From the IMG/VR virus record IMGVR_UViG_3300048575_000457, positions 1 to 54,128 of that record: a stretch of 54,128 bases of DNA. One strand, written 5' to 3'. Under the pieces are notes generated by a model. That model saw nothing but the letters and a program-made list of their open reading frames with translations, did no database searches and had not been told where the DNA came from. Each line of letters begins with the position of its first letter. The stretch's first letter is position 1. A program made the translations under genes and the position numbers. This document shows, piece after piece, positions 1 through 54,128 of this stretch. The stretch comes from a virus (Duplodnaviria; Caudoviricetes).

Positions 1-1584
1 ATGTCTAGCATCAACGTCGTGGACCTCAATGCCGTCCGGGGGAAGGTTGTTTCCCGGCGCGAAGATGAATCCAAGGGGATCGCCACCCCGGACATCCTGG
101 CCGGCATAGGCTCCCGGTTCGTCATGGACTGCTTGCTGGCCAACGAACTCGGCGACGGGATGCTCTTCGCCGAGATCCATCGGGGCCGATTCGTCTTCAT
201 GGCCGCGTCGAAGGAGTGGCTGTTTTTCAACGGCGTCCACTGGCAGATAGACGCCCTCAATCTCCATATGTGCGGCGTCGAGGACGTGGTGGATGCCTAC
301 CTGCGCGCCGCTGCCGAGATCGGCGAGAAGCACCTCGACGCCCTCCGCAACCAGGCCAAGGAAACCGCCAAGGAACTCCGGGCCCAGCAGGAGTTGATCT
401 ACAAGCGCGTGTCCCGGCTGCGCAGCTCCAGGGGACGCAAGTCCTGCCTGGAGTTCGCCCATTCCTGCACGGGCGGGCTGGTCATTCGCGGCGACGAGCT
501 GGACATGGACCCCTGGCTGTTCGCCTGCGCCAACGGCGTGCTGGATCTGCGTTCCGGCGTGCTGCGCGACGGCCGTCCCGAGGACTACATTTTCCGGGCT
601 TCGCCCGTGGCCTGGGCCGGCATCGACGCCACGGCTCCCACATGGGAGGAGTTCGTCCGCAACATCTACGAGGAAAACGAACGCCTCATCGGTTTCGTCC
701 AGCGCCTGCTCGGCTACTGCCTCACCGGAGTGACCACGGAGCACAAGCTTCCGGTGTTCCTGGGCAAGGGGAGAAACGGCAAGGGCACGATGTTCGAGAC
801 GTTCATGCGCATCCTCGGCGGCTACGGCGGACCCATCCAGTCCGAGATGCTCCTCGACCAGGGCAAGAACGTGCGATCCGCCGACGCGCCGAGCCCGGCC
901 ATCATGGAGCTCAAGGGGATGCGCCTGGCCCTGGCCTCGGAGACCGACGAGCACGCGCGCTTTTCCATGGCCCGCGTCAAATGGCTCTCCGGCGGCGACA
1001 CCCTGGTCGGACGCTATCCCCACGACAAGCGCAACACCAAGTTCCGGCCGACCCACAAGCTCATCTACTACACCAACCACCTGCCCCATGCCTCGTCCGG
1101 CGACTTCGCCTTCTGGGAGCGATTCTTGGTTGTCGACCACCGGTTGTCCTATGTGGACCGCGAACCGGCGGCCGAAAACGAGCGCCGCCAGGACAAGGAG
1201 TTGCCCAAGCGCCTGGAGGATGAGCTTCCCGGCATCCTGGCCTGGCTGGTTCGCGGCTGTCTCATCTGGCAGCGCGACGGCCTCAATCCGCCCGAGGACG
1301 TCCGGGCCGCCGTAGAAAAGGCCAAGCGCGACGAGGACTATCTGGCCGACTTCTTCGACGACTGCTGCGAAACAGGCGAGGGCGAGTCCTACCGGGTCAA
1401 GTCCACGGCGCTCTACGACCGGTTCGAAGAGTGGTTCAAGAAGGCCATGTCCTCGGACCCCAAGAAGGTTCCCAAGCAACGGCGCTTCTCCGAGATGGTC
1501 GGCAAGCGCTTCGACAAGCTCAAGTCCAATGGAATCATGATGTTTCTTGGCTTGCGCCTGCTGCCGGAGCAGCCGCCGTCATGA
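1..1584 (+). CDS. P4-family/D5-like SF3 helicase (phage/plasmid primase P4 family, C-terminal part)
   Basis: D5_N-like NGVLDLRSG, Walker A GKGRNGKGT, ASETDE Walker B, KWLSGGD, TNHLP, WERF motifs. Confidence 0.92.
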   Translation: MSSINVVDLNAVRGKVVSRREDESKGIATPDILAGIGSRFVMDCLLANELGDGMLFAEIHRGRFVFMAASKEWLFFNGVHWQIDALNLHMCGVEDVVDAYLRAAAEIGEKHLDALRNQAKETAKELRAQQELIYKRVSRLRSSRGRKSCLEFAHSCTGGLVIRGDELDMDPWLFACANGVLDLRSGVLRDGRPEDYIFRASPVAWAGIDATAPTWEEFVRNIYEENERLIGFVQRLLGYCLTGVTTEHKLPVFLGKGRNGKGTMFETFMRILGGYGGPIQSEMLLDQGKNVRSADAPSPAIMELKGMRLALASETDEHARFSMARVKWLSGGDTLVGRYPHDKRNTKFRPTHKLIYYTNHLPHASSGDFAFWERFLVVDHRLSYVDREPAAENERRQDKELPKRLEDELPGILAWLVRGCLIWQRDGLNPPEDVRAAVEKAKRDEDYLADFFDDCCETGEGESYRVKSTALYDRFEEWFKKAMSSDPKKVPKQRRFSEMVGKRFDKLKSNGIMMFLGLRLLPEQPPS

Positions 1585-1600
1585 CCATTCCGGGGACTTG

Positions 1601-1765
1601 GGGAGGATAGGGAGCGTGTGCAAACAAACTTTTCGTTTGGTGTTTGCTTGTGTGCGCTTTTTTTCTCCCTCTATCCTCCCTAATCTTTTTAACGGAAAAT
1701 ATAAGTAAAAAGTAAAGAATAAGAAGAAGATAAGAAAACAACCTCCGGGGAGGAAGTTCCTCCCC
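1601..1765. other. Putative replication origin / AT-rich spacer with inverted repeats
   Basis: GGGAGGATAG (1601-1610) and CTATCCTCCC (1671-1680) inverted pair, A-rich tract about 1690-1742, palindrome GGGGAGGAA-G-TTCCTCCCC (1747-1765), between helicase and primase. Confidence 0.45.
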
Positions 1766-1782
1766 GCCAAGTGAGCAAGGCC

Positions 1783-3183
1783 ATGGCAAACCTCCTCGAT
1801 CTGGTCGCCGATGCAGGGGCGGGCATCCTCCTCAAGAAAATCGGCTCGTCGCCCAAGCGCGGCGACGAATACCAGGGCCCGTGCCCGGGCTGCGGCGGCA
1901 CGGATCGCTTCCATGTCTGGCCGGACCAGAAGGGCGGCGAGGGCACCTACTGGTGCCGCTCCTGTGAGCGCGGCGGCGACGCCATCCAGTTCTGCATGGA
2001 CTTCCTGGGCATGACCTTCACCGAGGCGGCCAAGCACGTGGGCCGGCCGGCGGCCGTCAGCGTGCGGCGAATGCGCACGCCGAGATCCAATGCCGAGGCC
2101 ATGCGCCAGGACGCCGCGCCAGTGGAGCCGGCCAGCCCGGACGAGACATGGGCGCTCAAGGCCACAGCCTTTGCCAGGCATTGCCATGAGGCGCTCCTCG
2201 GCTCGCCGGATCGCCTGGACTGGCTGGCCGCGCGCGGCCTGGACCGCGCGGCGGTGGAGCGTTTCGGCCTGGGCCTCAATGCCGGGGAGAACGGCCGCGA
2301 CGTCTACCGCCCCCGCGATGCCTGGGGCCTGCCGGAGAAGCTCAAGGAAGACGGCACGCCCAAAAAATTATGGTTGCCGTGCGGGCTGGTGGTGCCGCTG
2401 GCGCGCGGCGGCCGGGCCGTGCGGCTGCGCATCCGACGGGACGAGGGCGAACCACGCTACTACGTCGTGCCCGGCTCGGGCATGGAGCAGCTCCTCATCC
2501 GCCCGGCCGCGCCGGTCATCATCGTGGTGGAGGCCGAGCTCGACGCCATGGCCGTAGCTGCCGCCGCCCCGGACTGCGTCGGCGTCCTGGCCCTGGGCTC
2601 GTCGAGTCCCCGGCCGGACGCCCCGGCCGCCGCCGCTCTGTCCCGGGCCCTGCACATCCTGGTAGCCCTGGATTTCGACGCCGCCGGCGCTGCGGCCTGG
2701 GACGCGCGCCTGCGCGCCAAGGGCCGACCGGACGCCTGGTGCTGGCGCCGCGCCTTCCCCCAGGCCGAGCGTTGGCCCACGCCCGAGGGCAAGGACCCGG
2801 GCGACGCGGTCAAGGCCGGCGTGGATCTGGCTGCCTGGGTTCGGGCCGGGCTGCCGCCGGTCTTTACCCTGCCCGCGCCGAAAAAGCCGGCCCCTGCCGC
2901 CGCTGCGCCGGCCTCGACGCCGGAACCGGGGACATCGGGACCTTCATCGCTTGGACTGCCTCATGTTTGGGGGGCGGGGGAATTCTTGGCAGAGGCGAAG
3001 GAAACGGCGGCGACGGCGGCGCTTGAGGCGTTCCTGGCCCGCTATGCTGCTGCCGGCCTGCGGTTAGCCGGCGTGATTTTTGCCTTCCCCGAAGGCTTTT
3101 CTCCGGCGCTGCGCGCCGAAGCCGAGGAGCTCTTGAGCGTCGTGGGGCAGGAGTGGGAAGCGACCGAAGGCTGGAAGAGATGA
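1783..3183 (+). CDS. DNA primase (Zn-ribbon + TOPRIM-like)
   Basis: GPCPGCGGTDRF...YWCRSC...GDAIQF zinc-binding domain; VEAELDA, LDFDAAG and GKDPGD TOPRIM-like motifs. Confidence 0.85.
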   Translation: MANLLDLVADAGAGILLKKIGSSPKRGDEYQGPCPGCGGTDRFHVWPDQKGGEGTYWCRSCERGGDAIQFCMDFLGMTFTEAAKHVGRPAAVSVRRMRTPRSNAEAMRQDAAPVEPASPDETWALKATAFARHCHEALLGSPDRLDWLAARGLDRAAVERFGLGLNAGENGRDVYRPRDAWGLPEKLKEDGTPKKLWLPCGLVVPLARGGRAVRLRIRRDEGEPRYYVVPGSGMEQLLIRPAAPVIIVVEAELDAMAVAAAAPDCVGVLALGSSSPRPDAPAAAALSRALHILVALDFDAAGAAAWDARLRAKGRPDAWCWRRAFPQAERWPTPEGKDPGDAVKAGVDLAAWVRAGLPPVFTLPAPKKPAPAAAAPASTPEPGTSGPSSLGLPHVWGAGEFLAEAKETAATAALEAFLARYAAAGLRLAGVIFAFPEGFSPALRAEAEELLSVVGQEWEATEGWKR

Positions 3184-3269
3184 GCGGTATGCGCCTGCCG
3201 GCGCGGCGACAGGGGAAAGACAGTGGAAGGTACGCGCCTGCGGCGCGGCAACAGGACAAGGAAACAGCC

Positions 3270-3782
3270 ATGACCATTGCCATCAATTGCCCGGCCGGCC
3301 TGGGCGTGACGGACAAGGGGCGTTGCCTCGACCGTGCGGCCGCGTCGCCGCCGCGCGGCGTGTGCCTGACGTGCTTTGCGCCCGTGGCGCTCATCGCCTG
3401 GGGCGGCGACGATCCGGTTAACGCCGCGCTGGCGGCCGGGCTGGAGGGCCTCATCGTGACGCCCCAGGCCGGACCGGCGCGGCCGTTGCCGGTTGTGACG
3501 CCGGCCGCGCCCAAACGCCACGGCGTCCTGCCGCGCCATGAGGCGCTGGCCATGGCCCTGGCCTCGGCCATGCGGACCCGGCGCGACGGCGTCGTGCCGG
3601 AGAAGGTTTTGGAGCGGCACTACCGGGCCGTGCCGGCCGCGCCGGAGCTGAAGCAAAACATCTTGCGCGTGGTGCGGGCGGCCGGGCTGCCCGTGGAGCG
3701 CACGGCCCCCAGCCGGCTGGTGGTCCCTATCAATGCACACGTCCGGGCGTTTGTCCGGGCCTACGTCAAGGAGGCGTTTTAA
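3270..3782 (+). CDS. Hypothetical phage protein (Cys-containing N-terminus)
   Basis: ATG after AAGGA, GC3-rich codons, abuts next gene. Confidence 0.6.
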   Translation: MTIAINCPAGLGVTDKGRCLDRAAASPPRGVCLTCFAPVALIAWGGDDPVNAALAAGLEGLIVTPQAGPARPLPVVTPAAPKRHGVLPRHEALAMALASAMRTRRDGVVPEKVLERHYRAVPAAPELKQNILRVVRAAGLPVERTAPSRLVVPINAHVRAFVRAYVKEAF

Positions 3783-4037
3783 ATGTCCGACACGCTCCCT
3801 GCTTGTCTCGGCTGCGGCGTTGTCCCGAAATGGTCCGAGGATCGGCCCGGATTCTTCCGGTTCGCCTGCAACTGCAACGGCTTCACCTTCGAGGCGGTCG
3901 GCGCGACCACGCGCAAGGAAAGAGACCAGGCCATGGCGGTGCTGCGGCCGCAAGTCGAAACCATGTACCGGGAAGAACACGCCAAGGCGCTCGTCATGGC
4001 GGGAAAGCTTTCCGCCGGTTCGGAGGTGGAACAATGA
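3783..4037 (+). CDS. Small Zn-finger-like protein
   Basis: CLGC...CNC; GGAGG RBS; ATGA overlap with next gene. Confidence 0.65.
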   Translation: MSDTLPACLGCGVVPKWSEDRPGFFRFACNCNGFTFEAVGATTRKERDQAMAVLRPQVETMYREEHAKALVMAGKLSAGSEVEQ

Positions 4038-4456
4038 ACGGCCTGCGTGTTGCCTTGATGCTCTTGGTCATGTCGCTGCCGTTGCCGGCCCTGGCCGACG
4101 ACCTGACCGGCGTGGTGCTGGCCGTCCGCGACGGCGACACCCTGCGGGTGCGGCTGGACTGCCCGGGCTGTCCCAGGATTTTGCAGACCATGAGCATCCG
4201 CCTCATGGGCGTGGATGCGCCCGAGCTCAAGGACAAGCGGCCGGAATACGCCGAGCTGGCCCGGCAGGCCCGGGGCGCTCTGGCCGAGCTGTGCCCGGCC
4301 GGGGCTACCGTGGCCTTGCGCGGGGTCAAGTGGGACAAATTCGGCGGCCGGATGCTGGCCTGGGTGTCGTGCGCCGCCGGCCCGGACGCGGCCGAAACCT
4401 TGAAGGGGATGGAGTTGGCCCGGGTGTATTGGGGCAAGGGGAAAAAGCCGTGGTGA
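4034..4456 (+). CDS. Thermonuclease (SNase-family) with signal peptide
   Basis: Hydrophobic N-terminus ending ALA; VRDGDT, IRLMGVDAPE, DKFGGR motifs. Confidence 0.88.
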   Translation: MNGLRVALMLLVMSLPLPALADDLTGVVLAVRDGDTLRVRLDCPGCPRILQTMSIRLMGVDAPELKDKRPEYAELARQARGALAELCPAGATVALRGVKWDKFGGRMLAWVSCAAGPDAAETLKGMELARVYWGKGKKPW

Positions 4457-4470
4457 GTGATTGCGGCCGC

Positions 4471-5592
4471 ATGACCTCCATCATCCACCACGGCGACGCC
4501 CTCGCCGTCCTCCGCACCCTCCCCGCAGAGTCCGTGCATTGCCTGGTCACCTCGCCGCCGTACTGGCGGCTGCGGGATTACGGCGTGGCCGGCCAGTACG
4601 GGCTGGAGGATCGCGTGGATTGCCTGGGCTGGGCCACGGGCCAGCCTTGCGGCGACTGTTTCGTCTGTCGGCTGGTGGCTGTGTTCCACGAAGCGCGGCG
4701 GGTGTTGCGGGGGGACGGCACGGCCTGGGTGAATATGGGGGACAGTTATGCCGCAAATCACGGGTGCAAATCCAATAAGTCCGGGGCAAAGCAGGCGCAA
4801 AATCGCGGGAGCATGTCCATTGACACCCGTCGTAATCCCATCGGGGTTCTGAAGCCCAAGGATTTGACGGGCGTCCCTTGGCGTCTGGCCCTGGCCCTGC
4901 AAGCTGACGGCTGGTTCCTGCGCTCGGACATCATCTGGCACAAGCCCAACCCCATGCCGTCCAGCGTCAAGGACCGACCGACCGTAGCCCATGAATACCT
5001 TTTCCTGCTGGCCAAGTCGCCGCGCTACTTTTGGGACGCCTCGGCCATGCAGGAACCGACCGCCGCCCTGGCTGACGGCGCGCGGCCGCAATCCCCGTAC
5101 AGCGTTTCCTTTGACCGGCCGGTGGCCGAACCGTCGCGGCCGGGCCAGTCCGCCAGCCAACACCGGCCCGGACGCACCAAGGTTCCCGGCGGCTGGGACA
5201 CCAAGCCCGGCGCGCACGGCAGCGTCCACCGTGAAGGCCGCAGCGCGCCGCAATACGTCGAGGGCGTCGCCGACACCCGCAATCGTCGGTCCGTCTGGAC
5301 CATCCCCACCCATCCCTTCCCGGAGGCGCACTACGCCACCTTCCCCCCGGCCCTGGTCGAGCCGTGTTTGAAAGCCGGCTGCCCGGCCGGCGGCATCGTG
5401 CTGGACCCGTTTTTCGGGGCCGGAACCACCGGGCTGGTAGCGCGTCGCCTCGGGCGCGGCTTTGTGGGCATCGAACTCAACCCGGAAAACTGCCGCATGG
5501 CGAAACGCCGCATCGAGCGCGACACCGGCCTGCTCGGGCCGGTGGAGATCGTGGCGCACGGCGCGGCAGGGCAGGAGAGGAAAACCGCATGA
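4471..5592 (+). CDS. Orphan DNA methyltransferase (N4/N6, beta class)
   Basis: TSPPY motif IV, IIWHKPNPMP, HYATFP, LDPFFGAGTT motif I. Confidence 0.93.
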   Translation: MTSIIHHGDALAVLRTLPAESVHCLVTSPPYWRLRDYGVAGQYGLEDRVDCLGWATGQPCGDCFVCRLVAVFHEARRVLRGDGTAWVNMGDSYAANHGCKSNKSGAKQAQNRGSMSIDTRRNPIGVLKPKDLTGVPWRLALALQADGWFLRSDIIWHKPNPMPSSVKDRPTVAHEYLFLLAKSPRYFWDASAMQEPTAALADGARPQSPYSVSFDRPVAEPSRPGQSASQHRPGRTKVPGGWDTKPGAHGSVHREGRSAPQYVEGVADTRNRRSVWTIPTHPFPEAHYATFPPALVEPCLKAGCPAGGIVLDPFFGAGTTGLVARRLGRGFVGIELNPENCRMAKRRIERDTGLLGPVEIVAHGAAGQERKTA

Positions 5593-5987
5593 CCGACCCC
5601 AAAACCACCCTCGTCACCCAGTTGCAGGCCCGCAATACGGAACTCGTCGAGGCCAACCGCGCCTTGCGCCGCCAGCTGGAGGCCGTTGCCGGCGATCTGC
5701 CGCCCGGGTTCGTCTTGATCCTGGCCGAATACCGCAAGGCGCTGATCAAGCACCCCACCTTCCCGGCCGACGTCGACGGCATGGGCTGCACCCTGGGCGA
5801 GGAACTGCTGGAAGTCGCCGTGGCCGGCATGAAAGCCATGCAAGCCGCCAACGACCACCGCGACGAAGGCCTGGCCCTGGCCGAGGTGCGCCGCGAATTC
5901 GCCCACGTCGGCGTGGTGGCCGGCCGGGCGCTGGTGGCGATGGAGGAACTGCTGGCGGCGGCAGGCGAAGGCAGGGCGGCCGCATGA
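5589..5987 (+). CDS. Hypothetical protein (coiled-coil N-terminus, possible MazG-like helical fold)
   Basis: ATGA-coupled on both sides; EELLEV...RREFAHV spacing loosely MazG-like. Confidence 0.6.
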   Translation: MTDPKTTLVTQLQARNTELVEANRALRRQLEAVAGDLPPGFVLILAEYRKALIKHPTFPADVDGMGCTLGEELLEVAVAGMKAMQAANDHRDEGLALAEVRREFAHVGVVAGRALVAMEELLAAAGEGRAAA

Positions 5988-6295
5988 CCGTCCGGCAACT
6001 GCATGAGTCCGCCATGCGCCATGCTGCTGACGCCCAGGGGATTTTGAGACGGGGATTCTCGGCTCGGTGCTCAATCGGATGGGCCGCCGGCTTGGAGCAA
6101 AGGGCGTTTCATTTGCTCCCGGCCGAGGCGGCCAGCGAGCCGACCCGGGCCATCCTCGGCCTGTCCGCCGCGTCCCTGTGGTGGGGCATCGGCCGCTACG
6201 TCAACGCCGTGCCCTTCGAACACCGCGAACTGGTCAATCTGCTGCGCCGCTGCGAGGTGGATGCGCGGCAGGGAGGGGAGGGAAAAGCCGCATGA
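5984..6295 (+). CDS. Hypothetical protein
   Basis: ATGA-coupled on both sides. Confidence 0.55.
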   Translation: MTVRQLHESAMRHAADAQGILRRGFSARCSIGWAAGLEQRAFHLLPAEAASEPTRAILGLSAASLWWGIGRYVNAVPFEHRELVNLLRRCEVDARQGGEGKAA

Positions 6296-6834
6296 CCGAC
6301 CCCGACAAACCCATCAAATCCCGGACCGCCGCCCACAAGTACATCGTCGGCCTCGGCTACAAAGTGTCGCAGTCGAAAGTGTATGAGGACTTTAAGGCCG
6401 GGAAGCTGGGCAAACAGGAGGACGGCACGTTTTCGCCGCGCACCTTGGAGGCCTACGCCAGGGCCTACCTGGAACCCATCGCCGGCAAGGTGCGCGACGA
6501 CGGCGGCAGCGCGGCCGCGACCAAGCGGCTGTTGGCCGACGCGGATCTGCGCGCCGTCCAGGCCGACCGGATGCGCCTCAAGCTGGCGGCCGAGGAGGGG
6601 CTGCTCATGCCGCGCCAGGAACACGAGCTGGAGCTGGCCGCCCGGGCGCAATTCTTCGTCAACCAGGTGGGCGTGTTCTGCCACCGCCTGGCCCCGCGCA
6701 TCATCGCCTGTTGCGCCGGCGACGAGGCCAAGACCCCGGAGCTGACGCAGTTCTTGCTTGAGGAAACCGCCGTGTGGCTCGACGCCTATGCCCAGGACAA
6801 GGTGTTCGTGGCGGAGGACATGATCCGTGGCTGA
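6292..6834 (+). CDS. Putative terminase small subunit
   Basis: Directly upstream of and overlapping TerL; HTH-like N-terminus and Nu1-like coiled coil ADRMRLKLAAEEGLLMPR. Confidence 0.7.
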   Translation: MTDPDKPIKSRTAAHKYIVGLGYKVSQSKVYEDFKAGKLGKQEDGTFSPRTLEAYARAYLEPIAGKVRDDGGSAAATKRLLADADLRAVQADRMRLKLAAEEGLLMPRQEHELELAARAQFFVNQVGVFCHRLAPRIIACCAGDEAKTPELTQFLLEETAVWLDAYAQDKVFVAEDMIRG

Positions 6835-8701
6835 ACCGGCGCGGCAGCTTGACGGCTACGCCTTTGCCTTCACGGCCGGCGAGCGCGACGTGTTCCGGCG
6901 TCGGCCGCACATGCCGCCCTCGGTCTGGTCCGAGGAAAACGTCATCATCAAGGACGGCCCGTACAAGGGCACGCGCTGGCGCAACGAAACCGTGCCGTAC
7001 CTGCCGGAGGTCATCGACACCTGGGCCTTGCCCTGGACCGAGGAGACGGTTGTGTGCGGCACGGCCCAGTCGGCCAAGTCCTCGGGCATGTACCGTTGCA
7101 TCGAATACTCTGTGGATCGGCGGCCCGGCCCCAAGATGCTGGCCATGCCCGACGACCTGACCCTGACGCGCGTCTCCCAGTTCAAATTGTTGCCGTCCAT
7201 CAAGGCCTGCGCCGCCACCCGCGCCAAGCTGACCAAGGCGACCCAGGACACGTTCGTTTTCTCCGACGGTTCCGTGCTCTATCTCTCTGCGGCCCAGTCG
7301 CCATCCCAGCGCGCGTCCATTTCCGTCATGGACCTCTTTTTGGACGAGGAAGACCTCTACAAGACCATCGCCGGCCAGGGCGATCCGGTGACGGACTTCA
7401 AGGAGCGGCTCACCAGCTACAAGGGCATGAGCAAGCTTTTCCGCGTCTGCAAGCCCGTGGGCGGCGAGGAGTCGAGCATCTGGAATGCCTTGCTGGCCTG
7501 CGTGGAGATCCGCGCCCGGGCAGTCGTGTGTCCGGCTTGCGGTACGGAACAGTTCATGCGCTTTTCGCAAATCAAATTCCGGGGCGTGCGCGACCCCAAG
7601 GCCATGCGCCAGGACAAGGCCGCCCGCTACGAGTGCGAACATTGCAAGTACCACTGGTCGGATTACGCCCGGGACATGGCCGTGCGTTGCGGCGCGTGGC
7701 GGCCGGTGCGCTTCGACGACAAGAGCCGGGCGTTTGTCCCCACGGCGGCCGTCTACCGGCCGCGTTCGGTAGGCTTTCATCTGCCGGCGCTGCTGTCGCC
7801 CTTTGTCTCGCTGTCGGAAATCGCGGCCGCGTTCCTGGAGGCCAAGGCCGATCCGCGCCTGTGGCAGTCGTTTTTCAACAACATGCTGGCCGAGCCCCAC
7901 GCCCGGACAGCCATCCGCACGAGCTGGGAGCGCGTCCTCGACGCCCGGGTGCTGACCCTGCCGCCGCGCACGGTGCCGGCGGCGGCCGTGGCCCTCACGG
8001 CCGGCTTCGACCTGCAAAAGCGCGGCTTGTGGTTCACCATCCGGGCCTGGGCCGCCAGCCTGGAAAGCTGGCTGGTGGATTACGGCTATGTGCCCGGCTT
8101 CGAGGACGTCTACCGGCTGTGCTTCGAGGCCTTTTATCCGGTGGAAGGCGGCGGCGAAAAAGGCGTCTGGCGCGCCGGCCTGGACACCGGCGGCGGCGAC
8201 ACCGACGACGAGGTTTGGACGCGCACCGAGGAGGCCTACCAGTGGGTGCGCGCCAACGGCCTGGGCAAGATCTTCGCCTGCAAGGGCGCGTCCCATGCCC
8301 AGCTCCAGCCGGTCAAACGCACGCCCATCGACAAGCTGCCGCGCTCGGGCAAGCCCATACCGGGCGGGCTGGTGCTGCACCTGGTCGATACCGACTATTT
8401 CAAGCGCCTCATCCATGCCCGGCTGGCCCCGGACGCGGCCCAGCCCATGCGGCTCCATGCCGGGGCGGACGAGGCGTACGCCAAGCAGCTGGCAGCCGAG
8501 GAGCTGGTCATGTCCAAGGGTAAGCCGGTCTGGCGGCAGGTGCGGCGGGACAACCACCTCCTCGACTGCGAAATGCTGGCCGCCGCTTGCGCCGCGCCGG
8601 AATGGACCCCGGGCCTGCAACTGCTGGCCCGGCAGGAAGAAGAACCCGTGGCCCGGCCGCGCCCGGCCGCGACTGCCCAACCCCAACGACGGAGATGGTA
8701 A
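6827..8701 (+). CDS. Terminase large subunit, GpA family
   Basis: GTAQSAKS, LFLDEED, CPACG...YECEHC, FFNNMLAEP, LTAGFDLQ, RRDNHLLDCE. Confidence 0.95.
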   Translation: MAEPARQLDGYAFAFTAGERDVFRRRPHMPPSVWSEENVIIKDGPYKGTRWRNETVPYLPEVIDTWALPWTEETVVCGTAQSAKSSGMYRCIEYSVDRRPGPKMLAMPDDLTLTRVSQFKLLPSIKACAATRAKLTKATQDTFVFSDGSVLYLSAAQSPSQRASISVMDLFLDEEDLYKTIAGQGDPVTDFKERLTSYKGMSKLFRVCKPVGGEESSIWNALLACVEIRARAVVCPACGTEQFMRFSQIKFRGVRDPKAMRQDKAARYECEHCKYHWSDYARDMAVRCGAWRPVRFDDKSRAFVPTAAVYRPRSVGFHLPALLSPFVSLSEIAAAFLEAKADPRLWQSFFNNMLAEPHARTAIRTSWERVLDARVLTLPPRTVPAAAVALTAGFDLQKRGLWFTIRAWAASLESWLVDYGYVPGFEDVYRLCFEAFYPVEGGGEKGVWRAGLDTGGGDTDDEVWTRTEEAYQWVRANGLGKIFACKGASHAQLQPVKRTPIDKLPRSGKPIPGGLVLHLVDTDYFKRLIHARLAPDAAQPMRLHAGADEAYAKQLAAEELVMSKGKPVWRQVRRDNHLLDCEMLAAACAAPEWTPGLQLLARQEEEPVARPRPAATAQPQRRRW

Positions 8702-8702
8702 G

Positions 8703-8888
8703 ATGCGAGGAACAAGACTTTCCGGGATGAAGGATATTTGCGCCTATGTCGGCCGGTCGGAACCGACGGTGCTTGCCCTGATCCGCAACGAGGGGTTCCC
8801 GGCGAAAAAAATCCGGGGCGAATGGACGTCGGACACGGAGCTGATCGACGCGTGGCGGCGCAAGCAAATCGCTGGCGTGGCGGCATGA
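8703..8888 (+). CDS. Small AlpA/Xis-like winged-helix DNA-binding protein
   Basis: LSGMKDICAYVGRSEPTVLALIRNEGFPAKK...W...IDAW. Confidence 0.8.
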   Translation: MRGTRLSGMKDICAYVGRSEPTVLALIRNEGFPAKKIRGEWTSDTELIDAWRRKQIAGVAA

Positions 8889-8991
8889 GATTTTTGGCGA
8901 AAAATCCCGTCAAGCGAAAAATTGCCCTGTTTGCCGAAATCTAAGCCACGTTTGCCGCAATCTGCCAAAAGCTGTCAAAAGAGCCAAAAAA
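8889..8991 (+). promoter_or_regulatory. Phased direct repeats upstream of the head operon
   Basis: GTTTGCCGAAATCT 8929-8942 and GTTTGCCGCAATCT 8950-8963; CTGCCAAAAG, CTGTCAAAAG and AGCCAAAA at about 10-bp spacing; GATTTTT-N4-AAAAATC at 8889-8906. Confidence 0.5.
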
Positions 8992-9024
8992 GCGGGGTTA
9001 CGGTCCCTCAAAAGAGGAGGGGCC

Positions 9025-9243
9025 GTGGCCTTCACCACCTGGACAGCCCTGCGCGACGACATGCGCGCCGACTTCGCTTCCGGCGACTGGCGCACCAAAA
9101 GCTACGCCGTCGGCGATAGCCGCGTTGAATACCACACGCCGCAAGAATTCCTGGCCGCCATGGAATTCGTCGAGGCCCGGGCCGCCGCAGAGGGCCAGAA
9201 GTTCTACGGCCGCACCTACGCCCGAAACGGGGGGCGCGGCTGA
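9025..9243 (+). CDS. Head-tail joining protein (gpW-like)
   Basis: 72 aa between TerL and portal, SYAVGDSRVEY motif; strong RBS GAGGAGG. Confidence 0.75.
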   Translation: MAFTTWTALRDDMRADFASGDWRTKSYAVGDSRVEYHTPQEFLAAMEFVEARAAAEGQKFYGRTYARNGGRG

Positions 9244-10745
9244 TGTTCGCGGCGCTGTCCGACTGGCTCATCCGCCGCCGGCTGCGGCAGCATGGGCTGC
9301 GCAAGCGCCAGTACGCCGCCGCCCAGGTCACGCGCCTGACCGGCGACTGGCTGCCGCCGAACCTGCGCGTCAACGACCTCATCGCCGCGTCGGCTCCGGT
9401 CATTCGGGGCCGCGTGCGCCAGATGGTCCGGGACTTCCCGCCGTTTTACCGGGCCGTCAACAACATGGCCACCTTCATCATCGGCGACGGCATCCGCTTC
9501 CAGTCCCGGGCCACGACCCCGGACGGCACGCCGGCCAAGGGCGTGCGCCAGCAGATCGAAGACCGTTTCGCCGCCTGGATGGATGAGGCCGACGTTTCCG
9601 GCAAGCTCCATTTTCACGAGTTGCAGCAGCTCGCCGTGCGCCAGGACGGCGAGGCCGGCGAATACATCGCCGTCATCCGCCGGCCCAAACGCCCGGGCCG
9701 TCATCCTTTCGCCCTGCAATTTTACGAGTCCGAACGCCTCGGCGACTTTGGCGCGCGGGTCGAGGCCGGCAACAAGCTGCACCAGGGCGTTGAGTACGAC
9801 GCCGAGACCGGCGAGCGGGTGGCCTATCACTTTTGCGACGAGGGCTACGGCGCACCCACCCGCGTGGACGCCGGCCTGGTGCTCCACGATTTCCGCACCC
9901 TGCGCCCGGGGCAGCTTCGCGGCGTGTCGCCGTTCGCGGCCGCGCTGCTCATCGCCCGCGACCTCGACGACTACGTCAACGCCGAGGTGGACGCGGCCAA
10001 GATGGCTTCCAAGTGGCTGGCTTTCGTCACCTCGCCGAACCCGGCCGAAATGCAGGCCTTCCGTCTGGAAGGCAAGCCCGCTGGTCTCCAGGGGAAGCCC
10101 ACGGAAAGCCTGGAAAACGCCATCATCGAGTACCTGCGGCCCGGCGAATCCGTGAATTTCCAGAATCACAGCCGCCCAGGCGACCCCTTCGAGGCCTTCA
10201 ACCGTTTCGTGCTGCGGATGATTTCCATCGTCACGGACATGCCCTACGAGCTGCTGTCCGGCGACTATGCCGGCCTCAACTACACCACGCTGCGCGGTAT
10301 CCGCAACGATTTCCGCAAGATGCTGACGCCGCAGCAGTCCCGCCACATCCTGCACCTGTGCCGCCCGACCATGCGTCTTTGGACGGAGACCGAGGCGCTG
10401 CGCGACCCGTCTTTCCTGCCGGGCTATTACGCCGATCCGTCCCGCTATCTGCGCGGCGTGTGGATTCCGGCCGGCCTTCCCGAGACCGACCCGCAACGGG
10501 AGATCAAGGCCAACATCGAAGCCATCAAGGCCGGGCTCAAAGCGCCGCAGCAGGTCATCCTGGAGCGGGGCGACGATCCCGACGCCGTGCTCGACGCCCT
10601 GGCCGATTGGAAAACCATGTGCGCCGAGCGTGGCCTGGATTTCACCGAAGCGGTCGCGTCGGCGTCCACGGCCGTGGCCAACAATCCCGCCGCCCTCGAC
10701 GCCCAAGCCGACGGCAGCGATGGCCGGGCAAGGAGCATCCAATGA
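9243..10745 (+). CDS. Portal protein, lambda family
   Basis: RPGQLRGVSPFA, YLRPGESV, YELLSGDYAGLNYTTLR, DPQREIKA. Confidence 0.95.
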   Translation: MFAALSDWLIRRRLRQHGLRKRQYAAAQVTRLTGDWLPPNLRVNDLIAASAPVIRGRVRQMVRDFPPFYRAVNNMATFIIGDGIRFQSRATTPDGTPAKGVRQQIEDRFAAWMDEADVSGKLHFHELQQLAVRQDGEAGEYIAVIRRPKRPGRHPFALQFYESERLGDFGARVEAGNKLHQGVEYDAETGERVAYHFCDEGYGAPTRVDAGLVLHDFRTLRPGQLRGVSPFAAALLIARDLDDYVNAEVDAAKMASKWLAFVTSPNPAEMQAFRLEGKPAGLQGKPTESLENAIIEYLRPGESVNFQNHSRPGDPFEAFNRFVLRMISIVTDMPYELLSGDYAGLNYTTLRGIRNDFRKMLTPQQSRHILHLCRPTMRLWTETEALRDPSFLPGYYADPSRYLRGVWIPAGLPETDPQREIKANIEAIKAGLKAPQQVILERGDDPDAVLDALADWKTMCAERGLDFTEAVASASTAVANNPAALDAQADGSDGRARSIQ

Positions 10746-12802
10746 CCAGCAAACATCTGCCTGTCATCCGCACACGAAGCCAGGATGACCCCATGAAAAC
10801 CCGGGCGCTGTCCCTGCGTTTCGACGCCGGCGGCAAGCCGGCCAGCCTGGACGAGGCCGCGCGCTCGGTGGAGGTGGTCGGCGCGACCGAGACCGACCAG
10901 GTCGGCGTCTACGACTACGAGTTCGGCCGAGCGGTCCCGGAGATCCTGCTCATGGCCGGCTGCCGGCTGCCGGCCAGCGGCCGGGTGGTGCTGCTCGATT
11001 CCCATTCGCGGTGGGCGACGTCCTCGGTGGTCGGCAGCTTCCGCGAGATGCGCCTGGAGGCCGACAAGCTGGTGGGCAAAGCCGTGTTCTCGGCCCAGCC
11101 CGAAGGCGAATCTGCTTTTGCCAAGCTGCGCGAGGGGCATCTTTCGGACTTTTCCATCGGCTACCGGGTCAACGCCTACACCCGGGTGGAGGCTGGCAAG
11201 ACCGTCTCGGTCATGGGCCGGACCTTTACCGGCCCGGCGCTGGTAGCCACGGATTGGGAACCTTTTGAACTGTCGGTCTGCCCTATCGGGGCGGACCCCA
11301 ACGCCAAGGCCCGAGGGGCCGGGAGGGACAACGGAATGGACAAGCGGTTGCGTGAATTGCTGGAGGCGCGGGGCCTTCCCAAGGACGCCACCGAGGAACA
11401 GGCCTGGGCGTTTGCGCAAACGCTTGAAGCCCGTTCCGAGGGGCAGGGCGGCGAGGAAGGCGGGGCCGGCGAGGCGGGCCAGGGCCAGCGCGGCGCGGCT
11501 GCGGCCGCCATGGACAACAACGGCGACGCGGCCCGGGAACGGGCCGCAGGCGAAGCGGCCGAGCGCGCCCGCGCCCAGGAGATCCTCGGTATGGGCCGGC
11601 GCTTTGGCTGCGCCGAGCTGGCCGAAAAGCTCATCAGCGAAGGCGTCCCCGTGGACAAGGCCCGGGCGGCCGTGCTGGACCACCTGTCCGGCCAGCGCCA
11701 GGGCGGCCCGGCCTACAGCGTGGACGTCGGCCTGGACGAGCGCGACAAGTTCCGCGCGGCCATGGCCGACGGCCTCAAGCTGCGGGCCGGCATGGCCGTG
11801 GAGAGGCCGGCCCCGGGCGCGCTAGAGCTGCGCGGACTGACCCTGCGCGAGGCGGCCCGGGAATGCCTGCGCCGGGTCGGCGGGTCCGTGCCCGCCAACC
11901 CCATGGACATGATCGGCCGCGCCCTGACCACGTCCGATCTGCCGGTGCTGCTCGGCAGCGTGGCCAACCTCTCGCTCATGGAAGGCTACGCCGCCCAGTC
12001 CGAGACCTATGCCGCCTGGGTGGACGACACCGGGCAGGTCTCGGATTTCAAGATCCACACCATGGCCCGGGCCGGCGAAGCCGACGATCTGGAGGAAATC
12101 CCGGAATCCGGCGAATACACCTACGGCTCCCAGGACGAGGCCAAGGAGACCTACCAGGTCGCCACCTACGGCAAGATGTTCGCCGTGTCGCGCCAGGCCA
12201 TCATCAACGACAACCTGGCCGTGTTGACCGACATCCCGCGCCAGCACGGCGAAGCCGCCGCCCGCAAGATCGGCGACATCGCCTATGCCGTGCTCATCGC
12301 CAACGGCAAGATGGGCGACGGCAAGGCGCTGTTCCACGCCGACCACGGCAACCTGCTCCCCGCCGGCACCGTGGCCGTGGCCACCCTGGGCGCGGCCGAA
12401 ACGGCCATGCAGTCGCAAAAGGACATTCGCGGCCTGCGCCGTCTCAACATCCAGGCCCAGTTCCTGCTGGCCCCGGTGGCCAAGAAGACCCTGTTCGAGC
12501 AGTTCTTCGCCACCCAGCTCATCGGCGGCGAGGCCAATTCCCCGAACATCGCCAACATCTATTACGGCAACAAAATCCAGCGGGTCTACGAGCCGCGCCT
12601 GGACGACGATTCCCTGACCGCCTGGTATCTGGCCGGCCCCAAGGGCAAGACCGTGCGCCTGTATTTCCTCAATGGCGTGCGCGAACCCTATCTGGAGACC
12701 CGGCAGGGCTGGAGCGTCGACGGCGTCGAATACAAGGTCCGCCTGGACTGCGGGGCCAAGGCCCAGGATTGGCGCACCATGACCAAGAACCCCGGCGCGT
12801 AG
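10742..12802 (+). CDS. Prohead protease-scaffold-major capsid fusion (gpT-like capsid domain)
   Basis: LLDSHSR, FSIGYRV, WEPFELSVCPIGAD protease; TTSDLP, GEYTYG, SRQAIINDNL, DGVEYKVRLDCG capsid. Confidence 0.92.
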   Translation: MTSKHLPVIRTRSQDDPMKTRALSLRFDAGGKPASLDEAARSVEVVGATETDQVGVYDYEFGRAVPEILLMAGCRLPASGRVVLLDSHSRWATSSVVGSFREMRLEADKLVGKAVFSAQPEGESAFAKLREGHLSDFSIGYRVNAYTRVEAGKTVSVMGRTFTGPALVATDWEPFELSVCPIGADPNAKARGAGRDNGMDKRLRELLEARGLPKDATEEQAWAFAQTLEARSEGQGGEEGGAGEAGQGQRGAAAAAMDNNGDAARERAAGEAAERARAQEILGMGRRFGCAELAEKLISEGVPVDKARAAVLDHLSGQRQGGPAYSVDVGLDERDKFRAAMADGLKLRAGMAVERPAPGALELRGLTLREAARECLRRVGGSVPANPMDMIGRALTTSDLPVLLGSVANLSLMEGYAAQSETYAAWVDDTGQVSDFKIHTMARAGEADDLEEIPESGEYTYGSQDEAKETYQVATYGKMFAVSRQAIINDNLAVLTDIPRQHGEAAARKIGDIAYAVLIANGKMGDGKALFHADHGNLLPAGTVAVATLGAAETAMQSQKDIRGLRRLNIQAQFLLAPVAKKTLFEQFFATQLIGGEANSPNIANIYYGNKIQRVYEPRLDDDSLTAWYLAGPKGKTVRLYFLNGVREPYLETRQGWSVDGVEYKVRLDCGAKAQDWRTMTKNPGA

Positions 12803-12828
12803 CCGGCCGGCCAAGCGGAGAAACGGAT

Positions 12829-13176
12829 ATGAAAAACTACATCCAGAAAGGGGACCGGCTGGTCTACGAGGCCGCTGCGGCCGTGACCTCGGGCGCTCCG
12901 GTCGTCGTGGGCACGCGCATCGGCGTGGCGGCCGGCGACATCGCGGCCGGCGAATCCGGCGTGCTGGTCATGGAGGGCGTCTTCTCCCTGCCCAAGATCA
13001 CCGGGGCCATTGCCCAGGGCGTTGACCTCTACTTCGACGCCGACGGCGACCCGCTCGGCGGCGTGGCCGGCAGCGGCGCCCTGACGGCCACGGCCACGGG
13101 CAACGTGGCCGCCGGCTACGCCTTCGCGGCGGCCCTGGCCGCCGACACCCACGTGTTGGTGAAACTGGACGGCTAA
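12829..13176 (+). CDS. DUF2190-family capsid cement protein
   Basis: MKNYIQKGD...GVAAGDIAAGESGVLVMEGVFSLPK right after capsid gene. Confidence 0.88.
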   Translation: MKNYIQKGDRLVYEAAAAVTSGAPVVVGTRIGVAAGDIAAGESGVLVMEGVFSLPKITGAIAQGVDLYFDADGDPLGGVAGSGALTATATGNVAAGYAFAAALAADTHVLVKLDG

Positions 13177-13188
13177 ACAGCAACCCCG

Positions 13189-13222
13189 CCCGGGGCCGGA
13201 CGCTGCCACGTCCGGCCCGGGG
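13189..13222 (+). other. GC-rich hairpin between head operon and endolysin
   Basis: GGGCCGGACG-CTGCCA-CGTCCGGCCC stem, no U-tract. Confidence 0.45.
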
Positions 13223-13235
13223 CCTGGGAGGCTCC

Positions 13236-14255
13236 ATGATTCCCCAAGACCTCAAGCATTTCCGCGCCGCCGAGTTCAAGGCCCCGTCCACCGCCGTGGA
13301 TTCGCGTCTGTGCTACGGCCTGGACGCGCTGCGCGAGACCGTGGGCGGCCCGGTGGTCATCCACTGCACATTCGACACGGACGGCCATGAGCCGGCCTCG
13401 CGCCACAAGCTGTCGCCCTGCGACGCGGCCGATCTGCATGTGGTCGGCGTGCCGCCGGCAACCGTGCTGCGGGCCATCCTGGCCGGCGGCTGGGGCGGCG
13501 TGGGCTGGTACCCGCACTGGAACAATCCCGGCTGGCACCTCGATCTGCGGCCCGTGCCGCGCAAATTCTGGGTGCGCACCAAGGACGGCTACGTCTACGG
13601 CCTGCCCGTGTTGCTCAAGGCCGTCGGCCTCACGTTGGAGGACGTGGAGAACGCCGGGCCGTGCCCGTCCGACGCTTTCCGGGCGGCCCATGCCTTCACG
13701 GCCAAAGCCGAAGGCGGCCTGACCCGCGACGCCGGCGGCGCGACCAACCACGGCGTGTCGTTTCGCCTGCTGCGCCAGCTCTCGCCCGAGCTGGGCGACA
13801 TCGACCGCGACGGCGACGTGGACGAGGACGACATCCGGGCGCTCACGCCCGAAGACGCCCAGCGGCTCATGAAGCTGCTGTTCTGGGACGGCCTCAAGCT
13901 GGACGCCATTGCGCCCATCACGGCGTGTTCGGTCTACGACTTCGCGGTCAACGCCGGCCCGAAACAGGCGGTCAAGGCGCTCCAGCAGTCGTGCCGGTAC
14001 TACCCCCAGGTGGAGCTGCTCCTTGACGGCATCCTCGGCCCCAAGACCAGGAACACGGTCAACAGCATCGCCAGCAATCCCGCACGGGACATGATCCTGG
14101 CCCAACGCGTCACCCGGCAGCGGCGCAATCTCTACGCCGCCTTGCACAAGGCCGATCCGCGCCAGCCGCTCGCCGGCTGGCTGAACCGCTGCGATGCCCT
14201 GGACAGTTATTGTTTGCATCTCGTCGGCATGGCTGCCGTCAGGGCGGACGCATGA
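13236..14255 (+). CDS. Modular endolysin: M15-like peptidase + GH108 lysozyme + PG-binding domain
   Basis: SRH...AADL...GVGWY...WHLDLR; EGGLTRDAGGATNHGVS; YDFAVNAGP, DGILGPKT, GWLNR. Confidence 0.85.
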   Translation: MIPQDLKHFRAAEFKAPSTAVDSRLCYGLDALRETVGGPVVIHCTFDTDGHEPASRHKLSPCDAADLHVVGVPPATVLRAILAGGWGGVGWYPHWNNPGWHLDLRPVPRKFWVRTKDGYVYGLPVLLKAVGLTLEDVENAGPCPSDAFRAAHAFTAKAEGGLTRDAGGATNHGVSFRLLRQLSPELGDIDRDGDVDEDDIRALTPEDAQRLMKLLFWDGLKLDAIAPITACSVYDFAVNAGPKQAVKALQQSCRYYPQVELLLDGILGPKTRNTVNSIASNPARDMILAQRVTRQRRNLYAALHKADPRQPLAGWLNRCDALDSYCLHLVGMAAVRADA

Positions 14256-14500
14256 CCGCCGCCGAAAAGCTCACCTCGCGCAAGCTGCTCGTGGCCCTGG
14301 CCGCCATCGCGGCCATTGCCGTGTGCCCGCGCCTGGGCTGGACCCTGTCCGACGTGGACGTCAAAGCCATCACCGACATCGCCATGACGGCCATAGGCGG
14401 CCAGGCCTGCATCGATCTGGCCGGCCGGGCGTTGCCCGTGGCCGCCGCCTGGCTCTCCGGCCGCACACCGACCGCACCCGCCGAGGAGTCCAAGCCGTGA
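14252..14500 (+). CDS. Small membrane protein, putative holin
   Basis: KLTSRKLL followed by hydrophobic segments; follows endolysin. Confidence 0.6.
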   Translation: MTAAEKLTSRKLLVALAAIAAIAVCPRLGWTLSDVDVKAITDIAMTAIGGQACIDLAGRALPVAAAWLSGRTPTAPAEESKP

Positions 14501-15081
14501 AGCAGCTCGAAACCATCCCCTACCGCGACGGCGGCCGGGAACTGTGCGTCACCGGCTCCTGCCTGCTCACCGCCGCCGACACGGCGCTGGGCCGCGCCAT
14601 CCGGTTTTTCCAGGGCGGCGGGGCCTTTTGCTCCCATGCCGCGCCGGTGGTGCGGTTCCCGGAAGAGTTTGTGGGGCGCGACCGCGTGACCCTCATAGAG
14701 GCCCTGGAACATGGTCTGACGCCCACATACCTCAGCCGGTACTTTAAGGATTTCGACGGCCGGCTGTTTCTCTTCACCCCGGCTGGGCTGACCGAGCTGT
14801 TCCAGGCCCGGTTCGCGGCCTGGCTGGTGGACCGCATGTGCGCCGAGACGCCCTACGGCTACCGCGATTTGGTGCGCCAGACGCGCGGCCGGGTGGAGCA
14901 GGACGACAAAGCGCTTTTTTGCTCCGAGGCCTACGGCATGGCTCTGGAAGCGGCCGGCCTGCCGCGCCTGGCCGAGGCTCCGGCCGGGCTGGCCCCGCAG
15001 CCCAGCGACATTCCGAACTGGTGGCTCGGCCGCGTGGTCGAGCTGGTCGGCCCCTTCGGGGCGCAGGAGGCGGCGGCGTAA
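14497..15081 (+). CDS. Permuted papain-like (YiiX/YebB NlpC/P60) amidase
   Basis: AIRFFQ...CSHAA, LIEAL, PYGY, LFCSEAY, P.PSDI motif order (His before Cys). Confidence 0.72.
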   Translation: MKQLETIPYRDGGRELCVTGSCLLTAADTALGRAIRFFQGGGAFCSHAAPVVRFPEEFVGRDRVTLIEALEHGLTPTYLSRYFKDFDGRLFLFTPAGLTELFQARFAAWLVDRMCAETPYGYRDLVRQTRGRVEQDDKALFCSEAYGMALEAAGLPRLAEAPAGLAPQPSDIPNWWLGRVVELVGPFGAQEAAA

Positions 15082-15581
15082 TGATGATGCGGGAAGTCCT
15101 CGAATCCCTGGTCGGGGCGTTGCAGGGGCTCCTTGGCGACTACGCCGCCAAGGCCGTAGGCGCGACCGTGGCCACCTCGGTGCTGGTCTGGGTCGGCGGC
15201 CAGGACAGGCTGCTGGAAGTGCTCTTTCTCCTGGTCTGCATCGATTTCGCCCTGGGAGTGGCCCACGGCTGGAGCGTCGGCCGGCTGTCGCGCAGCAAGT
15301 TCATGTACGGGCTGGCGAAATTCGTCCTGTACTACCTGACCCTGCTGTGCGCCGCATTGCTGGATGCGGCGTGCAACGCCAAGGCCGCCGCCTTCATCCA
15401 CGTGGATTTCCGGGGCTTCCTCATCCTCTATCTGTGCTTCAACGAGGCCATTTCCGTGTTCGGCCATCTGCACTTCTTCGGCGTGCCGCTGCCGGAATGG
15501 CTCATGCGCCGGTTGCGCGACTACCGGGATTGCAAGGTGTTCGCCGACCGGCATGTGCCCGGACCCGGGGGCAAGCCGTGA
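15081..15581 (+). CDS. Phage holin (toxin secretion/phage lysis holin family)
   Basis: IDFALGV, GLAKFVLY, NEAISVFGHL..FGVPLPEWL; several TM segments. Confidence 0.8.
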   Translation: MMMREVLESLVGALQGLLGDYAAKAVGATVATSVLVWVGGQDRLLEVLFLLVCIDFALGVAHGWSVGRLSRSKFMYGLAKFVLYYLTLLCAALLDAACNAKAAAFIHVDFRGFLILYLCFNEAISVFGHLHFFGVPLPEWLMRRLRDYRDCKVFADRHVPGPGGKP

Positions 15582-15583
15582 CC

Positions 15584-15934
15584 ATGAACGCCACCGGCCG
15601 CTTCGAGGCCGCCATCCTGGCCGCTTTTGTGCGCTTGCCCGGCGTGCTGCCGGCCGTCTACCGGCCCAAGGCCGGGGGCGAGGTGGGGACCTACGCCCAG
15701 GTCGAGAACCGCCAGACCGAGACCGAGGCCCGTGTGCGCGGCGAGTTCGCCGAAATCCGCGTCCCGGCCAGGGACGTGCCGGACCCGGCGGTAGACGATG
15801 TAGTCGAGGTAGCTGGCGTCGTCTGGCAGATGCGGCCGTCCACGGACCAATTCATCCAGCGTCGGCAGGACGGGCCGTTCTGGGTGGTGCGCTGCCGGAC
15901 CGGCTTGCGGGCCACGTTGGCCGGGGGGCGCTAA
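15584..15934 (+). CDS. Putative head-closure / head-tail joining protein
   Basis: Size, position, P.VDDVVEVAGVVW motif. Confidence 0.6.
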   Translation: MNATGRFEAAILAAFVRLPGVLPAVYRPKAGGEVGTYAQVENRQTETEARVRGEFAEIRVPARDVPDPAVDDVVEVAGVVWQMRPSTDQFIQRRQDGPFWVVRCRTGLRATLAGGR

Positions 15935-16614
15935 TGCTGCACTTGGAGACCGAAACCCTCATGCAGCAGATGGCAGTCCAGGCGGACGCCATCAAGCATA
16001 TTCCTCGCGCCCGAAGCGCGGCGCTCTCTTCCGTGGGGCACGAAGTCCGCATCTTGCTGCAACGCTTTCAGCGGACTCTGGCCGAGATCAATCCGCATAC
16101 CCCGATTCTGTCTCTGGCAATGCAACGGGCGCGCGCGCCGAAGGAACGCAATGCCGGTGGTTGGGTCTACAAGTACGAAGGGCGCGGCAAGAAACGTCGT
16201 CGTTTGAAGCATTTTCAAAGAATAGGCGGCGCGAAACGCGGGACGGGATTTGCTGACGACGATGAAAAGCCGGCCTTTCGAAAGATCGTCAAGGCCGTCC
16301 GATACAGCATCGAAGACGGCAAACAGGTGCGCATCGGCTTTTTCAAGGGGGCCTCCAAGTCCATCGACTACGGGCTGGCCTATCTGGTCGCCCGGCAGGC
16401 CGAAGCCAAGAGTTTTCCCATTACCCGCAAGATGCGCCGGTTTCTTTTTTCCGCCGGGATGCCTGTCCGTTCGGGGACGACGTTGCACCGTCCGGCCCGC
16501 GACTGGTTCCGTCCGGTTTTGGAAAACAACAGGGCCTTTTTCCTGGGCCACTTCAACAAGGAATTTCTGGATTCGATCCAACTGTATCTGGCCGGGAGGG
16601 GGCATCGCCGATGA
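15934..16614 (+). CDS. Putative neck/tail completion protein (basic)
   Basis: Position; ITRKMRRFL...PARDWFRP morphogenesis-protein-like motif. Confidence 0.55.
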   Translation: MLHLETETLMQQMAVQADAIKHIPRARSAALSSVGHEVRILLQRFQRTLAEINPHTPILSLAMQRARAPKERNAGGWVYKYEGRGKKRRRLKHFQRIGGAKRGTGFADDDEKPAFRKIVKAVRYSIEDGKQVRIGFFKGASKSIDYGLAYLVARQAEAKSFPITRKMRRFLFSAGMPVRSGTTLHRPARDWFRPVLENNRAFFLGHFNKEFLDSIQLYLAGRGHRR

Positions 16615-17042
16615 ACGTGGAACAGTTCCTTGTCAGAGCCTTCACAGCCCTGGCCGCCTCGGCCGCTGTCTCGGATTTTTGCCAGGAACACTACGGCAAG
16701 CCGCTCACCCTGGCCTGCGGCGTGGACCCGGCCGTGGGCGTCGCCGAGGACGATTTGCCGGCGTGCAGCCTGTCCATCAACGACCATCAGTTTTCCAACG
16801 TCACCAAGGAAGTGACCGTGGAAATGGAAGCCGCCGTCGCCGTGTCGGACCAGGGCGAAATAGCGGTCGGCGGCGTGCTGATGCGCGCCGGCATGGTCCG
16901 ATCCCACCGGCTTCGCCAGCTCGTGCTGGAAGCGCTCATGGCCCCAGGGCTGGGCATCGTCAAGGCAGGCGGCGGTGTGGATGAACTGGTCATCGATCCG
17001 CTTTTCGTTTCGTACTCGAACATCACCATAACCACAAAGTAG
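16611..17042 (+). CDS. Putative tail terminator
   Basis: 143 aa immediately before tail tube; DDLPAC motif. Confidence 0.55.
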   Translation: MNVEQFLVRAFTALAASAAVSDFCQEHYGKPLTLACGVDPAVGVAEDDLPACSLSINDHQFSNVTKEVTVEMEAAVAVSDQGEIAVGGVLMRAGMVRSHRLRQLVLEALMAPGLGIVKAGGGVDELVIDPLFVSYSNITITTK

Positions 17043-17051
17043 GAGGCCATC

Positions 17052-17795
17052 ATGGCGGGTATCCTGTTTTCCGGCGACGTCTTTTTCGACCGCCAGGACG
17101 ACAACGGCAACAGCACCGGGCTGGTGCACATCGGCAACGCCAGCCAGTTTTCCATCACCGAGGCGTCGACCATCAAAGAACGCACGTCCAAGATGCGCGC
17201 CAGCTACGGCCAGGTGCTCGATTCCGTGGCCATCAAGTCGCCGGCCAAGGTCGCCTTGACCCTGGACGACATGAACAAGGCCAATCTGGCCTTGGTACTT
17301 CTCGGCAAGGATGCCGTGGCCAATCAGGCCGCCGCCGCCAGCCAGACCAAGAACTTCGACCTGACCACCGTGGACGCCGGCATCTACCATGAAATCGGGG
17401 CCACCCGCATCACCGTGGCCTCGGTCAAGATCGGCGCCGACGCGGTGGACGCCAACGCCTACGTGCTCGACGCCGACGCCGGCCTCATCATGTTCACCGA
17501 CAGCGCCCCGGACACGGGCACGCTGGTCGTCACCTATTCCGTGCCGGCCATGGCCGGTTACGTGATTTCCGGCGGTGCGTCGCCCACGGTCAAGGGCCGT
17601 CTGTTGCTCAAGGGCAAGAACCTCGCCGACATGTCGGCGGGCATCGTGGACGTGGCCGAGGCCGTGCTGACGCCCAAGTCGGGCCTGGATTTCCTGGCCT
17701 CGGACTTCGCCTCGGCCCAGCTCGAAGGCACGCTCAACACGCCGGCCGGCGCGTCGGCCCCCTACACCGTCACGGTGCTGGCGGCGGCGGCCTAA
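17052..17795 (+). CDS. Major tail tube protein
   Basis: Strong RBS AGGAGG; FSGDVFF...IGNA; precedes chaperone and tape measure. Confidence 0.8.
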   Translation: MAGILFSGDVFFDRQDDNGNSTGLVHIGNASQFSITEASTIKERTSKMRASYGQVLDSVAIKSPAKVALTLDDMNKANLALVLLGKDAVANQAAAASQTKNFDLTTVDAGIYHEIGATRITVASVKIGADAVDANAYVLDADAGLIMFTDSAPDTGTLVVTYSVPAMAGYVISGGASPTVKGRLLLKGKNLADMSAGIVDVAEAVLTPKSGLDFLASDFASAQLEGTLNTPAGASAPYTVTVLAAAA

Positions 17796-17798
17796 CCC

Positions 17799-18197
17799 AT
17801 GGATGCGCCGCGCCAGCACATCCCGCGCGAGGTCGTCGTCACCGTCCACGGCCAGCCGGTCGTTGTCCGCGAGATCACGCCGACACAGGCCCCGGTGGTC
17901 TTCGGGTTCCTGGAGCGCCTCACGGCCGGGCTGGCCGGCGTCTCGGGGCTGGAGGCCCTGTCCCGGCTGGTGCTGGACGATTCGGCCATCCAGGCCTGGA
18001 TCGTGGCCGAATGCACAGATTCGCCCTGGCCGGTGGAGACGCTGGGGCTGGTGGCGACCATGAAGATCCTGCGAGCCTGGTTCGAGGTCAACGCCGATTT
18101 TTTCGGCGAAGCCCTGACCTGGACGGCAATGGCGAAGACGCTCCTCGCCGGCCCCGCCCCGGACATGGGCGCGATGCCGATGGAGCAGGCGGCGTAA
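17799..18197 (+). CDS. Tail assembly chaperone (G-like)
   Basis: Between tube and TMP; EVNADFF motif overlapping slippery site. Confidence 0.8.
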   Translation: MDAPRQHIPREVVVTVHGQPVVVREITPTQAPVVFGFLERLTAGLAGVSGLEALSRLVLDDSAIQAWIVAECTDSPWPVETLGLVATMKILRAWFEVNADFFGEALTWTAMAKTLLAGPAPDMGAMPMEQAA

Positions 18198-18433
18198 CGC
18201 TGCGCATCGCCCGGGCCGTGGACCGCCTCATGCGGCGCGGCCACGGCCCGGCGGTGTACGGCTACGGCTGGGGCTGGTTCGTGCTGTGCCTGCGCCTGGC
18301 TGGTGAAGAGGATAAGGCCGCCGCCAAGGCGCGCCGGCTGGAGCGGCTGGGGCAAGCCCTGGACATGGCCATGGCCTTTCGCGCGGACGGCAAGGATTTG
18401 CAGGACTATTTCGACAAGCTGGGGAGGGAGTAA
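18098..18433 (+). CDS. -1 frameshift extension of the tail chaperone (GT-like)
   Basis: In-frame T TTT TTC at 18098-18104; -1 frame open to 18433, adjacent to the TMP ATG. Confidence 0.72.
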   Translation, partial: FFRRSPDLDGNGEDAPRRPRPGHGRDADGAGGVTLRIARAVDRLMRRGHGPAVYGYGWGWFVLCLRLAGEEDKAAAKARRLERLGQALDMAMAFRADGKDLQDYFDKLGRE

Positions 18434-21400
18434 ATGGGATCGTCTGGAGTCCTCGACATAGTCGTCCGCGCCGAGACCGACGCGGCCCAAGCCAAGATGG
18501 ATCAACTGGCCCAGACGATCCAACAAAAGATCGCCCAGGAGGGCATCGCCGCTTTTGATACCTTCGCCGAGCAGTCGGAACGGGCGTTTGCCGGCATAGA
18601 AGTCGAGGCCGGCAAACGCATGGCCGGCGTGGAGCGGGCCTTTGATTCCCTGGGCGTCATGTCCGGCCGATCCTTCGAGTCCCAGGCGGCGGCCATCGTC
18701 GCCGCCTTTGAGCGGATCAAGGACGCTTCCGGCGAACTGGCCGGCGATGACGTGGCCCGGGCCAAGACCGCCATGGAAGCCCGGCTGGAGGCGCTCAAGA
18801 AGCGTTACGAGGAAATCGGCGGCGCGGCCAAGTCCGGGTTGGGGCAGGCCGAACAGGCGTCCCAGCAGTTGGACGGGGCCATGTCCCGCCTCGGCGTCCA
18901 GTCCTCGGCCCAGGTCAAGGCCCGCATCCAGGGCATCATCGCCGACTACCGGACGCTGAAGGACTCCGGCGTCCTCTCTGCGCAGCAGCTCAACACCGCC
19001 CACGGCAACATGGTGGCGGCCATCACCAAAGTCACGAACTCCTACCGCAACGCCAAGGCCGGGCAGGAGGGACACACCACGGCCGTGACCCGGGGACAGG
19101 CCGCCCTGGGCAACATGCGCGGCAGCCTGTCCGAACTGGTGTCCACCTATGTGTCGCTCTATGCCGCCCAGCGGGTTTTCACCTCCATCATCACCGCCTA
19201 CCGCGACGCCGACAAGGCGGCATTCAACCTGAAGTCCTCGGTCGCTTCCGCCAACCGGGAGTTTTCCAACACCGGCACGCTGGAGGATTGGCAGTCCCGG
19301 CTTTCCCGGCTGCATGAGGAATTGCAGGTCGTTTCCGAATCGGACTTGAGCGCCGCCGCCGCCAAGACCATCGACATGACCAAGCGGCTGGGCTTCTCCG
19401 CCGACCAGATGGAAGAGGTCATCCGCCGCACGGCCGACCTGTCGGCCGGGAAGATGGACTTGTCCGACGGCATCGAGCGCGTCACGGCGGCCATGCGCGG
19501 CGAGGCCGAAGCCTCGGAAATGCTGGGCCTGACCTTGAGTGAGACCTACGTCAAGGGCTGGCACGAGGCCCATAATGCCCAGGGCAAGGCCTGGGCCAGC
19601 CTCACCGACATGGAAAAGGCGCAAGTCCGGTTCCAGGTGTTCCTGCAACAGACCGCTTCCAATACCGGCAAGGCCGCCGAGAGCATCAACACTTTTGACG
19701 GCGCGCTGCGGGCCATCGGGGCGTCGTTGAGCGATTCCGTGGCCAAAAACGAGAATCTCCAAGGGGCGCTCAAGGAACTGGCCGAGTATTTCCGGGATAA
19801 CCGCCAGGAGATCGCCGAGTTCTCCGCCGTCATTGTCAACGCCGTGGCCTCGGTCATCAAGTTTGCGGTGCACAACAAGGAACTGGTCCTGGCCCTGGCC
19901 GGCCTGCTGGCCGCCGCCAAAACCGTCACGGTGTTGACCGACGCCTTCCTGGGGCTGGTGTATGCGGGAAGGATATTGAAGGAATTGAAGCTGGCTTCCA
20001 CTGTGGCCGGCTGGCTTTCCAAGTTCCCGGAAGTGGCGGCCGGACTGGCCAGGGTGGTGACCGGGGCCAAGACTGCCGCGGCGGCCATCATGGCCCTGGG
20101 GTCTGGACCGGTCGCGGCGATCCTGGCCTTGGTGGCGGCTGCGACCGGGGCCGGTCTGGCGATTGCCAAACTGTCCAAGGAACAGGCAGCAGCCAAGAAA
20201 ATATGGGATCAGGCGGCCGACACCCAGGAGAAGGCGGACGCGGCCATCCGCGAATACGCCCGGTCTCTCGGCTACGTTGTGGCTGATGAAGCGGATTTTC
20301 GGCAGCGGGTGACGGAAGGGTCCATTGATCTGAAGAAAAAAACCGCTGCAACCCAAGGCTTGTCCTCGGCCAACAAGGCCCTGGGCGAGAGCTACCAGGA
20401 CATCGGCGAACGCGGCAAAGCCAACCTGGAGCGGGTGGGGGAGGCGTATGATTTTGCCGCCAAACAGGCCAAGGCTTTGGCCGCCACGGAGAGCGAAGGG
20501 GCGGCCCGGGCTGTCGCCATCAATGAAGAGAAACACCGCACCCTGACCACTCTGGCCAAGTCCATCGCGGCGGACCAGATCGCGGCCATCAATTCCTCAA
20601 GCGCGGAGGAATCCGCCAAGGCCGATCAGACGGCCGGTGTCCACAAGCAGCTCAAGGAAACCCTCAAGGGTCTGCTTCAGGAGCGGATCAAGGATCTGCG
20701 ATCGGCCCTGGATGAGGCTATCTCCGAGGAAAAGCGTTACGCCCAGGTGGTCCGTGACAGCGAAAAGTCCACGGCCGATCTGCTCCGGGACATCCGCCGC
20801 GAGGGCATGGACTCCACACAAAAGTATTACGACATCAAGAAACAGGGCGCGGAGTTGGCGGCCGAAGCCGAGAAGCAGCTCGCCCTGGGGACGAAAGAAG
20901 GCATCGATAATGCCATAAAGCTGGCTACGGAAGGACAGTCCGTGGCTAAGTCCATGGTTTCGGCTGGCAAAGAAGCCGTTGGCCTTAATACGGCTATGGC
21001 GGACGCCAGTTCGTTGGCTTCCAGACTGGGCGAGGTGTTACAAAAGGCCGGAACGGAAGGGATGAAGCAATCCCACCAAGACGTGGAGACGCTGATTGAA
21101 AAACTCCAGCAGGCCAACAAGGAGATGGCCGAGCTTGAAAAGAAGAGCCTCAATATCCTTATTTCGGTAGACGCCAAGTCCGTCACCGAAGCCAAGGCCG
21201 CTATTGACGCTCTGGATGGCAAGAAGACGGAATCCACCCACGGCGTCACCGACAACACCGCCGACGTGCTGGCCGCCATCAACCGCCTCAACGGCCATGA
21301 CACGTCCTCGACCCACACGGTCTACAAGCGCGAGGTCTCCACCTACGCCACGGGCGGCGGCGTCCCCCGCGACGTGCCGGCCATGGTCATGCCGGGCGAG

Positions 21401-23329
21401 CGCGTCTTTGATCCCGACACGGCCGCTCGGTACGCGCCGCTGCTGCGCGCGGTCAATGCCCTGCAAATCCCGGCCTACGCCACGGGCGGGCTGGTGTTCC
21501 GGCCGTTTATCCGGGGCATGGTGCCGGGCGTGGGCGACGAAGACAGCGAACCGGTCATGCTCAAGGAAGGTTCCTTCGTGGTCCGCAAGGCGGCGGTGGC
21601 CCGGCACGGGGCCTTGCTCGACGCCATCCAGGCCGGCGGCGTCCGGGGCTATGCTTCGGGCGGCTTCGTGCTGCCGGACTGGGTCAACCGGTTGTACCAG
21701 CCGTGTTTTGCGACGCTGCCCGCCGATCCCGTGGCGCCCACGCCGCTTTCCGTGTCCCTGGCTGTGCCGGCCGCTTTCCGGGCCATGACCACGCCTGTGG
21801 CCGGCCCGGCCGGGGGGATGACGTCTCGCGGCGCGGCGGCCGTATCGCGCCTGGACGGCCTGCGCCAGTCCGGGGCGCTCAAATTCGCTTCGGGCGGCAG
21901 CCTCGACGAGACCCTGGCCGACATCGCTCTGGAGCGCCGCCGCACCCAGCAGGACTACGACGAGGCGGTTTCCGACGCCAAGGCCAGCCACGACGACGGC
22001 CTGGCCGCGCTGCTGGCCCAGGAGCGCGACGATCTCGACGCCATCGCCGCCACCCTGGCCGACGCCCTGGCCCAGCTGCAAGCGGCCCTGGCCGAGGCGC
22101 AAACCGCTTACGCCACGGCCCTGGCCGAGGCCGACGCAGCCAAGAAGGAGGCCGACGCGGCCGCCCAGACAAGCTACGCCGAGTCCGCAGCCGAGGAAAA
22201 AGCCGAGTGGGAGGAGAAAAAGGCCGAGCTGGCCGCCGCCGTCAAGGAGGCCCAGGACGCCTATGCGGCCTGGAAGAAAAAGGGCCAAGACGAAAAGCCG
22301 GGCTACGGCGTCTCGACGTTCAGCGCCTCCAACGGGCTGGTCCACAATTCGTCGCGCACCAAGCAGGTGGTGTGGAAGGACTACAGCGAGTCGGGGCAAA
22401 AAGCCCTGGCCGACTACGAGGCCGAGGGCAAGGACCTGCGCCAGGCTGTCGCCGCCGCGCAAAAAGAGCTGGCGTCCCTGGGGAATTTCCGGGTCTCCGA
22501 CGACACCACCGAGGCGCTGGCCGACGCCCTGGCCGAGGCCAAGACCGAATTGGCCGCGTCCAAGTCCTCGGCCCTGTCGGAGTATCAGTCGGCCGTGGCC
22601 GAGGACGCCGCCGGCAAGGCCGAGGCGACGACCCAGGCCGCCGCCGACACGGCCACGGCCCAGGACCAAGCCAAGGCCGACGCCGCCGAGCTGGACAAGG
22701 AAATGGCCGACACCCTGGCCGGCCTCAAAAAGGATTTCGACCGGGCCATGGAAGACCTCGCCATCGAGGAGGCCCGGGCCCGGGCCAATGCCGACGAAGA
22801 GAAGGGCTACACGGTCAGCGGCTTCAGCCAATGGCTGCGCGACGGCGGCCCGGTCTCGCTGGCGAACCTGCGGCGCTACGCGGCCGGCGGTTTTGTCGGC
22901 GCGCCCGGCCTGCTGGGCCGGCTGGCCCGGTTCGCCGGCGGCGGTGAAGTGCCGGCCGTTCCCGGCAGCGTGGCCGGCCAGGATTCGGTCCTGGCCGCGC
23001 TGACCCCGGGCGAGGGCGTCATCAACCCCCAGGCCATGGGCCGCCTCATTTCCGGCCGCGCCTTGGCCGCGCTGAATAACCTCGACTATCTCGATTTTCT
23101 GGATGAGCTGCCGCGCTACCGCGACGGCGGCGTGGTCGGCGGGGCCAAGGCCGCCAAGGAAGCCGTGGCCGGGTTGTCGTCCGTGGCGTCCGGAGACGGC
23201 GGCGGGCAGAGCTACACCGCAACCCTGAACCTCAACGTCGGCGGCAAGACGTTCCAGGCCCGGGCAAAAAACGATGTCGCCCGGGATCTGGCGGCCACGC
23301 TGCGCCGCCACGGGGTGAACGTGAAATGA
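18434..23329 (+). CDS. Tail tape measure protein
   Basis: 1631 aa, Ala-rich coiled coil, central hydrophobic segments, repeated (Y/F)A.GG motifs with DS.P.ML..G.FV. Confidence 0.92.
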   Translation: MGSSGVLDIVVRAETDAAQAKMDQLAQTIQQKIAQEGIAAFDTFAEQSERAFAGIEVEAGKRMAGVERAFDSLGVMSGRSFESQAAAIVAAFERIKDASGELAGDDVARAKTAMEARLEALKKRYEEIGGAAKSGLGQAEQASQQLDGAMSRLGVQSSAQVKARIQGIIADYRTLKDSGVLSAQQLNTAHGNMVAAITKVTNSYRNAKAGQEGHTTAVTRGQAALGNMRGSLSELVSTYVSLYAAQRVFTSIITAYRDADKAAFNLKSSVASANREFSNTGTLEDWQSRLSRLHEELQVVSESDLSAAAAKTIDMTKRLGFSADQMEEVIRRTADLSAGKMDLSDGIERVTAAMRGEAEASEMLGLTLSETYVKGWHEAHNAQGKAWASLTDMEKAQVRFQVFLQQTASNTGKAAESINTFDGALRAIGASLSDSVAKNENLQGALKELAEYFRDNRQEIAEFSAVIVNAVASVIKFAVHNKELVLALAGLLAAAKTVTVLTDAFLGLVYAGRILKELKLASTVAGWLSKFPEVAAGLARVVTGAKTAAAAIMALGSGPVAAILALVAAATGAGLAIAKLSKEQAAAKKIWDQAADTQEKADAAIREYARSLGYVVADEADFRQRVTEGSIDLKKKTAATQGLSSANKALGESYQDIGERGKANLERVGEAYDFAAKQAKALAATESEGAARAVAINEEKHRTLTTLAKSIAADQIAAINSSSAEESAKADQTAGVHKQLKETLKGLLQERIKDLRSALDEAISEEKRYAQVVRDSEKSTADLLRDIRREGMDSTQKYYDIKKQGAELAAEAEKQLALGTKEGIDNAIKLATEGQSVAKSMVSAGKEAVGLNTAMADASSLASRLGEVLQKAGTEGMKQSHQDVETLIEKLQQANKEMAELEKKSLNILISVDAKSVTEAKAAIDALDGKKTESTHGVTDNTADVLAAINRLNGHDTSSTHTVYKREVSTYATGGGVPRDVPAMVMPGERVFDPDTAARYAPLLRAVNALQIPAYATGGLVFRPFIRGMVPGVGDEDSEPVMLKEGSFVVRKAAVARHGALLDAIQAGGVRGYASGGFVLPDWVNRLYQPCFATLPADPVAPTPLSVSLAVPAAFRAMTTPVAGPAGGMTSRGAAAVSRLDGLRQSGALKFASGGSLDETLADIALERRRTQQDYDEAVSDAKASHDDGLAALLAQERDDLDAIAATLADALAQLQAALAEAQTAYATALAEADAAKKEADAAAQTSYAESAAEEKAEWEEKKAELAAAVKEAQDAYAAWKKKGQDEKPGYGVSTFSASNGLVHNSSRTKQVVWKDYSESGQKALADYEAEGKDLRQAVAAAQKELASLGNFRVSDDTTEALADALAEAKTELAASKSSALSEYQSAVAEDAAGKAEATTQAAADTATAQDQAKADAAELDKEMADTLAGLKKDFDRAMEDLAIEEARARANADEEKGYTVSGFSQWLRDGGPVSLANLRRYAAGGFVGAPGLLGRLARFAGGGEVPAVPGSVAGQDSVLAALTPGEGVINPQAMGRLISGRALAALNNLDYLDFLDELPRYRDGGVVGGAKAAKEAVAGLSSVASGDGGGQSYTATLNLNVGGKTFQARAKNDVARDLAATLRRHGVNVK

Positions 23330-23709
23330 CCATCACCCTGGACGCCCTGACCCTGCCTGACGACCTCGTCTGGATCAACGAGTTCGGCCCGTTGCCCGTG
23401 GCCGTGTCCCAGGCCCGGACCCTCACCGGCCGACTGGTGGTCACCGAAACAGGACTGACAGCCGGCCGGCCCATTGATCTGGGCGACGAATCGGCCTGGA
23501 TCACCCGGGCCGACTTGCTCACACTCCAGTCCTGGGCCTCTTCGCCGGGCTGGTCCGGCCGGCTCACGCTCCACGATGGCCGGGCCTTCGACGTCCGCTT
23601 CCGCTCCCAGGAAGAAAACGCCCTCGAAGTGGTGGGCCTGCGTGCCCTGGCCGATCCCGGCGACGCCGACCGCTACCAGCTCATCGGCCTGCGCCTGGAG
23701 ACGGTGTAA
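23326..23709 (+). CDS. Distal tail-like protein
   Basis: Coupled to TMP; LPDDLVWINEF...RTLTGRLVV...GRPIDL...WITR. Confidence 0.7.
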   Translation: MTITLDALTLPDDLVWINEFGPLPVAVSQARTLTGRLVVTETGLTAGRPIDLGDESAWITRADLLTLQSWASSPGWSGRLTLHDGRAFDVRFRSQEENALEVVGLRALADPGDADRYQLIGLRLETV

Positions 23710-23714
23710 CCGCC

Positions 23715-24584
23715 ATGACGCTGCAAACCATGCTCATTCCCATCGGCGACGACGCGGATTGCCCGTCCGTGCTGCTGGAATTCCCGGAACAGTCCGTGGA
23801 CCCTGGCGAACCCATCGTCATCCGGGCATGGGCCCCGGCCCCGGAGATGCTCGACGAGCTGACGCTGGTGGCCGGCCTGGCCAGCCTGGGCCACGGCCGG
23901 CCCAACGTCTGGCCCGGCCAGACGACATGCGCCTATTTCGACTTCGACGGCGGCGACCTCAAGGCCCAGCAATTTTCCTATCCGATTTCAGCCGTCACCC
24001 GCGTCACGGCGTTTTCGGCCCTGCAACTCGTATCCGAGGCCGGCGACGTGTCCACCCTGGCCCCGGCCGGGGAGGACGTGACCGCGTTGTTCCATCGGCG
24101 CGGCTACTCCTGCCTCATGCCGGCCGCCGCCCTGGCCGGACTCACCGGCACGGTCCACGCCGTGGCCGCGCGCTGCCCGCACTGCCGGGAATGGTCCTGG
24201 ACCGCCCCGGCGCAACCGACCGGCGCGCAATGGTTTTTTGTCTACGACGCCGGAAAGCTCAAGCGACGCTTTAGCCTTTCGCTTTCCGAAGACCCGGCCG
24301 ACACGTCCATCGCCTACACCGACGTCAAGGTGCGGGTCATCGACCGCCGCACGGCCGGGGCCGTGCTCGGGGCCGATGTCTGGATCAATGGCGCGTGGGT
24401 CGGAAAAACAAACATGACTTACGGTTACGTCAAGGTGCTGCGCCACCTGTCCGGGACCTATCCGCTGCGCATCGCCAAGAGCGGCTATACCGACAGCAAC
24501 GCCGACGGCTACGGCGACAACGACGCCATCACCATCCCGCCCGACGGCGGCGAGGTGCGGGTCAAGATCGGGAACGAGGGCTGA
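23715..24584 (+). CDS. Tail-associated protein (C-terminal PEGA-like beta domain)
   Basis: GADVWING...GTYPLRIAKSGY; N-terminal domain paralogous to next gene. Confidence 0.6.
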   Translation: MTLQTMLIPIGDDADCPSVLLEFPEQSVDPGEPIVIRAWAPAPEMLDELTLVAGLASLGHGRPNVWPGQTTCAYFDFDGGDLKAQQFSYPISAVTRVTAFSALQLVSEAGDVSTLAPAGEDVTALFHRRGYSCLMPAAALAGLTGTVHAVAARCPHCREWSWTAPAQPTGAQWFFVYDAGKLKRRFSLSLSEDPADTSIAYTDVKVRVIDRRTAGAVLGADVWINGAWVGKTNMTYGYVKVLRHLSGTYPLRIAKSGYTDSNADGYGDNDAITIPPDGGEVRVKIGNEG

Positions 24585-24586
24585 CC

Positions 24587-26212
24587 ATGGCGCTGCAAAC
24601 CATGCTTATCCCCTTTTCCGCCTCGGGCCAGGACAACGGCGGCCCAAAGCTGGACGTGCCGGCGCAGGCCGTCAATCCCGGCGAGGCCGTGCGCATCTAC
24701 CTGTGGGGCCGGGACGCGGCGGCGCTGACCGGCTACACCCTGACCCAGGGAGCCACGCCGCTCGGGGCCGGGGCGCTCATGGAGTTTTCCGGCCAGACCA
24801 CCGCGCCGGTCATGGAGCTCATCGGCACGGCCACGGGCAAGGCGTTCGATTGGCCCGTCCAATCGTTGGTTTCGGTGGTCGCCCTGGGCACGCTGTATCA
24901 GGTGGACGGCAATGCCGTGGCCGTGGTGGCCCTGCCCGGCGAGGACGTGACCCGGCATTTCCGGCTGTCCGGCAATCTGCTGGTCCCGGCCGTGAACGCG
25001 CCATTGCTCGTCGGTTCGGTGGTGGCCACGGCCCGGCGCTCGCCGCACTGCCGGGTCTGGTCCTGGACCGCCCCGGCCAGCATCCGGCCCGGCGAGCCGT
25101 CCGGGCTGTGCCCCGATGATTTCGAGGAACGCGACGCGGAGGATTTCTGGTTTTTCCTGATGCGTTTCGGCGCGTTGCAGGAGGATTTTTCCCTGTCCCT
25201 GTCCATCCCCGGCCGCACCGGCTCGGACCTGCCATGCCGCTGGTCCACCAGCCTGCGCGACATCCTGTTTGCCGACGCCAACCGGCTGCGCGGCCTGTAT
25301 CGGGCCTGCAATTTCGACGACGAGGCCGTGGACACGTTCGAAGACGCCTGGGCCGACGACTCGGGCTACGGCAACACGCTCGGCGTTCTGGAAGGCTACG
25401 CCTACGTCGGCGGCCGGATCAAACGGCCGTTGGACATGACCTGCCTGCGCCTGGAGAGCTACGAACAGGAGCTGCACCCCGACGATCCGGCCAACTACGT
25501 CGGCCACTACGTCGCCGGCTGGGACGCCATGCCGGCCATGCAGGGCTACGAGACCGGCGAGCGCACCTACTTCTTCGTGTTTTCCTACGGTCCCCGCCGC
25601 AGCGGCGAAGGCTTCGGCATCTTCCTGGCCGGCCTGAACGTCGGCCTGTCGCCGGCCACCGGCCTGTCATATCTGGCCGTGGACGGTCTGGCCGGCCGGC
25701 TCCATGAAACCGCCCTGGCCGCCAACACTTTTACTGGCGGCTTGCTCGTCCTGGCCGTGCGCTTCGCCTGCGGCGGCGGCCTGGAGGCGCGGCTCAACGG
25801 CGCGGCCCTGGCCGCCGGATCGGTGGCGGCCGGCGGGCTGCCCCTGGAGGCGGACATGGGGGTGAGCGCCATTCCCAGCGTCTCCCCCCTCGACCTTTAC
25901 GCTCTCATCGCCTGCGACGCCCGGATGAACGACGCGGATTTCCTCGCCGTGGAGGCTGGCCTCATGGACTATTACGGTTTGTCCGAAACCGGGGATTGCG
26001 GTTGGACGGCCTTGGATGAGGCTTGGCTGACCGCCGAGAGCCGGGGGCTGGTGGGGCTGTTTCGGAGTTGCGCCCTGTCGTCCGGCCAAATCGCGCAGTG
26101 GCCGGACGAATCCGGGACAGGCAATCGTCTGTCGTCAACCGGCGATGCCGCGCCTGTGGCCGGGAACGGGCTGGTGGTTTTCGACCTCGGTGCGCAAGGA
26201 GAGGAGGGCTGA
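24587..26212 (+). CDS. Tail-associated protein (possible LamG/lectin-like domain)
   Basis: WADDSGYGN and WPDESGTGN motifs, RLNG...VEAGLMDYYGL. Confidence 0.55.
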   Translation: MALQTMLIPFSASGQDNGGPKLDVPAQAVNPGEAVRIYLWGRDAAALTGYTLTQGATPLGAGALMEFSGQTTAPVMELIGTATGKAFDWPVQSLVSVVALGTLYQVDGNAVAVVALPGEDVTRHFRLSGNLLVPAVNAPLLVGSVVATARRSPHCRVWSWTAPASIRPGEPSGLCPDDFEERDAEDFWFFLMRFGALQEDFSLSLSIPGRTGSDLPCRWSTSLRDILFADANRLRGLYRACNFDDEAVDTFEDAWADDSGYGNTLGVLEGYAYVGGRIKRPLDMTCLRLESYEQELHPDDPANYVGHYVAGWDAMPAMQGYETGERTYFFVFSYGPRRSGEGFGIFLAGLNVGLSPATGLSYLAVDGLAGRLHETALAANTFTGGLLVLAVRFACGGGLEARLNGAALAAGSVAAGGLPLEADMGVSAIPSVSPLDLYALIACDARMNDADFLAVEAGLMDYYGLSETGDCGWTALDEAWLTAESRGLVGLFRSCALSSGQIAQWPDESGTGNRLSSTGDAAPVAGNGLVVFDLGAQGEEG

Positions 26213-26739
26213 TGCCGCTTGTCTGGAGCGAAACCTATCGCCTGACCCAGGAATCGCCGGCCGGGGTTGCCGGCTGGCCCATGACCGCCGTGCTGGCGTT
26301 TTCAGTTTCGGGCAACGCCCGGACCGAATTTCACCTTGGCCGGCTGCGGTTTCTCATCTGGCAGACGACCATGGCTGGAAACACCTGGGCCGCGCCGTTT
26401 CTCAACGCCGATCTGGCCGTGGATTACTTTCTCCCCGACGTGTTCATTCCTTCGGACTTTGCCCAGATGGGTTTGCTGACCGTCCGCATGGACGCGTCCC
26501 GGGTGCTGACCCTGCGCAAGAACGGCGAACAACGCGGGCAAACGATTGTTGATGCCGTGTCGGACGCAGCCTGGAATGCGGATTTGCCCCTGGGCGTGTC
26601 CATGTCCCAGGTTGTCGGCGATCCGGCCGACGCCGTGCTCTCCATCGCCCATATGGCCATTTTCGACACGGCCCTGTCCGACGACGATTGCTTCGCCGTG
26701 GAAACCATGCTCGCCCAATACAGTGGAGTGACTCTATGA
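26212..26739 (+). CDS. Tail-associated protein (LamG-like C-terminal half)
   Basis: LRKNGEQ...IAHMAIFDTALSD...VETML. Confidence 0.55.
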   Translation: MPLVWSETYRLTQESPAGVAGWPMTAVLAFSVSGNARTEFHLGRLRFLIWQTTMAGNTWAAPFLNADLAVDYFLPDVFIPSDFAQMGLLTVRMDASRVLTLRKNGEQRGQTIVDAVSDAAWNADLPLGVSMSQVVGDPADAVLSIAHMAIFDTALSDDDCFAVETMLAQYSGVTL

Positions 26740-27710
26740 CCACCAACGCCGACCTCATTATCCGCCACGCCGCCGTGCGCACGGACACGTCCGCCTGTGG
26801 CGGCCGCATGTCCAAGACCGCCGTGGCCGAAGCCGTGGCCCAAAACATGCTCCGGGACTGGACCCTGGCCGAGTGCCAGGCCGGCGGCCAGCAGTTGCGC
26901 AAATTTTACCTGCATGTGGTCGCGGCCGAGGGTTTGGCCGATGCCGGCGTTTTTCTCCTGGGCCAGACCCTGGCCGACGACCGGGTGACGCTGTTCGCCG
27001 GCACGCCGTCGGACACCGTGGGCACTCTGGCCGCCTCGCCCACGGAGTACGGGGCCGGGGCGCTGCAATCCGCTGTAGCCGCCGGCGCGACCAGCTTTGC
27101 CGTGGTCATGGAAGCGGCCGCGCCCGTGATTTTCCGCGGCGGCGACACGATCCTCCTGCGCGACGGGACCAACGAGGAGCGCCACGACAACGTCACGGTG
27201 GCCGTGTCCGGCAGCGTGGCCACCATCACCCTGGCCGACGGCGACATGGTGGCCTACGCCTTCGCCGCCGGCGCGGCCGTGTGTTCGCGCCTGCCCCTGG
27301 GCGACATCCAGGCCGCCGTCGGCACGCCCGAGCTGACCACCGTGGCCGGGACCCTGGATGAGTCCCAGATGACCGCCTCGGCCCTGAGCGCCATCGACCA
27401 GACCGTGACCCTGACGTTCACTAGCCCCACGGCGTTCTCGGCCGTGTCCGACGTCAAGGGGGCGCTCGGAACCGGCGGCATCGGCGCGGCCTTTGCCCCG
27501 GTCAACCCCGATTTCACGGCCCCATATTTCACCATTCCGGCGGCGGCCTGGGGCGGGGTCTGGGCCGCCGGCCAGGTGGTGCGGTTCACGGTGGCCGCAG
27601 CCGCCGCCGCGTTCTGGCTGCGCGGCGTGCTGCCGGCCGGCGCTGGCGGCACGGCCGGCGTGACCGGCGCGGACCGGTTTACGCTCTATCCCCACGGCTC
27701 GGGGTTCTAG
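26736..27710 (+). CDS. Phage structural protein (tail region)
   Basis: GGRMS, RKFYLHV, AFWLR..LPAG motifs; ATGA-coupled. Confidence 0.65.
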   Translation: MTTNADLIIRHAAVRTDTSACGGRMSKTAVAEAVAQNMLRDWTLAECQAGGQQLRKFYLHVVAAEGLADAGVFLLGQTLADDRVTLFAGTPSDTVGTLAASPTEYGAGALQSAVAAGATSFAVVMEAAAPVIFRGGDTILLRDGTNEERHDNVTVAVSGSVATITLADGDMVAYAFAAGAAVCSRLPLGDIQAAVGTPELTTVAGTLDESQMTASALSAIDQTVTLTFTSPTAFSAVSDVKGALGTGGIGAAFAPVNPDFTAPYFTIPAAAWGGVWAAGQVVRFTVAAAAAAFWLRGVLPAGAGGTAGVTGADRFTLYPHGSGF

Positions 27711-27719
27711 GAGGCGACC

Positions 27720-28157
27720 ATGGCATCGCACAGCGCGCTTTACCATCATATCGTGGAGTTGCTGGGGACCGGCAATCTGCCATGGGGAACCGACACCCTG
27801 AAACTGGCTCTGTTGGACTCGTCCTATGCTTTTAACGCCGAGCACGTGGCATTTGCCGACGTGGCCGCCGCCGAAATCAGCGGCACGGGGTATACGTCCG
27901 GTGGGTTCGCCCTGTCCAACCTGACCCGGCCCCGCACGGCCGGCGTGGTCCTGCTCTCGGCCGACGCCCTGACCATCACCGGTCTGACGGCCACGTTCCG
28001 CAGCGGCGTGGTCTATGCCGACGCCACACGGGGCGGCGTGGTCCAGCCGCTGCTCAAATACCTGCTGTTCGACGCGTCCCCGGCCGACATAGTACTGGCC
28101 GGCGAGGATTATCCCCTCCAGTGGCCCGGCGGCCTGGTCCGTCTGGCCGTGAGTTAG
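27720..28157 (+). CDS. Phage structural protein
   Basis: DTLKLALL...EISGTGYTSGG virion-protein motif; RBS AGGAGG. Confidence 0.7.
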   Translation: MASHSALYHHIVELLGTGNLPWGTDTLKLALLDSSYAFNAEHVAFADVAAAEISGTGYTSGGFALSNLTRPRTAGVVLLSADALTITGLTATFRSGVVYADATRGGVVQPLLKYLLFDASPADIVLAGEDYPLQWPGGLVRLAVS

Positions 28158-28165
28158 GGCTCTCC

Positions 28166-30190
28166 ATGGGCTCCGGCGTTTTCCATCCGGCGGCGGCCAC
28201 GGACACGGGCCATTGCGACGTCACTGCTGCCGTGTTTTACCCGACCGGATACAACGACACGAGCAACACGGTTTGCAAGCAGCAGGCCAGCACGAACAAC
28301 GCGTTTTGCCGTTTCGCCGGTCTGACGATTCCGCCCGGAGCGACCATTGTTTCGGCGTTTATCCGGTTTACGGCGTACGATTCCCGGGCCGTGTCCGGCG
28401 CAATGTCCAGGCTGTCGTTCCAGACCGCCGTCAGTCCGGCCGCGCCGACCGGCTGCGCGGCCATGACCAGCGCCGCCAAGACGGCCGCGACGGTCTGGGT
28501 CATGCCCGCCTTCGTGGCCGGCCAGACCTATGATTCGCCCGACCTGTCGGCAGCGCTGCAATCCATCGTGGATCTGGCCGGCTGGACATCCGGCGCATCG
28601 GTCCTGGCGTATGTGTTTGATTACTCCAGCGGCTACGACAGCTATCGGTCCTGGTGCGCCTATGCCTACAGCAGCGGTGCTGCCGCGCCCCAGCTTCATG
28701 TAGAGTGGACTGCGCCGGATTCGCCGCCGGTGGTATTCGAAACCGACGGCGTCGCAGTGTCCTCGCCGGCAGTGGGGCCGCTCCCGGCACAGATCCCGGT
28801 CGGGCGAGTCGCCTTATCTGATCCCGGATTGTCCCTCGGCGTTTTTGGCCGCATCCTCACCGCCATCCGCCGCATCCCCGTCGGCCTGGAGCTGACGGCC
28901 GTGCGCCGGCTGCTCATCGGCCGGGAGGTGGTCGCTATTCGCCGCATCCCAGCCGAGATCGGCCGGGTGGTGACCGCCGTGCGCCGCATCCCGGTGGAGA
29001 CCGGACGCGAGCTGACGGCCGTGCGCCGTATCCTGGACCATGACCCCGTGGGCGTGACGCTGACCGCCATGCGCCGCATCCCGTCGTCCGGCTCGGCGCT
29101 GCGGCGCTCGGTCCCCTGGTCGGCCGTGTGGGACGACGACGGGTCCGTCCTCGACATCATGGGCGCGACCATTTCCGGCGACCGCGATTCCCTGGCCTGG
29201 TCCTGCGACCTGTCCCTGGCCGACGCCGCAGCCTACGCCGCCTGCGTCCCCGGCCGGCGGCTGACGCTGACTCTGGCCGGCCGGGGCTGGGCGCTGCTCA
29301 TGGAGGGCCGCACCCGGGAGGCGGCCTGCGGCACGCGGGAGTACGCGGCCACGACCCGCACCGTGTCGTGCCTGCTCGACGCGCCCTATGCCGCGCTGTT
29401 GACCCAATCCTGGCCGACGGTCACGGCCAAGGCCGCCGCCGTCGCCCTGGCCGCCCTGGCCGGGCTGCCGCTGGATTGGCAGGTGGTGGATTGGACCCTG
29501 CCCGCCGGCCGGCTGACGGCCGAGGCCGAAACCCCGGCCGCGCTCATCGCCCGGCTGGCCGCCTCGTGCGGCGCGGTGGCCATCCCGGACCCGGCCGGCG
29601 GCGTCATCGTGCGCTACGCCTACCCGGTGGGCGTAGCCGAAATGGCCACCGCCACGCCCGTTGCCGTGCTCTCCGACGACGAGGACGTGGAGACGCTGGG
29701 CGAAACCTACGTGCCCGGGGCCGGCTACAACGCCGTCACCGTGGTGGACAACCGCCAGACCACCGAAGCGTTCCTGGCCTGGGAGCTGGACAGCGACCGC
29801 AACGCCGGCCGCTCGACGTTCCCGCCCGGGGAGCCCTGTTATCTGCGCGTCTATCATGAGCAGGACTACAGCCTCAAAACCTCGTTGGGCCTGCTGGAGC
29901 TGGTCACGGCCGACGTCGAGGAGGCCGTGGACAAGGTCATCGGCTTTGCCGACGCGGACAGCGCGGACCTTGGCGGGCTGGTCATCGCGGTCACCTCCTG
30001 CGTCTGGTACGGCCCGGACCTTGGGACGCTTATTCCGTCGGGCGGCGGCGCGGTGACGGCCTCGGCCGGGGCCGGTTTTAGCGTGGCCGCCGTGAGCTAC
30101 CGCACCCGCTACGACCTTTGGCGGCTGACCGCGCCGGCCGTGGCCGACGCCTATACCATCCAGCTCGGGCTGGAGGAGGTGGAGCCGTGA
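28166..30190 (+). CDS. Tail tip/hub-like protein with N-terminal accessory domain
   Basis: RFAGLTIPPGATIVSAFIRFT...APQLHVEW domain, repeat linker, then hub-like region (DWQVVDW, YNAVTV). Confidence 0.6.
   Translation: MGSGVFHPAAATDTGHCDVTAAVFYPTGYNDTSNTVCKQQASTNNAFCRFAGLTIPPGATIVSAFIRFTAYDSRAVSGAMSRLSFQTAVSPAAPTGCAAMTSAAKTAATVWVMPAFVAGQTYDSPDLSAALQSIVDLAGWTSGASVLAYVFDYSSGYDSYRSWCAYAYSSGAAAPQLHVEWTAPDSPPVVFETDGVAVSSPAVGPLPAQIPVGRVALSDPGLSLGVFGRILTAIRRIPVGLELTAVRRLLIGREVVAIRRIPAEIGRVVTAVRRIPVETGRELTAVRRILDHDPVGVTLTAMRRIPSSGSALRRSVPWSAVWDDDGSVLDIMGATISGDRDSLAWSCDLSLADAAAYAACVPGRRLTLTLAGRGWALLMEGRTREAACGTREYAATTRTVSCLLDAPYAALLTQSWPTVTAKAAAVALAALAGLPLDWQVVDWTLPAGRLTAEAETPAALIARLAASCGAVAIPDPAGGVIVRYAYPVGVAEMATATPVAVLSDDEDVETLGETYVPGAGYNAVTVVDNRQTTEAFLAWELDSDRNAGRSTFPPGEPCYLRVYHEQDYSLKTSLGLLELVTADVEEAVDKVIGFADADSADLGGLVIAVTSCVWYGPDLGTLIPSGGGAVTASAGAGFSVAAVSYRTRYDLWRLTAPAVADAYTIQLGLEEVEP
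28856..29080 (+). repeat. Six intragenic repeats encoding (L/V)TA(V/I/M)RRI
   Basis: LTAIRRI, LTAVRRL, VVAIRRI, VTAVRRI, LTAVRRI, LTAMRRI. Confidence 0.8.
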
Positions 30191-30519
30191 GACTGACCGT
30201 CACGCGCGGGACCGGCGACCGGCCGGCCCCGGAGGAACTTGTGGCCGAGCTGGCCTGCTCCGAGGCCCCGGCCACCCAGGCCGGGCGCAATTATCTCGAC
30301 GCCATGGGCCAGGACCACGACGACGTCGAGCTGGAGTGCCGGCCCGGCGACGGGCTGGCTTCGCTGCTGCCCGGGGATCTGGTGGCCGTGGCCGAGACCG
30401 AGGCCGGCCGGACCTGGCCCGGGGTGGTGGACGCCTTTTCCCTGGCCCTGGCCGTGGACGAGGCCGGGGCCGTGTCGCTCGTCCACACCTACACCGTGGA
30501 GCGGCCCCATGGCGCGTAA
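30187..30519 (+). CDS. Tail protein (hub C-terminal-like)
   Basis: GTGA-coupled; GRNYLD...LLPGDLV. Confidence 0.6.
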   Translation: MRLTVTRGTGDRPAPEELVAELACSEAPATQAGRNYLDAMGQDHDDVELECRPGDGLASLLPGDLVAVAETEAGRTWPGVVDAFSLALAVDEAGAVSLVHTYTVERPHGA

Positions 30520-30877
30520 TCCGCTGGTGGAGCTGCGGCGGCTGGTGGCTCCGACGGCCCGGCAGCGCTCGGCAACCGTGGCGGCCGTGCTCGGCGGCGG
30601 GCTGGTGGAGCTGGCCGTGGCTGCCGACACGTCCACGCCGGCCATCGTCATCGTGCCCGACGCGCCCTTTGCCTGGGCCGACGCGGCCGAGGACTGGGGC
30701 GACGCGCCCGGGGGGTGGCTGGGCGAGGCCGGCACGGTGGTGGCCGGGACGCTGGCCGCCCGGCCGGTGGCCGCCTGCGGCGTGGCGGTGGCCGTCGGCG
30801 ACCGTGTGCTGGTGGAGGGCGGCCGGGTGGTGCGCAAACTGGCCCGGGAGACGACCCGGACCGTAAGGATTTTGTGA
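30509..30877 (+). CDS. Small OB-fold-like tail protein
   Basis: NPLVELRRL...VAVGDRVLVEGGRVV. Confidence 0.6.
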   Translation: MARNPLVELRRLVAPTARQRSATVAAVLGGGLVELAVAADTSTPAIVIVPDAPFAWADAAEDWGDAPGGWLGEAGTVVAGTLAARPVAACGVAVAVGDRVLVEGGRVVRKLARETTRTVRIL

Positions 30878-30884
30878 GGGGATC

Positions 30885-32711
30885 ATGAGCATTGCCATGG
30901 AGTATCGCGGCCCGGCCCTGGCCGCCGCCGTCGGCGACTGGCGGGCCACGTTTTTCGCGGGCCAGGCCTTTATCGCCAACCCCGGCGGCACGGATTGGGC
31001 CGTGAGCGTGGTGGACGGCGTGGCCTATGACGGGACCGAGACGCTGGTGACCCTGCGCTCGGCCGTGCTGACCGAGGCTTTCACGGCGGCCCAGGTCGGC
31101 CGCAACCCGGCCGGCGACGTCCAGGCCCATGCCGCCCGGCACCGGGCCGGCGGCCTGGACCCGCTGGCCCACGCCGATCTGGCCGGCGTGGCGGCCGGGA
31201 CCATGACCCACGCACAGATTGACGCCTATCTGGCCGGTTTAAGTGAGGTGGTGTCCGACGTGGACGCCGATCTGGCCGCCGAGGTCACGGCCCGCCAGAT
31301 TTGGCAGTCCGCCGTGGAGCAGACGCTGCTTGAGCAGGAGGCGGACCTTTCCGAGACCCGGAGCGCCCTGGAGACGGCCGTCAGCCTGCGCGCCCTTGCC
31401 GCCCGCGTCATCAGCACGTCGTTCCCCATCCAGGGCGGCGGCAGCCTGGAGGCCGACCGCACCCTGACCCTGGCCCTGGCCGTGGTGTCCGATCTGCTCG
31501 GCTACGGCGTGACGCTGTCCGGCAAGGTGGTCACCGACGAGATCCTCAAAGCGGTGACAAAACTGCTGATTTCTTCCAACACCACGATTTACGTGGCCAC
31601 CACCGGCAGCGACACGACGGGCACGGGGCTGGCCGGCGCGCCGTTCGCCTCGATCCACAAGGCTCTGGCGAGCATCGCCGGGATGCTCATCGCCACGGGC
31701 GTCATCGTGACCATCCAGGTGGCGGATGGCGTCTATACAGTCACCAGCGCCATCACCATCGACCACCCGGACGGCGATAAAATCCAGATCCTCGGCAACA
31801 CATCGGCCGAGACGACGGTGGCGATTGCAAGCATCGACACGACGGCCAAGACCATCACCGTGGCGGGGAACTATACGGCCAGCGTCGCCGTCGGGGATAT
31901 GATTGGCTGGACGGGGGATGTTAGAACCATAACCATATCGAGCATTTCCGGAAACGTCTTCACGGTGAGCACCGATCCTACCGGAAAATTAGCGATTGGC
32001 GACACGATTTATATTCTCAACGGTTCCACTTCGGCGAATATCAAATCATACGTCGTGACCGGATTCACGTCCACGACCGTCACTGTCAGCGCCACGATTC
32101 CGTCGACAACTGTGGGCGGAGCAAGTCTCACTGTGACGAATCAGGGCGCATATCTTGTCTCTGCCGTGGCTTACACTGGCGGAAGTACTGTCATCACCTG
32201 TTCGGATGAGACCATTGCGTCAGCCACGGTCGGTGGCGGCAGTGTTAAAATAATGCCGTGTAATAGATGTAGACTGCAAATCGCCGGCTCTATATCGTGT
32301 TTTTATGCCACGGCAAAACTTAAATTGCTCAATGGCTTCAGAATTGATTACGTTTCTGGGTCCTCGACTGTTGGGGTCAACGCTACGACGTGCGATATAG
32401 CAGTCGGCGGCCAGATGATTTTCAAAGGATTGTCCGTTGGGATGCAGGCCTATCGTGGAGCAAGCATTTTTGCGGCGACTGGATTTGTCTGCTACTCATG
32501 CACTACGGGCGTCAATATTCTGTATAGATCAACGTTTGCGGCAAATGGTGCTGGTCTCACTATTTTCAACGGTTGCACAACTGGGTGCATTGCAAACCAA
32601 GGCTCTTATGGATATTTGTACTCAACAATAGTTGGGTATCGGGGGAACACAGTCAACACGTCTCCGGCGCTCAACACCTCCGGCAATTACGACTCCTTCA
32701 TAGGCGGCTAG
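30885..32711 (+). CDS. Tail fibre / receptor-binding protein
   Basis: HAARH..GG.DPL, IYVATTGSDTTGTG...PFASIHKAL, IQVADGVY; Thr/Ser/Gly-rich lower-GC C-terminus. Confidence 0.82.
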   Translation: MSIAMEYRGPALAAAVGDWRATFFAGQAFIANPGGTDWAVSVVDGVAYDGTETLVTLRSAVLTEAFTAAQVGRNPAGDVQAHAARHRAGGLDPLAHADLAGVAAGTMTHAQIDAYLAGLSEVVSDVDADLAAEVTARQIWQSAVEQTLLEQEADLSETRSALETAVSLRALAARVISTSFPIQGGGSLEADRTLTLALAVVSDLLGYGVTLSGKVVTDEILKAVTKLLISSNTTIYVATTGSDTTGTGLAGAPFASIHKALASIAGMLIATGVIVTIQVADGVYTVTSAITIDHPDGDKIQILGNTSAETTVAIASIDTTAKTITVAGNYTASVAVGDMIGWTGDVRTITISSISGNVFTVSTDPTGKLAIGDTIYILNGSTSANIKSYVVTGFTSTTVTVSATIPSTTVGGASLTVTNQGAYLVSAVAYTGGSTVITCSDETIASATVGGGSVKIMPCNRCRLQIAGSISCFYATAKLKLLNGFRIDYVSGSSTVGVNATTCDIAVGGQMIFKGLSVGMQAYRGASIFAATGFVCYSCTTGVNILYRSTFAANGAGLTIFNGCTTGCIANQGSYGYLYSTIVGYRGNTVNTSPALNTSGNYDSFIGG

Positions 32712-32712
32712 T

Positions 32713-33252
32713 ATGCAGCTGGTAATCAGATCAATGACCGTGGCGGCTGTCCATCCTGATGACCAAAACATTTCTGGCGTGATCCAGTACAAGGATTGCC
32801 TCGTCCTCAATGTCCCCGACGGCACGCCCGTGGAACTCGGGCAGGTCTGGGCCATGGATTTGCCGGCGTTCAAGGACGCGATTTGCGGCCGCATCGAGGC
32901 CGCGCGCCTGGCCCTGGAGCAAGCCGGCGTCTGGATCAACTGGCCGGACGGGTCGCGCTCCAAGATCCAAACCCGCGACGAACGCGACTGGCGCAACATC
33001 AACGGCGTGGCCTCGCGCGGCCTGGCCCGGCTGACCCAGGCGCTGACGGACGCGGACTGGTTCCGGGACGCCGACAACGTCGATCACGAGCTGACCCCGA
33101 CCCAGGCGCTGGATCTGGGCTATCAGGCCTCGGCCGCCATCTCGGACATTGCCCGTGTGGCGCAAGCGGCCAAGGACGCCATCCGCGCCGACAGTGTCGC
33201 CACCGAGGCGGCCGTCCTGGCCATCGAAGCCGCCATCGCCTGGCCGGAGTAG
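32713..33252 (+). CDS. Tail fibre assembly-type protein (DUF4376-like)
   Basis: Follows fibre; WFRDADN...LT...AIAWP. Confidence 0.7.
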   Translation: MQLVIRSMTVAAVHPDDQNISGVIQYKDCLVLNVPDGTPVELGQVWAMDLPAFKDAICGRIEAARLALEQAGVWINWPDGSRSKIQTRDERDWRNINGVASRGLARLTQALTDADWFRDADNVDHELTPTQALDLGYQASAAISDIARVAQAAKDAIRADSVATEAAVLAIEAAIAWPE

Positions 33253-33283
33253 GGCGGCGGCCTCTCGCGCGCCTGCCCTTGAA

Positions 33284-33317
33284 AAAGCCCCGGCCGCCAT
33301 CCTGGCCCCGGGGCTTT
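33284..33317. terminator. Hairpin/terminator at end of late operon
   Basis: AAAGCCCCGG...CCGGGGCTTT. Confidence 0.55.
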
Positions 33318-33349
33318 CCCTTTCCTCGCCGGCCGGCTATCCCCGGCCC

Positions 33350-33628
33350 ATGCAATCCTCGCTGTTCGATCCCCTCGCCTGGCTGGCCGCCCGCGACACC
33401 CTGGCCGTGCGCGACCCTGACGGGGTCGTGCGCCTGCGTTTCCGCCGCGACGTCCGCCCGGCCGTGCGGCAAGAGGCCGTGGCCGTGCTCGAAAAATGGG
33501 GGTGGCTGCTGGCAAAGCAGCTCGACGTGCCGGCCGGGGCGCGGCCGAGGACGGTGCGGCAGCTCGTGGCGGCGGGCAAGGTGGCGGTGGGGGAGGTGCG
33601 AAAAAATGCACGTGGGCTCAAAAAATAA
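33350..33628 (+). CDS. Hypothetical protein
   Basis: GC3-rich ORF MQSSLFDPLAWL... Confidence 0.55.
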   Translation: MQSSLFDPLAWLAARDTLAVRDPDGVVRLRFRRDVRPAVRQEAVAVLEKWGWLLAKQLDVPAGARPRTVRQLVAAGKVAVGEVRKNARGLKK

Positions 33629-33630
33629 TG

Positions 33631-33664
33631 TTGACTAAAAAACCGAACTTGGGTTATTTATATT
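33631..33664 (+). promoter_or_regulatory. Sigma70-like promoter with palindromic operator
   Basis: TTGACT 33631-33636, AT-rich -10 region, AACC-N7-GGTT at 33641-33655. Confidence 0.6.
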
Positions 33665-33712
33665 TCAACGACAGCGGGAAACGGCCCGCGAAAAGCAACC
33701 GCGAGGGACGCC

Positions 33713-34006
33713 ATGAACACCATCGAGAACCTGATCGCCTCCGTGATGCACTCTGAATCCCTGGACACCCTGTCTGCCAACCTGAACGCGCTGCAAATCG
33801 CCCTGGACGCCGAGAACGAGGGGCAAAGCATTCGCACTCGCATCGACGAGATTTGCGACATCACCAGCCTGCCGCTGTTCACGGCCGATACCGACATCCC
33901 CGAAAACGACGGGGACGGCGGCGCTTACTCCTGGGACGCCCGGCGATTTTTGACCCGTGACGAAAACAACGAATGGGTTATCCGCTCCCGCGAAATTGAG
34001 GCGTAG
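33713..34006 (+). CDS. Small acidic moron protein
   Basis: RBS GAGGGA; 97 aa, about 20 D/E, 7 R, no K. Confidence 0.8.
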   Translation: MNTIENLIASVMHSESLDTLSANLNALQIALDAENEGQSIRTRIDEICDITSLPLFTADTDIPENDGDGGAYSWDARRFLTRDENNEWVIRSREIEA

Positions 34007-34007
34007 C

Positions 34008-35408
34008 ATGTTCACGACGCTATACGATCTGACGTCCCCCCGGGTCGGGCGGCCTGATTTCACCATGACCGCCCGGATTCTCAGACTCACGTTGGCGGCG
34101 ACCGCGCCGGACAATGGCATTGCTCGATTGTTCGGTCCGGTGCGTGCTCTGCAGGCGGCAAGTGCGGAGGGATGCAGGCGCAAGCCGATCAAGCGGCTGC
34201 TTATTGACTCCGTCGGCGAGAGCAACAAAGGCGGCGATTTATTCAGGAGCGATGAAGCGGCTATAGAAAAACTGTGCCCGCATTGCGCCGGCCTCGCGCT
34301 GTTCTCCCGACAGTTGTTTGGGCCGCCGATGGGTATGGGGTTCCGGTCCTCGCCGTTTGTGTGGGCGACTGCATTTTTTTTAGACGAGGCCAAAAATCTT
34401 CCCGGCGTATATACAAGAACGTTCCCATGGATGCAGAACGATCCGCTTGTCTGGGCAGCCTCGCACCCCGACGACGCCGCCGTGTGGCCGACTCCAAACA
34501 CCTATTGGCTGCATGAGGGAGGTAAGGGCTTTTGCGACCTGTGCGGATCAACTGGCGTGGTCGTGCGCGAGTTTTCCATGCGCGGCGGCAGGGAGCCCTG
34601 GCCCACGGCGTCACAGCATCCCTGTTTTTCATATTATCCTGACGGCGAAATTTCCCACGCGGCCACGGATTCGAATCTCGCGTTGTCCCAGGCGCTCCAT
34701 CACATCCCGGCAATCCTCATCAACGCCCCGGACGGCGCTGTTGTTCGGTGGTTTTCAAGCTACGGAAGGAAAGCCAGCTTGCAATGGATGGGCGACGGTT
34801 GTTTTGAATGGAACTCCAAAACAAACCCGAGCTTGCTAGATATTTACACGTCAACCAGTGCTGCCGTCGCAGCAGGGGTCCGAGAGGCGCTTTATGGGCC
34901 TCACCACACGGATAAAGGGACCTTCGGGGCGGCTGACCAGCGAAAAAAATGGGCGTTCTCAACGTATCGCATGGAGGTTGTCCAGCGTGTTGAGTCAGAA
35001 TTGTCAGGCCCTTTGTCCTTGGCGCTCCATGGTGAAATTGATCTGGTGGAGTTTTACCAAATGGCGCACGGGCGCGGCAGGAAAACCTACGAACAATACG
35101 CTGAAATGCGCCGTATCGAGACGCATGGGCCACAATACGCCCGAGGTCTCGCCTATTACCGCGCCAATATGAAAAAGCTGCGCGAATCGATCGGCCTGTG
35201 CAGTGAGCAGACATTGACGCCGGCAAAACAGCAAGCGTCCCGTACCAACGGGAAGAAGGGTGGTCGTCGCCCCTCTATTGATTGGGCGCGGTGGGATGCG
35301 AAAATCTGGGGAAACGTCGCCCAACTGTCCAACGAGATTGGTTGCACGCCAGCCTCGATTTATATCAGGCGTAAACAATTGAAACAGCAAGATGGGTCAA
35401 CGGACTAG
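34008..35408 (+). CDS. Unknown moron protein with two CxxC and C-terminal DNA-binding-like tail
   Basis: 466-aa ORF, lower GC; CPHC, CDLC; ASRTNGKKGGRRP then VAQLSNEIGCTPASIY HTH-like. Confidence 0.7.
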   Translation: MFTTLYDLTSPRVGRPDFTMTARILRLTLAATAPDNGIARLFGPVRALQAASAEGCRRKPIKRLLIDSVGESNKGGDLFRSDEAAIEKLCPHCAGLALFSRQLFGPPMGMGFRSSPFVWATAFFLDEAKNLPGVYTRTFPWMQNDPLVWAASHPDDAAVWPTPNTYWLHEGGKGFCDLCGSTGVVVREFSMRGGREPWPTASQHPCFSYYPDGEISHAATDSNLALSQALHHIPAILINAPDGAVVRWFSSYGRKASLQWMGDGCFEWNSKTNPSLLDIYTSTSAAVAAGVREALYGPHHTDKGTFGAADQRKKWAFSTYRMEVVQRVESELSGPLSLALHGEIDLVEFYQMAHGRGRKTYEQYAEMRRIETHGPQYARGLAYYRANMKKLRESIGLCSEQTLTPAKQQASRTNGKKGGRRPSIDWARWDAKIWGNVAQLSNEIGCTPASIYIRRKQLKQQDGSTD

Positions 35409-35423
35409 ATGTTTTGGCAGAGT

Positions 35424-35813
35424 TCACGCCGCCACCCACCCCTTGCGCAAATAATGCGTCCGCATGATCCGCGCCGCAAAAAACGGATAGACGATCCAAG
35501 ACAGCCCGCCGGTCACGATGGCGGCCAGCAGGGCGGCCACGGCATGGGTCCACACGCCCTTGGCCGCGAAGTAGATGCAGCCCAAAAGCAGCACCCAGGC
35601 CCAGCAACCGCCGATGTCTTCGGTATGGCCGTTGGCCGGGTTGCGAAACACGGTGGCCGTGGCGTTGGCGTTCGTGGCGCTGGCCTTGGCGGCCGGCCCC
35701 TGGTTCGGCCGCAAGCTGCTGCCGCAGACCGGGCAGGCGTCACGGCCGGCCAGATCGGCGGCGCGGAACTCGACGCGGCAGCCTGGGCAGCGGGCGGTGA
35801 TGTCGTCGGGCAT
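35424..35813 (-). CDS. Zn-ribbon membrane protein (DUF2628-like C-terminus)
   Basis: CPGC...CPVCG; W...LLG.IYFAAKGVW TM segments. Confidence 0.72.
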   Translation of the reverse strand: MPDDITARCPGCRVEFRAADLAGRDACPVCGSSLRPNQGPAAKASATNANATATVFRNPANGHTEDIGGCWAWVLLLGCIYFAAKGVWTHAVAALLAAIVTGGLSWIVYPFFAARIMRTHYLRKGWVAA

Positions 35814-35822
35814 GGGGTTTGC

Positions 35823-36353
35823 CTAGGGTGTCTTGTTGGGGTTTATGTCGCAATCCAAAAAAAGATCCAGAGTCCATGCTGTAGTATTTTTTCCTTTTAG
35901 GCGGATTTTTACGGCAGGGAGATTGGTGTCAACTACGTATACGGATAGGTCTGGTTGCATAATGTCAGTACCCGGCTTTTGGATTGATTTTACCTTGGCC
36001 TCATAATCTTGACTTAAAAAAATTGAACGTAATTCCAATACGGATTTTTCAGTTGGGGCAAAAAAACCAATTTTTGTTTTGCAAAAACCTCCGTCGAATA
36101 GCGCGTCAGTGACAGTTCTTAGGTTGTTCGATGAAGACCTTTTGGGCTGGTTGTCTTCAAATAATATCCATTTGACTGCAAAATATAGTAACAAAATAAA
36201 AACGATAATGACGACGCACCCAAGAGCTGCCGAAGGCGGTCCCGGATCGGCCAGTTGGCCGCCGCAGACAGGGCACGTCTTGCGGCCGGCCACGTCTTCG
36301 GCGCGGAACTCGACTTGGCAGTGTGGGCATTTTGGTGGCGGACCGTCAGGCAT
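35823..36353 (-). CDS. Zn-ribbon single-TM protein with low-GC extracytoplasmic domain
   Basis: CPHC...CPVCG, TM GCVVIIVFILLLYFAV. Confidence 0.72.
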   Translation of the reverse strand: MPDGPPPKCPHCQVEFRAEDVAGRKTCPVCGGQLADPGPPSAALGCVVIIVFILLLYFAVKWILFEDNQPKRSSSNNLRTVTDALFDGGFCKTKIGFFAPTEKSVLELRSIFLSQDYEAKVKSIQKPGTDIMQPDLSVYVVDTNLPAVKIRLKGKNTTAWTLDLFLDCDINPNKTP

Positions 36354-36558
36354 AAATCAACCCCATCGCCCCTGGGCTACGGGGCGTCCGTCAAAGCCTT
36401 CGTCGCACGAATATCACTGGGGCTATCTTCTCCACGTCTTTGTCCTTCAAATCAAGGAAAAATTGTTCCCTCTCCCCGTACGGGGATTTTCTCTGTCCTG
36501 GAAGGGCAGTATACCGGGTCTCCTTGATGTCGGATGTCAATGTAGTTTCTTTTTGGAA

Positions 36559-37356
36559 TCAATCGTCAAACCCTCCAGAGGGCTCATGGATTTTATTATA
36601 TCCACAAGATGCCGGAGGCTCTGCGGTAGCGTAAGTGCTTTTAGTATTATTCGACCTTCCTGTGGCAATTGCTTCAAGTCCATTGGCAATCTTCTCGCTT
36701 GAAGCGTTAATTTCTAGCATTATTCTTTTGTAGGTTAGCATTTCTCTTTGTATACTTGTTAATCTTTCATTCATTTCTTCTGGAGGAACACTTTCACAAT
36801 TTGGTTCTTTGTCTGAAAAGTCACCCCTCGGCCCCCGTACCCAGTCAAGAGGACCATCTCTGTTATATTCTTCTTCGGTGAGAAATGGCTGTCCAACCTG
36901 GGCGATTAAGAAATTGGCGTTGATTTTGTACTTGTGAACCCATTGAGAGATCGTAAGGCAAGAGGGGAGGCTATGACATAGCATGAAAGATGTTAATTCG
37001 TCGTTGCCTACCCCTCCGGCTCTGGCGATTTCTGAATGGGTTGCGGGAAGTTGGCTCACTAATTCTTTAAGTGTATCTCCAATATGAACATACTCTGGAA
37101 TTAAGTTGGCAGATTGAGAATCACCTTTCGGCGTACCTTTCCCCAGAAGAAGCCACTCTGCTGAAAATCCGAGTTCTCTCGAAAGGACTTCTAGATCTTC
37201 AGCGGCAGGTCGTTGTCCTTTTTTCCAAGCCCTAATCTTCCCAATATTGAGGCCAAGAGCGTCGGCAGCCGCTTGGTCGCTCCATTTTTTTCCTTCAAAT
37301 TCAAGCATGCGTGAAATTTCTTTCTTAATTATTTCAAATTGTTTTGACCACTCCAT
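36559..37356 (-). CDS. Prophage repressor (CI-position XRE, two HTH domains)
   Basis: DQAAADALGL...WKKGQRP...SAEWLLLGKG; second unit HSEIARAGGV...INANFLIAQVG; divergent from cro/cII. Confidence 0.78.
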   Translation of the reverse strand: MEWSKQFEIIKKEISRMLEFEGKKWSDQAAADALGLNIGKIRAWKKGQRPAAEDLEVLSRELGFSAEWLLLGKGTPKGDSQSANLIPEYVHIGDTLKELVSQLPATHSEIARAGGVGNDELTSFMLCHSLPSCLTISQWVHKYKINANFLIAQVGQPFLTEEEYNRDGPLDWVRGPRGDFSDKEPNCESVPPEEMNERLTSIQREMLTYKRIMLEINASSEKIANGLEAIATGRSNNTKSTYATAEPPASCGYNKIHEPSGGFDD

Positions 37357-37357
37357 G

Positions 37358-37415
37358 GATAAAACTCTCTTTTTTAGATAATTTTCGCGTGACAACAGGA
37401 TAAATTTCTCGCAAA
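37358..37415. promoter_or_regulatory. Divergent immunity region with candidate operators
   Basis: GATAAAACTCTC (37358), GATAATTTTCGC (37377), GATAAATTTCTCGC (37399). Confidence 0.4.
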
Positions 37416-37458
37416 CGTTGATTCACGCGAACCGTACGCCACCATAACCAAAATCAAC

Positions 37459-38072
37459 GGAGCCGCCCCGCCATGCCCGCCAACGAATCCCGCCGGGAAC
37501 AATCCTTTCCGCCGTCCAAGGACGCGCCCGTCTTCGTCATCACGCATCGCCTCGTGTTCAACCGGGGCGGCTTGCCTGGGCGCGAGCTATTCCCCCTCGC
37601 GGGTCATGAGCGCGACGGCATCCTTGAGTTCCTCACACGCGGCGTCCGTGAGTTCCAGCGTCAAGAACCCATTTCCAACGTTGACGAGCAGGGTTCCGGG
37701 CATGGGGCCTTTGCGGAAGCCGATGGTTTCGATGGGGAGCAACAGACTGGCTTCGATGTTCTTCCCTTGGATGGCGATGGTTTCCGAAGGCGGCAGGGCT
37801 TTGGCTGCTTGTTGGGCGGTGCGAAGCAGAGCAGCGCAGGTTCTCGGGATGTCTAGGGACGGCAAGACAACGCCGACAGCGCCTTTCGAAGTCCTGCCGG
37901 CAAGCTGGGTCCAATTCCCGTCGTTGCTTGCCCCGGTATCGACTTCTTCGAGGTAGTGAATCCCAAAGTCTTTCATGTTGTTGCTCCGCCTCGGCCCAAG
38001 CCGAAAAGTTACAGTATCATCAACCCCAAATGGAGCCGCCCAGCCATGCCCGCCAACGAACCCTGCCGGGAA
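37459..38072 (+). repeat. 41-bp direct repeat pair (37459-37499 and 38032-38072)
   Basis: GGAGCCGCCC(C/A)GCCATGCCCGCCAACGAA(T/C)CC(C/T)GCCGGGAA, 38/41 identical. Confidence 0.85.
37587..37976 (-). CDS. Hypothetical protein between the direct repeats
   Basis: MKDFGIHYLEE... with GGAG RBS; protein-like composition. Confidence 0.6.
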   Translation of the reverse strand: MKDFGIHYLEEVDTGASNDGNWTQLAGRTSKGAVGVVLPSLDIPRTCAALLRTAQQAAKALPPSETIAIQGKNIEASLLLPIETIGFRKGPMPGTLLVNVGNGFLTLELTDAACEELKDAVALMTREGE

Positions 38073-38243
38073 GATGTTCCCGACCTCGGGAAACCCCGTA
38101 GCCCCATCGCCCGCCGCCGTTTCGGCGGGTTGGTGCGCCCCGAAGGACTCCGCCGGGTGGTGTACGTGATGACCGAGGCTGACCGCGAGAAAGGCGAACT
38201 GGTCGAGCGAATATATAATCTTATCGAAAAGTGGCGAGCGTAG
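38046..38243 (+). CDS. Hypothetical early protein
   Basis: Starts inside second repeat (GGAG...ATG). Confidence 0.5.
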   Translation: MPANEPCREDVPDLGKPRSPIARRRFGGLVRPEGLRRVVYVMTEADREKGELVERIYNLIEKWRA

Positions 38244-38295
38244 CGGGCACGGGCACGGACCCAACCCCAACCCTGACAAACTCCGAGGTTAGCGT

Positions 38296-38577
38296 ATGGA
38301 ATCGACGTCACAAGTAACCCCAATTGAGTTGACAAGGCAAGAGCGCCTGGAGCTGCACATGCGCCGGTCCGGCCTGACCTACCGCAAGATCGGGGCCATG
38401 ACCGACATCACCGGCCAAAGCGCCGCCCGGCATCTGCGGGCCGAGACCATCCCTCCGCGCCATCACGAAGTCTGGATCACCATTTTGCCAGCCGACTTGT
38501 TGCCGGCTCCAGCCTGGATCAAGCCCGGCCCCAAGGCGAAGTCGGACCAGCCAGACGACCAGCAGGCCGCCGCATGA
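38296..38577 (+). CDS. Cro-like HTH regulator
   Basis: GLTYRKIGAMTDITGQSAARHL; RBS GAGGT. Confidence 0.72.
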   Translation: MESTSQVTPIELTRQERLELHMRRSGLTYRKIGAMTDITGQSAARHLRAETIPPRHHEVWITILPADLLPAPAWIKPGPKAKSDQPDDQQAAA

Positions 38578-38764
38578 CCGCCCCGTCCCGCAACGTGCCC
38601 ACCAGCCAGGGCCGGAACCGGCCGCAGGCCGCGTCCGTCTCCCGGCGCTCGACCCCGCCGGCTTGGGGGCAGTTCTTGACCCAGCCGGTAGGCAATTGCC
38701 GGCCGGCCAAATTGCACACCCAGTGTTCGCAGTCAAGGCAGGAGTAGGGCGGATTGGTTGCCAT
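38519..38764 (-). CDS. Possible small Cys-rich protein antisense between cro and cII
   Basis: CLDCEHW...C...C...ACGRF pattern. Confidence 0.35.
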   Translation of the reverse strand: MATNPPYSCLDCEHWVCNLAGRQLPTGWVKNCPQAGGVERRETDAACGRFRPWLVGTLRDGAVMRRPAGRLAGPTSPWGRA

Positions 38765-38823
38765 GTTCGCAACATGTCAACACGGGCCGCCATCGTCTAT
38801 CAGATAATTTGAGAGGAAATCCC

Positions 38824-39273
38824 ATGTCCCGTAACCGCGACACCCTGACCGAGGTCTGCCACGCCATCGTGCTGGACGCGCCCAGCGGCAAAACGCCAAA
38901 GGAAATCGCCAAGGCGTTGGGGAGGATCTACACGACGCTCATGAACGAGCTGGCAATCCAGCCCGGGGCCAAGCTGGGGGCCGACATGGTGCTGCCGCTC
39001 ATGCTGCAAACCGGTTCCATGGACCCGCTGCATTATCTGGCCGACAACATGGGTTGCGTGGTCATCGAACTGCCCAGAACTCCGGCCGGCATGGACCCGC
39101 TGTCCCTGCAAGCCATGCAGGCCGTGGAAGAGATGGGACAGGTCATGGGCGAGTTTCGCAAGGCTGTGGCCGACGGGGTGGTGACGGCCAAGGAAAAGGC
39201 CCTGGTGCGCGCCGAGATTTACGAGACCATCCAGGCGCTCACCGCCCTGGGCGCGGCCCTGGAGCTGGCTTAG
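38824..39273 (+). CDS. Phage regulatory CII-family protein
   Basis: KEIAKALG..YTTLMNEL...AKLGAD...PLHYLA; ADGVVTAKEK. Confidence 0.82.
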   Translation: MSRNRDTLTEVCHAIVLDAPSGKTPKEIAKALGRIYTTLMNELAIQPGAKLGADMVLPLMLQTGSMDPLHYLADNMGCVVIELPRTPAGMDPLSLQAMQAVEEMGQVMGEFRKAVADGVVTAKEKALVRAEIYETIQALTALGAALELA

Positions 39274-39275
39274 CC

Positions 39276-39689
39276 ATGGCCGCCTGTTCGGATTCCCGCC
39301 AGGGGGTGACTCCGGCCGGCTGCGGCCTCCTCCCCGCCGCCGGCCCCGAGGATCGGACGGATGGTGCCCGTCCGCTCCCCGGCGGGGCTTCGAACCCAAC
39401 CCCTAGCCAGGCCCCGGCGGGCGCGGAACCCCAGCCGCGCGCACGGCAAACCGGGCGGGGCCGCCTCCCAGGCTCCCGCCCGGGCCGTCCGTCCCGGCTG
39501 GTCGTGGTCGGCCGCAATCCGCTGTCTGGCGTGTTCCCGGTGACGGCCGGCGACGCGGTGCGGGTGGCCGGTTGGGGCGTGAGCCGCGTCAAGGCCATCG
39601 TCTGGGACGTCAAGAAACACGGCTGGGCGGCAAGTTGCATCCTGGCCGGCCTCGTGCGGCTGGGCCGCATCGAACCCGTGAGGAGGTGA
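39276..39689 (+). CDS. Hypothetical protein
   Basis: Fills operon gap; C-terminal half protein-like. Confidence 0.4.
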   Translation: MAACSDSRQGVTPAGCGLLPAAGPEDRTDGARPLPGGASNPTPSQAPAGAEPQPRARQTGRGRLPGSRPGRPSRLVVVGRNPLSGVFPVTAGDAVRVAGWGVSRVKAIVWDVKKHGWAASCILAGLVRLGRIEPVRR

Positions 39690-39692
39690 GGC

Positions 39693-40115
39693 ATGTACCA
39701 GTGCCCGAATTGCAACAGGCCGATCCAGCCGGATTTAGTCGAGGAGTTTGACGGCGGTTCTGGTTGTGACGAAACGCAACACCATGACTTTGATTGTCCT
39801 GCTTGCGGCCGCCGCGTTGCTGTCACTTGCGCTGTTGAAGTGGAATACACCCTTGAGGGAGATGGCGAGGAATCTGAAGAACGCGATCCGACCCTGATGC
39901 GGATTGTGTCTGGCGATAACCGTCTCAATGATCCCAAGTCGTTTGTGGCTGTGCCTCCGGCCCAGATATTCGTGACCGAAGAACCCGTTTGCATGGTCTG
40001 CGGCGACCGTAAGCGCGGTTGTCGCTGCGCTGCTGACCTCATATCGGGCGGATGGAGGGTGGTTCTGGAATATACCGGTCTGCGGGCCACCTGCCCGCAA
40101 TGCTACGGAGGGTAA
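39693..40115 (+). CDS. Multi-CxxC zinc-finger protein
   Basis: CPNC, CPAC, CMVC, CPQC; RBS GAGGTGAGG. Confidence 0.7.
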   Translation: MYQCPNCNRPIQPDLVEEFDGGSGCDETQHHDFDCPACGRRVAVTCAVEVEYTLEGDGEESEERDPTLMRIVSGDNRLNDPKSFVAVPPAQIFVTEEPVCMVCGDRKRGCRCAADLISGGWRVVLEYTGLRATCPQCYGG

Positions 40116-40119
40116 CCCC

Positions 40120-40371
40120 ATGCTCGACGGACAGACGATCAAGCGGTGTTCCACGGCCCACGCCGCCCTGGCCGAACTGGCGGCCGATCCGGCCTTGCTG
40201 CCGACCTGTCGCAAGGCGGTGCGCGGCTGTCTCTCGACGCTCCAGGCCGTGGAGCAGCGCCAGAAAAGCGTCCACCTCAAACTGGTGCAGCCCCGGGAAC
40301 CCCGGCCGGACGTCCGGTCCCGCCAGTTGCCGGTCGGTGACCGGGACGGAGGGCACGACGATGCGGCCTGA
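40120..40371 (+). CDS. Hypothetical protein
   Basis: RBS GGAGGG; operon context. Confidence 0.6.
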   Translation: MLDGQTIKRCSTAHAALAELAADPALLPTCRKAVRGCLSTLQAVEQRQKSVHLKLVQPREPRPDVRSRQLPVGDRDGGHDDAA

Positions 40372-40480
40372 CGACGCAGCGCTGTGGATCATGTGGAGCG
40401 TGTGGGCATTGGCGGCGGTGACGGTGGCAATCGCCCTGGCCGTGGGCCGGGCAAAGGGCAGGGGAGGGGACCATGGGTAG
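40361..40480 (+). CDS. Very small membrane peptide
   Basis: MRPDDAALWIMWSVWALAAVTVAIALAVGR; RBS GGAGGG. Confidence 0.45.
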   Translation: MRPDDAALWIMWSVWALAAVTVAIALAVGRAKGRGGDHG

Positions 40481-40820
40481 TTGCTCGTGCGAACAGTTTT
40501 TCGGCCGGCTGAAGTGGTTGCCGCCGCTTACCAGCAGGGCGGAATTGGAAGCGAACCGGTCGGCTGACGAACTGGAATTGGACCAGCCAGCCGACCCTGA
40601 CAAGCTCCTCAGCGACCTCAAGATGGCCCGCCACGACGCCATCATGGCCGAGTCCGCCATGCGCTCCCATCTGGTCGGCAACAGTCTGGCCGTCGTGCCG
40701 GCCGAGGGCGTTGACGCCCTGGTCGCCGACTCGGCCCGGGCCGTGGCCCGCTACAGCGAGGCGCTCGAAAACCTGTCGCGGCTGTCCTGCCGCGCCAAGG
40801 CCATGGGGGTGCAGTCGTGA
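40473..40820 (+). CDS. Hypothetical protein
   Basis: RBS GGAGGGG; GTGA-coupled to next gene. Confidence 0.6.
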   Translation: MGSCSCEQFFGRLKWLPPLTSRAELEANRSADELELDQPADPDKLLSDLKMARHDAIMAESAMRSHLVGNSLAVVPAEGVDALVADSARAVARYSEALENLSRLSCRAKAMGVQS

Positions 40821-41605
40821 GCGCCAAGCCCCCCAAGAGCGCACCGTTCGCGGTCAAGCTCGCCTACTACGCAGAAGGCCCCGTTGATGTTCGCCTGTGT
40901 GCGCAGATGAAATACCATCACCGAGAATGTCGCGGCCATCTGGTGGACCGGTATTGCCCGACCATTCGGGGCCACATTTTCAATTCCGGCCCTTGCAAGG
41001 ACTGGCACACCCCCGAGCGGGCGCTTCGCGCCGGGCAGAAGATCCTTGTGGGGATGCGCGAACAACTCGCCGACTTGGCCCTGGAAGAGGCCATGACCAA
41101 GGCCGCTAACGAACCGTTGACCGACGAGGAGCTGGCAATCGTCGATGTTGCCTATGAGCGCGGCAAGGTTTCCCTGGCGGAAGTACGGATAAACATGCTC
41201 CAGCGTCGCATCGGGGCGCTGCAAGCAGAGCGTGACGCCGCCTGTTCCAGGGTTGAACAGGCGGGGAGCGATATAACCACTGCCCGTCTTTTGCTTCGTT
41301 CGGTTTGGCGGTCGCTGGACGCCGCCGGTCGATCTATGGGTCGCAGCATGGATGCTGTGGCACTTGAAACGGCCATGGAGTTAATTGATAGAAACTTCAA
41401 AATGCCATTCGCAAAAGCACAATTGTACGACGAAAACCCCGTTGGTTTTATTGAGTCTGCCCGCGCCGCTCTTTCGGCTGTCTCTGACCAACAAATCAAT
41501 GATCGGGGATATAATCCCAAGCCCCATAACCAACCGCAGCCGATCATCACGCCTCCGCCGCCTCGCCCGACCGACCCCGAGAGCGCCGGAAGGAGCAATC
41601 CATGA
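40817..41605 (+). CDS. Hypothetical coiled-coil protein
   Basis: Coupled on both sides. Confidence 0.6.
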   Translation: MSAKPPKSAPFAVKLAYYAEGPVDVRLCAQMKYHHRECRGHLVDRYCPTIRGHIFNSGPCKDWHTPERALRAGQKILVGMREQLADLALEEAMTKAANEPLTDEELAIVDVAYERGKVSLAEVRINMLQRRIGALQAERDAACSRVEQAGSDITTARLLLRSVWRSLDAAGRSMGRSMDAVALETAMELIDRNFKMPFAKAQLYDENPVGFIESARAALSAVSDQQINDRGYNPKPHNQPQPIITPPPPRPTDPESAGRSNP

Positions 41606-42795
41606 GCATCACCATCCCCCGCGACCAGCTCCATGCCGCCCTGTCCCGGGCGGCCGGGTTCCAGACCGCCAAGTTCCGCATCCACGCCTTCGGCCATGTC
41701 TGGCTCAACGCCAACGCCCTGGGGCTGTCCATCGAGGCCACCGACGGCTCCATGGACGTCTCGTGCCGGCTGGCCGCGCCGCTCCAGGCGTTTTCCCCCT
41801 TCGCCTGCGGCGTGCCGGGCGGCCAGTTCCTCAAGCTCGTGGATCGGCTGTCCGCTGCCGAGGTCACCCTGGATCTGGACGGCAAAGCCGGCAAGCTGCT
41901 CGTCAGGGCCGGCCGTTCCCGCGCCTCGCTGCCGACCATGGCCATCACGCAATTCCCGGGCGTCGAACCGCCGCCGCTTGGCTTCGTCCCGATCCCCGGC
42001 AAGCTCCTCGCCGAAGCCGTGGCCGGCGTGGCTTTCACGGCCGGGGATGGCCGGGAGGATCACGCCAACCTCAACCAGCTGCGGTTTTGCCCGGGTTCGG
42101 ACGGCCTGGTGCTCCAAGCCCTGGACGGCCACGGCTACGCCCGCCGGCTGCTGCCCAACGCCTTGGCCGGGTGGGATGAAGCTTGTTCCGGCGCGTTCGG
42201 CGTGGACGCCAAAACGTTCGCCTCCCGGGCCAAGTGGATCGAAGAGTCCACGGAGATGGCGGCCACGGCCAAGCGGTTGTTCCTGGGCGATGACCTCGGC
42301 TGGTGGAGCCTGCCGGCCCTGCGCGGCGAATACCCGGACACGGGCCGCTTTATCGCCGCTCTGGACGTCCCGGGCGTGGTGGAAATCGACCTGGACGCGG
42401 CCGAGCTGGCGGCCGTCGCCGACCGGCTGGGCATCTTCCTCGACAACGACAGCCCGGCTGTGGGTCTGGAGCTGCGAGGCGACGGCCTTTTCGTCTACTC
42501 CAACACCGGCGCCGGCTCCTCGGTGGGCGAAGGCGTGGAGCAGATCGAGACGGCCGAAGCGCGCGGCCCCATCCCCGGCGGACGGCTGCTCTTTTTCATG
42601 CCGGGCAAGGCCTTCGGCGGCTTCTGCTGCCGGGCTACGCGCTCCAAGGTCCGCATCGTGGTCACGCCCAATTTCGGCCCCGTCGGCGTCAAGCCGCTGT
42701 GCGAAAACGGACGCACCCTCCCGGACTGGCTCGGGGTCATGACCCCGTTTGACATCAAGACCGTCCCGTACTGGACCGAAGGAGTAGCCGCATGA
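41602..42795 (+). CDS. DNA polymerase III beta-clamp-like protein (phage-encoded, divergent)
   Basis: 397 aa; LSIEATD, AGRSRASLPTM...FP, LQALDGH, GEYPD match the DnaN motif order. Confidence 0.78.
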   Translation: MSITIPRDQLHAALSRAAGFQTAKFRIHAFGHVWLNANALGLSIEATDGSMDVSCRLAAPLQAFSPFACGVPGGQFLKLVDRLSAAEVTLDLDGKAGKLLVRAGRSRASLPTMAITQFPGVEPPPLGFVPIPGKLLAEAVAGVAFTAGDGREDHANLNQLRFCPGSDGLVLQALDGHGYARRLLPNALAGWDEACSGAFGVDAKTFASRAKWIEESTEMAATAKRLFLGDDLGWWSLPALRGEYPDTGRFIAALDVPGVVEIDLDAAELAAVADRLGIFLDNDSPAVGLELRGDGLFVYSNTGAGSSVGEGVEQIETAEARGPIPGGRLLFFMPGKAFGGFCCRATRSKVRIVVTPNFGPVGVKPLCENGRTLPDWLGVMTPFDIKTVPYWTEGVAA

Positions 42796-43889
42796 CCATC
42801 CATCCCGCCATCGCCAATCTATCCCCGGAGCGCCGGGGCAAGGGTATCTACTGGCAACGCTCCTGGAACGTGGTGCGCGGCTGCTCCCATGTCTCGCCCG
42901 GCTGCGACCATTGTTGGCTGGAGGCCGAGACGGCCCGCCACGCCAAACACCCCAACCCCAAGATCGCCTTGCCCTGCTGGCCGGCCATCACCGCCGGCAA
43001 ATGGTCCGGCAACCTGCATCTGGATTTGCTGGCTCTGCCGGCCCCGCTGCGCGTGAAAAAGCCCACCGTATGGGCTGTCTGGTCCGACCTGTTCCACGAA
43101 AAGGTGACTGACGAGTTCCTCGACCGCGTGTTCGCGGTCATGGCCCTGGCCCCCCGGCATCTGTTCGTGGTGCTGACCAAGCGGCCGGCGAGAATGCTGG
43201 AGTATCTGACCGCCCGTTCCCGCGATGAGCAGATCAAGGCCCTGGAGCGCGCGGCCATGGCCATGTTCGGCGAAGATGGGGCCAACATGCTGGTCAACGC
43301 CATAAACGGCGTCCTGGCCGAACGGCACAACGTGGGCTGGCCCATGCACAACGTCATCCTTATGACCACCATCGAAGACCAGCCACGGGCCAACGAGCGG
43401 GGGCCGATCATCGCCGAGGTCGGCGGGATGGGTTGGAAAACGGGCGTCAGCGTGGAGCCGATGCTGGGGGGCGTGGATCTAACTCGAATCGCCCATGGAG
43501 ACGAAAGCGACCTGGATGTTCTGCGTGGACAGATTGTCTATACTCCGCAACATCGCGCAATAAAGCCAAAGCCGGTTGGTGCCAAGCTCGATTGGGTCAT
43601 CGCCGGCGGCGAGTCCGGCCCCGGCGCGCGCCCTATGCACCCCGACTGGCTCCGCTCCCTGCGCGACCAGTGCGCGGTGGCCGGCGTGCCGTTTCTGTTC
43701 AAGCAGTGGGGTGCGCTGGCACCGTGGGATGACGATAATTGGTCGTTGCCCTCGGGCTATGATGATGTCCTGGCTCGTGACGGGGTAAAGCTTTTCGGGG
43801 GCGTTGAATTTCTCCGCGTCGGCAAACGCCGCGCCGGCCGCCTCCTCGACGGCGTCACCCACGACGTCTACCCCGGAGAGTCCGCATGA
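42792..43889 (+). CDS. Phage Gp37/Gp68 (DUF5131) family protein
   Basis: WNVVRGCSHVSPGCDHC, SDLFH, LTKRP, WVIAGGESGPGARPMHPDW, FLFKQWG. Confidence 0.92.
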   Translation: MTIHPAIANLSPERRGKGIYWQRSWNVVRGCSHVSPGCDHCWLEAETARHAKHPNPKIALPCWPAITAGKWSGNLHLDLLALPAPLRVKKPTVWAVWSDLFHEKVTDEFLDRVFAVMALAPRHLFVVLTKRPARMLEYLTARSRDEQIKALERAAMAMFGEDGANMLVNAINGVLAERHNVGWPMHNVILMTTIEDQPRANERGPIIAEVGGMGWKTGVSVEPMLGGVDLTRIAHGDESDLDVLRGQIVYTPQHRAIKPKPVGAKLDWVIAGGESGPGARPMHPDWLRSLRDQCAVAGVPFLFKQWGALAPWDDDNWSLPSGYDDVLARDGVKLFGGVEFLRVGKRRAGRLLDGVTHDVYPGESA

Positions 43890-44320
43890 ACCTCCCCACC
43901 GTGGCCATATCCATCCGCCAGCCCCGGGCCTGGGCCATTCTTAGCTTAGGCAAGGATGTGGAGAACCTCACTTGGGCCACCAGCTATCGCGGCCCCATCC
44001 TGCTCCATGCTGGCAAGCGCTTCCGCCTCGATGAAGTGAAAGGTGACATACTCTATTGCCTGGAATTGACCACGAACGAGGCCGTCAAGCGGCTTTGTTC
44101 GAAGTGGACGGCCGGAAACCTCAAAAAGCAGACCGGCGGCATCGTCGGCATGGTCACGATCAAGGACTGCATCACCAACAGCCCGTCGCCCTGGGCCGAA
44201 CCCGGACGCCGGCATTGGCTCCTGACCGACCCCAAGCCCCTGCCGTTTTTCCCCTGCAAGGGCCGCCTGGGCCTGTTCCCGGTGGAGTACCCGCAACACC
44301 TTCTGGAGGCCGCCGCATGA
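43886..44320 (+). CDS. ASCH-domain protein
   Basis: ISIRQPRAWAI..GKDVENLTW..YRGPILLHAG; KGRLGLF. Confidence 0.88.
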   Translation: MNLPTVAISIRQPRAWAILSLGKDVENLTWATSYRGPILLHAGKRFRLDEVKGDILYCLELTTNEAVKRLCSKWTAGNLKKQTGGIVGMVTIKDCITNSPSPWAEPGRRHWLLTDPKPLPFFPCKGRLGLFPVEYPQHLLEAAA

Positions 44321-44709
44321 CCGCCAAAACCGACCTTGCCGCCAATCGCGCCCTGACCGCCGAGGAAACCGCCTGGATCGAGGAATGGCTGCCCAGCCTA
44401 CCCAAGCGCGTGGCCCGGGAAGCGGTCTACGGTGTCCTGGGCGGCCTCATCAAGCCGGCCACGCTGATCTCCTGCGACAGCCTGGGCAACGGCCCGCCCA
44501 TCCGCTTCAAGATCGGCAAAAAAGTCGTCTACGACACCCGCGTGCTCCTGGAATGGATCGTGCGCCGCTACGGGTTTACCGTCCAAAAGGATCAGCAGGG
44601 GATGCTGGAGGATCTTCTGGATCGCAAAGAACCGCAACATCGGAAGCCAGCCAAGACGGGCGCAAGTGCGCGTACCGCTGGGTCATTGCGGGGGTCTTGT
44701 GCCGCATGA
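44317..44709 (+). CDS. Putative excisionase
   Basis: PATLISCDSLGNGP...KIGKKVVY....LLEWI; adjacent to integrase. Confidence 0.75.
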   Translation: MTAKTDLAANRALTAEETAWIEEWLPSLPKRVAREAVYGVLGGLIKPATLISCDSLGNGPPIRFKIGKKVVYDTRVLLEWIVRRYGFTVQKDQQGMLEDLLDRKEPQHRKPAKTGASARTAGSLRGSCAA

Positions 44710-45763
44710 GCTTCTGGATGCGGTACAGGTCCACGTCCTTGAGCGCCAGCCAGGAGGCAAACGTATGCCGCAAGCTATGAAACGTCAGCCGATGCCGCCG
44801 GTCCTCCTGGCCGGTATTGAGGCCGACGGCCTGGGCTACCCACCAAAATTGCTTGGACAGCTCCTTGCCGCGCTGGTCGGACGGCGGGAAGACCAGTCCG
44901 CCGTCGTGATCGGCCAGCCGTCGCCGCAACATGACCGCCGCGTCGCGGTTGAGCGGCACAATGCCGCCCGGCTTGCCCCCGTCCTCGCGCACGGTGAGAT
45001 AGCCGTGGGCCAGATCAATGTCGGCCGGCATGAGCCGGATGATCTCCCCCAGCCGCAACCCCGTGTTGACGGCCAGGATGGCCGCGTCATGCAGGTCGCA
45101 ACACTGGGTTTCCATGGCCGCGTCCAGCAGCCGGCGGTATTCGTCGCGGGTCAGAAACCGTTCGCAGGCATTGTCCAGCCGCGGCATCTTCACCCGCGAT
45201 GCCGGATTGCGCCGGTCGAACAGCCCCAAGGCGGTCAGGTGGTTGAAGGTCTTGCGCAGCAAGGCCAGGATCTGCTTGACCGTGGCCGGCTCCCATTCCT
45301 CAAGCAGCGCCTCGCGGAACTGCTCCACGGCCTCGGCGCTGATGTCCTCAAGCCGGGAGTCGCCGAACACGGGGTAGATGTGGTTTTTGAGCCGGATTTC
45401 GTCGAGCCAGGCGCTTTTCTTTTCCCGCAGGGACCAGGGGATGTAGTGGGTCTCGACCAGTTCGCGGTAGAGCAGGGCGGGTTGTCCCGCCTGTCCCGCC
45501 GCGCCGTCGGCCGTCCTGGCCTGCCGCCGCTCCCGCAGCGTGGCCGGACCCTCGCCGGACACATGTCCGGCCTGTATCTGATCGCGCAGCTCGGACGCCT
45601 TGCGCACCGTCCATCCCTCGGAGGACCAGCCAAGACCCTCCTCGATGTCCTTGCCTTGACGCTTGAAGCGGATGCTGAAATAGCGATCGGGAGCACCTCG
45701 GTGCAACCGCTCGGGATGCTCACGGTATCGAACGCCCTTGACCCCGCTGCTCATCCATTTCAT
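44576..45763 (-). CDS. int: Tyrosine integrase
   Basis: TGLRLGEI, FHSLRHTFASW, MRHKTPAMTQRYAH; N-terminal arm-binding-like domain; next to tRNA fragment. Confidence 0.95.
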   Translation of the reverse strand: MKWMSSGVKGVRYREHPERLHRGAPDRYFSIRFKRQGKDIEEGLGWSSEGWTVRKASELRDQIQAGHVSGEGPATLRERRQARTADGAAGQAGQPALLYRELVETHYIPWSLREKKSAWLDEIRLKNHIYPVFGDSRLEDISAEAVEQFREALLEEWEPATVKQILALLRKTFNHLTALGLFDRRNPASRVKMPRLDNACERFLTRDEYRRLLDAAMETQCCDLHDAAILAVNTGLRLGEIIRLMPADIDLAHGYLTVREDGGKPGGIVPLNRDAAVMLRRRLADHDGGLVFPPSDQRGKELSKQFWWVAQAVGLNTGQEDRRHRLTFHSLRHTFASWLALKDVDLYRIQKLMRHKTPAMTQRYAHLRPSWLASDVAVLCDPEDPPASPADPFGR

Positions 45764-45765
45764 CG

Positions 45766-45802
45766 CTGTCCCGCCCATGCCCTGTCCCGCCCCTGTCCCG
45801 CC
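45766..45802. repeat. CTGTCCCGCC x3, candidate integrase arm-type sites
   Basis: Copies at 45766, 45782, 45793; two more TGTCCCGCC at 45483 and 45492. Confidence 0.65.
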
Positions 45803-45915
45803 GTCGTTTTGATACTGATAAAGACACAGAAAGCCGGGTACGAAGAAAACCAAGGCTTGGCAACACTTTTACTCTTTCTCTGCCTTTATGTGCATGAAGC
45901 AAAAGACGCTGGGAA

Positions 45916-45971
45916 AGACTTAGGATCTGGCGGCTTAGGCTATGGGGGTTCGAGCCCCCCCTCTCGCACCA
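45916..45971 (+). pseudogene. 3' half of tRNA-Leu(TAG), attachment-site core
   Basis: AGA-CTTAGGA-TCTGG anticodon loop, long variable arm, GGGGG-TTCGAGC-CCCCC T-arm, CTCTCGC-A-CCA; 5' acceptor strand and D-arm absent. Confidence 0.9.
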
Positions 45972-45998
45972 GACTGATTTTATAGGTTTTATTCTCAG

Positions 45999-46027
45999 AG
46001 CACTCGTCTTTTGGGCGGGTGCTTTTT
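45999..46027 (+). terminator. Rho-independent terminator after tRNA 3' end
   Basis: AGCACTCGTC-TTTTG-GGCGGGTGCT then T-run. Confidence 0.7.
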
Positions 46028-46028
46028 G

Positions 46029-46063
46029 TTTACCCCCTCCCTTTTACCCCCCATTTACCCCCC
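46029..46063. repeat. TTTACCCCC x3, candidate arm-type sites of a second integrase
   Basis: Three closely spaced direct copies about 60-90 bp past the tRNA end. Confidence 0.6.
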
Positions 46064-46195
46064 AAAACCGTTCAGACGAGGTTCGGCCAGGTGATTTTTT
46101 TCAGGAGCTGTTGTCGTGGGCGGCCTGATTCTCGTCTCCTTTGTAGCCGTGATTGCCCGCCGGGCGGGCCATCCTTGTTTCGGGCTGCAGAAACG

Positions 46196-46219
46196 AAAAA
46201 CCCCGCCGAAGCGGGGCTT
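46196..46219 (-). terminator. Rho-independent terminator for TA transcripts
   Basis: Minus strand CCCCGC-TTCG-GCGGGG-TTTTT. Confidence 0.75.
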
Positions 46220-46387
46220 GATCGTGGGCGTGGTCACGTTCGCGATGATTCGGTGCGCTCAAGGGTCACATACCGTCATCCGGGACCTTGCGCTCCTTTG
46301 TTACCGCGACAAGAGCGGTGAGGGGCTTGCCTTTGGCAACGACGGTCGGAATCCGATGGCTTTTCGGGGGCTAAGGCAACGGATATG

Positions 46388-46720
46388 CTACAGAAAAATC
46401 CGCCAGTTCATGTTCAGGGCTTGCCCCAGTCGCTTGGCCATTTCCTTGCCAATTGGGCGCTTGCCCCGTTCCATCTCGGAAATATGGGACTTGTGCACAC
46501 CGATAGCGGCGGCGAGCTGGGCCTGGGTCATTTCCCGCAATCCCCGTGCGCCACGCAAAGCGCTATCCGGACCCAAGTCAGGAAAAACTTCCTCAATGGT
46601 GAACATAGGTTCCAGGGCTTCAGTCAGAGCCGTTTCCACCCTGGCCAACTCGGTCTCTTCCACCACGAAGGAGACCATCACTGTCCCGTCAGTACGGGGC
46701 GTTTTCGTGAGTTCCAACAT
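46388..46720 (-). CDS. XRE-HTH antitoxin
   Basis: LRGARGLREMTQAQLAAAIGVHKSHISEMERGKRPIG; overlaps upstream toxin. Confidence 0.88.
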   Translation of the reverse strand: MLELTKTPRTDGTVMVSFVVEETELARVETALTEALEPMFTIEEVFPDLGPDSALRGARGLREMTQAQLAAAIGVHKSHISEMERGKRPIGKEMAKRLGQALNMNWRIFL

Positions 46721-46973
46721 AGGTCACCTCCATGAGGCGGATAGTTTTATCCTCAACAATCCAGACGGCTACGTATGTCGGCCGACCTTTGTTGAGGTGG
46801 CAGTGGAAGGTGTTGCCTTGGTTTTTGAGCTTGCCGAAATGGGGCATTGCAGGCTGATTTGGGCCTTCCAGGCGCAACGACAGGGTCAAGATGCGGAAAC
46901 GGTCCCGAATCCCGGGCGGCATTTTATCAGCCGCTTTTTTAACCCGTGCCGGGATATTTACCGTCCATTCCAT
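46689..46973 (-). CDS. RelE/HigB-like toxin
   Basis: MEWTV...HCHL.KGRPTYVAVW...EVTYVGTHENAPY; toxin-first pair with HTH. Confidence 0.78.
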   Translation of the reverse strand: MEWTVNIPARVKKAADKMPPGIRDRFRILTLSLRLEGPNQPAMPHFGKLKNQGNTFHCHLNKGRPTYVAVWIVEDKTIRLMEVTYVGTHENAPY

Positions 46974-46979
46974 GGGATT

Positions 46980-47008
46980 CAAGTAACCAGCGGTTGGTTA
47001 TTTGTCAA
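46980..47008 (-). promoter_or_regulatory. Promoter with palindromic operator, probably leaderless toxin mRNA
   Basis: TTGACA-17-TACTTG-6-ATG; TAACC-N7-GGTTA at 46984-47000. Confidence 0.62.
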
Positions 47009-47312
47009 CGTCATCATCGTGTCTCGCCGGCCTGTCCTCCAGCGTCTGGACTATTCGGACATTCATAAAAGCGAAGTTTACATCGACCAGCTCCCAACGG
47101 GCATCTTGGTAAGCAGGATCGTCCTTGTAGCGCTCCAGGCTGCTGGGGGCCGGCTTTTCGGCCGCGTCATCCAGCATAAGCTCGACCGCCTCCTGGACGT
47201 TCGCAAGGGCCTCTTCCTGGGTGTCGCCGGCGGTGTTGCAGCCGGGGATATCCGGCAGGGTAACACCGTAGGCTTTACCTTGCTCGATGAAGACGGCGGC
47301 GGGGAAATACAT
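46998..47312 (-). CDS. hicB: HicB-family antitoxin (no adjacent hicA)
   Basis: YGVTLPDIPGCNTAGDTQEEALANVQEAVEL. Confidence 0.88.
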   Translation of the reverse strand: MYFPAAVFIEQGKAYGVTLPDIPGCNTAGDTQEEALANVQEAVELMLDDAAEKPAPSSLERYKDDPAYQDARWELVDVNFAFMNVRIVQTLEDRPARHDDDVDK

Positions 47313-47344
47313 AGCGCTCTCCTGCCTCAATCCACTTTCTCTCT

Positions 47345-47905
47345 CTACAGAAAAACCTTGTACGAAGTGTTCAGGGCTTTGGCCAAACGCTCGGCCATGG
47401 CTTCGCCAATGGGGCGCTTACCGGTTTCCATGGCGGAGATGTCGGCCTTGGTTACGTCGACCATTACTGCAAGCTGTTCCTGGGTCAGGTCCTCGCGCCG
47501 TCGCATACCTCGCAAGATATTACCCGGGCCCATGTCAGGAAAGGTGTCGGCGGTGCCGTACATGCGGTCGTCCAACACGAAAATCCGCCAGTTCATACCC
47601 AAGGTCCTGCCCAGTTTCTTGGCCATCTCCTTGCCAATGGGCCGCGTACCCCGTTCCATCCTGGAGAGTTGGGACTTGGAGACCCCGCTTGAAGCGGCAA
47701 GCTGCGCTTGGGTCATTTCGCGCAGACCGCGCATACCCCGCAAGGTGTCGCCCGGCCCAAGATCGGCAAAAACCTCTTCGGCCGGAATGTCCGGCTCCAA
47801 AGCTTCTTCGATGGCGCGCTCTACGTTGTCGACCCGATCTGCTGGAACTGCGGCACTGACCACCATGAATCCGTCAGCGCGGGGCGTAATCGTGATTTCC
47901 AACAT
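47345..47905 (-). CDS. Tandem double XRE-HTH antitoxin-like protein
   Basis: Two PG..LRGMR.RE.TQ.QLA...S.ME.G.RPIG units; close paralogue of 46388-46720. Confidence 0.85.
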   Translation of the reverse strand: MLEITITPRADGFMVVSAAVPADRVDNVERAIEEALEPDIPAEEVFADLGPGDTLRGMRGLREMTQAQLAASSGVSKSQLSRMERGTRPIGKEMAKKLGRTLGMNWRIFVLDDRMYGTADTFPDMGPGNILRGMRRREDLTQEQLAVMVDVTKADISAMETGKRPIGEAMAERLAKALNTSYKVFL

Positions 47906-47926
47906 AGGTGAGTACCCCCATCGCGT

Positions 47927-48271
47927 TTATTCATTCCGCAGCTGTTCCCATTCAACGCCCATGGCTTCCGCGATCTTCTTGAGAGTGGATACACGTGGGC
48001 GCACGCCTTGTGTCTCCATTTGGGCGAAGGCCGAACGTGTGACGCCCATCCGCCTCGCCACCTCCTCCTGGGTCAGCTTCATATGTTCCCGCCATGCCCG
48101 GATAAGGCTCATCTCACCAAGAAGGTTTAACTTTACGACCTCGTGGGGGATCATAACCTCTTCGTCGGGCCGACCGCCGAAGGCCTCTTCGTATTCGCTC
48201 CAGGGGATAATCGCGAAAAGGGGAGTTCCATCGGGGGACTTCAATATTTGGTGTTCAGTATGTCTGTTCAT
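47927..48271 (-). CDS. HigA-like XRE antitoxin
   Basis: DGTPLFAIIPWSEY, IPHEVV, IRAWREHMKLTQEEVARRMGVT. Confidence 0.88.
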   Translation of the reverse strand: MNRHTEHQILKSPDGTPLFAIIPWSEYEEAFGGRPDEEVMIPHEVVKLNLLGEMSLIRAWREHMKLTQEEVARRMGVTRSAFAQMETQGVRPRVSTLKKIAEAMGVEWEQLRNE

Positions 48272-48500
48272 CACGTTTTTTGACCTCCATGACTTTGACA
48301 ATGCGTGGAACGCCATCATGGATCGTAAACAGGACACGATAGCGGCCAACTCGCAGTCGATAGCCGTCCCTGCCTACGAGCGCCTTGACATTGCGGCAGT
48401 CCGGCCAGTTTTCCAGCGTATCGACCGCATCCATGATGGTCTGGATCACGGACTTGTCGAGTTTGGTCGCTTGCTTAAGGGCTTTGCTTGTCCATTCCAC
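48255..48500 (-). CDS. RelE/ParE-family toxin (start codon uncertain)
   Basis: WTSKALKQ, VKAL..RDGYRLRVGRYRVLF, EVKKRDEQTY. Confidence 0.85.
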   Translation of the reverse strand: MEWTSKALKQATKLDKSVIQTIMDAVDTLENWPDCRNVKALVGRDGYRLRVGRYRVLFTIHDGVPRIVKVMEVKKRDEQTY

Positions 48501-48729
48501 GCGATTTATGCGGTATATGTAAGAATAGGACAGTTTTTAGTCAAGCTGATACTTGCATTGGCGCAAAGCGTTCATCCCTTGACGCCCTCGGCCGGCCTCG
48601 GGCATGGTTATAGCCCCAACAGAACGTGGCGTCCTGCCGCCACCGCCGTCCCTTCCCAGGGGGCCGCGAAAGAGCGGGATTTTCTGTTTCGTCGCCCATG
48701 CGCCTCCCCTTTGGGGAAGGGCACATATT

Positions 48730-48800
48730 GGCGGCGGCTTGACGTCCGGGTGTCCGCGAGGCCCCGGCTGCGTTCTGCAGGGGAGCGTCATGCCGTCGCC
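48730..48800 (+). ncRNA. c4-like antisense RNA
   Basis: Outer stem GGCGGCGGC/GCCGTCGCC plus TGACG/CGTCA, GCGA-tetraloop hairpin, CTGC-GTTCT-GCAG hairpin complementary to CAGAACG repeats on both sides; upstream of antirepressor. Confidence 0.72.
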
Positions 48801-48838
48801 TTTTTTCGTGCCCAAATCCCAACAGAACGAGGTGCATC

Positions 48839-49561
48839 ATGACACGACTCATCCCCATCCACTCCGGCCAGCTGGCCGGCGAAGTCGTCCAGACCATCCA
48901 TGCCCGTGACCTGCACGCTTTCTTGAAAGTCGAAACCCGGTTCGACGATTGGATTCGGCGTCGAATCGAGGAGTACGGCTTTGTCGAAAACCAGGATTAT
49001 GTAGCAGGGGATTTTTCCTCAAAATTGAGGAAAAATGGGCGAGGCCGGCCGGCCATCGACTACCACCTGTCCATCAACATGGCCAAAGAGCTGGCCATGG
49101 TCGAAAAGACCGACAAGGGCCGGCAGGCCCGCCGCTATTTCATCGACTGCGAACGCCGGGCCAAGGCCGCCGCGCACCTCGCCTTGGGGCCCCAAACCCC
49201 ATCCCACCCCGCCGAAAGCCCGCTGCTCATCCTGGAAGGCGAACTGGCCCGTATCCGGGCCAATGTCGCGTATTTCAAGGACATGGCCGGTGCGCTCAAC
49301 ATCCTGGCATTCACCCACGACGCCGACGCGTTTTCCAAAAGCATGGCCGGCGCGCTGCGGGATATCGCCCAAAGCTGCAGCGATATGCTCGGGCGGGTGG
49401 CCGAGGACGTGGGGCAGGTGCGCGGCCGGACGTTGGCTGCCGTCAACGCGGTGCTGGCCGTAAGCCAGGGCAGCCAGGCCGACGCGGCTGTCCGGTCGGC
49501 CAAGGCGGCCAAGGCGGCCAGGGCGCGCTGGGACAAGGAACGAAGCAAGAAGACGCATTAG
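48839..49561 (+). CDS. AntA/AntB-family antirepressor
   Basis: ARDLHAFLKV...WIRRRIEEYGFVENQDY...GRP..DYHLSINMAKELAMVE..DKGRQARRYFIDCE. Confidence 0.93.
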   Translation: MTRLIPIHSGQLAGEVVQTIHARDLHAFLKVETRFDDWIRRRIEEYGFVENQDYVAGDFSSKLRKNGRGRPAIDYHLSINMAKELAMVEKTDKGRQARRYFIDCERRAKAAAHLALGPQTPSHPAESPLLILEGELARIRANVAYFKDMAGALNILAFTHDADAFSKSMAGALRDIAQSCSDMLGRVAEDVGQVRGRTLAAVNAVLAVSQGSQADAAVRSAKAAKAARARWDKERSKKTH

Positions 49562-49627
49562 CTGTGGCCCGTCGCCCCGGCCGGCAGGGAAAATGTTCCG
49601 GCCGGGGCGATACGGCAGGGGGAGCGT

Positions 49628-50992
49628 ATGGCCACGCCACGAAACCGCAGAACCGATCCAGGGCCGGCCCAGCTGTCGGCGATGCTGCTGCGCAATGTGC
49701 CGCCCCACCACCACGAGGCCGAGCAATCGGTGCTGGGAAGCGTGCTCCTCAAGCCGGCGATCCTGGACAGGCTGGCCGGCGAACTGCGGCGGCGGGACTT
49801 TTACGACCCGCGCCATCAGTCGGTCTGGGAGGCCATGGCCGCGCTGGGGCAGGCCAACCGGCCGGTGGACCTGGTCACGCTGGCCGATGCCCTGGCCGCT
49901 GCCGGGCAGCTGGATAAGGCCGGCGGGGCCGCGTATCTGGCCGAACTCGCCTCGGCCACCATCAGCGCCGCCAACGCCTTCCATCACGCCGCCATCATAC
50001 GCGGCCATGCGAAGCGACGGGCCATGTCGGATATGGGGCGTCGCATGATCGAAATCGCCTATGACCCTGAGCGCGACCCGGCGGACTTTGTGGCCATCGC
50101 CCAGACGGCCTCAGAAGCCGTGCTCAAGGACCGCCTGGATATCCACGGCGAAACGCCGGACGAGTTTCTGGAGCCGTACACCACCTACCTCGAGCAGCTG
50201 GAACAGTCGGGCGGCGGCGGAGTGCCCACGCCGTTTTGGCAGCTCAACGATTTGATCCGGGCATTCATGCCCGGCGAAATGGTCGTGGTCGGCGCGCGGC
50301 CCAGCCACGGCAAGACCGCCCTGGCCCTGACCCTGGCCGAACATGCCGTGGGGCTCGGGCATCCGGCCGGGATCTTCTCCCTGGAAATGAGCAAGTTCCA
50401 GCTCCTCAACCGCATGTTTTCGTCCGGCGCGGGGGTGGCGGCCCAGCGGTTCCGCGACGGCCGGTTCTCCGACGACGACTGGGCCAGGATCTACGACCTG
50501 TGTGAGCGGATGAAGCGGCTGCCCCTGCGCATTTACGACAAGCCGGCCCGCAAACCGTCCGACATCCGGGCCGCCTGCCGGCGCTGGCGGCAGGACGGCG
50601 GCCTGGGCATCGTCTTTATCGACTATGCCCAACTCATCCCGCCCGACGGCCACCATCAGAACCGGGAGCAGGAGATCGCCTCCATTTCGCGCTCCATCAA
50701 ACTCATGGCCGAGGATCTGGCCGTGCCGGTGGTGCTTTTGGCCCAGGTGAACCGCGAGGTCGCCAAGCGCAAGTCGCCCAGGCTGGTGGAATCGGATCTG
50801 CGCGAGTCCGGCGCGATTGAGCAGGATGCGGACATCATCCTCCTGATCCAGCCTTGGGACCGTTCGGGCCGCGAGGACATCCAGTTCACCAAGCTCACCG
50901 TGGCCAAAAGCCGCAATTCCATGACCGGCGACGTGCCGGTGGCCTACAATCGAAAAAACGTGCGATTTGAGCCGGATGAACGGCCATTGTGA
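49628..50992 (+). CDS. dnaB: DnaB-like replicative helicase (phage-encoded)
   Basis: EAEQSVLG, GARPSHGKT, FSLEM, IDYAQL, AQVNR, SDLRESGAIEQDAD, AKSRN. Confidence 0.93.
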   Translation: MATPRNRRTDPGPAQLSAMLLRNVPPHHHEAEQSVLGSVLLKPAILDRLAGELRRRDFYDPRHQSVWEAMAALGQANRPVDLVTLADALAAAGQLDKAGGAAYLAELASATISAANAFHHAAIIRGHAKRRAMSDMGRRMIEIAYDPERDPADFVAIAQTASEAVLKDRLDIHGETPDEFLEPYTTYLEQLEQSGGGGVPTPFWQLNDLIRAFMPGEMVVVGARPSHGKTALALTLAEHAVGLGHPAGIFSLEMSKFQLLNRMFSSGAGVAAQRFRDGRFSDDDWARIYDLCERMKRLPLRIYDKPARKPSDIRAACRRWRQDGGLGIVFIDYAQLIPPDGHHQNREQEIASISRSIKLMAEDLAVPVVLLAQVNREVAKRKSPRLVESDLRESGAIEQDADIILLIQPWDRSGREDIQFTKLTVAKSRNSMTGDVPVAYNRKNVRFEPDERPL

Positions 50993-50998
50993 GAGGGC

Positions 50999-51024
50999 TC
51001 ATGCAGCTGCATGCAGCTGCATGA
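50999..51024. repeat. Perfect 26-bp palindrome made of ATGCAGCTGC repeats
   Basis: TCATGCAGCTGCATGCAGCTGCATGA. Confidence 0.8.
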
Positions 51025-51072
51025 ATGTGGATATGCAGGCGTCGGATAACTTTGTGCAGAGGCGGTGGCAGA

Positions 51073-51954
51073 ATGGGATACGACTTCCGGGTGGAGTCCA
51101 CATGGCGGACACATCCAAAATTTATCCTGCTGCGGCAGCTATATGGCAGCGAAGGCATTGACGCCATTTTTACGCTTTGGGCGTTTGTGGCTGAAGAACG
51201 CAACAAAGGCGTGCTTGAAAACATGTCGGACAGACACATTGCTGCCGCTTGTTGTATCGACCCAAAAAACATCGATCCATCTGAATTTGTAGCAAATCTG
51301 GTTGAAATTGGTTTTTTGGACCGACGGGAAGACAGGGTTGTCGTCGTGCATAACTGGGACAAACGGCAACCCAACATCTGGGCGCGCGGTGAGAAGAACC
51401 CTGCGAAGGTCGCAGCGGCAAACGCCCGATGGCAGAAAAATGACGACTCTTCTTCCGTAAAAACAAAGAAAAAACACGGTGTTGAGAATGCCGATGCACC
51501 TGCAATGCAGTGCATGGGTTCTGCAATGCCCCATCCCATCCCATCTTATCTTAAATCTCTCTCTCTAGCCCCTGACGGGGAGAGAGCGAGAGAGCTGGTC
51601 TTCGGCCTCATGTCCGAGTCCAGCCCCAGAGCCAGGCCGAAAGCCCCGGACAAGTGGCCGGCGATGCTCCTGGGGCTCCTCGAGGCCGGACACAGCCTCG
51701 AGGAGATCGAGCGGGCCACGCGCTTCGCCCTGCAGGACGCCTTCTGGCGCTCGAGGATCCTCTCGGCCAAGGCCTACCGGGAGAACTTTGCCCAGATTCT
51801 TGACCAAGCCGTGAAGGCTGAAGAGCCAGATCCGGGATGCAACGAAGAGGGGAGAGGCCAGGGGATGAGCGCTGAGGCCTGGGAAGAGTTGAAGAAGAAA
51901 AACAGAGTCCAGCATGGAGTTTCCAATGCAGTGGTAAAGTCAATGCCTCCTTGA
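51073..51954 (+). CDS. Phage replication initiator / replisome organiser
   Basis: HPKF...LW...FVANLVEIGFL...VHNWDKRQP N-domain; FALQDAFWRSRILS...RENFAQI C-domain; TGCA-rich linker. Confidence 0.75.
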   Translation: MGYDFRVESTWRTHPKFILLRQLYGSEGIDAIFTLWAFVAEERNKGVLENMSDRHIAAACCIDPKNIDPSEFVANLVEIGFLDRREDRVVVVHNWDKRQPNIWARGEKNPAKVAAANARWQKNDDSSSVKTKKKHGVENADAPAMQCMGSAMPHPIPSYLKSLSLAPDGERARELVFGLMSESSPRARPKAPDKWPAMLLGLLEAGHSLEEIERATRFALQDAFWRSRILSAKAYRENFAQILDQAVKAEEPDPGCNEEGRGQGMSAEAWEELKKKNRVQHGVSNAVVKSMPP

Positions 51955-52049
51955 CTACAAAAAGGGGTGAATGCTGGTTGATATTTACGGATTTAGTGCA
52001 GTTTATCGGTGCAGTAGAGTTGAAAAACGAGGAAAGCAGAGTTCACCAC

Positions 52050-52592
52050 ATGGCGAAGTTCACCGATGCGGACTACTTCGAAGGCAAGAAAGCAGGCCTG
52101 TCCCAAAAGCAGATGGCCATAGAGCATGGCGTTTGCGAGGCCTATGTCTCGAAAGTCAAGAAACGCTGCGAGGGAAGCGTTGCGGCCGCGACGCCGCCGG
52201 TGATCCAGGCCGAGGTGCTGACAAGGCAGCATGACGCGCTGACCAAGCTCTCGCTGTTGGCCGACAAGGCGGCCGCCCTCGCGGAGCTGTGCGAGAAGGC
52301 CCTTGCCGGCGATTGGCAGGCCAAAGGGCGGCTGGAGCAGCTTGTGGGGCGCAAGGGCAACGGTTTGCAGGCCTACGTCGCCATCCTGGCCGAGATGCGT
52401 AAGCAGCTGGAGCTGGACAACACGATCAAGCGCACCAAGTTCGATATCGAGCGGTGCATGCGTTTCCAGGACGAGACGCTCAAGGCAATCCAGGAAGAGT
52501 CGCCGGAGATGGCGGCGCGGATTGTCCGGCGGCTGGTGGCGGCTGACGCGACCCTCTCTGCCCTCGATTTTGGCCTGAAGCCGGCGGAGTAG
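52050..52592 (+). CDS. HTH protein, probable terminase small subunit
   Basis: GLSQKQMAIEHGVCEAYVSKVKK plus helical C-terminus; upstream of TerL. Confidence 0.6.
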   Translation: MAKFTDADYFEGKKAGLSQKQMAIEHGVCEAYVSKVKKRCEGSVAAATPPVIQAEVLTRQHDALTKLSLLADKAAALAELCEKALAGDWQAKGRLEQLVGRKGNGLQAYVAILAEMRKQLELDNTIKRTKFDIERCMRFQDETLKAIQEESPEMAARIVRRLVAADATLSALDFGLKPAE

Positions 52593-52593
52593 A

Positions 52594-52623
52594 TTCGTCG
52601 TCTTTCATACAAAAGACGACGAA
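52594..52623. other. Candidate tyrosine-recombinase core site (12-6-12)
   Basis: TTCGTCGTCTTT-CATACA-AAAGACGACGAA; extra half-site AAAAGACGACGAAAA at 52728-52742. Confidence 0.68.
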
Positions 52624-52754
52624 AAGGGGAATGGCGATGGCTAATGAATACAGTGTGTTGCCTGAGAACCCCCGGTTCTCCCCTCGTGGAGCCCTTATCC
52701 GTAATCGTGTAATGCAAAAATAGCATGAAAAGACGACGAAAACGGAGGCAGGAA

Positions 52755-53348
52755 ATGACGCGCAACAACCACGCCGCCAAGGGGTCTCGGATCGCTGTCG
52801 GGCCGATCAAGGGCAAAAAGGATCTGGCGACGATCGCCCGGCTGCTGTTCGACAAGCCCCGCGACTATGCGCTTTTCGTCGTCGGCATCCACACAGCCCT
52901 GCGGGCTTCGGATCTCCTGGCCCTGACCGTCGGCGAGGTCAAAGCCATCCTGGCCGATCCGGACGACGGCGATGTGGTGCGGGAGATCAAGACCGGCAAC
53001 CTGCGGCGGATCAGCGCCAACAAAGCCGTCAGGGAGGCCGTGGAGCGCCTTTTGGCTTCCAGGCCATGCCAGGATGCGGATTTGCTCTTTCAGGGCAAAC
53101 GGGGGCGTCTGACGACGTCCTGGCTGCGCCGCATGGTTATCGGCTGGTGCGAAGCCGTCCACCTGCCGGGCCATTTCGGTTCGCACACCCTGCGAAAGAC
53201 CTGGGGCTATCACATGCGCGTGACCCATGGCGTGGACATCCCGACGCTGATGACGATCTTCAACCACGCCACGCAGCGCCAAACCCTCGACTACCTGTGC
53301 ATCCAGCCGGAAGAGATCCGGTCGGTTTACGCCTACGAGCTGGTGTGA
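52755..53348 (+). CDS. Small tyrosine recombinase (catalytic domain only)
   Basis: RDYALF..GIHTALRASDL, EIKTG, SHTLRKTWGY, FNH...TLDY; 197 aa. Confidence 0.92.
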   Translation: MTRNNHAAKGSRIAVGPIKGKKDLATIARLLFDKPRDYALFVVGIHTALRASDLLALTVGEVKAILADPDDGDVVREIKTGNLRRISANKAVREAVERLLASRPCQDADLLFQGKRGRLTTSWLRRMVIGWCEAVHLPGHFGSHTLRKTWGYHMRVTHGVDIPTLMTIFNHATQRQTLDYLCIQPEEIRSVYAYELV

Positions 53349-53357
53349 GGAGGGACC

Positions 53358-54128
53358 ATGGCAGGAGGACGGCGGTCTTCGGGAATCCTGGGCGGTCGGG
53401 ACAGCCGGTCGATCATGACCGACTTCCTGACCAAGGTGCAGACAGTGGTCCAGACGACGGAGCAGCCCCCCGCCGGGGGGGTGGGGGGGTGGGCCTGCCA
53501 GGAAGGGGTGGTCCTCGATAGGGGGCCCTTCTCCTTCTCCCGTCACGAATGCCTGCAGGAACCCTATTCCGACGATCATCCCCGCCAGGTCGAACTGAAA
53601 TGCGCCCAGATGGGCAACACCACCCGGGCCATTCTGCGGGCTTTCTGGTGCGCGCTGTTCATGCCCTTTGTCGGCATCCTGTACCTGTTCCCGTCGTCCA
53701 AGGGCTCGGGCGACTTCTCGCGGACCCGCGTCGGGCCGCTGGTGGATCGCAACCCGGAGACCCTGGGCAAGTGGGTGGTGGACACGGATTCCATCGGCCT
53801 CAAGCGCGTGCGCGGCATGAACCTCCTGTTTCGCGGCACGAAATCCACGGAAGGCCTCCGCTCTGACCCGGTGGACTTCGTGATCTACGACGAGTTTGAC
53901 CTGTTCCCGGCCGGAATCGACGCCGTGGCCCGGGAGCGCATGGCCCACTCGGACCACAAGTGGGAGCATTTCCTGTCCAACCCGACCCTGCCGGATTTCG
54001 GCATCGATCGCCTGTACCAACTCACGGACCAGCGGCGCTGGCTGCTCAAGTGTCCGGCCTGCGGCGGCTGGACCGATCCGGTGGAGGAATGGGAGGCTGC
54101 GGCCTCCCCCCGGGAACGGGGCGTGCCG
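53358..54128 (+). CDS. GpA-like terminase large subunit (truncated by window end)
   Basis: Open frame from ATG 53358: KCAQMGNTT, YLFPS, LRSDPVDFVIYDEFD, RERMAHS, SNPTLPDFGID, DQRRWLLKCPACG. Confidence 0.85.
   Translation, partial: MAGGRRSSGILGGRDSRSIMTDFLTKVQTVVQTTEQPPAGGVGGWACQEGVVLDRGPFSFSRHECLQEPYSDDHPRQVELKCAQMGNTTRAILRAFWCALFMPFVGILYLFPSSKGSGDFSRTRVGPLVDRNPETLGKWVVDTDSIGLKRVRGMNLLFRGTKSTEGLRSDPVDFVIYDEFDLFPAGIDAVARERMAHSDHKWEHFLSNPTLPDFGIDRLYQLTDQRRWLLKCPACGGWTDPVEEWEAAASPRERGVP

Follow-up and report, generated by a model that had tools for sequence, protein, structure and literature searches.

A solitary Cas8e/Cse1-like protein with a C-terminal helix-turn-helix module in a provirus: a possible Cas-derived anti-CRISPR

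The larger of two adjacent genes in an accessory region of a provirus, orfB, encodes a 466-aa protein whose residues 1-395 can now be assigned, as a divergent form, to Cas8e/Cse1 (the large subunit of type I-E Cascade), and whose C-terminus carries a helix-turn-helix (HTH)-like module. The gene is a Cas-subunit homologue on a mobile element, away from any cas locus, and we consider it quite possible, although we propose it tentatively, that orfB is a Cas-derived anti-CRISPR that would act as a faulty subunit of a putative host type I-E Cascade and that has an Aca-like HTH fused to it. The evidence for the assignment is given first, and the readings of its function are weighed thereafter.

A two-gene cassette in a prophage accessory region

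The DNA analysed (54,128 nt, all of which is called the window here) is an IMG/VR record that consists of provirus only; the host contig from which the provirus comes is 208 kb long. The cassette, orfA plus orfB, lies in this 54-kb record in an accessory slot with tail-fibre genes on one side and the CI/Cro/CII lysogeny module on the other. Its parts outside the orfB protein itself are as follows:

33631..33664, + strand: AT-rich promoter-like stretch, read from the sequence
33641..33655, no strand assigned: 15-nt imperfect palindrome AACCGAACTTGGGTT (6/7 pairs), candidate operator for the orfB HTH
33702-33707, + strand: orfA Shine-Dalgarno GAGGGA, read from the sequence
33713..34006, + strand: orfA, 97-aa acidic protein (ORF; homologues P0019 and P0020)
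33998-34001, + strand: orfB Shine-Dalgarno GAGG, read from the sequence
34008..35408, + strand: orfB, 466-aa Cas8e/Cse1-like protein with C-terminal HTH (ORF, homology and model)

The initial annotation had placed the cassette right after the tail genes, and this is correct: the tail proteins extend up to 32708, and a DUF4376 protein (32704-33249) and one small ORF intervene. It had also noted the lower GC content of the large gene, and orfB is indeed 57% GC (orfA is 59%) vs 65% for the window. Two Zn-ribbon membrane proteins adjoin the cassette and resemble prophage accessory genes. The terL of the record has only ~30% identity to known phages, there is no tRNA in the window, and no public sequencing runs, and none with RNA, are listed for 33300-35700. 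Both orfA and orfB are real genes, because homologues of both proteins exist elsewhere; each has a GAGG Shine-Dalgarno 4-6 nt ahead of its ATG, and the stop-to-start gap of 1 nt between them predicts that orfB is translationally coupled to orfA.

The promoter-like stretch opens with a -35-like TTGACT (33631-33636), and AACCGAACTTGGGTT sits between it and the -10 candidates, which are weak (TATTTA at 33655-33660 with an 18-nt spacer, and TATATT at 33659-33664 with a 22-nt spacer). Because these best -10 candidates are poor, a sigma-70 consensus scan calls no promoter at 33631-33664; the intergenic DNA (33629-33712) is 50% GC vs 65% for the window. AACC-N7-GGTT occurs 2 times in the window vs 0.72 expected, and at least 2 occurrences were found in 17 of 100 shuffles, so an "operator-bearing promoter" is by itself no more than chance. 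The palindrome of the initial annotation is present, as is a TTGACT, but the scan recognises no promoter there and the palindrome is no more frequent than chance predicts. AACCGAACTTGGGTT may be bound by the orfB HTH, and read-through from the late operon could equally express the cassette.

The orfA protein (pI 4.08) is, as originally described, 97 aa long, Lys-free and acidic (20 D/E), with the motifs DITSLPLF and YSWD, and DIPENDGxGGAYSWD is conserved among its homologues, of which there are only two in 5.8 billion clusters (P0019 at 76% and P0020 at 56% identity, on contigs of 1.4-1.7 kb). It had been stated that neither protein could be assigned to a family; this is still so for orfA, which Pfam, PHROGs, NCBIfam and PADLOC all fail to match at E <= 0.1 (its sole row in these libraries is phrog_8832, E 0.35), but orfB is now Cas8e-like (below). 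The AF2 model of orfA (pLDDT 64) is too low in confidence for a fold search, and the ESM Atlas gave no usable match by features and structural rows of TM 0.33-0.51 that name no family. A scan of viral contigs found no orfA, and four short partial matches in genome contigs (18-43 residues, unrelated organisms) were discarded as spurious. The idea that orfA is a split-off piece of Cas8e was rejected as well, since hhalign gave Prob 0.5% and E 0.12 against true Cas8e and Prob 0.05% against the short Cas8e-like orphans described below. The best-aligned orfA stretch happens to coincide with the Cas8e segment that is absent from orfB. A complex prediction for orfA with orfB (score 0.00, mark 0.32) points neither way.

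The Cas8e-like body and C-terminal module of orfB

The start of orfB is taken as ATG 34008 rather than GTG 33957, and the N-terminus of its relative P0001 supports this choice. The two CxxC motifs and the NGKKGGR segment that had been reported in the 466-aa protein are found as CPHC at residue 90, CDLC at residue 176 and NGKKGGRR at residues 414-421, and the features of the protein map as follows:

34008..35192, + strand: Cas8e-like body, residues 1-395 (hhalign, PADLOC and comparison of the AF2 model)
34275..34286, + strand: first CxxC (C90, C93), aligned with E. coli Cse1 C140/C143
34533..34544, + strand: second CxxC (C176, C179), aligned with E. coli Cse1 C250/C253
35235..35390, + strand: basic C-terminal module, residues 410-461 (NGKKGGRR arm plus three-helix HTH)

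Three PADLOC Cas8e models match orfB (E 3.5e-6, 1.5e-4 and 1.2e-3), Pfam PF09481 matches it at 18.0 bits (E 0.0018) without reaching its curated cut-off of 24.7, and NCBIfam has no match to it. Profile comparison by hhalign of orfB plus P0001 with five true Cas8e gave Prob 99.3% and E 3.7e-20 over 196 columns (orfB residues 8-210 vs Cas8e 34-286), and at the level of sequence it is for residues 8-210 only that homology to Cas8e is demonstrated; Pfam finds nothing in the mid part of the protein. The family is very rare: phmmer against 1.84 billion representative proteins found 15 matches to orfB, among them three full-length true Cas8e (P0010, P0012 and P0013, at E 1.4e-5 to 2.6e-4) for which PF09481 gives 225-302 bits. 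Among 5.8 billion protein clusters, a word-indexed search with orfB found no homologue at E <= 0.001, and one with the profile of alignment A2 gave 3 true Cas8e and nothing else. Neither tblastn of orfB against GenBank phages nor phmmer against PDB sequences gave a match. orfB is 12-16% identical to solved Cse1 chains and, where the sequences align, ~25-30% identical to true Cas8e.

The AF2 model of orfB (pLDDT 77.4, pTM 0.71) shows a body composed of a globular N-terminal domain and a C-terminal helical bundle (helices 275-394), the latter assignment resting on this model, whose underlying alignment contained true Cas8e. Foldseek against the PDB gave 23 matches at E <= 0.001 (E 1.4e-9 for Cse1); among those listed, ranks 1-21 are all Cse1/CasA and the next listed row has E 0.19. 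VIA-align superimposes model residues 3-393 on residues 1-495 of the E. coli Cse1 chain (Z 21.5, rmsd 3.9 A, 363 residues), an alignment that takes in the four-helix bundle as well as the globular domain; 18 Cse1 entries have Z 14.7-21.5, and the next entry has Z 5.8. The BFVD viral structure library gave 0 matches at E <= 0.001.

C90, C93, C176 and C179 are invariant in 9/9 sequences of alignment A2, and a profile alignment to 4qyz_A places the two Cys pairs on C140, C143, C250 and C253, which are described as the Zn ligands of E. coli Cse1 (PMC5965380). We predict from this that orfB keeps the four-Cys Zn site of Cas8e. D77 and the RPDF and R..Q motifs are likewise invariant in orfB, P0001, the short orphans and true Cas8e, and a segment equivalent to the L1 loop is kept before the first CxxC (residues ~77-93, with D77 and F79 conserved). 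The L1 loop of Cse1 is described as inserting into Cas5e and contacting the crRNA handle (PMC5965380). Retention of the Zn site, RPDF, R..Q and the L1-like segment despite the divergence suggests that Cas8e-type interactions are still under selection.

An HTH-like C-terminal segment had been proposed at the outset, and there is modest evidence for such a regulator within the operon, as a tail fused to orfB. The module is basic (pI 10.4) and carries an IDWxxWD...IGC motif; three helices are predicted in the AF2 model (426-432, 437-444 and 448-461), the tail can be superimposed on the HTH of Tn3 resolvase (5cy1_B 141-185; Z 5.3, rmsd 3.2 A, 43 residues), and phmmer matches HTH-repeat proteins (P0004, P0009, P0011, P0014 and P0015). 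At E <= 0.1 the tail finds nothing in Pfam, PHROGs, NCBIfam or PADLOC, Pfam names no family for it in isolation, and phmmer with the tail alone against PDB sequences finds only IS629 OrfA (E 0.75). The module was not seen in the true Cas8e sampled.

P0001, encoded on a 56.5-kb contig, is 41% identical to orfB from end to end, with the Cas8e-like body and the HTH both retained. P0003, encoded in the locus L002, retains only the equivalent of orfB residues 186-460 after a foreign N-terminus; its N-terminal half is missing, and with it the first CxxC and the L1-like segment, and docking on Cas5e therefore cannot be essential for what this variant does. No orfA was found beside P0003 in the L002 record, and an AT-rich region with a perfect 6+4+6 palindrome directly after TATAAT lies ahead of P0003. 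L002 was the 1 locus found when viral contigs were scanned with the orfB alignment; exact orfB peptides found none there, and genome contigs gave none. Metagenome contigs gave 2 loci, L003 and L004, which agree with the 52-kb contig of L002 in length and position.

After P0001 and P0003, the nearest relatives of orfB are short phage orphans (P0005-P0008 and L009). The L009 orphan (381 aa; PF09481 62 bits) is on the opposite strand, is flanked by a Q-like antiterminator and lysis genes, and is preceded by a promoter-like site with a perfect 14-nt palindrome and by an 86-aa acidic protein (pI 4.26) that is unrelated to orfA; there are no cas neighbours among the L009 ORFs scanned. A 64-aa protein of L009 looks ribbon-helix-helix-like, judged by eye only, and comparison with the PDB gave nothing meaningful for it. 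The palindromes of the window, L002 and L009 have no common sequence. In an unrooted tree of 12 sequences, orfB, P0001, P0005-8 and L009 stand apart (100/98) from 5 true Cas8e, which had been chosen as best hits.

Possible functions of the cassette

The above comparisons identify orfB as a Cas8e homologue, but what would such a protein do on a provirus? It lies outside any type I-E cas operon: besides orfB, PF09481 matches nothing in the 54-kb record, PADLOC finds no Cas match among 25 other ORFs, no CRISPR-like array is present among 20 tandem-repeat rows, and the genes around it are tail and lysogeny genes. The earlier suggestion of an anti-defence operon is strengthened by this solitary phage-borne Cas8e homologue with its HTH tail, but its operator is not statistically supported. 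The division of labour envisaged there, a small acidic inhibitor and a separate HTH, gives way to another, in which the best anti-CRISPR candidate is the large protein orfB, itself carrying the HTH.

In the reading that we favour, orfB is a phage-captured, strongly diverged Cas8e that would be an anti-CRISPR by subunit mimicry. Expressed from the prophage or during infection, it would occupy the place of the host Cas8e on Cascade (the end formed by Cas5e and the crRNA handle, and the Cas11 belly) or would titrate those partners. Being ~100 residues shorter than a working Cas8e, it would leave the complex unable to read the PAM, lock the R-loop or recruit Cas3. The fused HTH would bind the palindrome in its own promoter as a built-in Aca-type autorepressor, and orfA, translated just ahead of orfB, would be a co-expressed accessory and possibly a second inhibitor. 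Precedents exist for several of these steps. AcrIB3 (a Cas5 homologue) and AcrIB4 (a homologue of the Cas8b C-terminal domain) are described as blocking type I-B from within Cascade (bioRxiv 10.1101/2023.06.24.545427; PMC13131331), and Katz et al. count 358 orphan viral cas genes in IMG/VR, state that the phage- or MGE-borne Cas homologues tested act as anti-CRISPRs, and describe AcrIIC9 as having its own autoregulating HTH (bioRxiv 10.1101/2023.06.24.545427). AcrIF24 is likewise described as an anti-CRISPR with its own autoregulating HTH. We found no phage Cas8e-HTH fusion or Cas8e-derived anti-CRISPR in the literature; Table S3 of Katz et al., where the 358 orphan genes are listed, may include cas8e orphans of the L009 type.

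It is also conceivable, though we think it unlikely, that the Cas8e fold has been exapted with no CRISPR link left. In that case orfB would serve the prophage as an exclusion factor or as a regulator that binds specific DNA sequences, for instance in lysogenic conversion, superinfection exclusion or host-gene control; it would act through its HTH and through the side of the Cas8e-like body that faces DNA, with orfA as its modulator. The very large divergence (12-16% identity to solved Cse1 and a score below the Pfam cut-off), the deletion of ~100 residues, the fusion of a dedicated HTH, and the position of the cassette beside the immunity module and the two Zn-ribbon membrane proteins all fit this reading, and so does P0003, which keeps 186-460 only after its foreign N-terminus, leaving the rear half and the HTH as the conserved core. 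Against it stand the retention of the Zn site, RPDF, R..Q and the L1-like segment despite that divergence, and the orphan viral Cas homologues tested so far, which are reported to act on CRISPR (bioRxiv 10.1101/2023.06.24.545427).

The full two-domain Cas8e architecture with its Zn site and L1-like segment, the added DNA-binding module absent from the true Cas8e sampled, and a prophage location that could allow expression in the lysogen would also suit an alternative large subunit that re-purposes host Cascade, by a PAM change or by HTH tethering, for Cas3-independent silencing or rival-phage exclusion. We regard this as improbable: no precedent was found in the literature, the element has no crRNA, array or other cas gene, and the many deletions in orfB fit loss of function better than a new function. 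It is very improbable that the HTH and an altered PAM-reading body make up a Cas3-independent, crRNA-guided DNA-binding device for the prophage, which may in that case serve in silencing, in protection against self-targeting or in exclusion of rival phages.

The two-gene defence or toxin-antitoxin system that the initial annotation had offered as its alternative draws on the tight coupling of orfA and orfB (1-nt gap), on one product being small and acidic and the other large and basic, and on the location of the pair in a prophage accessory locus. We give it very little credence, since no toxin, nuclease, NTPase or other effector domain was found in the Pfam, PHROGs, NCBIfam and PADLOC searches, the PADLOC defence-library matches are to Cas8e models only, and the orfB relative P0003 occurs in L002 without orfA. 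A reading built on orfB as a solitary cas-like gene, much diverged and shortened, can point to the chimeric, truncated P0003 but is hardly credible in view of the intact frame of 466 codons, the full-length and 41% identical P0001 with its structural residues conserved, the gain of an HTH that is conserved in P0001 and P0003, the good Shine-Dalgarno and the coupling to a conserved upstream gene.

Significance and comparison with known systems

Type I-E, studied in E. coli, is the best-studied Cascade and is used in genome engineering. Cas-derived anti-CRISPRs are recent discoveries; those demonstrated so far are, to our knowledge, Cas3 homologues and, for type I-B, derivatives of Cas5 and of the Cas8b C-terminal domain. 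Should orfB act as proposed in the anti-CRISPR reading, a whole large subunit would have given rise to a type I-E inhibitor, with inhibition and regulation combined in a single polypeptide. It would indicate that cas genes, once captured, can diverge beyond the reach of standard Cas profiles, and a subunit-replacement off-switch for type I-E would be of practical interest. Homology screens may undercount captured cas genes, because orfB fails the Pfam cut-off and gave no homologue in the word-indexed search. Together with the L009 lineage it would form a small comparative set for separating the Cas8e surfaces that are needed for entry into Cascade from those that are lost to disable it.

AcrIIA1 is an anti-CRISPR with a built-in Aca-type HTH. 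Like anti-CRISPRs of this kind, orfB combines an inhibitor (putative in its case) and a predicted DNA-binding autoregulator in one polypeptide, with a palindrome in or beside the promoter; unlike theirs, its HTH is resolvase/transposase-like, with a GGRR arm and no Pfam model, and its palindrome is a candidate operator that occurs no more often than by chance. The short orphans (P0005-P0008 and L009) resemble orfB in that they, too, are Cas8e homologues that stand alone in viruses and carry these Zn motifs, and the L009 cassette also resembles that of the window in its palindrome-bearing promoter-like site and small acidic upstream protein. They differ in that they keep the Cas8e N-terminal hairpin and pass the PF09481 cut-off (26-72 bits), and in that their rear part is different and shorter and has no fused HTH; their identity to orfB is 24-27%.

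With Cas8e/Cse1/CasA itself (PF09481; 4u7u, 4qyz, 5h9e, 4an8 and 3wvo) orfB shares the globular N-terminal domain, the four-Cys site, the stretch ahead of the first CxxC that resembles the L1 loop, and the C-terminal bundle of helices. It is ~100 residues shorter and falls below the Pfam cut-off; the "LLxDxWIPV" hairpin at the N-terminus is missing from it, as is a helix of ~27 residues that follows helix 1. It has the extra C-terminal HTH, and is alone on a provirus without cse2, cas7, cas5, cas6e, cas3 or an array.

Finally, AcrIB3 and AcrIB4 of Listeria mobile elements are, like orfB, Cascade-subunit homologues off any cas locus, and their faulty-subunit mechanism is the one proposed here for orfB. 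They are reported to stand apart from true Cas proteins, and the orphans may do so too, to judge from the small tree of 12 sequences with its 5 best-hit Cas8e. orfB differs from them in subtype (I-E rather than I-B), in its fused HTH, in that its activity is only proposed, and in its greater divergence (~25-30% identity with true Cas8e in the aligned region vs 38%), and where AcrIB4 corresponds to the last 90 residues only, orfB has the whole large-subunit fold.

Gene neighbourhood of orfA and orfB

The provirus record (54,128 bp, 99% complete by CheckV) has a gene order, determined by PHROG scans that took in 45 of its ORFs, that begins with primases, terminase, portal, a protease-capsid fusion, endolysin and holin, major tail and tape measure. 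The apparent protease-capsid fusion is indicated by a single long frame (9794-12799) that matches phrog_4523, "major head and protease protein" (E 2.5e-155). The features that follow are listed here.

Features from the tail genes to the integrase
ending at 32708, last of the tail proteins (PHROG)
32704-33249, DUF4376 protein, after the tail proteins
ending at 33628, small ORF between the DUF4376 protein and orfA
33713-34006, plus strand, orfA, 97 aa (20 D/E, no Lys, pI 4.08)
34008-35408, plus strand, orfB, 466 aa
35424-35822, minus strand, 132-aa ORF convergent with orfB (15 bp between stops)
35823-36353, minus strand, 176-aa ORF adjoining the 132-aa ORF
36559-37395, minus strand, CI-like repressor, 278 aa (HTH_19/HTH_3, below cut-offs)
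between the CI-like repressor and the CII-like activator, Cro-sized ORF
38758-39273, CII-like activator
between the CII-like activator and the integrase, sliding-clamp-like gene
44579-45868, minus strand, integrase

The placement of the two ORFs right after the tail genes in the initial annotation is correct, with the DUF4376 protein and one small ORF intervening. Because tail genes flank them on one side and the CI/Cro/CII region on the other, orfA and orfB occupy the slot between tail-fibre genes and immunity region, a classic accessory ("moron") position. GC content is ~65-70% before them, 57-59% within them and 46% further on.

Several other features of the record deserve mention. The 132- and 176-aa ORFs are paralogues with an N-terminal Zn-ribbon motif (MPD..P.CP.C.VEFRA.D.AGR..CPVCG) and then a hydrophobic segment; they match no family in PHROG, Pfam or PADLOC and may serve the prophage as accessory or exclusion proteins. 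A low-GC island at 35800-38300 (46-54% vs 65%) spans the rear of the 176-aa ORF, the CI-like repressor and a 230-aa unknown ORF, which suggests a recently exchanged immunity module. Two candidate-defence models of PADLOC, PDC-M41B (E 4.5e-40) and PDC-M30B (E 2.5e-39), hit a 378-aa protein (42753-43886, phrog_2045). Past the integrase, 46000-54128 has the appearance of another mobile element: beside a 915-aa unknown ORF it carries genes for an Ant-like anti-repressor, a DnaB-like helicase and a replication initiator, a further integrase-like gene (52713-53348), and a phrog_675 terminase large subunit of another family than the phrog_15 terminase at 6824-8698. The record may thus hold two tandem elements.

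Both ORFs and their motifs were found as first described: orfB has CPHC at residue 90, CDLC at 176 and NGKKGGRR at 414-421, in a basic tail (pI 10.4). Each ATG has a GAGG Shine-Dalgarno sequence 4-6 nt ahead of it, a 1-nt gap separates the orfA stop from the orfB start, and the orfB start is ATG 34008 rather than GTG 33957, as backed by the N-terminus of its full-length homologue P0001. The operator-bearing promoter proposed upstream of orfA stands in part: TTGACT (33631-33636) and the palindrome AACCGAACTTGGGTT (33641-33655, 6/7 pairs matched) are present, but a sigma consensus scan called no promoter at the TTGACT site because the -10 candidates are poor, and the palindrome is not above chance (AACC-N7-GGTT occurs twice in the window vs 0.72 expected, and at least twice in 17/100 shuffles). 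Such a promoter is plausible.

As had been stated, orfA cannot be assigned to a family: Pfam, PHROGs, NCBIfam and PADLOC all came up empty at E <= 0.1, an Atlas search gave no lead, and its AF2 model is of low confidence. Homologues number just two, P0019 (76% identity) and P0020 (56%), and share with orfA the motif DIPENDGxGGAYSWD. When orfA is compared with true Cas8e by profile, the best match (orfA residues 12-37, window 33746-33823) is insignificant (Prob 0.5%, E 0.12) and is probably due to chance; the Cas8e residues it covers, 73-98, are those of the helix missing from orfB.

Homology of orfB to Cas8e

The initial annotation assigned orfB to no family, which must be revised, as it is homologous to Cas8e (Cse1/CasA). 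Residues 35-114 hit three Cas8e models in PADLOC (the best at E 3.5e-6), and Pfam CRISPR_Cse1 matches 47-209 with 18 bits, under its 24.7-bit cut-off. An exhaustive phmmer search of 1.84 billion representative proteins at E <= 0.001 gave only 15 matches: P0001 (459 aa, 41% identity), P0002 (a fragment with exactly the orfB sequence), P0003 (a 376-aa chimera with an unrelated N-terminus and then orfB-family residues 186-460), four short Cas8e-like proteins (P0005-P0008, 351-385 aa), three bona fide full-length Cas8e (P0010, P0012 and P0013, 225-302 bits on PF09481) and five HTH-repeat proteins that match only orfB residues 388-458. PF09481 was found at E <= 0.01 in 8 of the 14 matches scanned, in 7 of them above cut-off. 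Profile-profile comparison of orfB plus P0001 with five true Cas8e gave Prob 99.3% and E 3.7e-20 over 196 columns, aligning orfB 8-210 to Cas8e 34-286, and it is to these orfB residues that sequence-level homology extends.

The fold reaches further. An AF2 model of orfB, made without templates from a 12-sequence alignment that includes true Cas8e (pLDDT 77.4, pTM 0.71), had 23 Foldseek matches at E <= 0.001; those listed at ranks 1-21 are all Cse1/CasA, and the one listed after rank 21 has E 0.19. VIA-align superimposed model residues 3-393 on chain residues 1-495 of E. coli Cse1 (Z 21.5, rmsd 3.9 A, 363 residues aligned), with 18 Cse1 entries at Z 14.7-21.5 and the top unrelated entry at Z 5.8. 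From this span, the model therefore has both Cas8e domains, the zinc-bearing globular one and the helical bundle at the C-terminus. Cysteines C90, C93, C176 and C179, invariant in all nine aligned sequences, correspond in the profile alignment to E. coli Cse1 C140, C143, C250 and C253, which the review PMC5965380 describes as zinc ligands; the same review has the L1 loop plugging into Cas5e and touching the crRNA 5' handle, and the helical bundle contacting Cse2. The L1-equivalent segment is kept ahead of the first CxxC; its D77 is invariant, and its F79 aligns with E. coli F129. Unlike true Cas8e, orfB has no N-terminal "LLxDxWIPV" hairpin, no ~27-residue helix following helix 1 and only parts of the region past the second CxxC, and is ~100 residues shorter in total. 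It is thus not a regular Cas8e, since it falls under the curated cut-off and outside a cas context, even though its fold and zinc site are those of the family.

Orphan relatives and the HTH tail

Nothing else in the 54,128-bp record matches PF09481, PADLOC found no Cas match in 25 further window ORFs, and the window has no CRISPR-like array. A hunt for orfB relatives in GenBank phages and in DNA collections of viral, genomic and metagenomic origin turned up only the L002/L003/L004 contig family, which encodes P0003, and BFVD has no viral model with the orfB fold at E <= 0.001. Within the L002 stretch 6680-8831, P0003 joins ~100 unrelated acidic residues to its orfB-family part, lacking the L1-like half and keeping the rear half, helical bundle and HTH; an assembly accident is ruled out by its presence on nine contigs. 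Upstream of P0003 lie ORFs of 182 and 94 aa, both unrelated, and an AT-rich region, where TATAAT directly precedes a perfect 6+4+6 palindrome, TTGTAC-CGAA-GTACAA; orfA is not found in the L002 record.

A second orphan, in phage locus L009, belongs to the short P0005-P0008 group (381 aa, PF09481 62 bits). This orphan, encoded on the opposite strand, separates a Q-like antiterminator from endolysin/spanin genes; portal, terminase and head genes come farther on. Its surroundings form a five-gene plus-strand cassette.

Features of the L009 cassette (7585-10074)
7585-7612, plus strand, promoter-like site
7596-7609, perfect 14-nt palindrome inside the promoter-like site
gene 1, plus strand, 86-aa acidic protein (pI 4.26)
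gene 2, plus strand, 381-aa Cas8e-like protein
gene 3, plus strand, 85-aa protein
gene 4, plus strand, 64-aa basic protein, ribbon-helix-helix-like by eye only
gene 5, plus strand, 156-aa Zn-ribbon protein

This looks like an acr-aca-type operon around a Cas8e homologue, and its acidic protein is unrelated to orfA. Because the palindromes of the window, L002 and L009 share no sequence, they argue for a common architecture and not a common operator. In an unrooted tree of 12 sequences (five true Cas8e), a sample too small to place the origin of the orphan lineages, both lineages together split from true Cas8e with 100/98 support.

The HTH-like tail noted earlier holds up. In the model, a GGRR arm and then three helices make up residues 410-461, which superimpose on the Tn3 resolvase HTH domain (Z 5.3, rmsd 3.2 A, 43 residues). 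The motif IDWxxWD...IGC...RR..L is common to the tail and the repeat units of P0004, P0009, P0011 and P0015; P0014, an 81-aa stand-alone protein, has it with the same NGxKGGRP arm. AsnC-type or homeodomain-like HTH models weakly match four of these five proteins and no Pfam model matches the isolated orfB tail, which we regard as a putative DNA-binding HTH of an undescribed subfamily. The ~45-aa unit (IDWxxWD..LG...D..LA..IGC....V..RR..LGI), apparently undescribed, occurs in 3-8 tandem copies in some proteins, once in P0014 and once as the orfB tail.

Possible roles of orfB and known anti-CRISPR proteins

What might a solitary phage-borne Cas8e homologue do? Its existence lends partial support to the anti-defence reading of the initial annotation, with other roles for the two proteins. 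By analogy with AcrIB3 and AcrIB4, we tentatively propose, at somewhat under even chances, that orfB derives from Cas8e and would act on type I-E Cascade as a decoy or defective subunit. It would keep the parts to fold and plausibly dock (zinc core, L1-like segment, helical bundle), with ~100 residues lost elsewhere, and the fused HTH could provide Aca-like autoregulation; every step past the Cas8e fold is what we infer. Confidence is limited mainly because P0003 fits equally well a mode like that of AcrIB4, exerted by the helical bundle, and a CRISPR-independent DNA-binding role. The latter, with orfB an exapted regulator or exclusion factor having no CRISPR link, is unlikely overall, though a P0003 with rear half and HTH and no L1-like half fits it. 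That orfB is an alternative large subunit hijacking host Cascade seems quite improbable. A defence or toxin-antitoxin pair, the alternative originally offered, is very improbable, as Pfam, PHROGs, NCBIfam and PADLOC revealed no effector domain, and decay to a remnant is hardly credible given the conserved full-length P0001 and an HTH that was gained and conserved.

Our literature searches yielded no account of a Cas8e-derived Acr or Cas8e-HTH fusion, and Table S3 of Katz et al. may list L009-type cas8e orphans. These authors (bioRxiv 10.1101/2023.06.24.545427) describe AcrIB3 as a Cas5 homologue and AcrIB4 as homologous to the C-terminal 90 residues of Cas8b, both of which stop type I-B immunity upstream of DNA binding with Cascade still assembling; true Cas proteins expressed alone gave no such block. 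They also report 358 orphan cas genes among the viral genomes of IMG/VR, frequently located in anti-defence loci, and Aca-like autoregulation within AcrIIC9 itself; AcrIF24 is likewise autoregulated according to its abstract. A 2026 review (PMC13131331) has AcrIB3 displacing Cas5 during assembly. If orfB is an Acr, it would be of this "viral cas gene" kind, diverged deeply enough to escape profile thresholds and with new traits: subtype I-E, a whole large-subunit fold, and a fused HTH that would act as in AcrIIC9 and AcrIF24.
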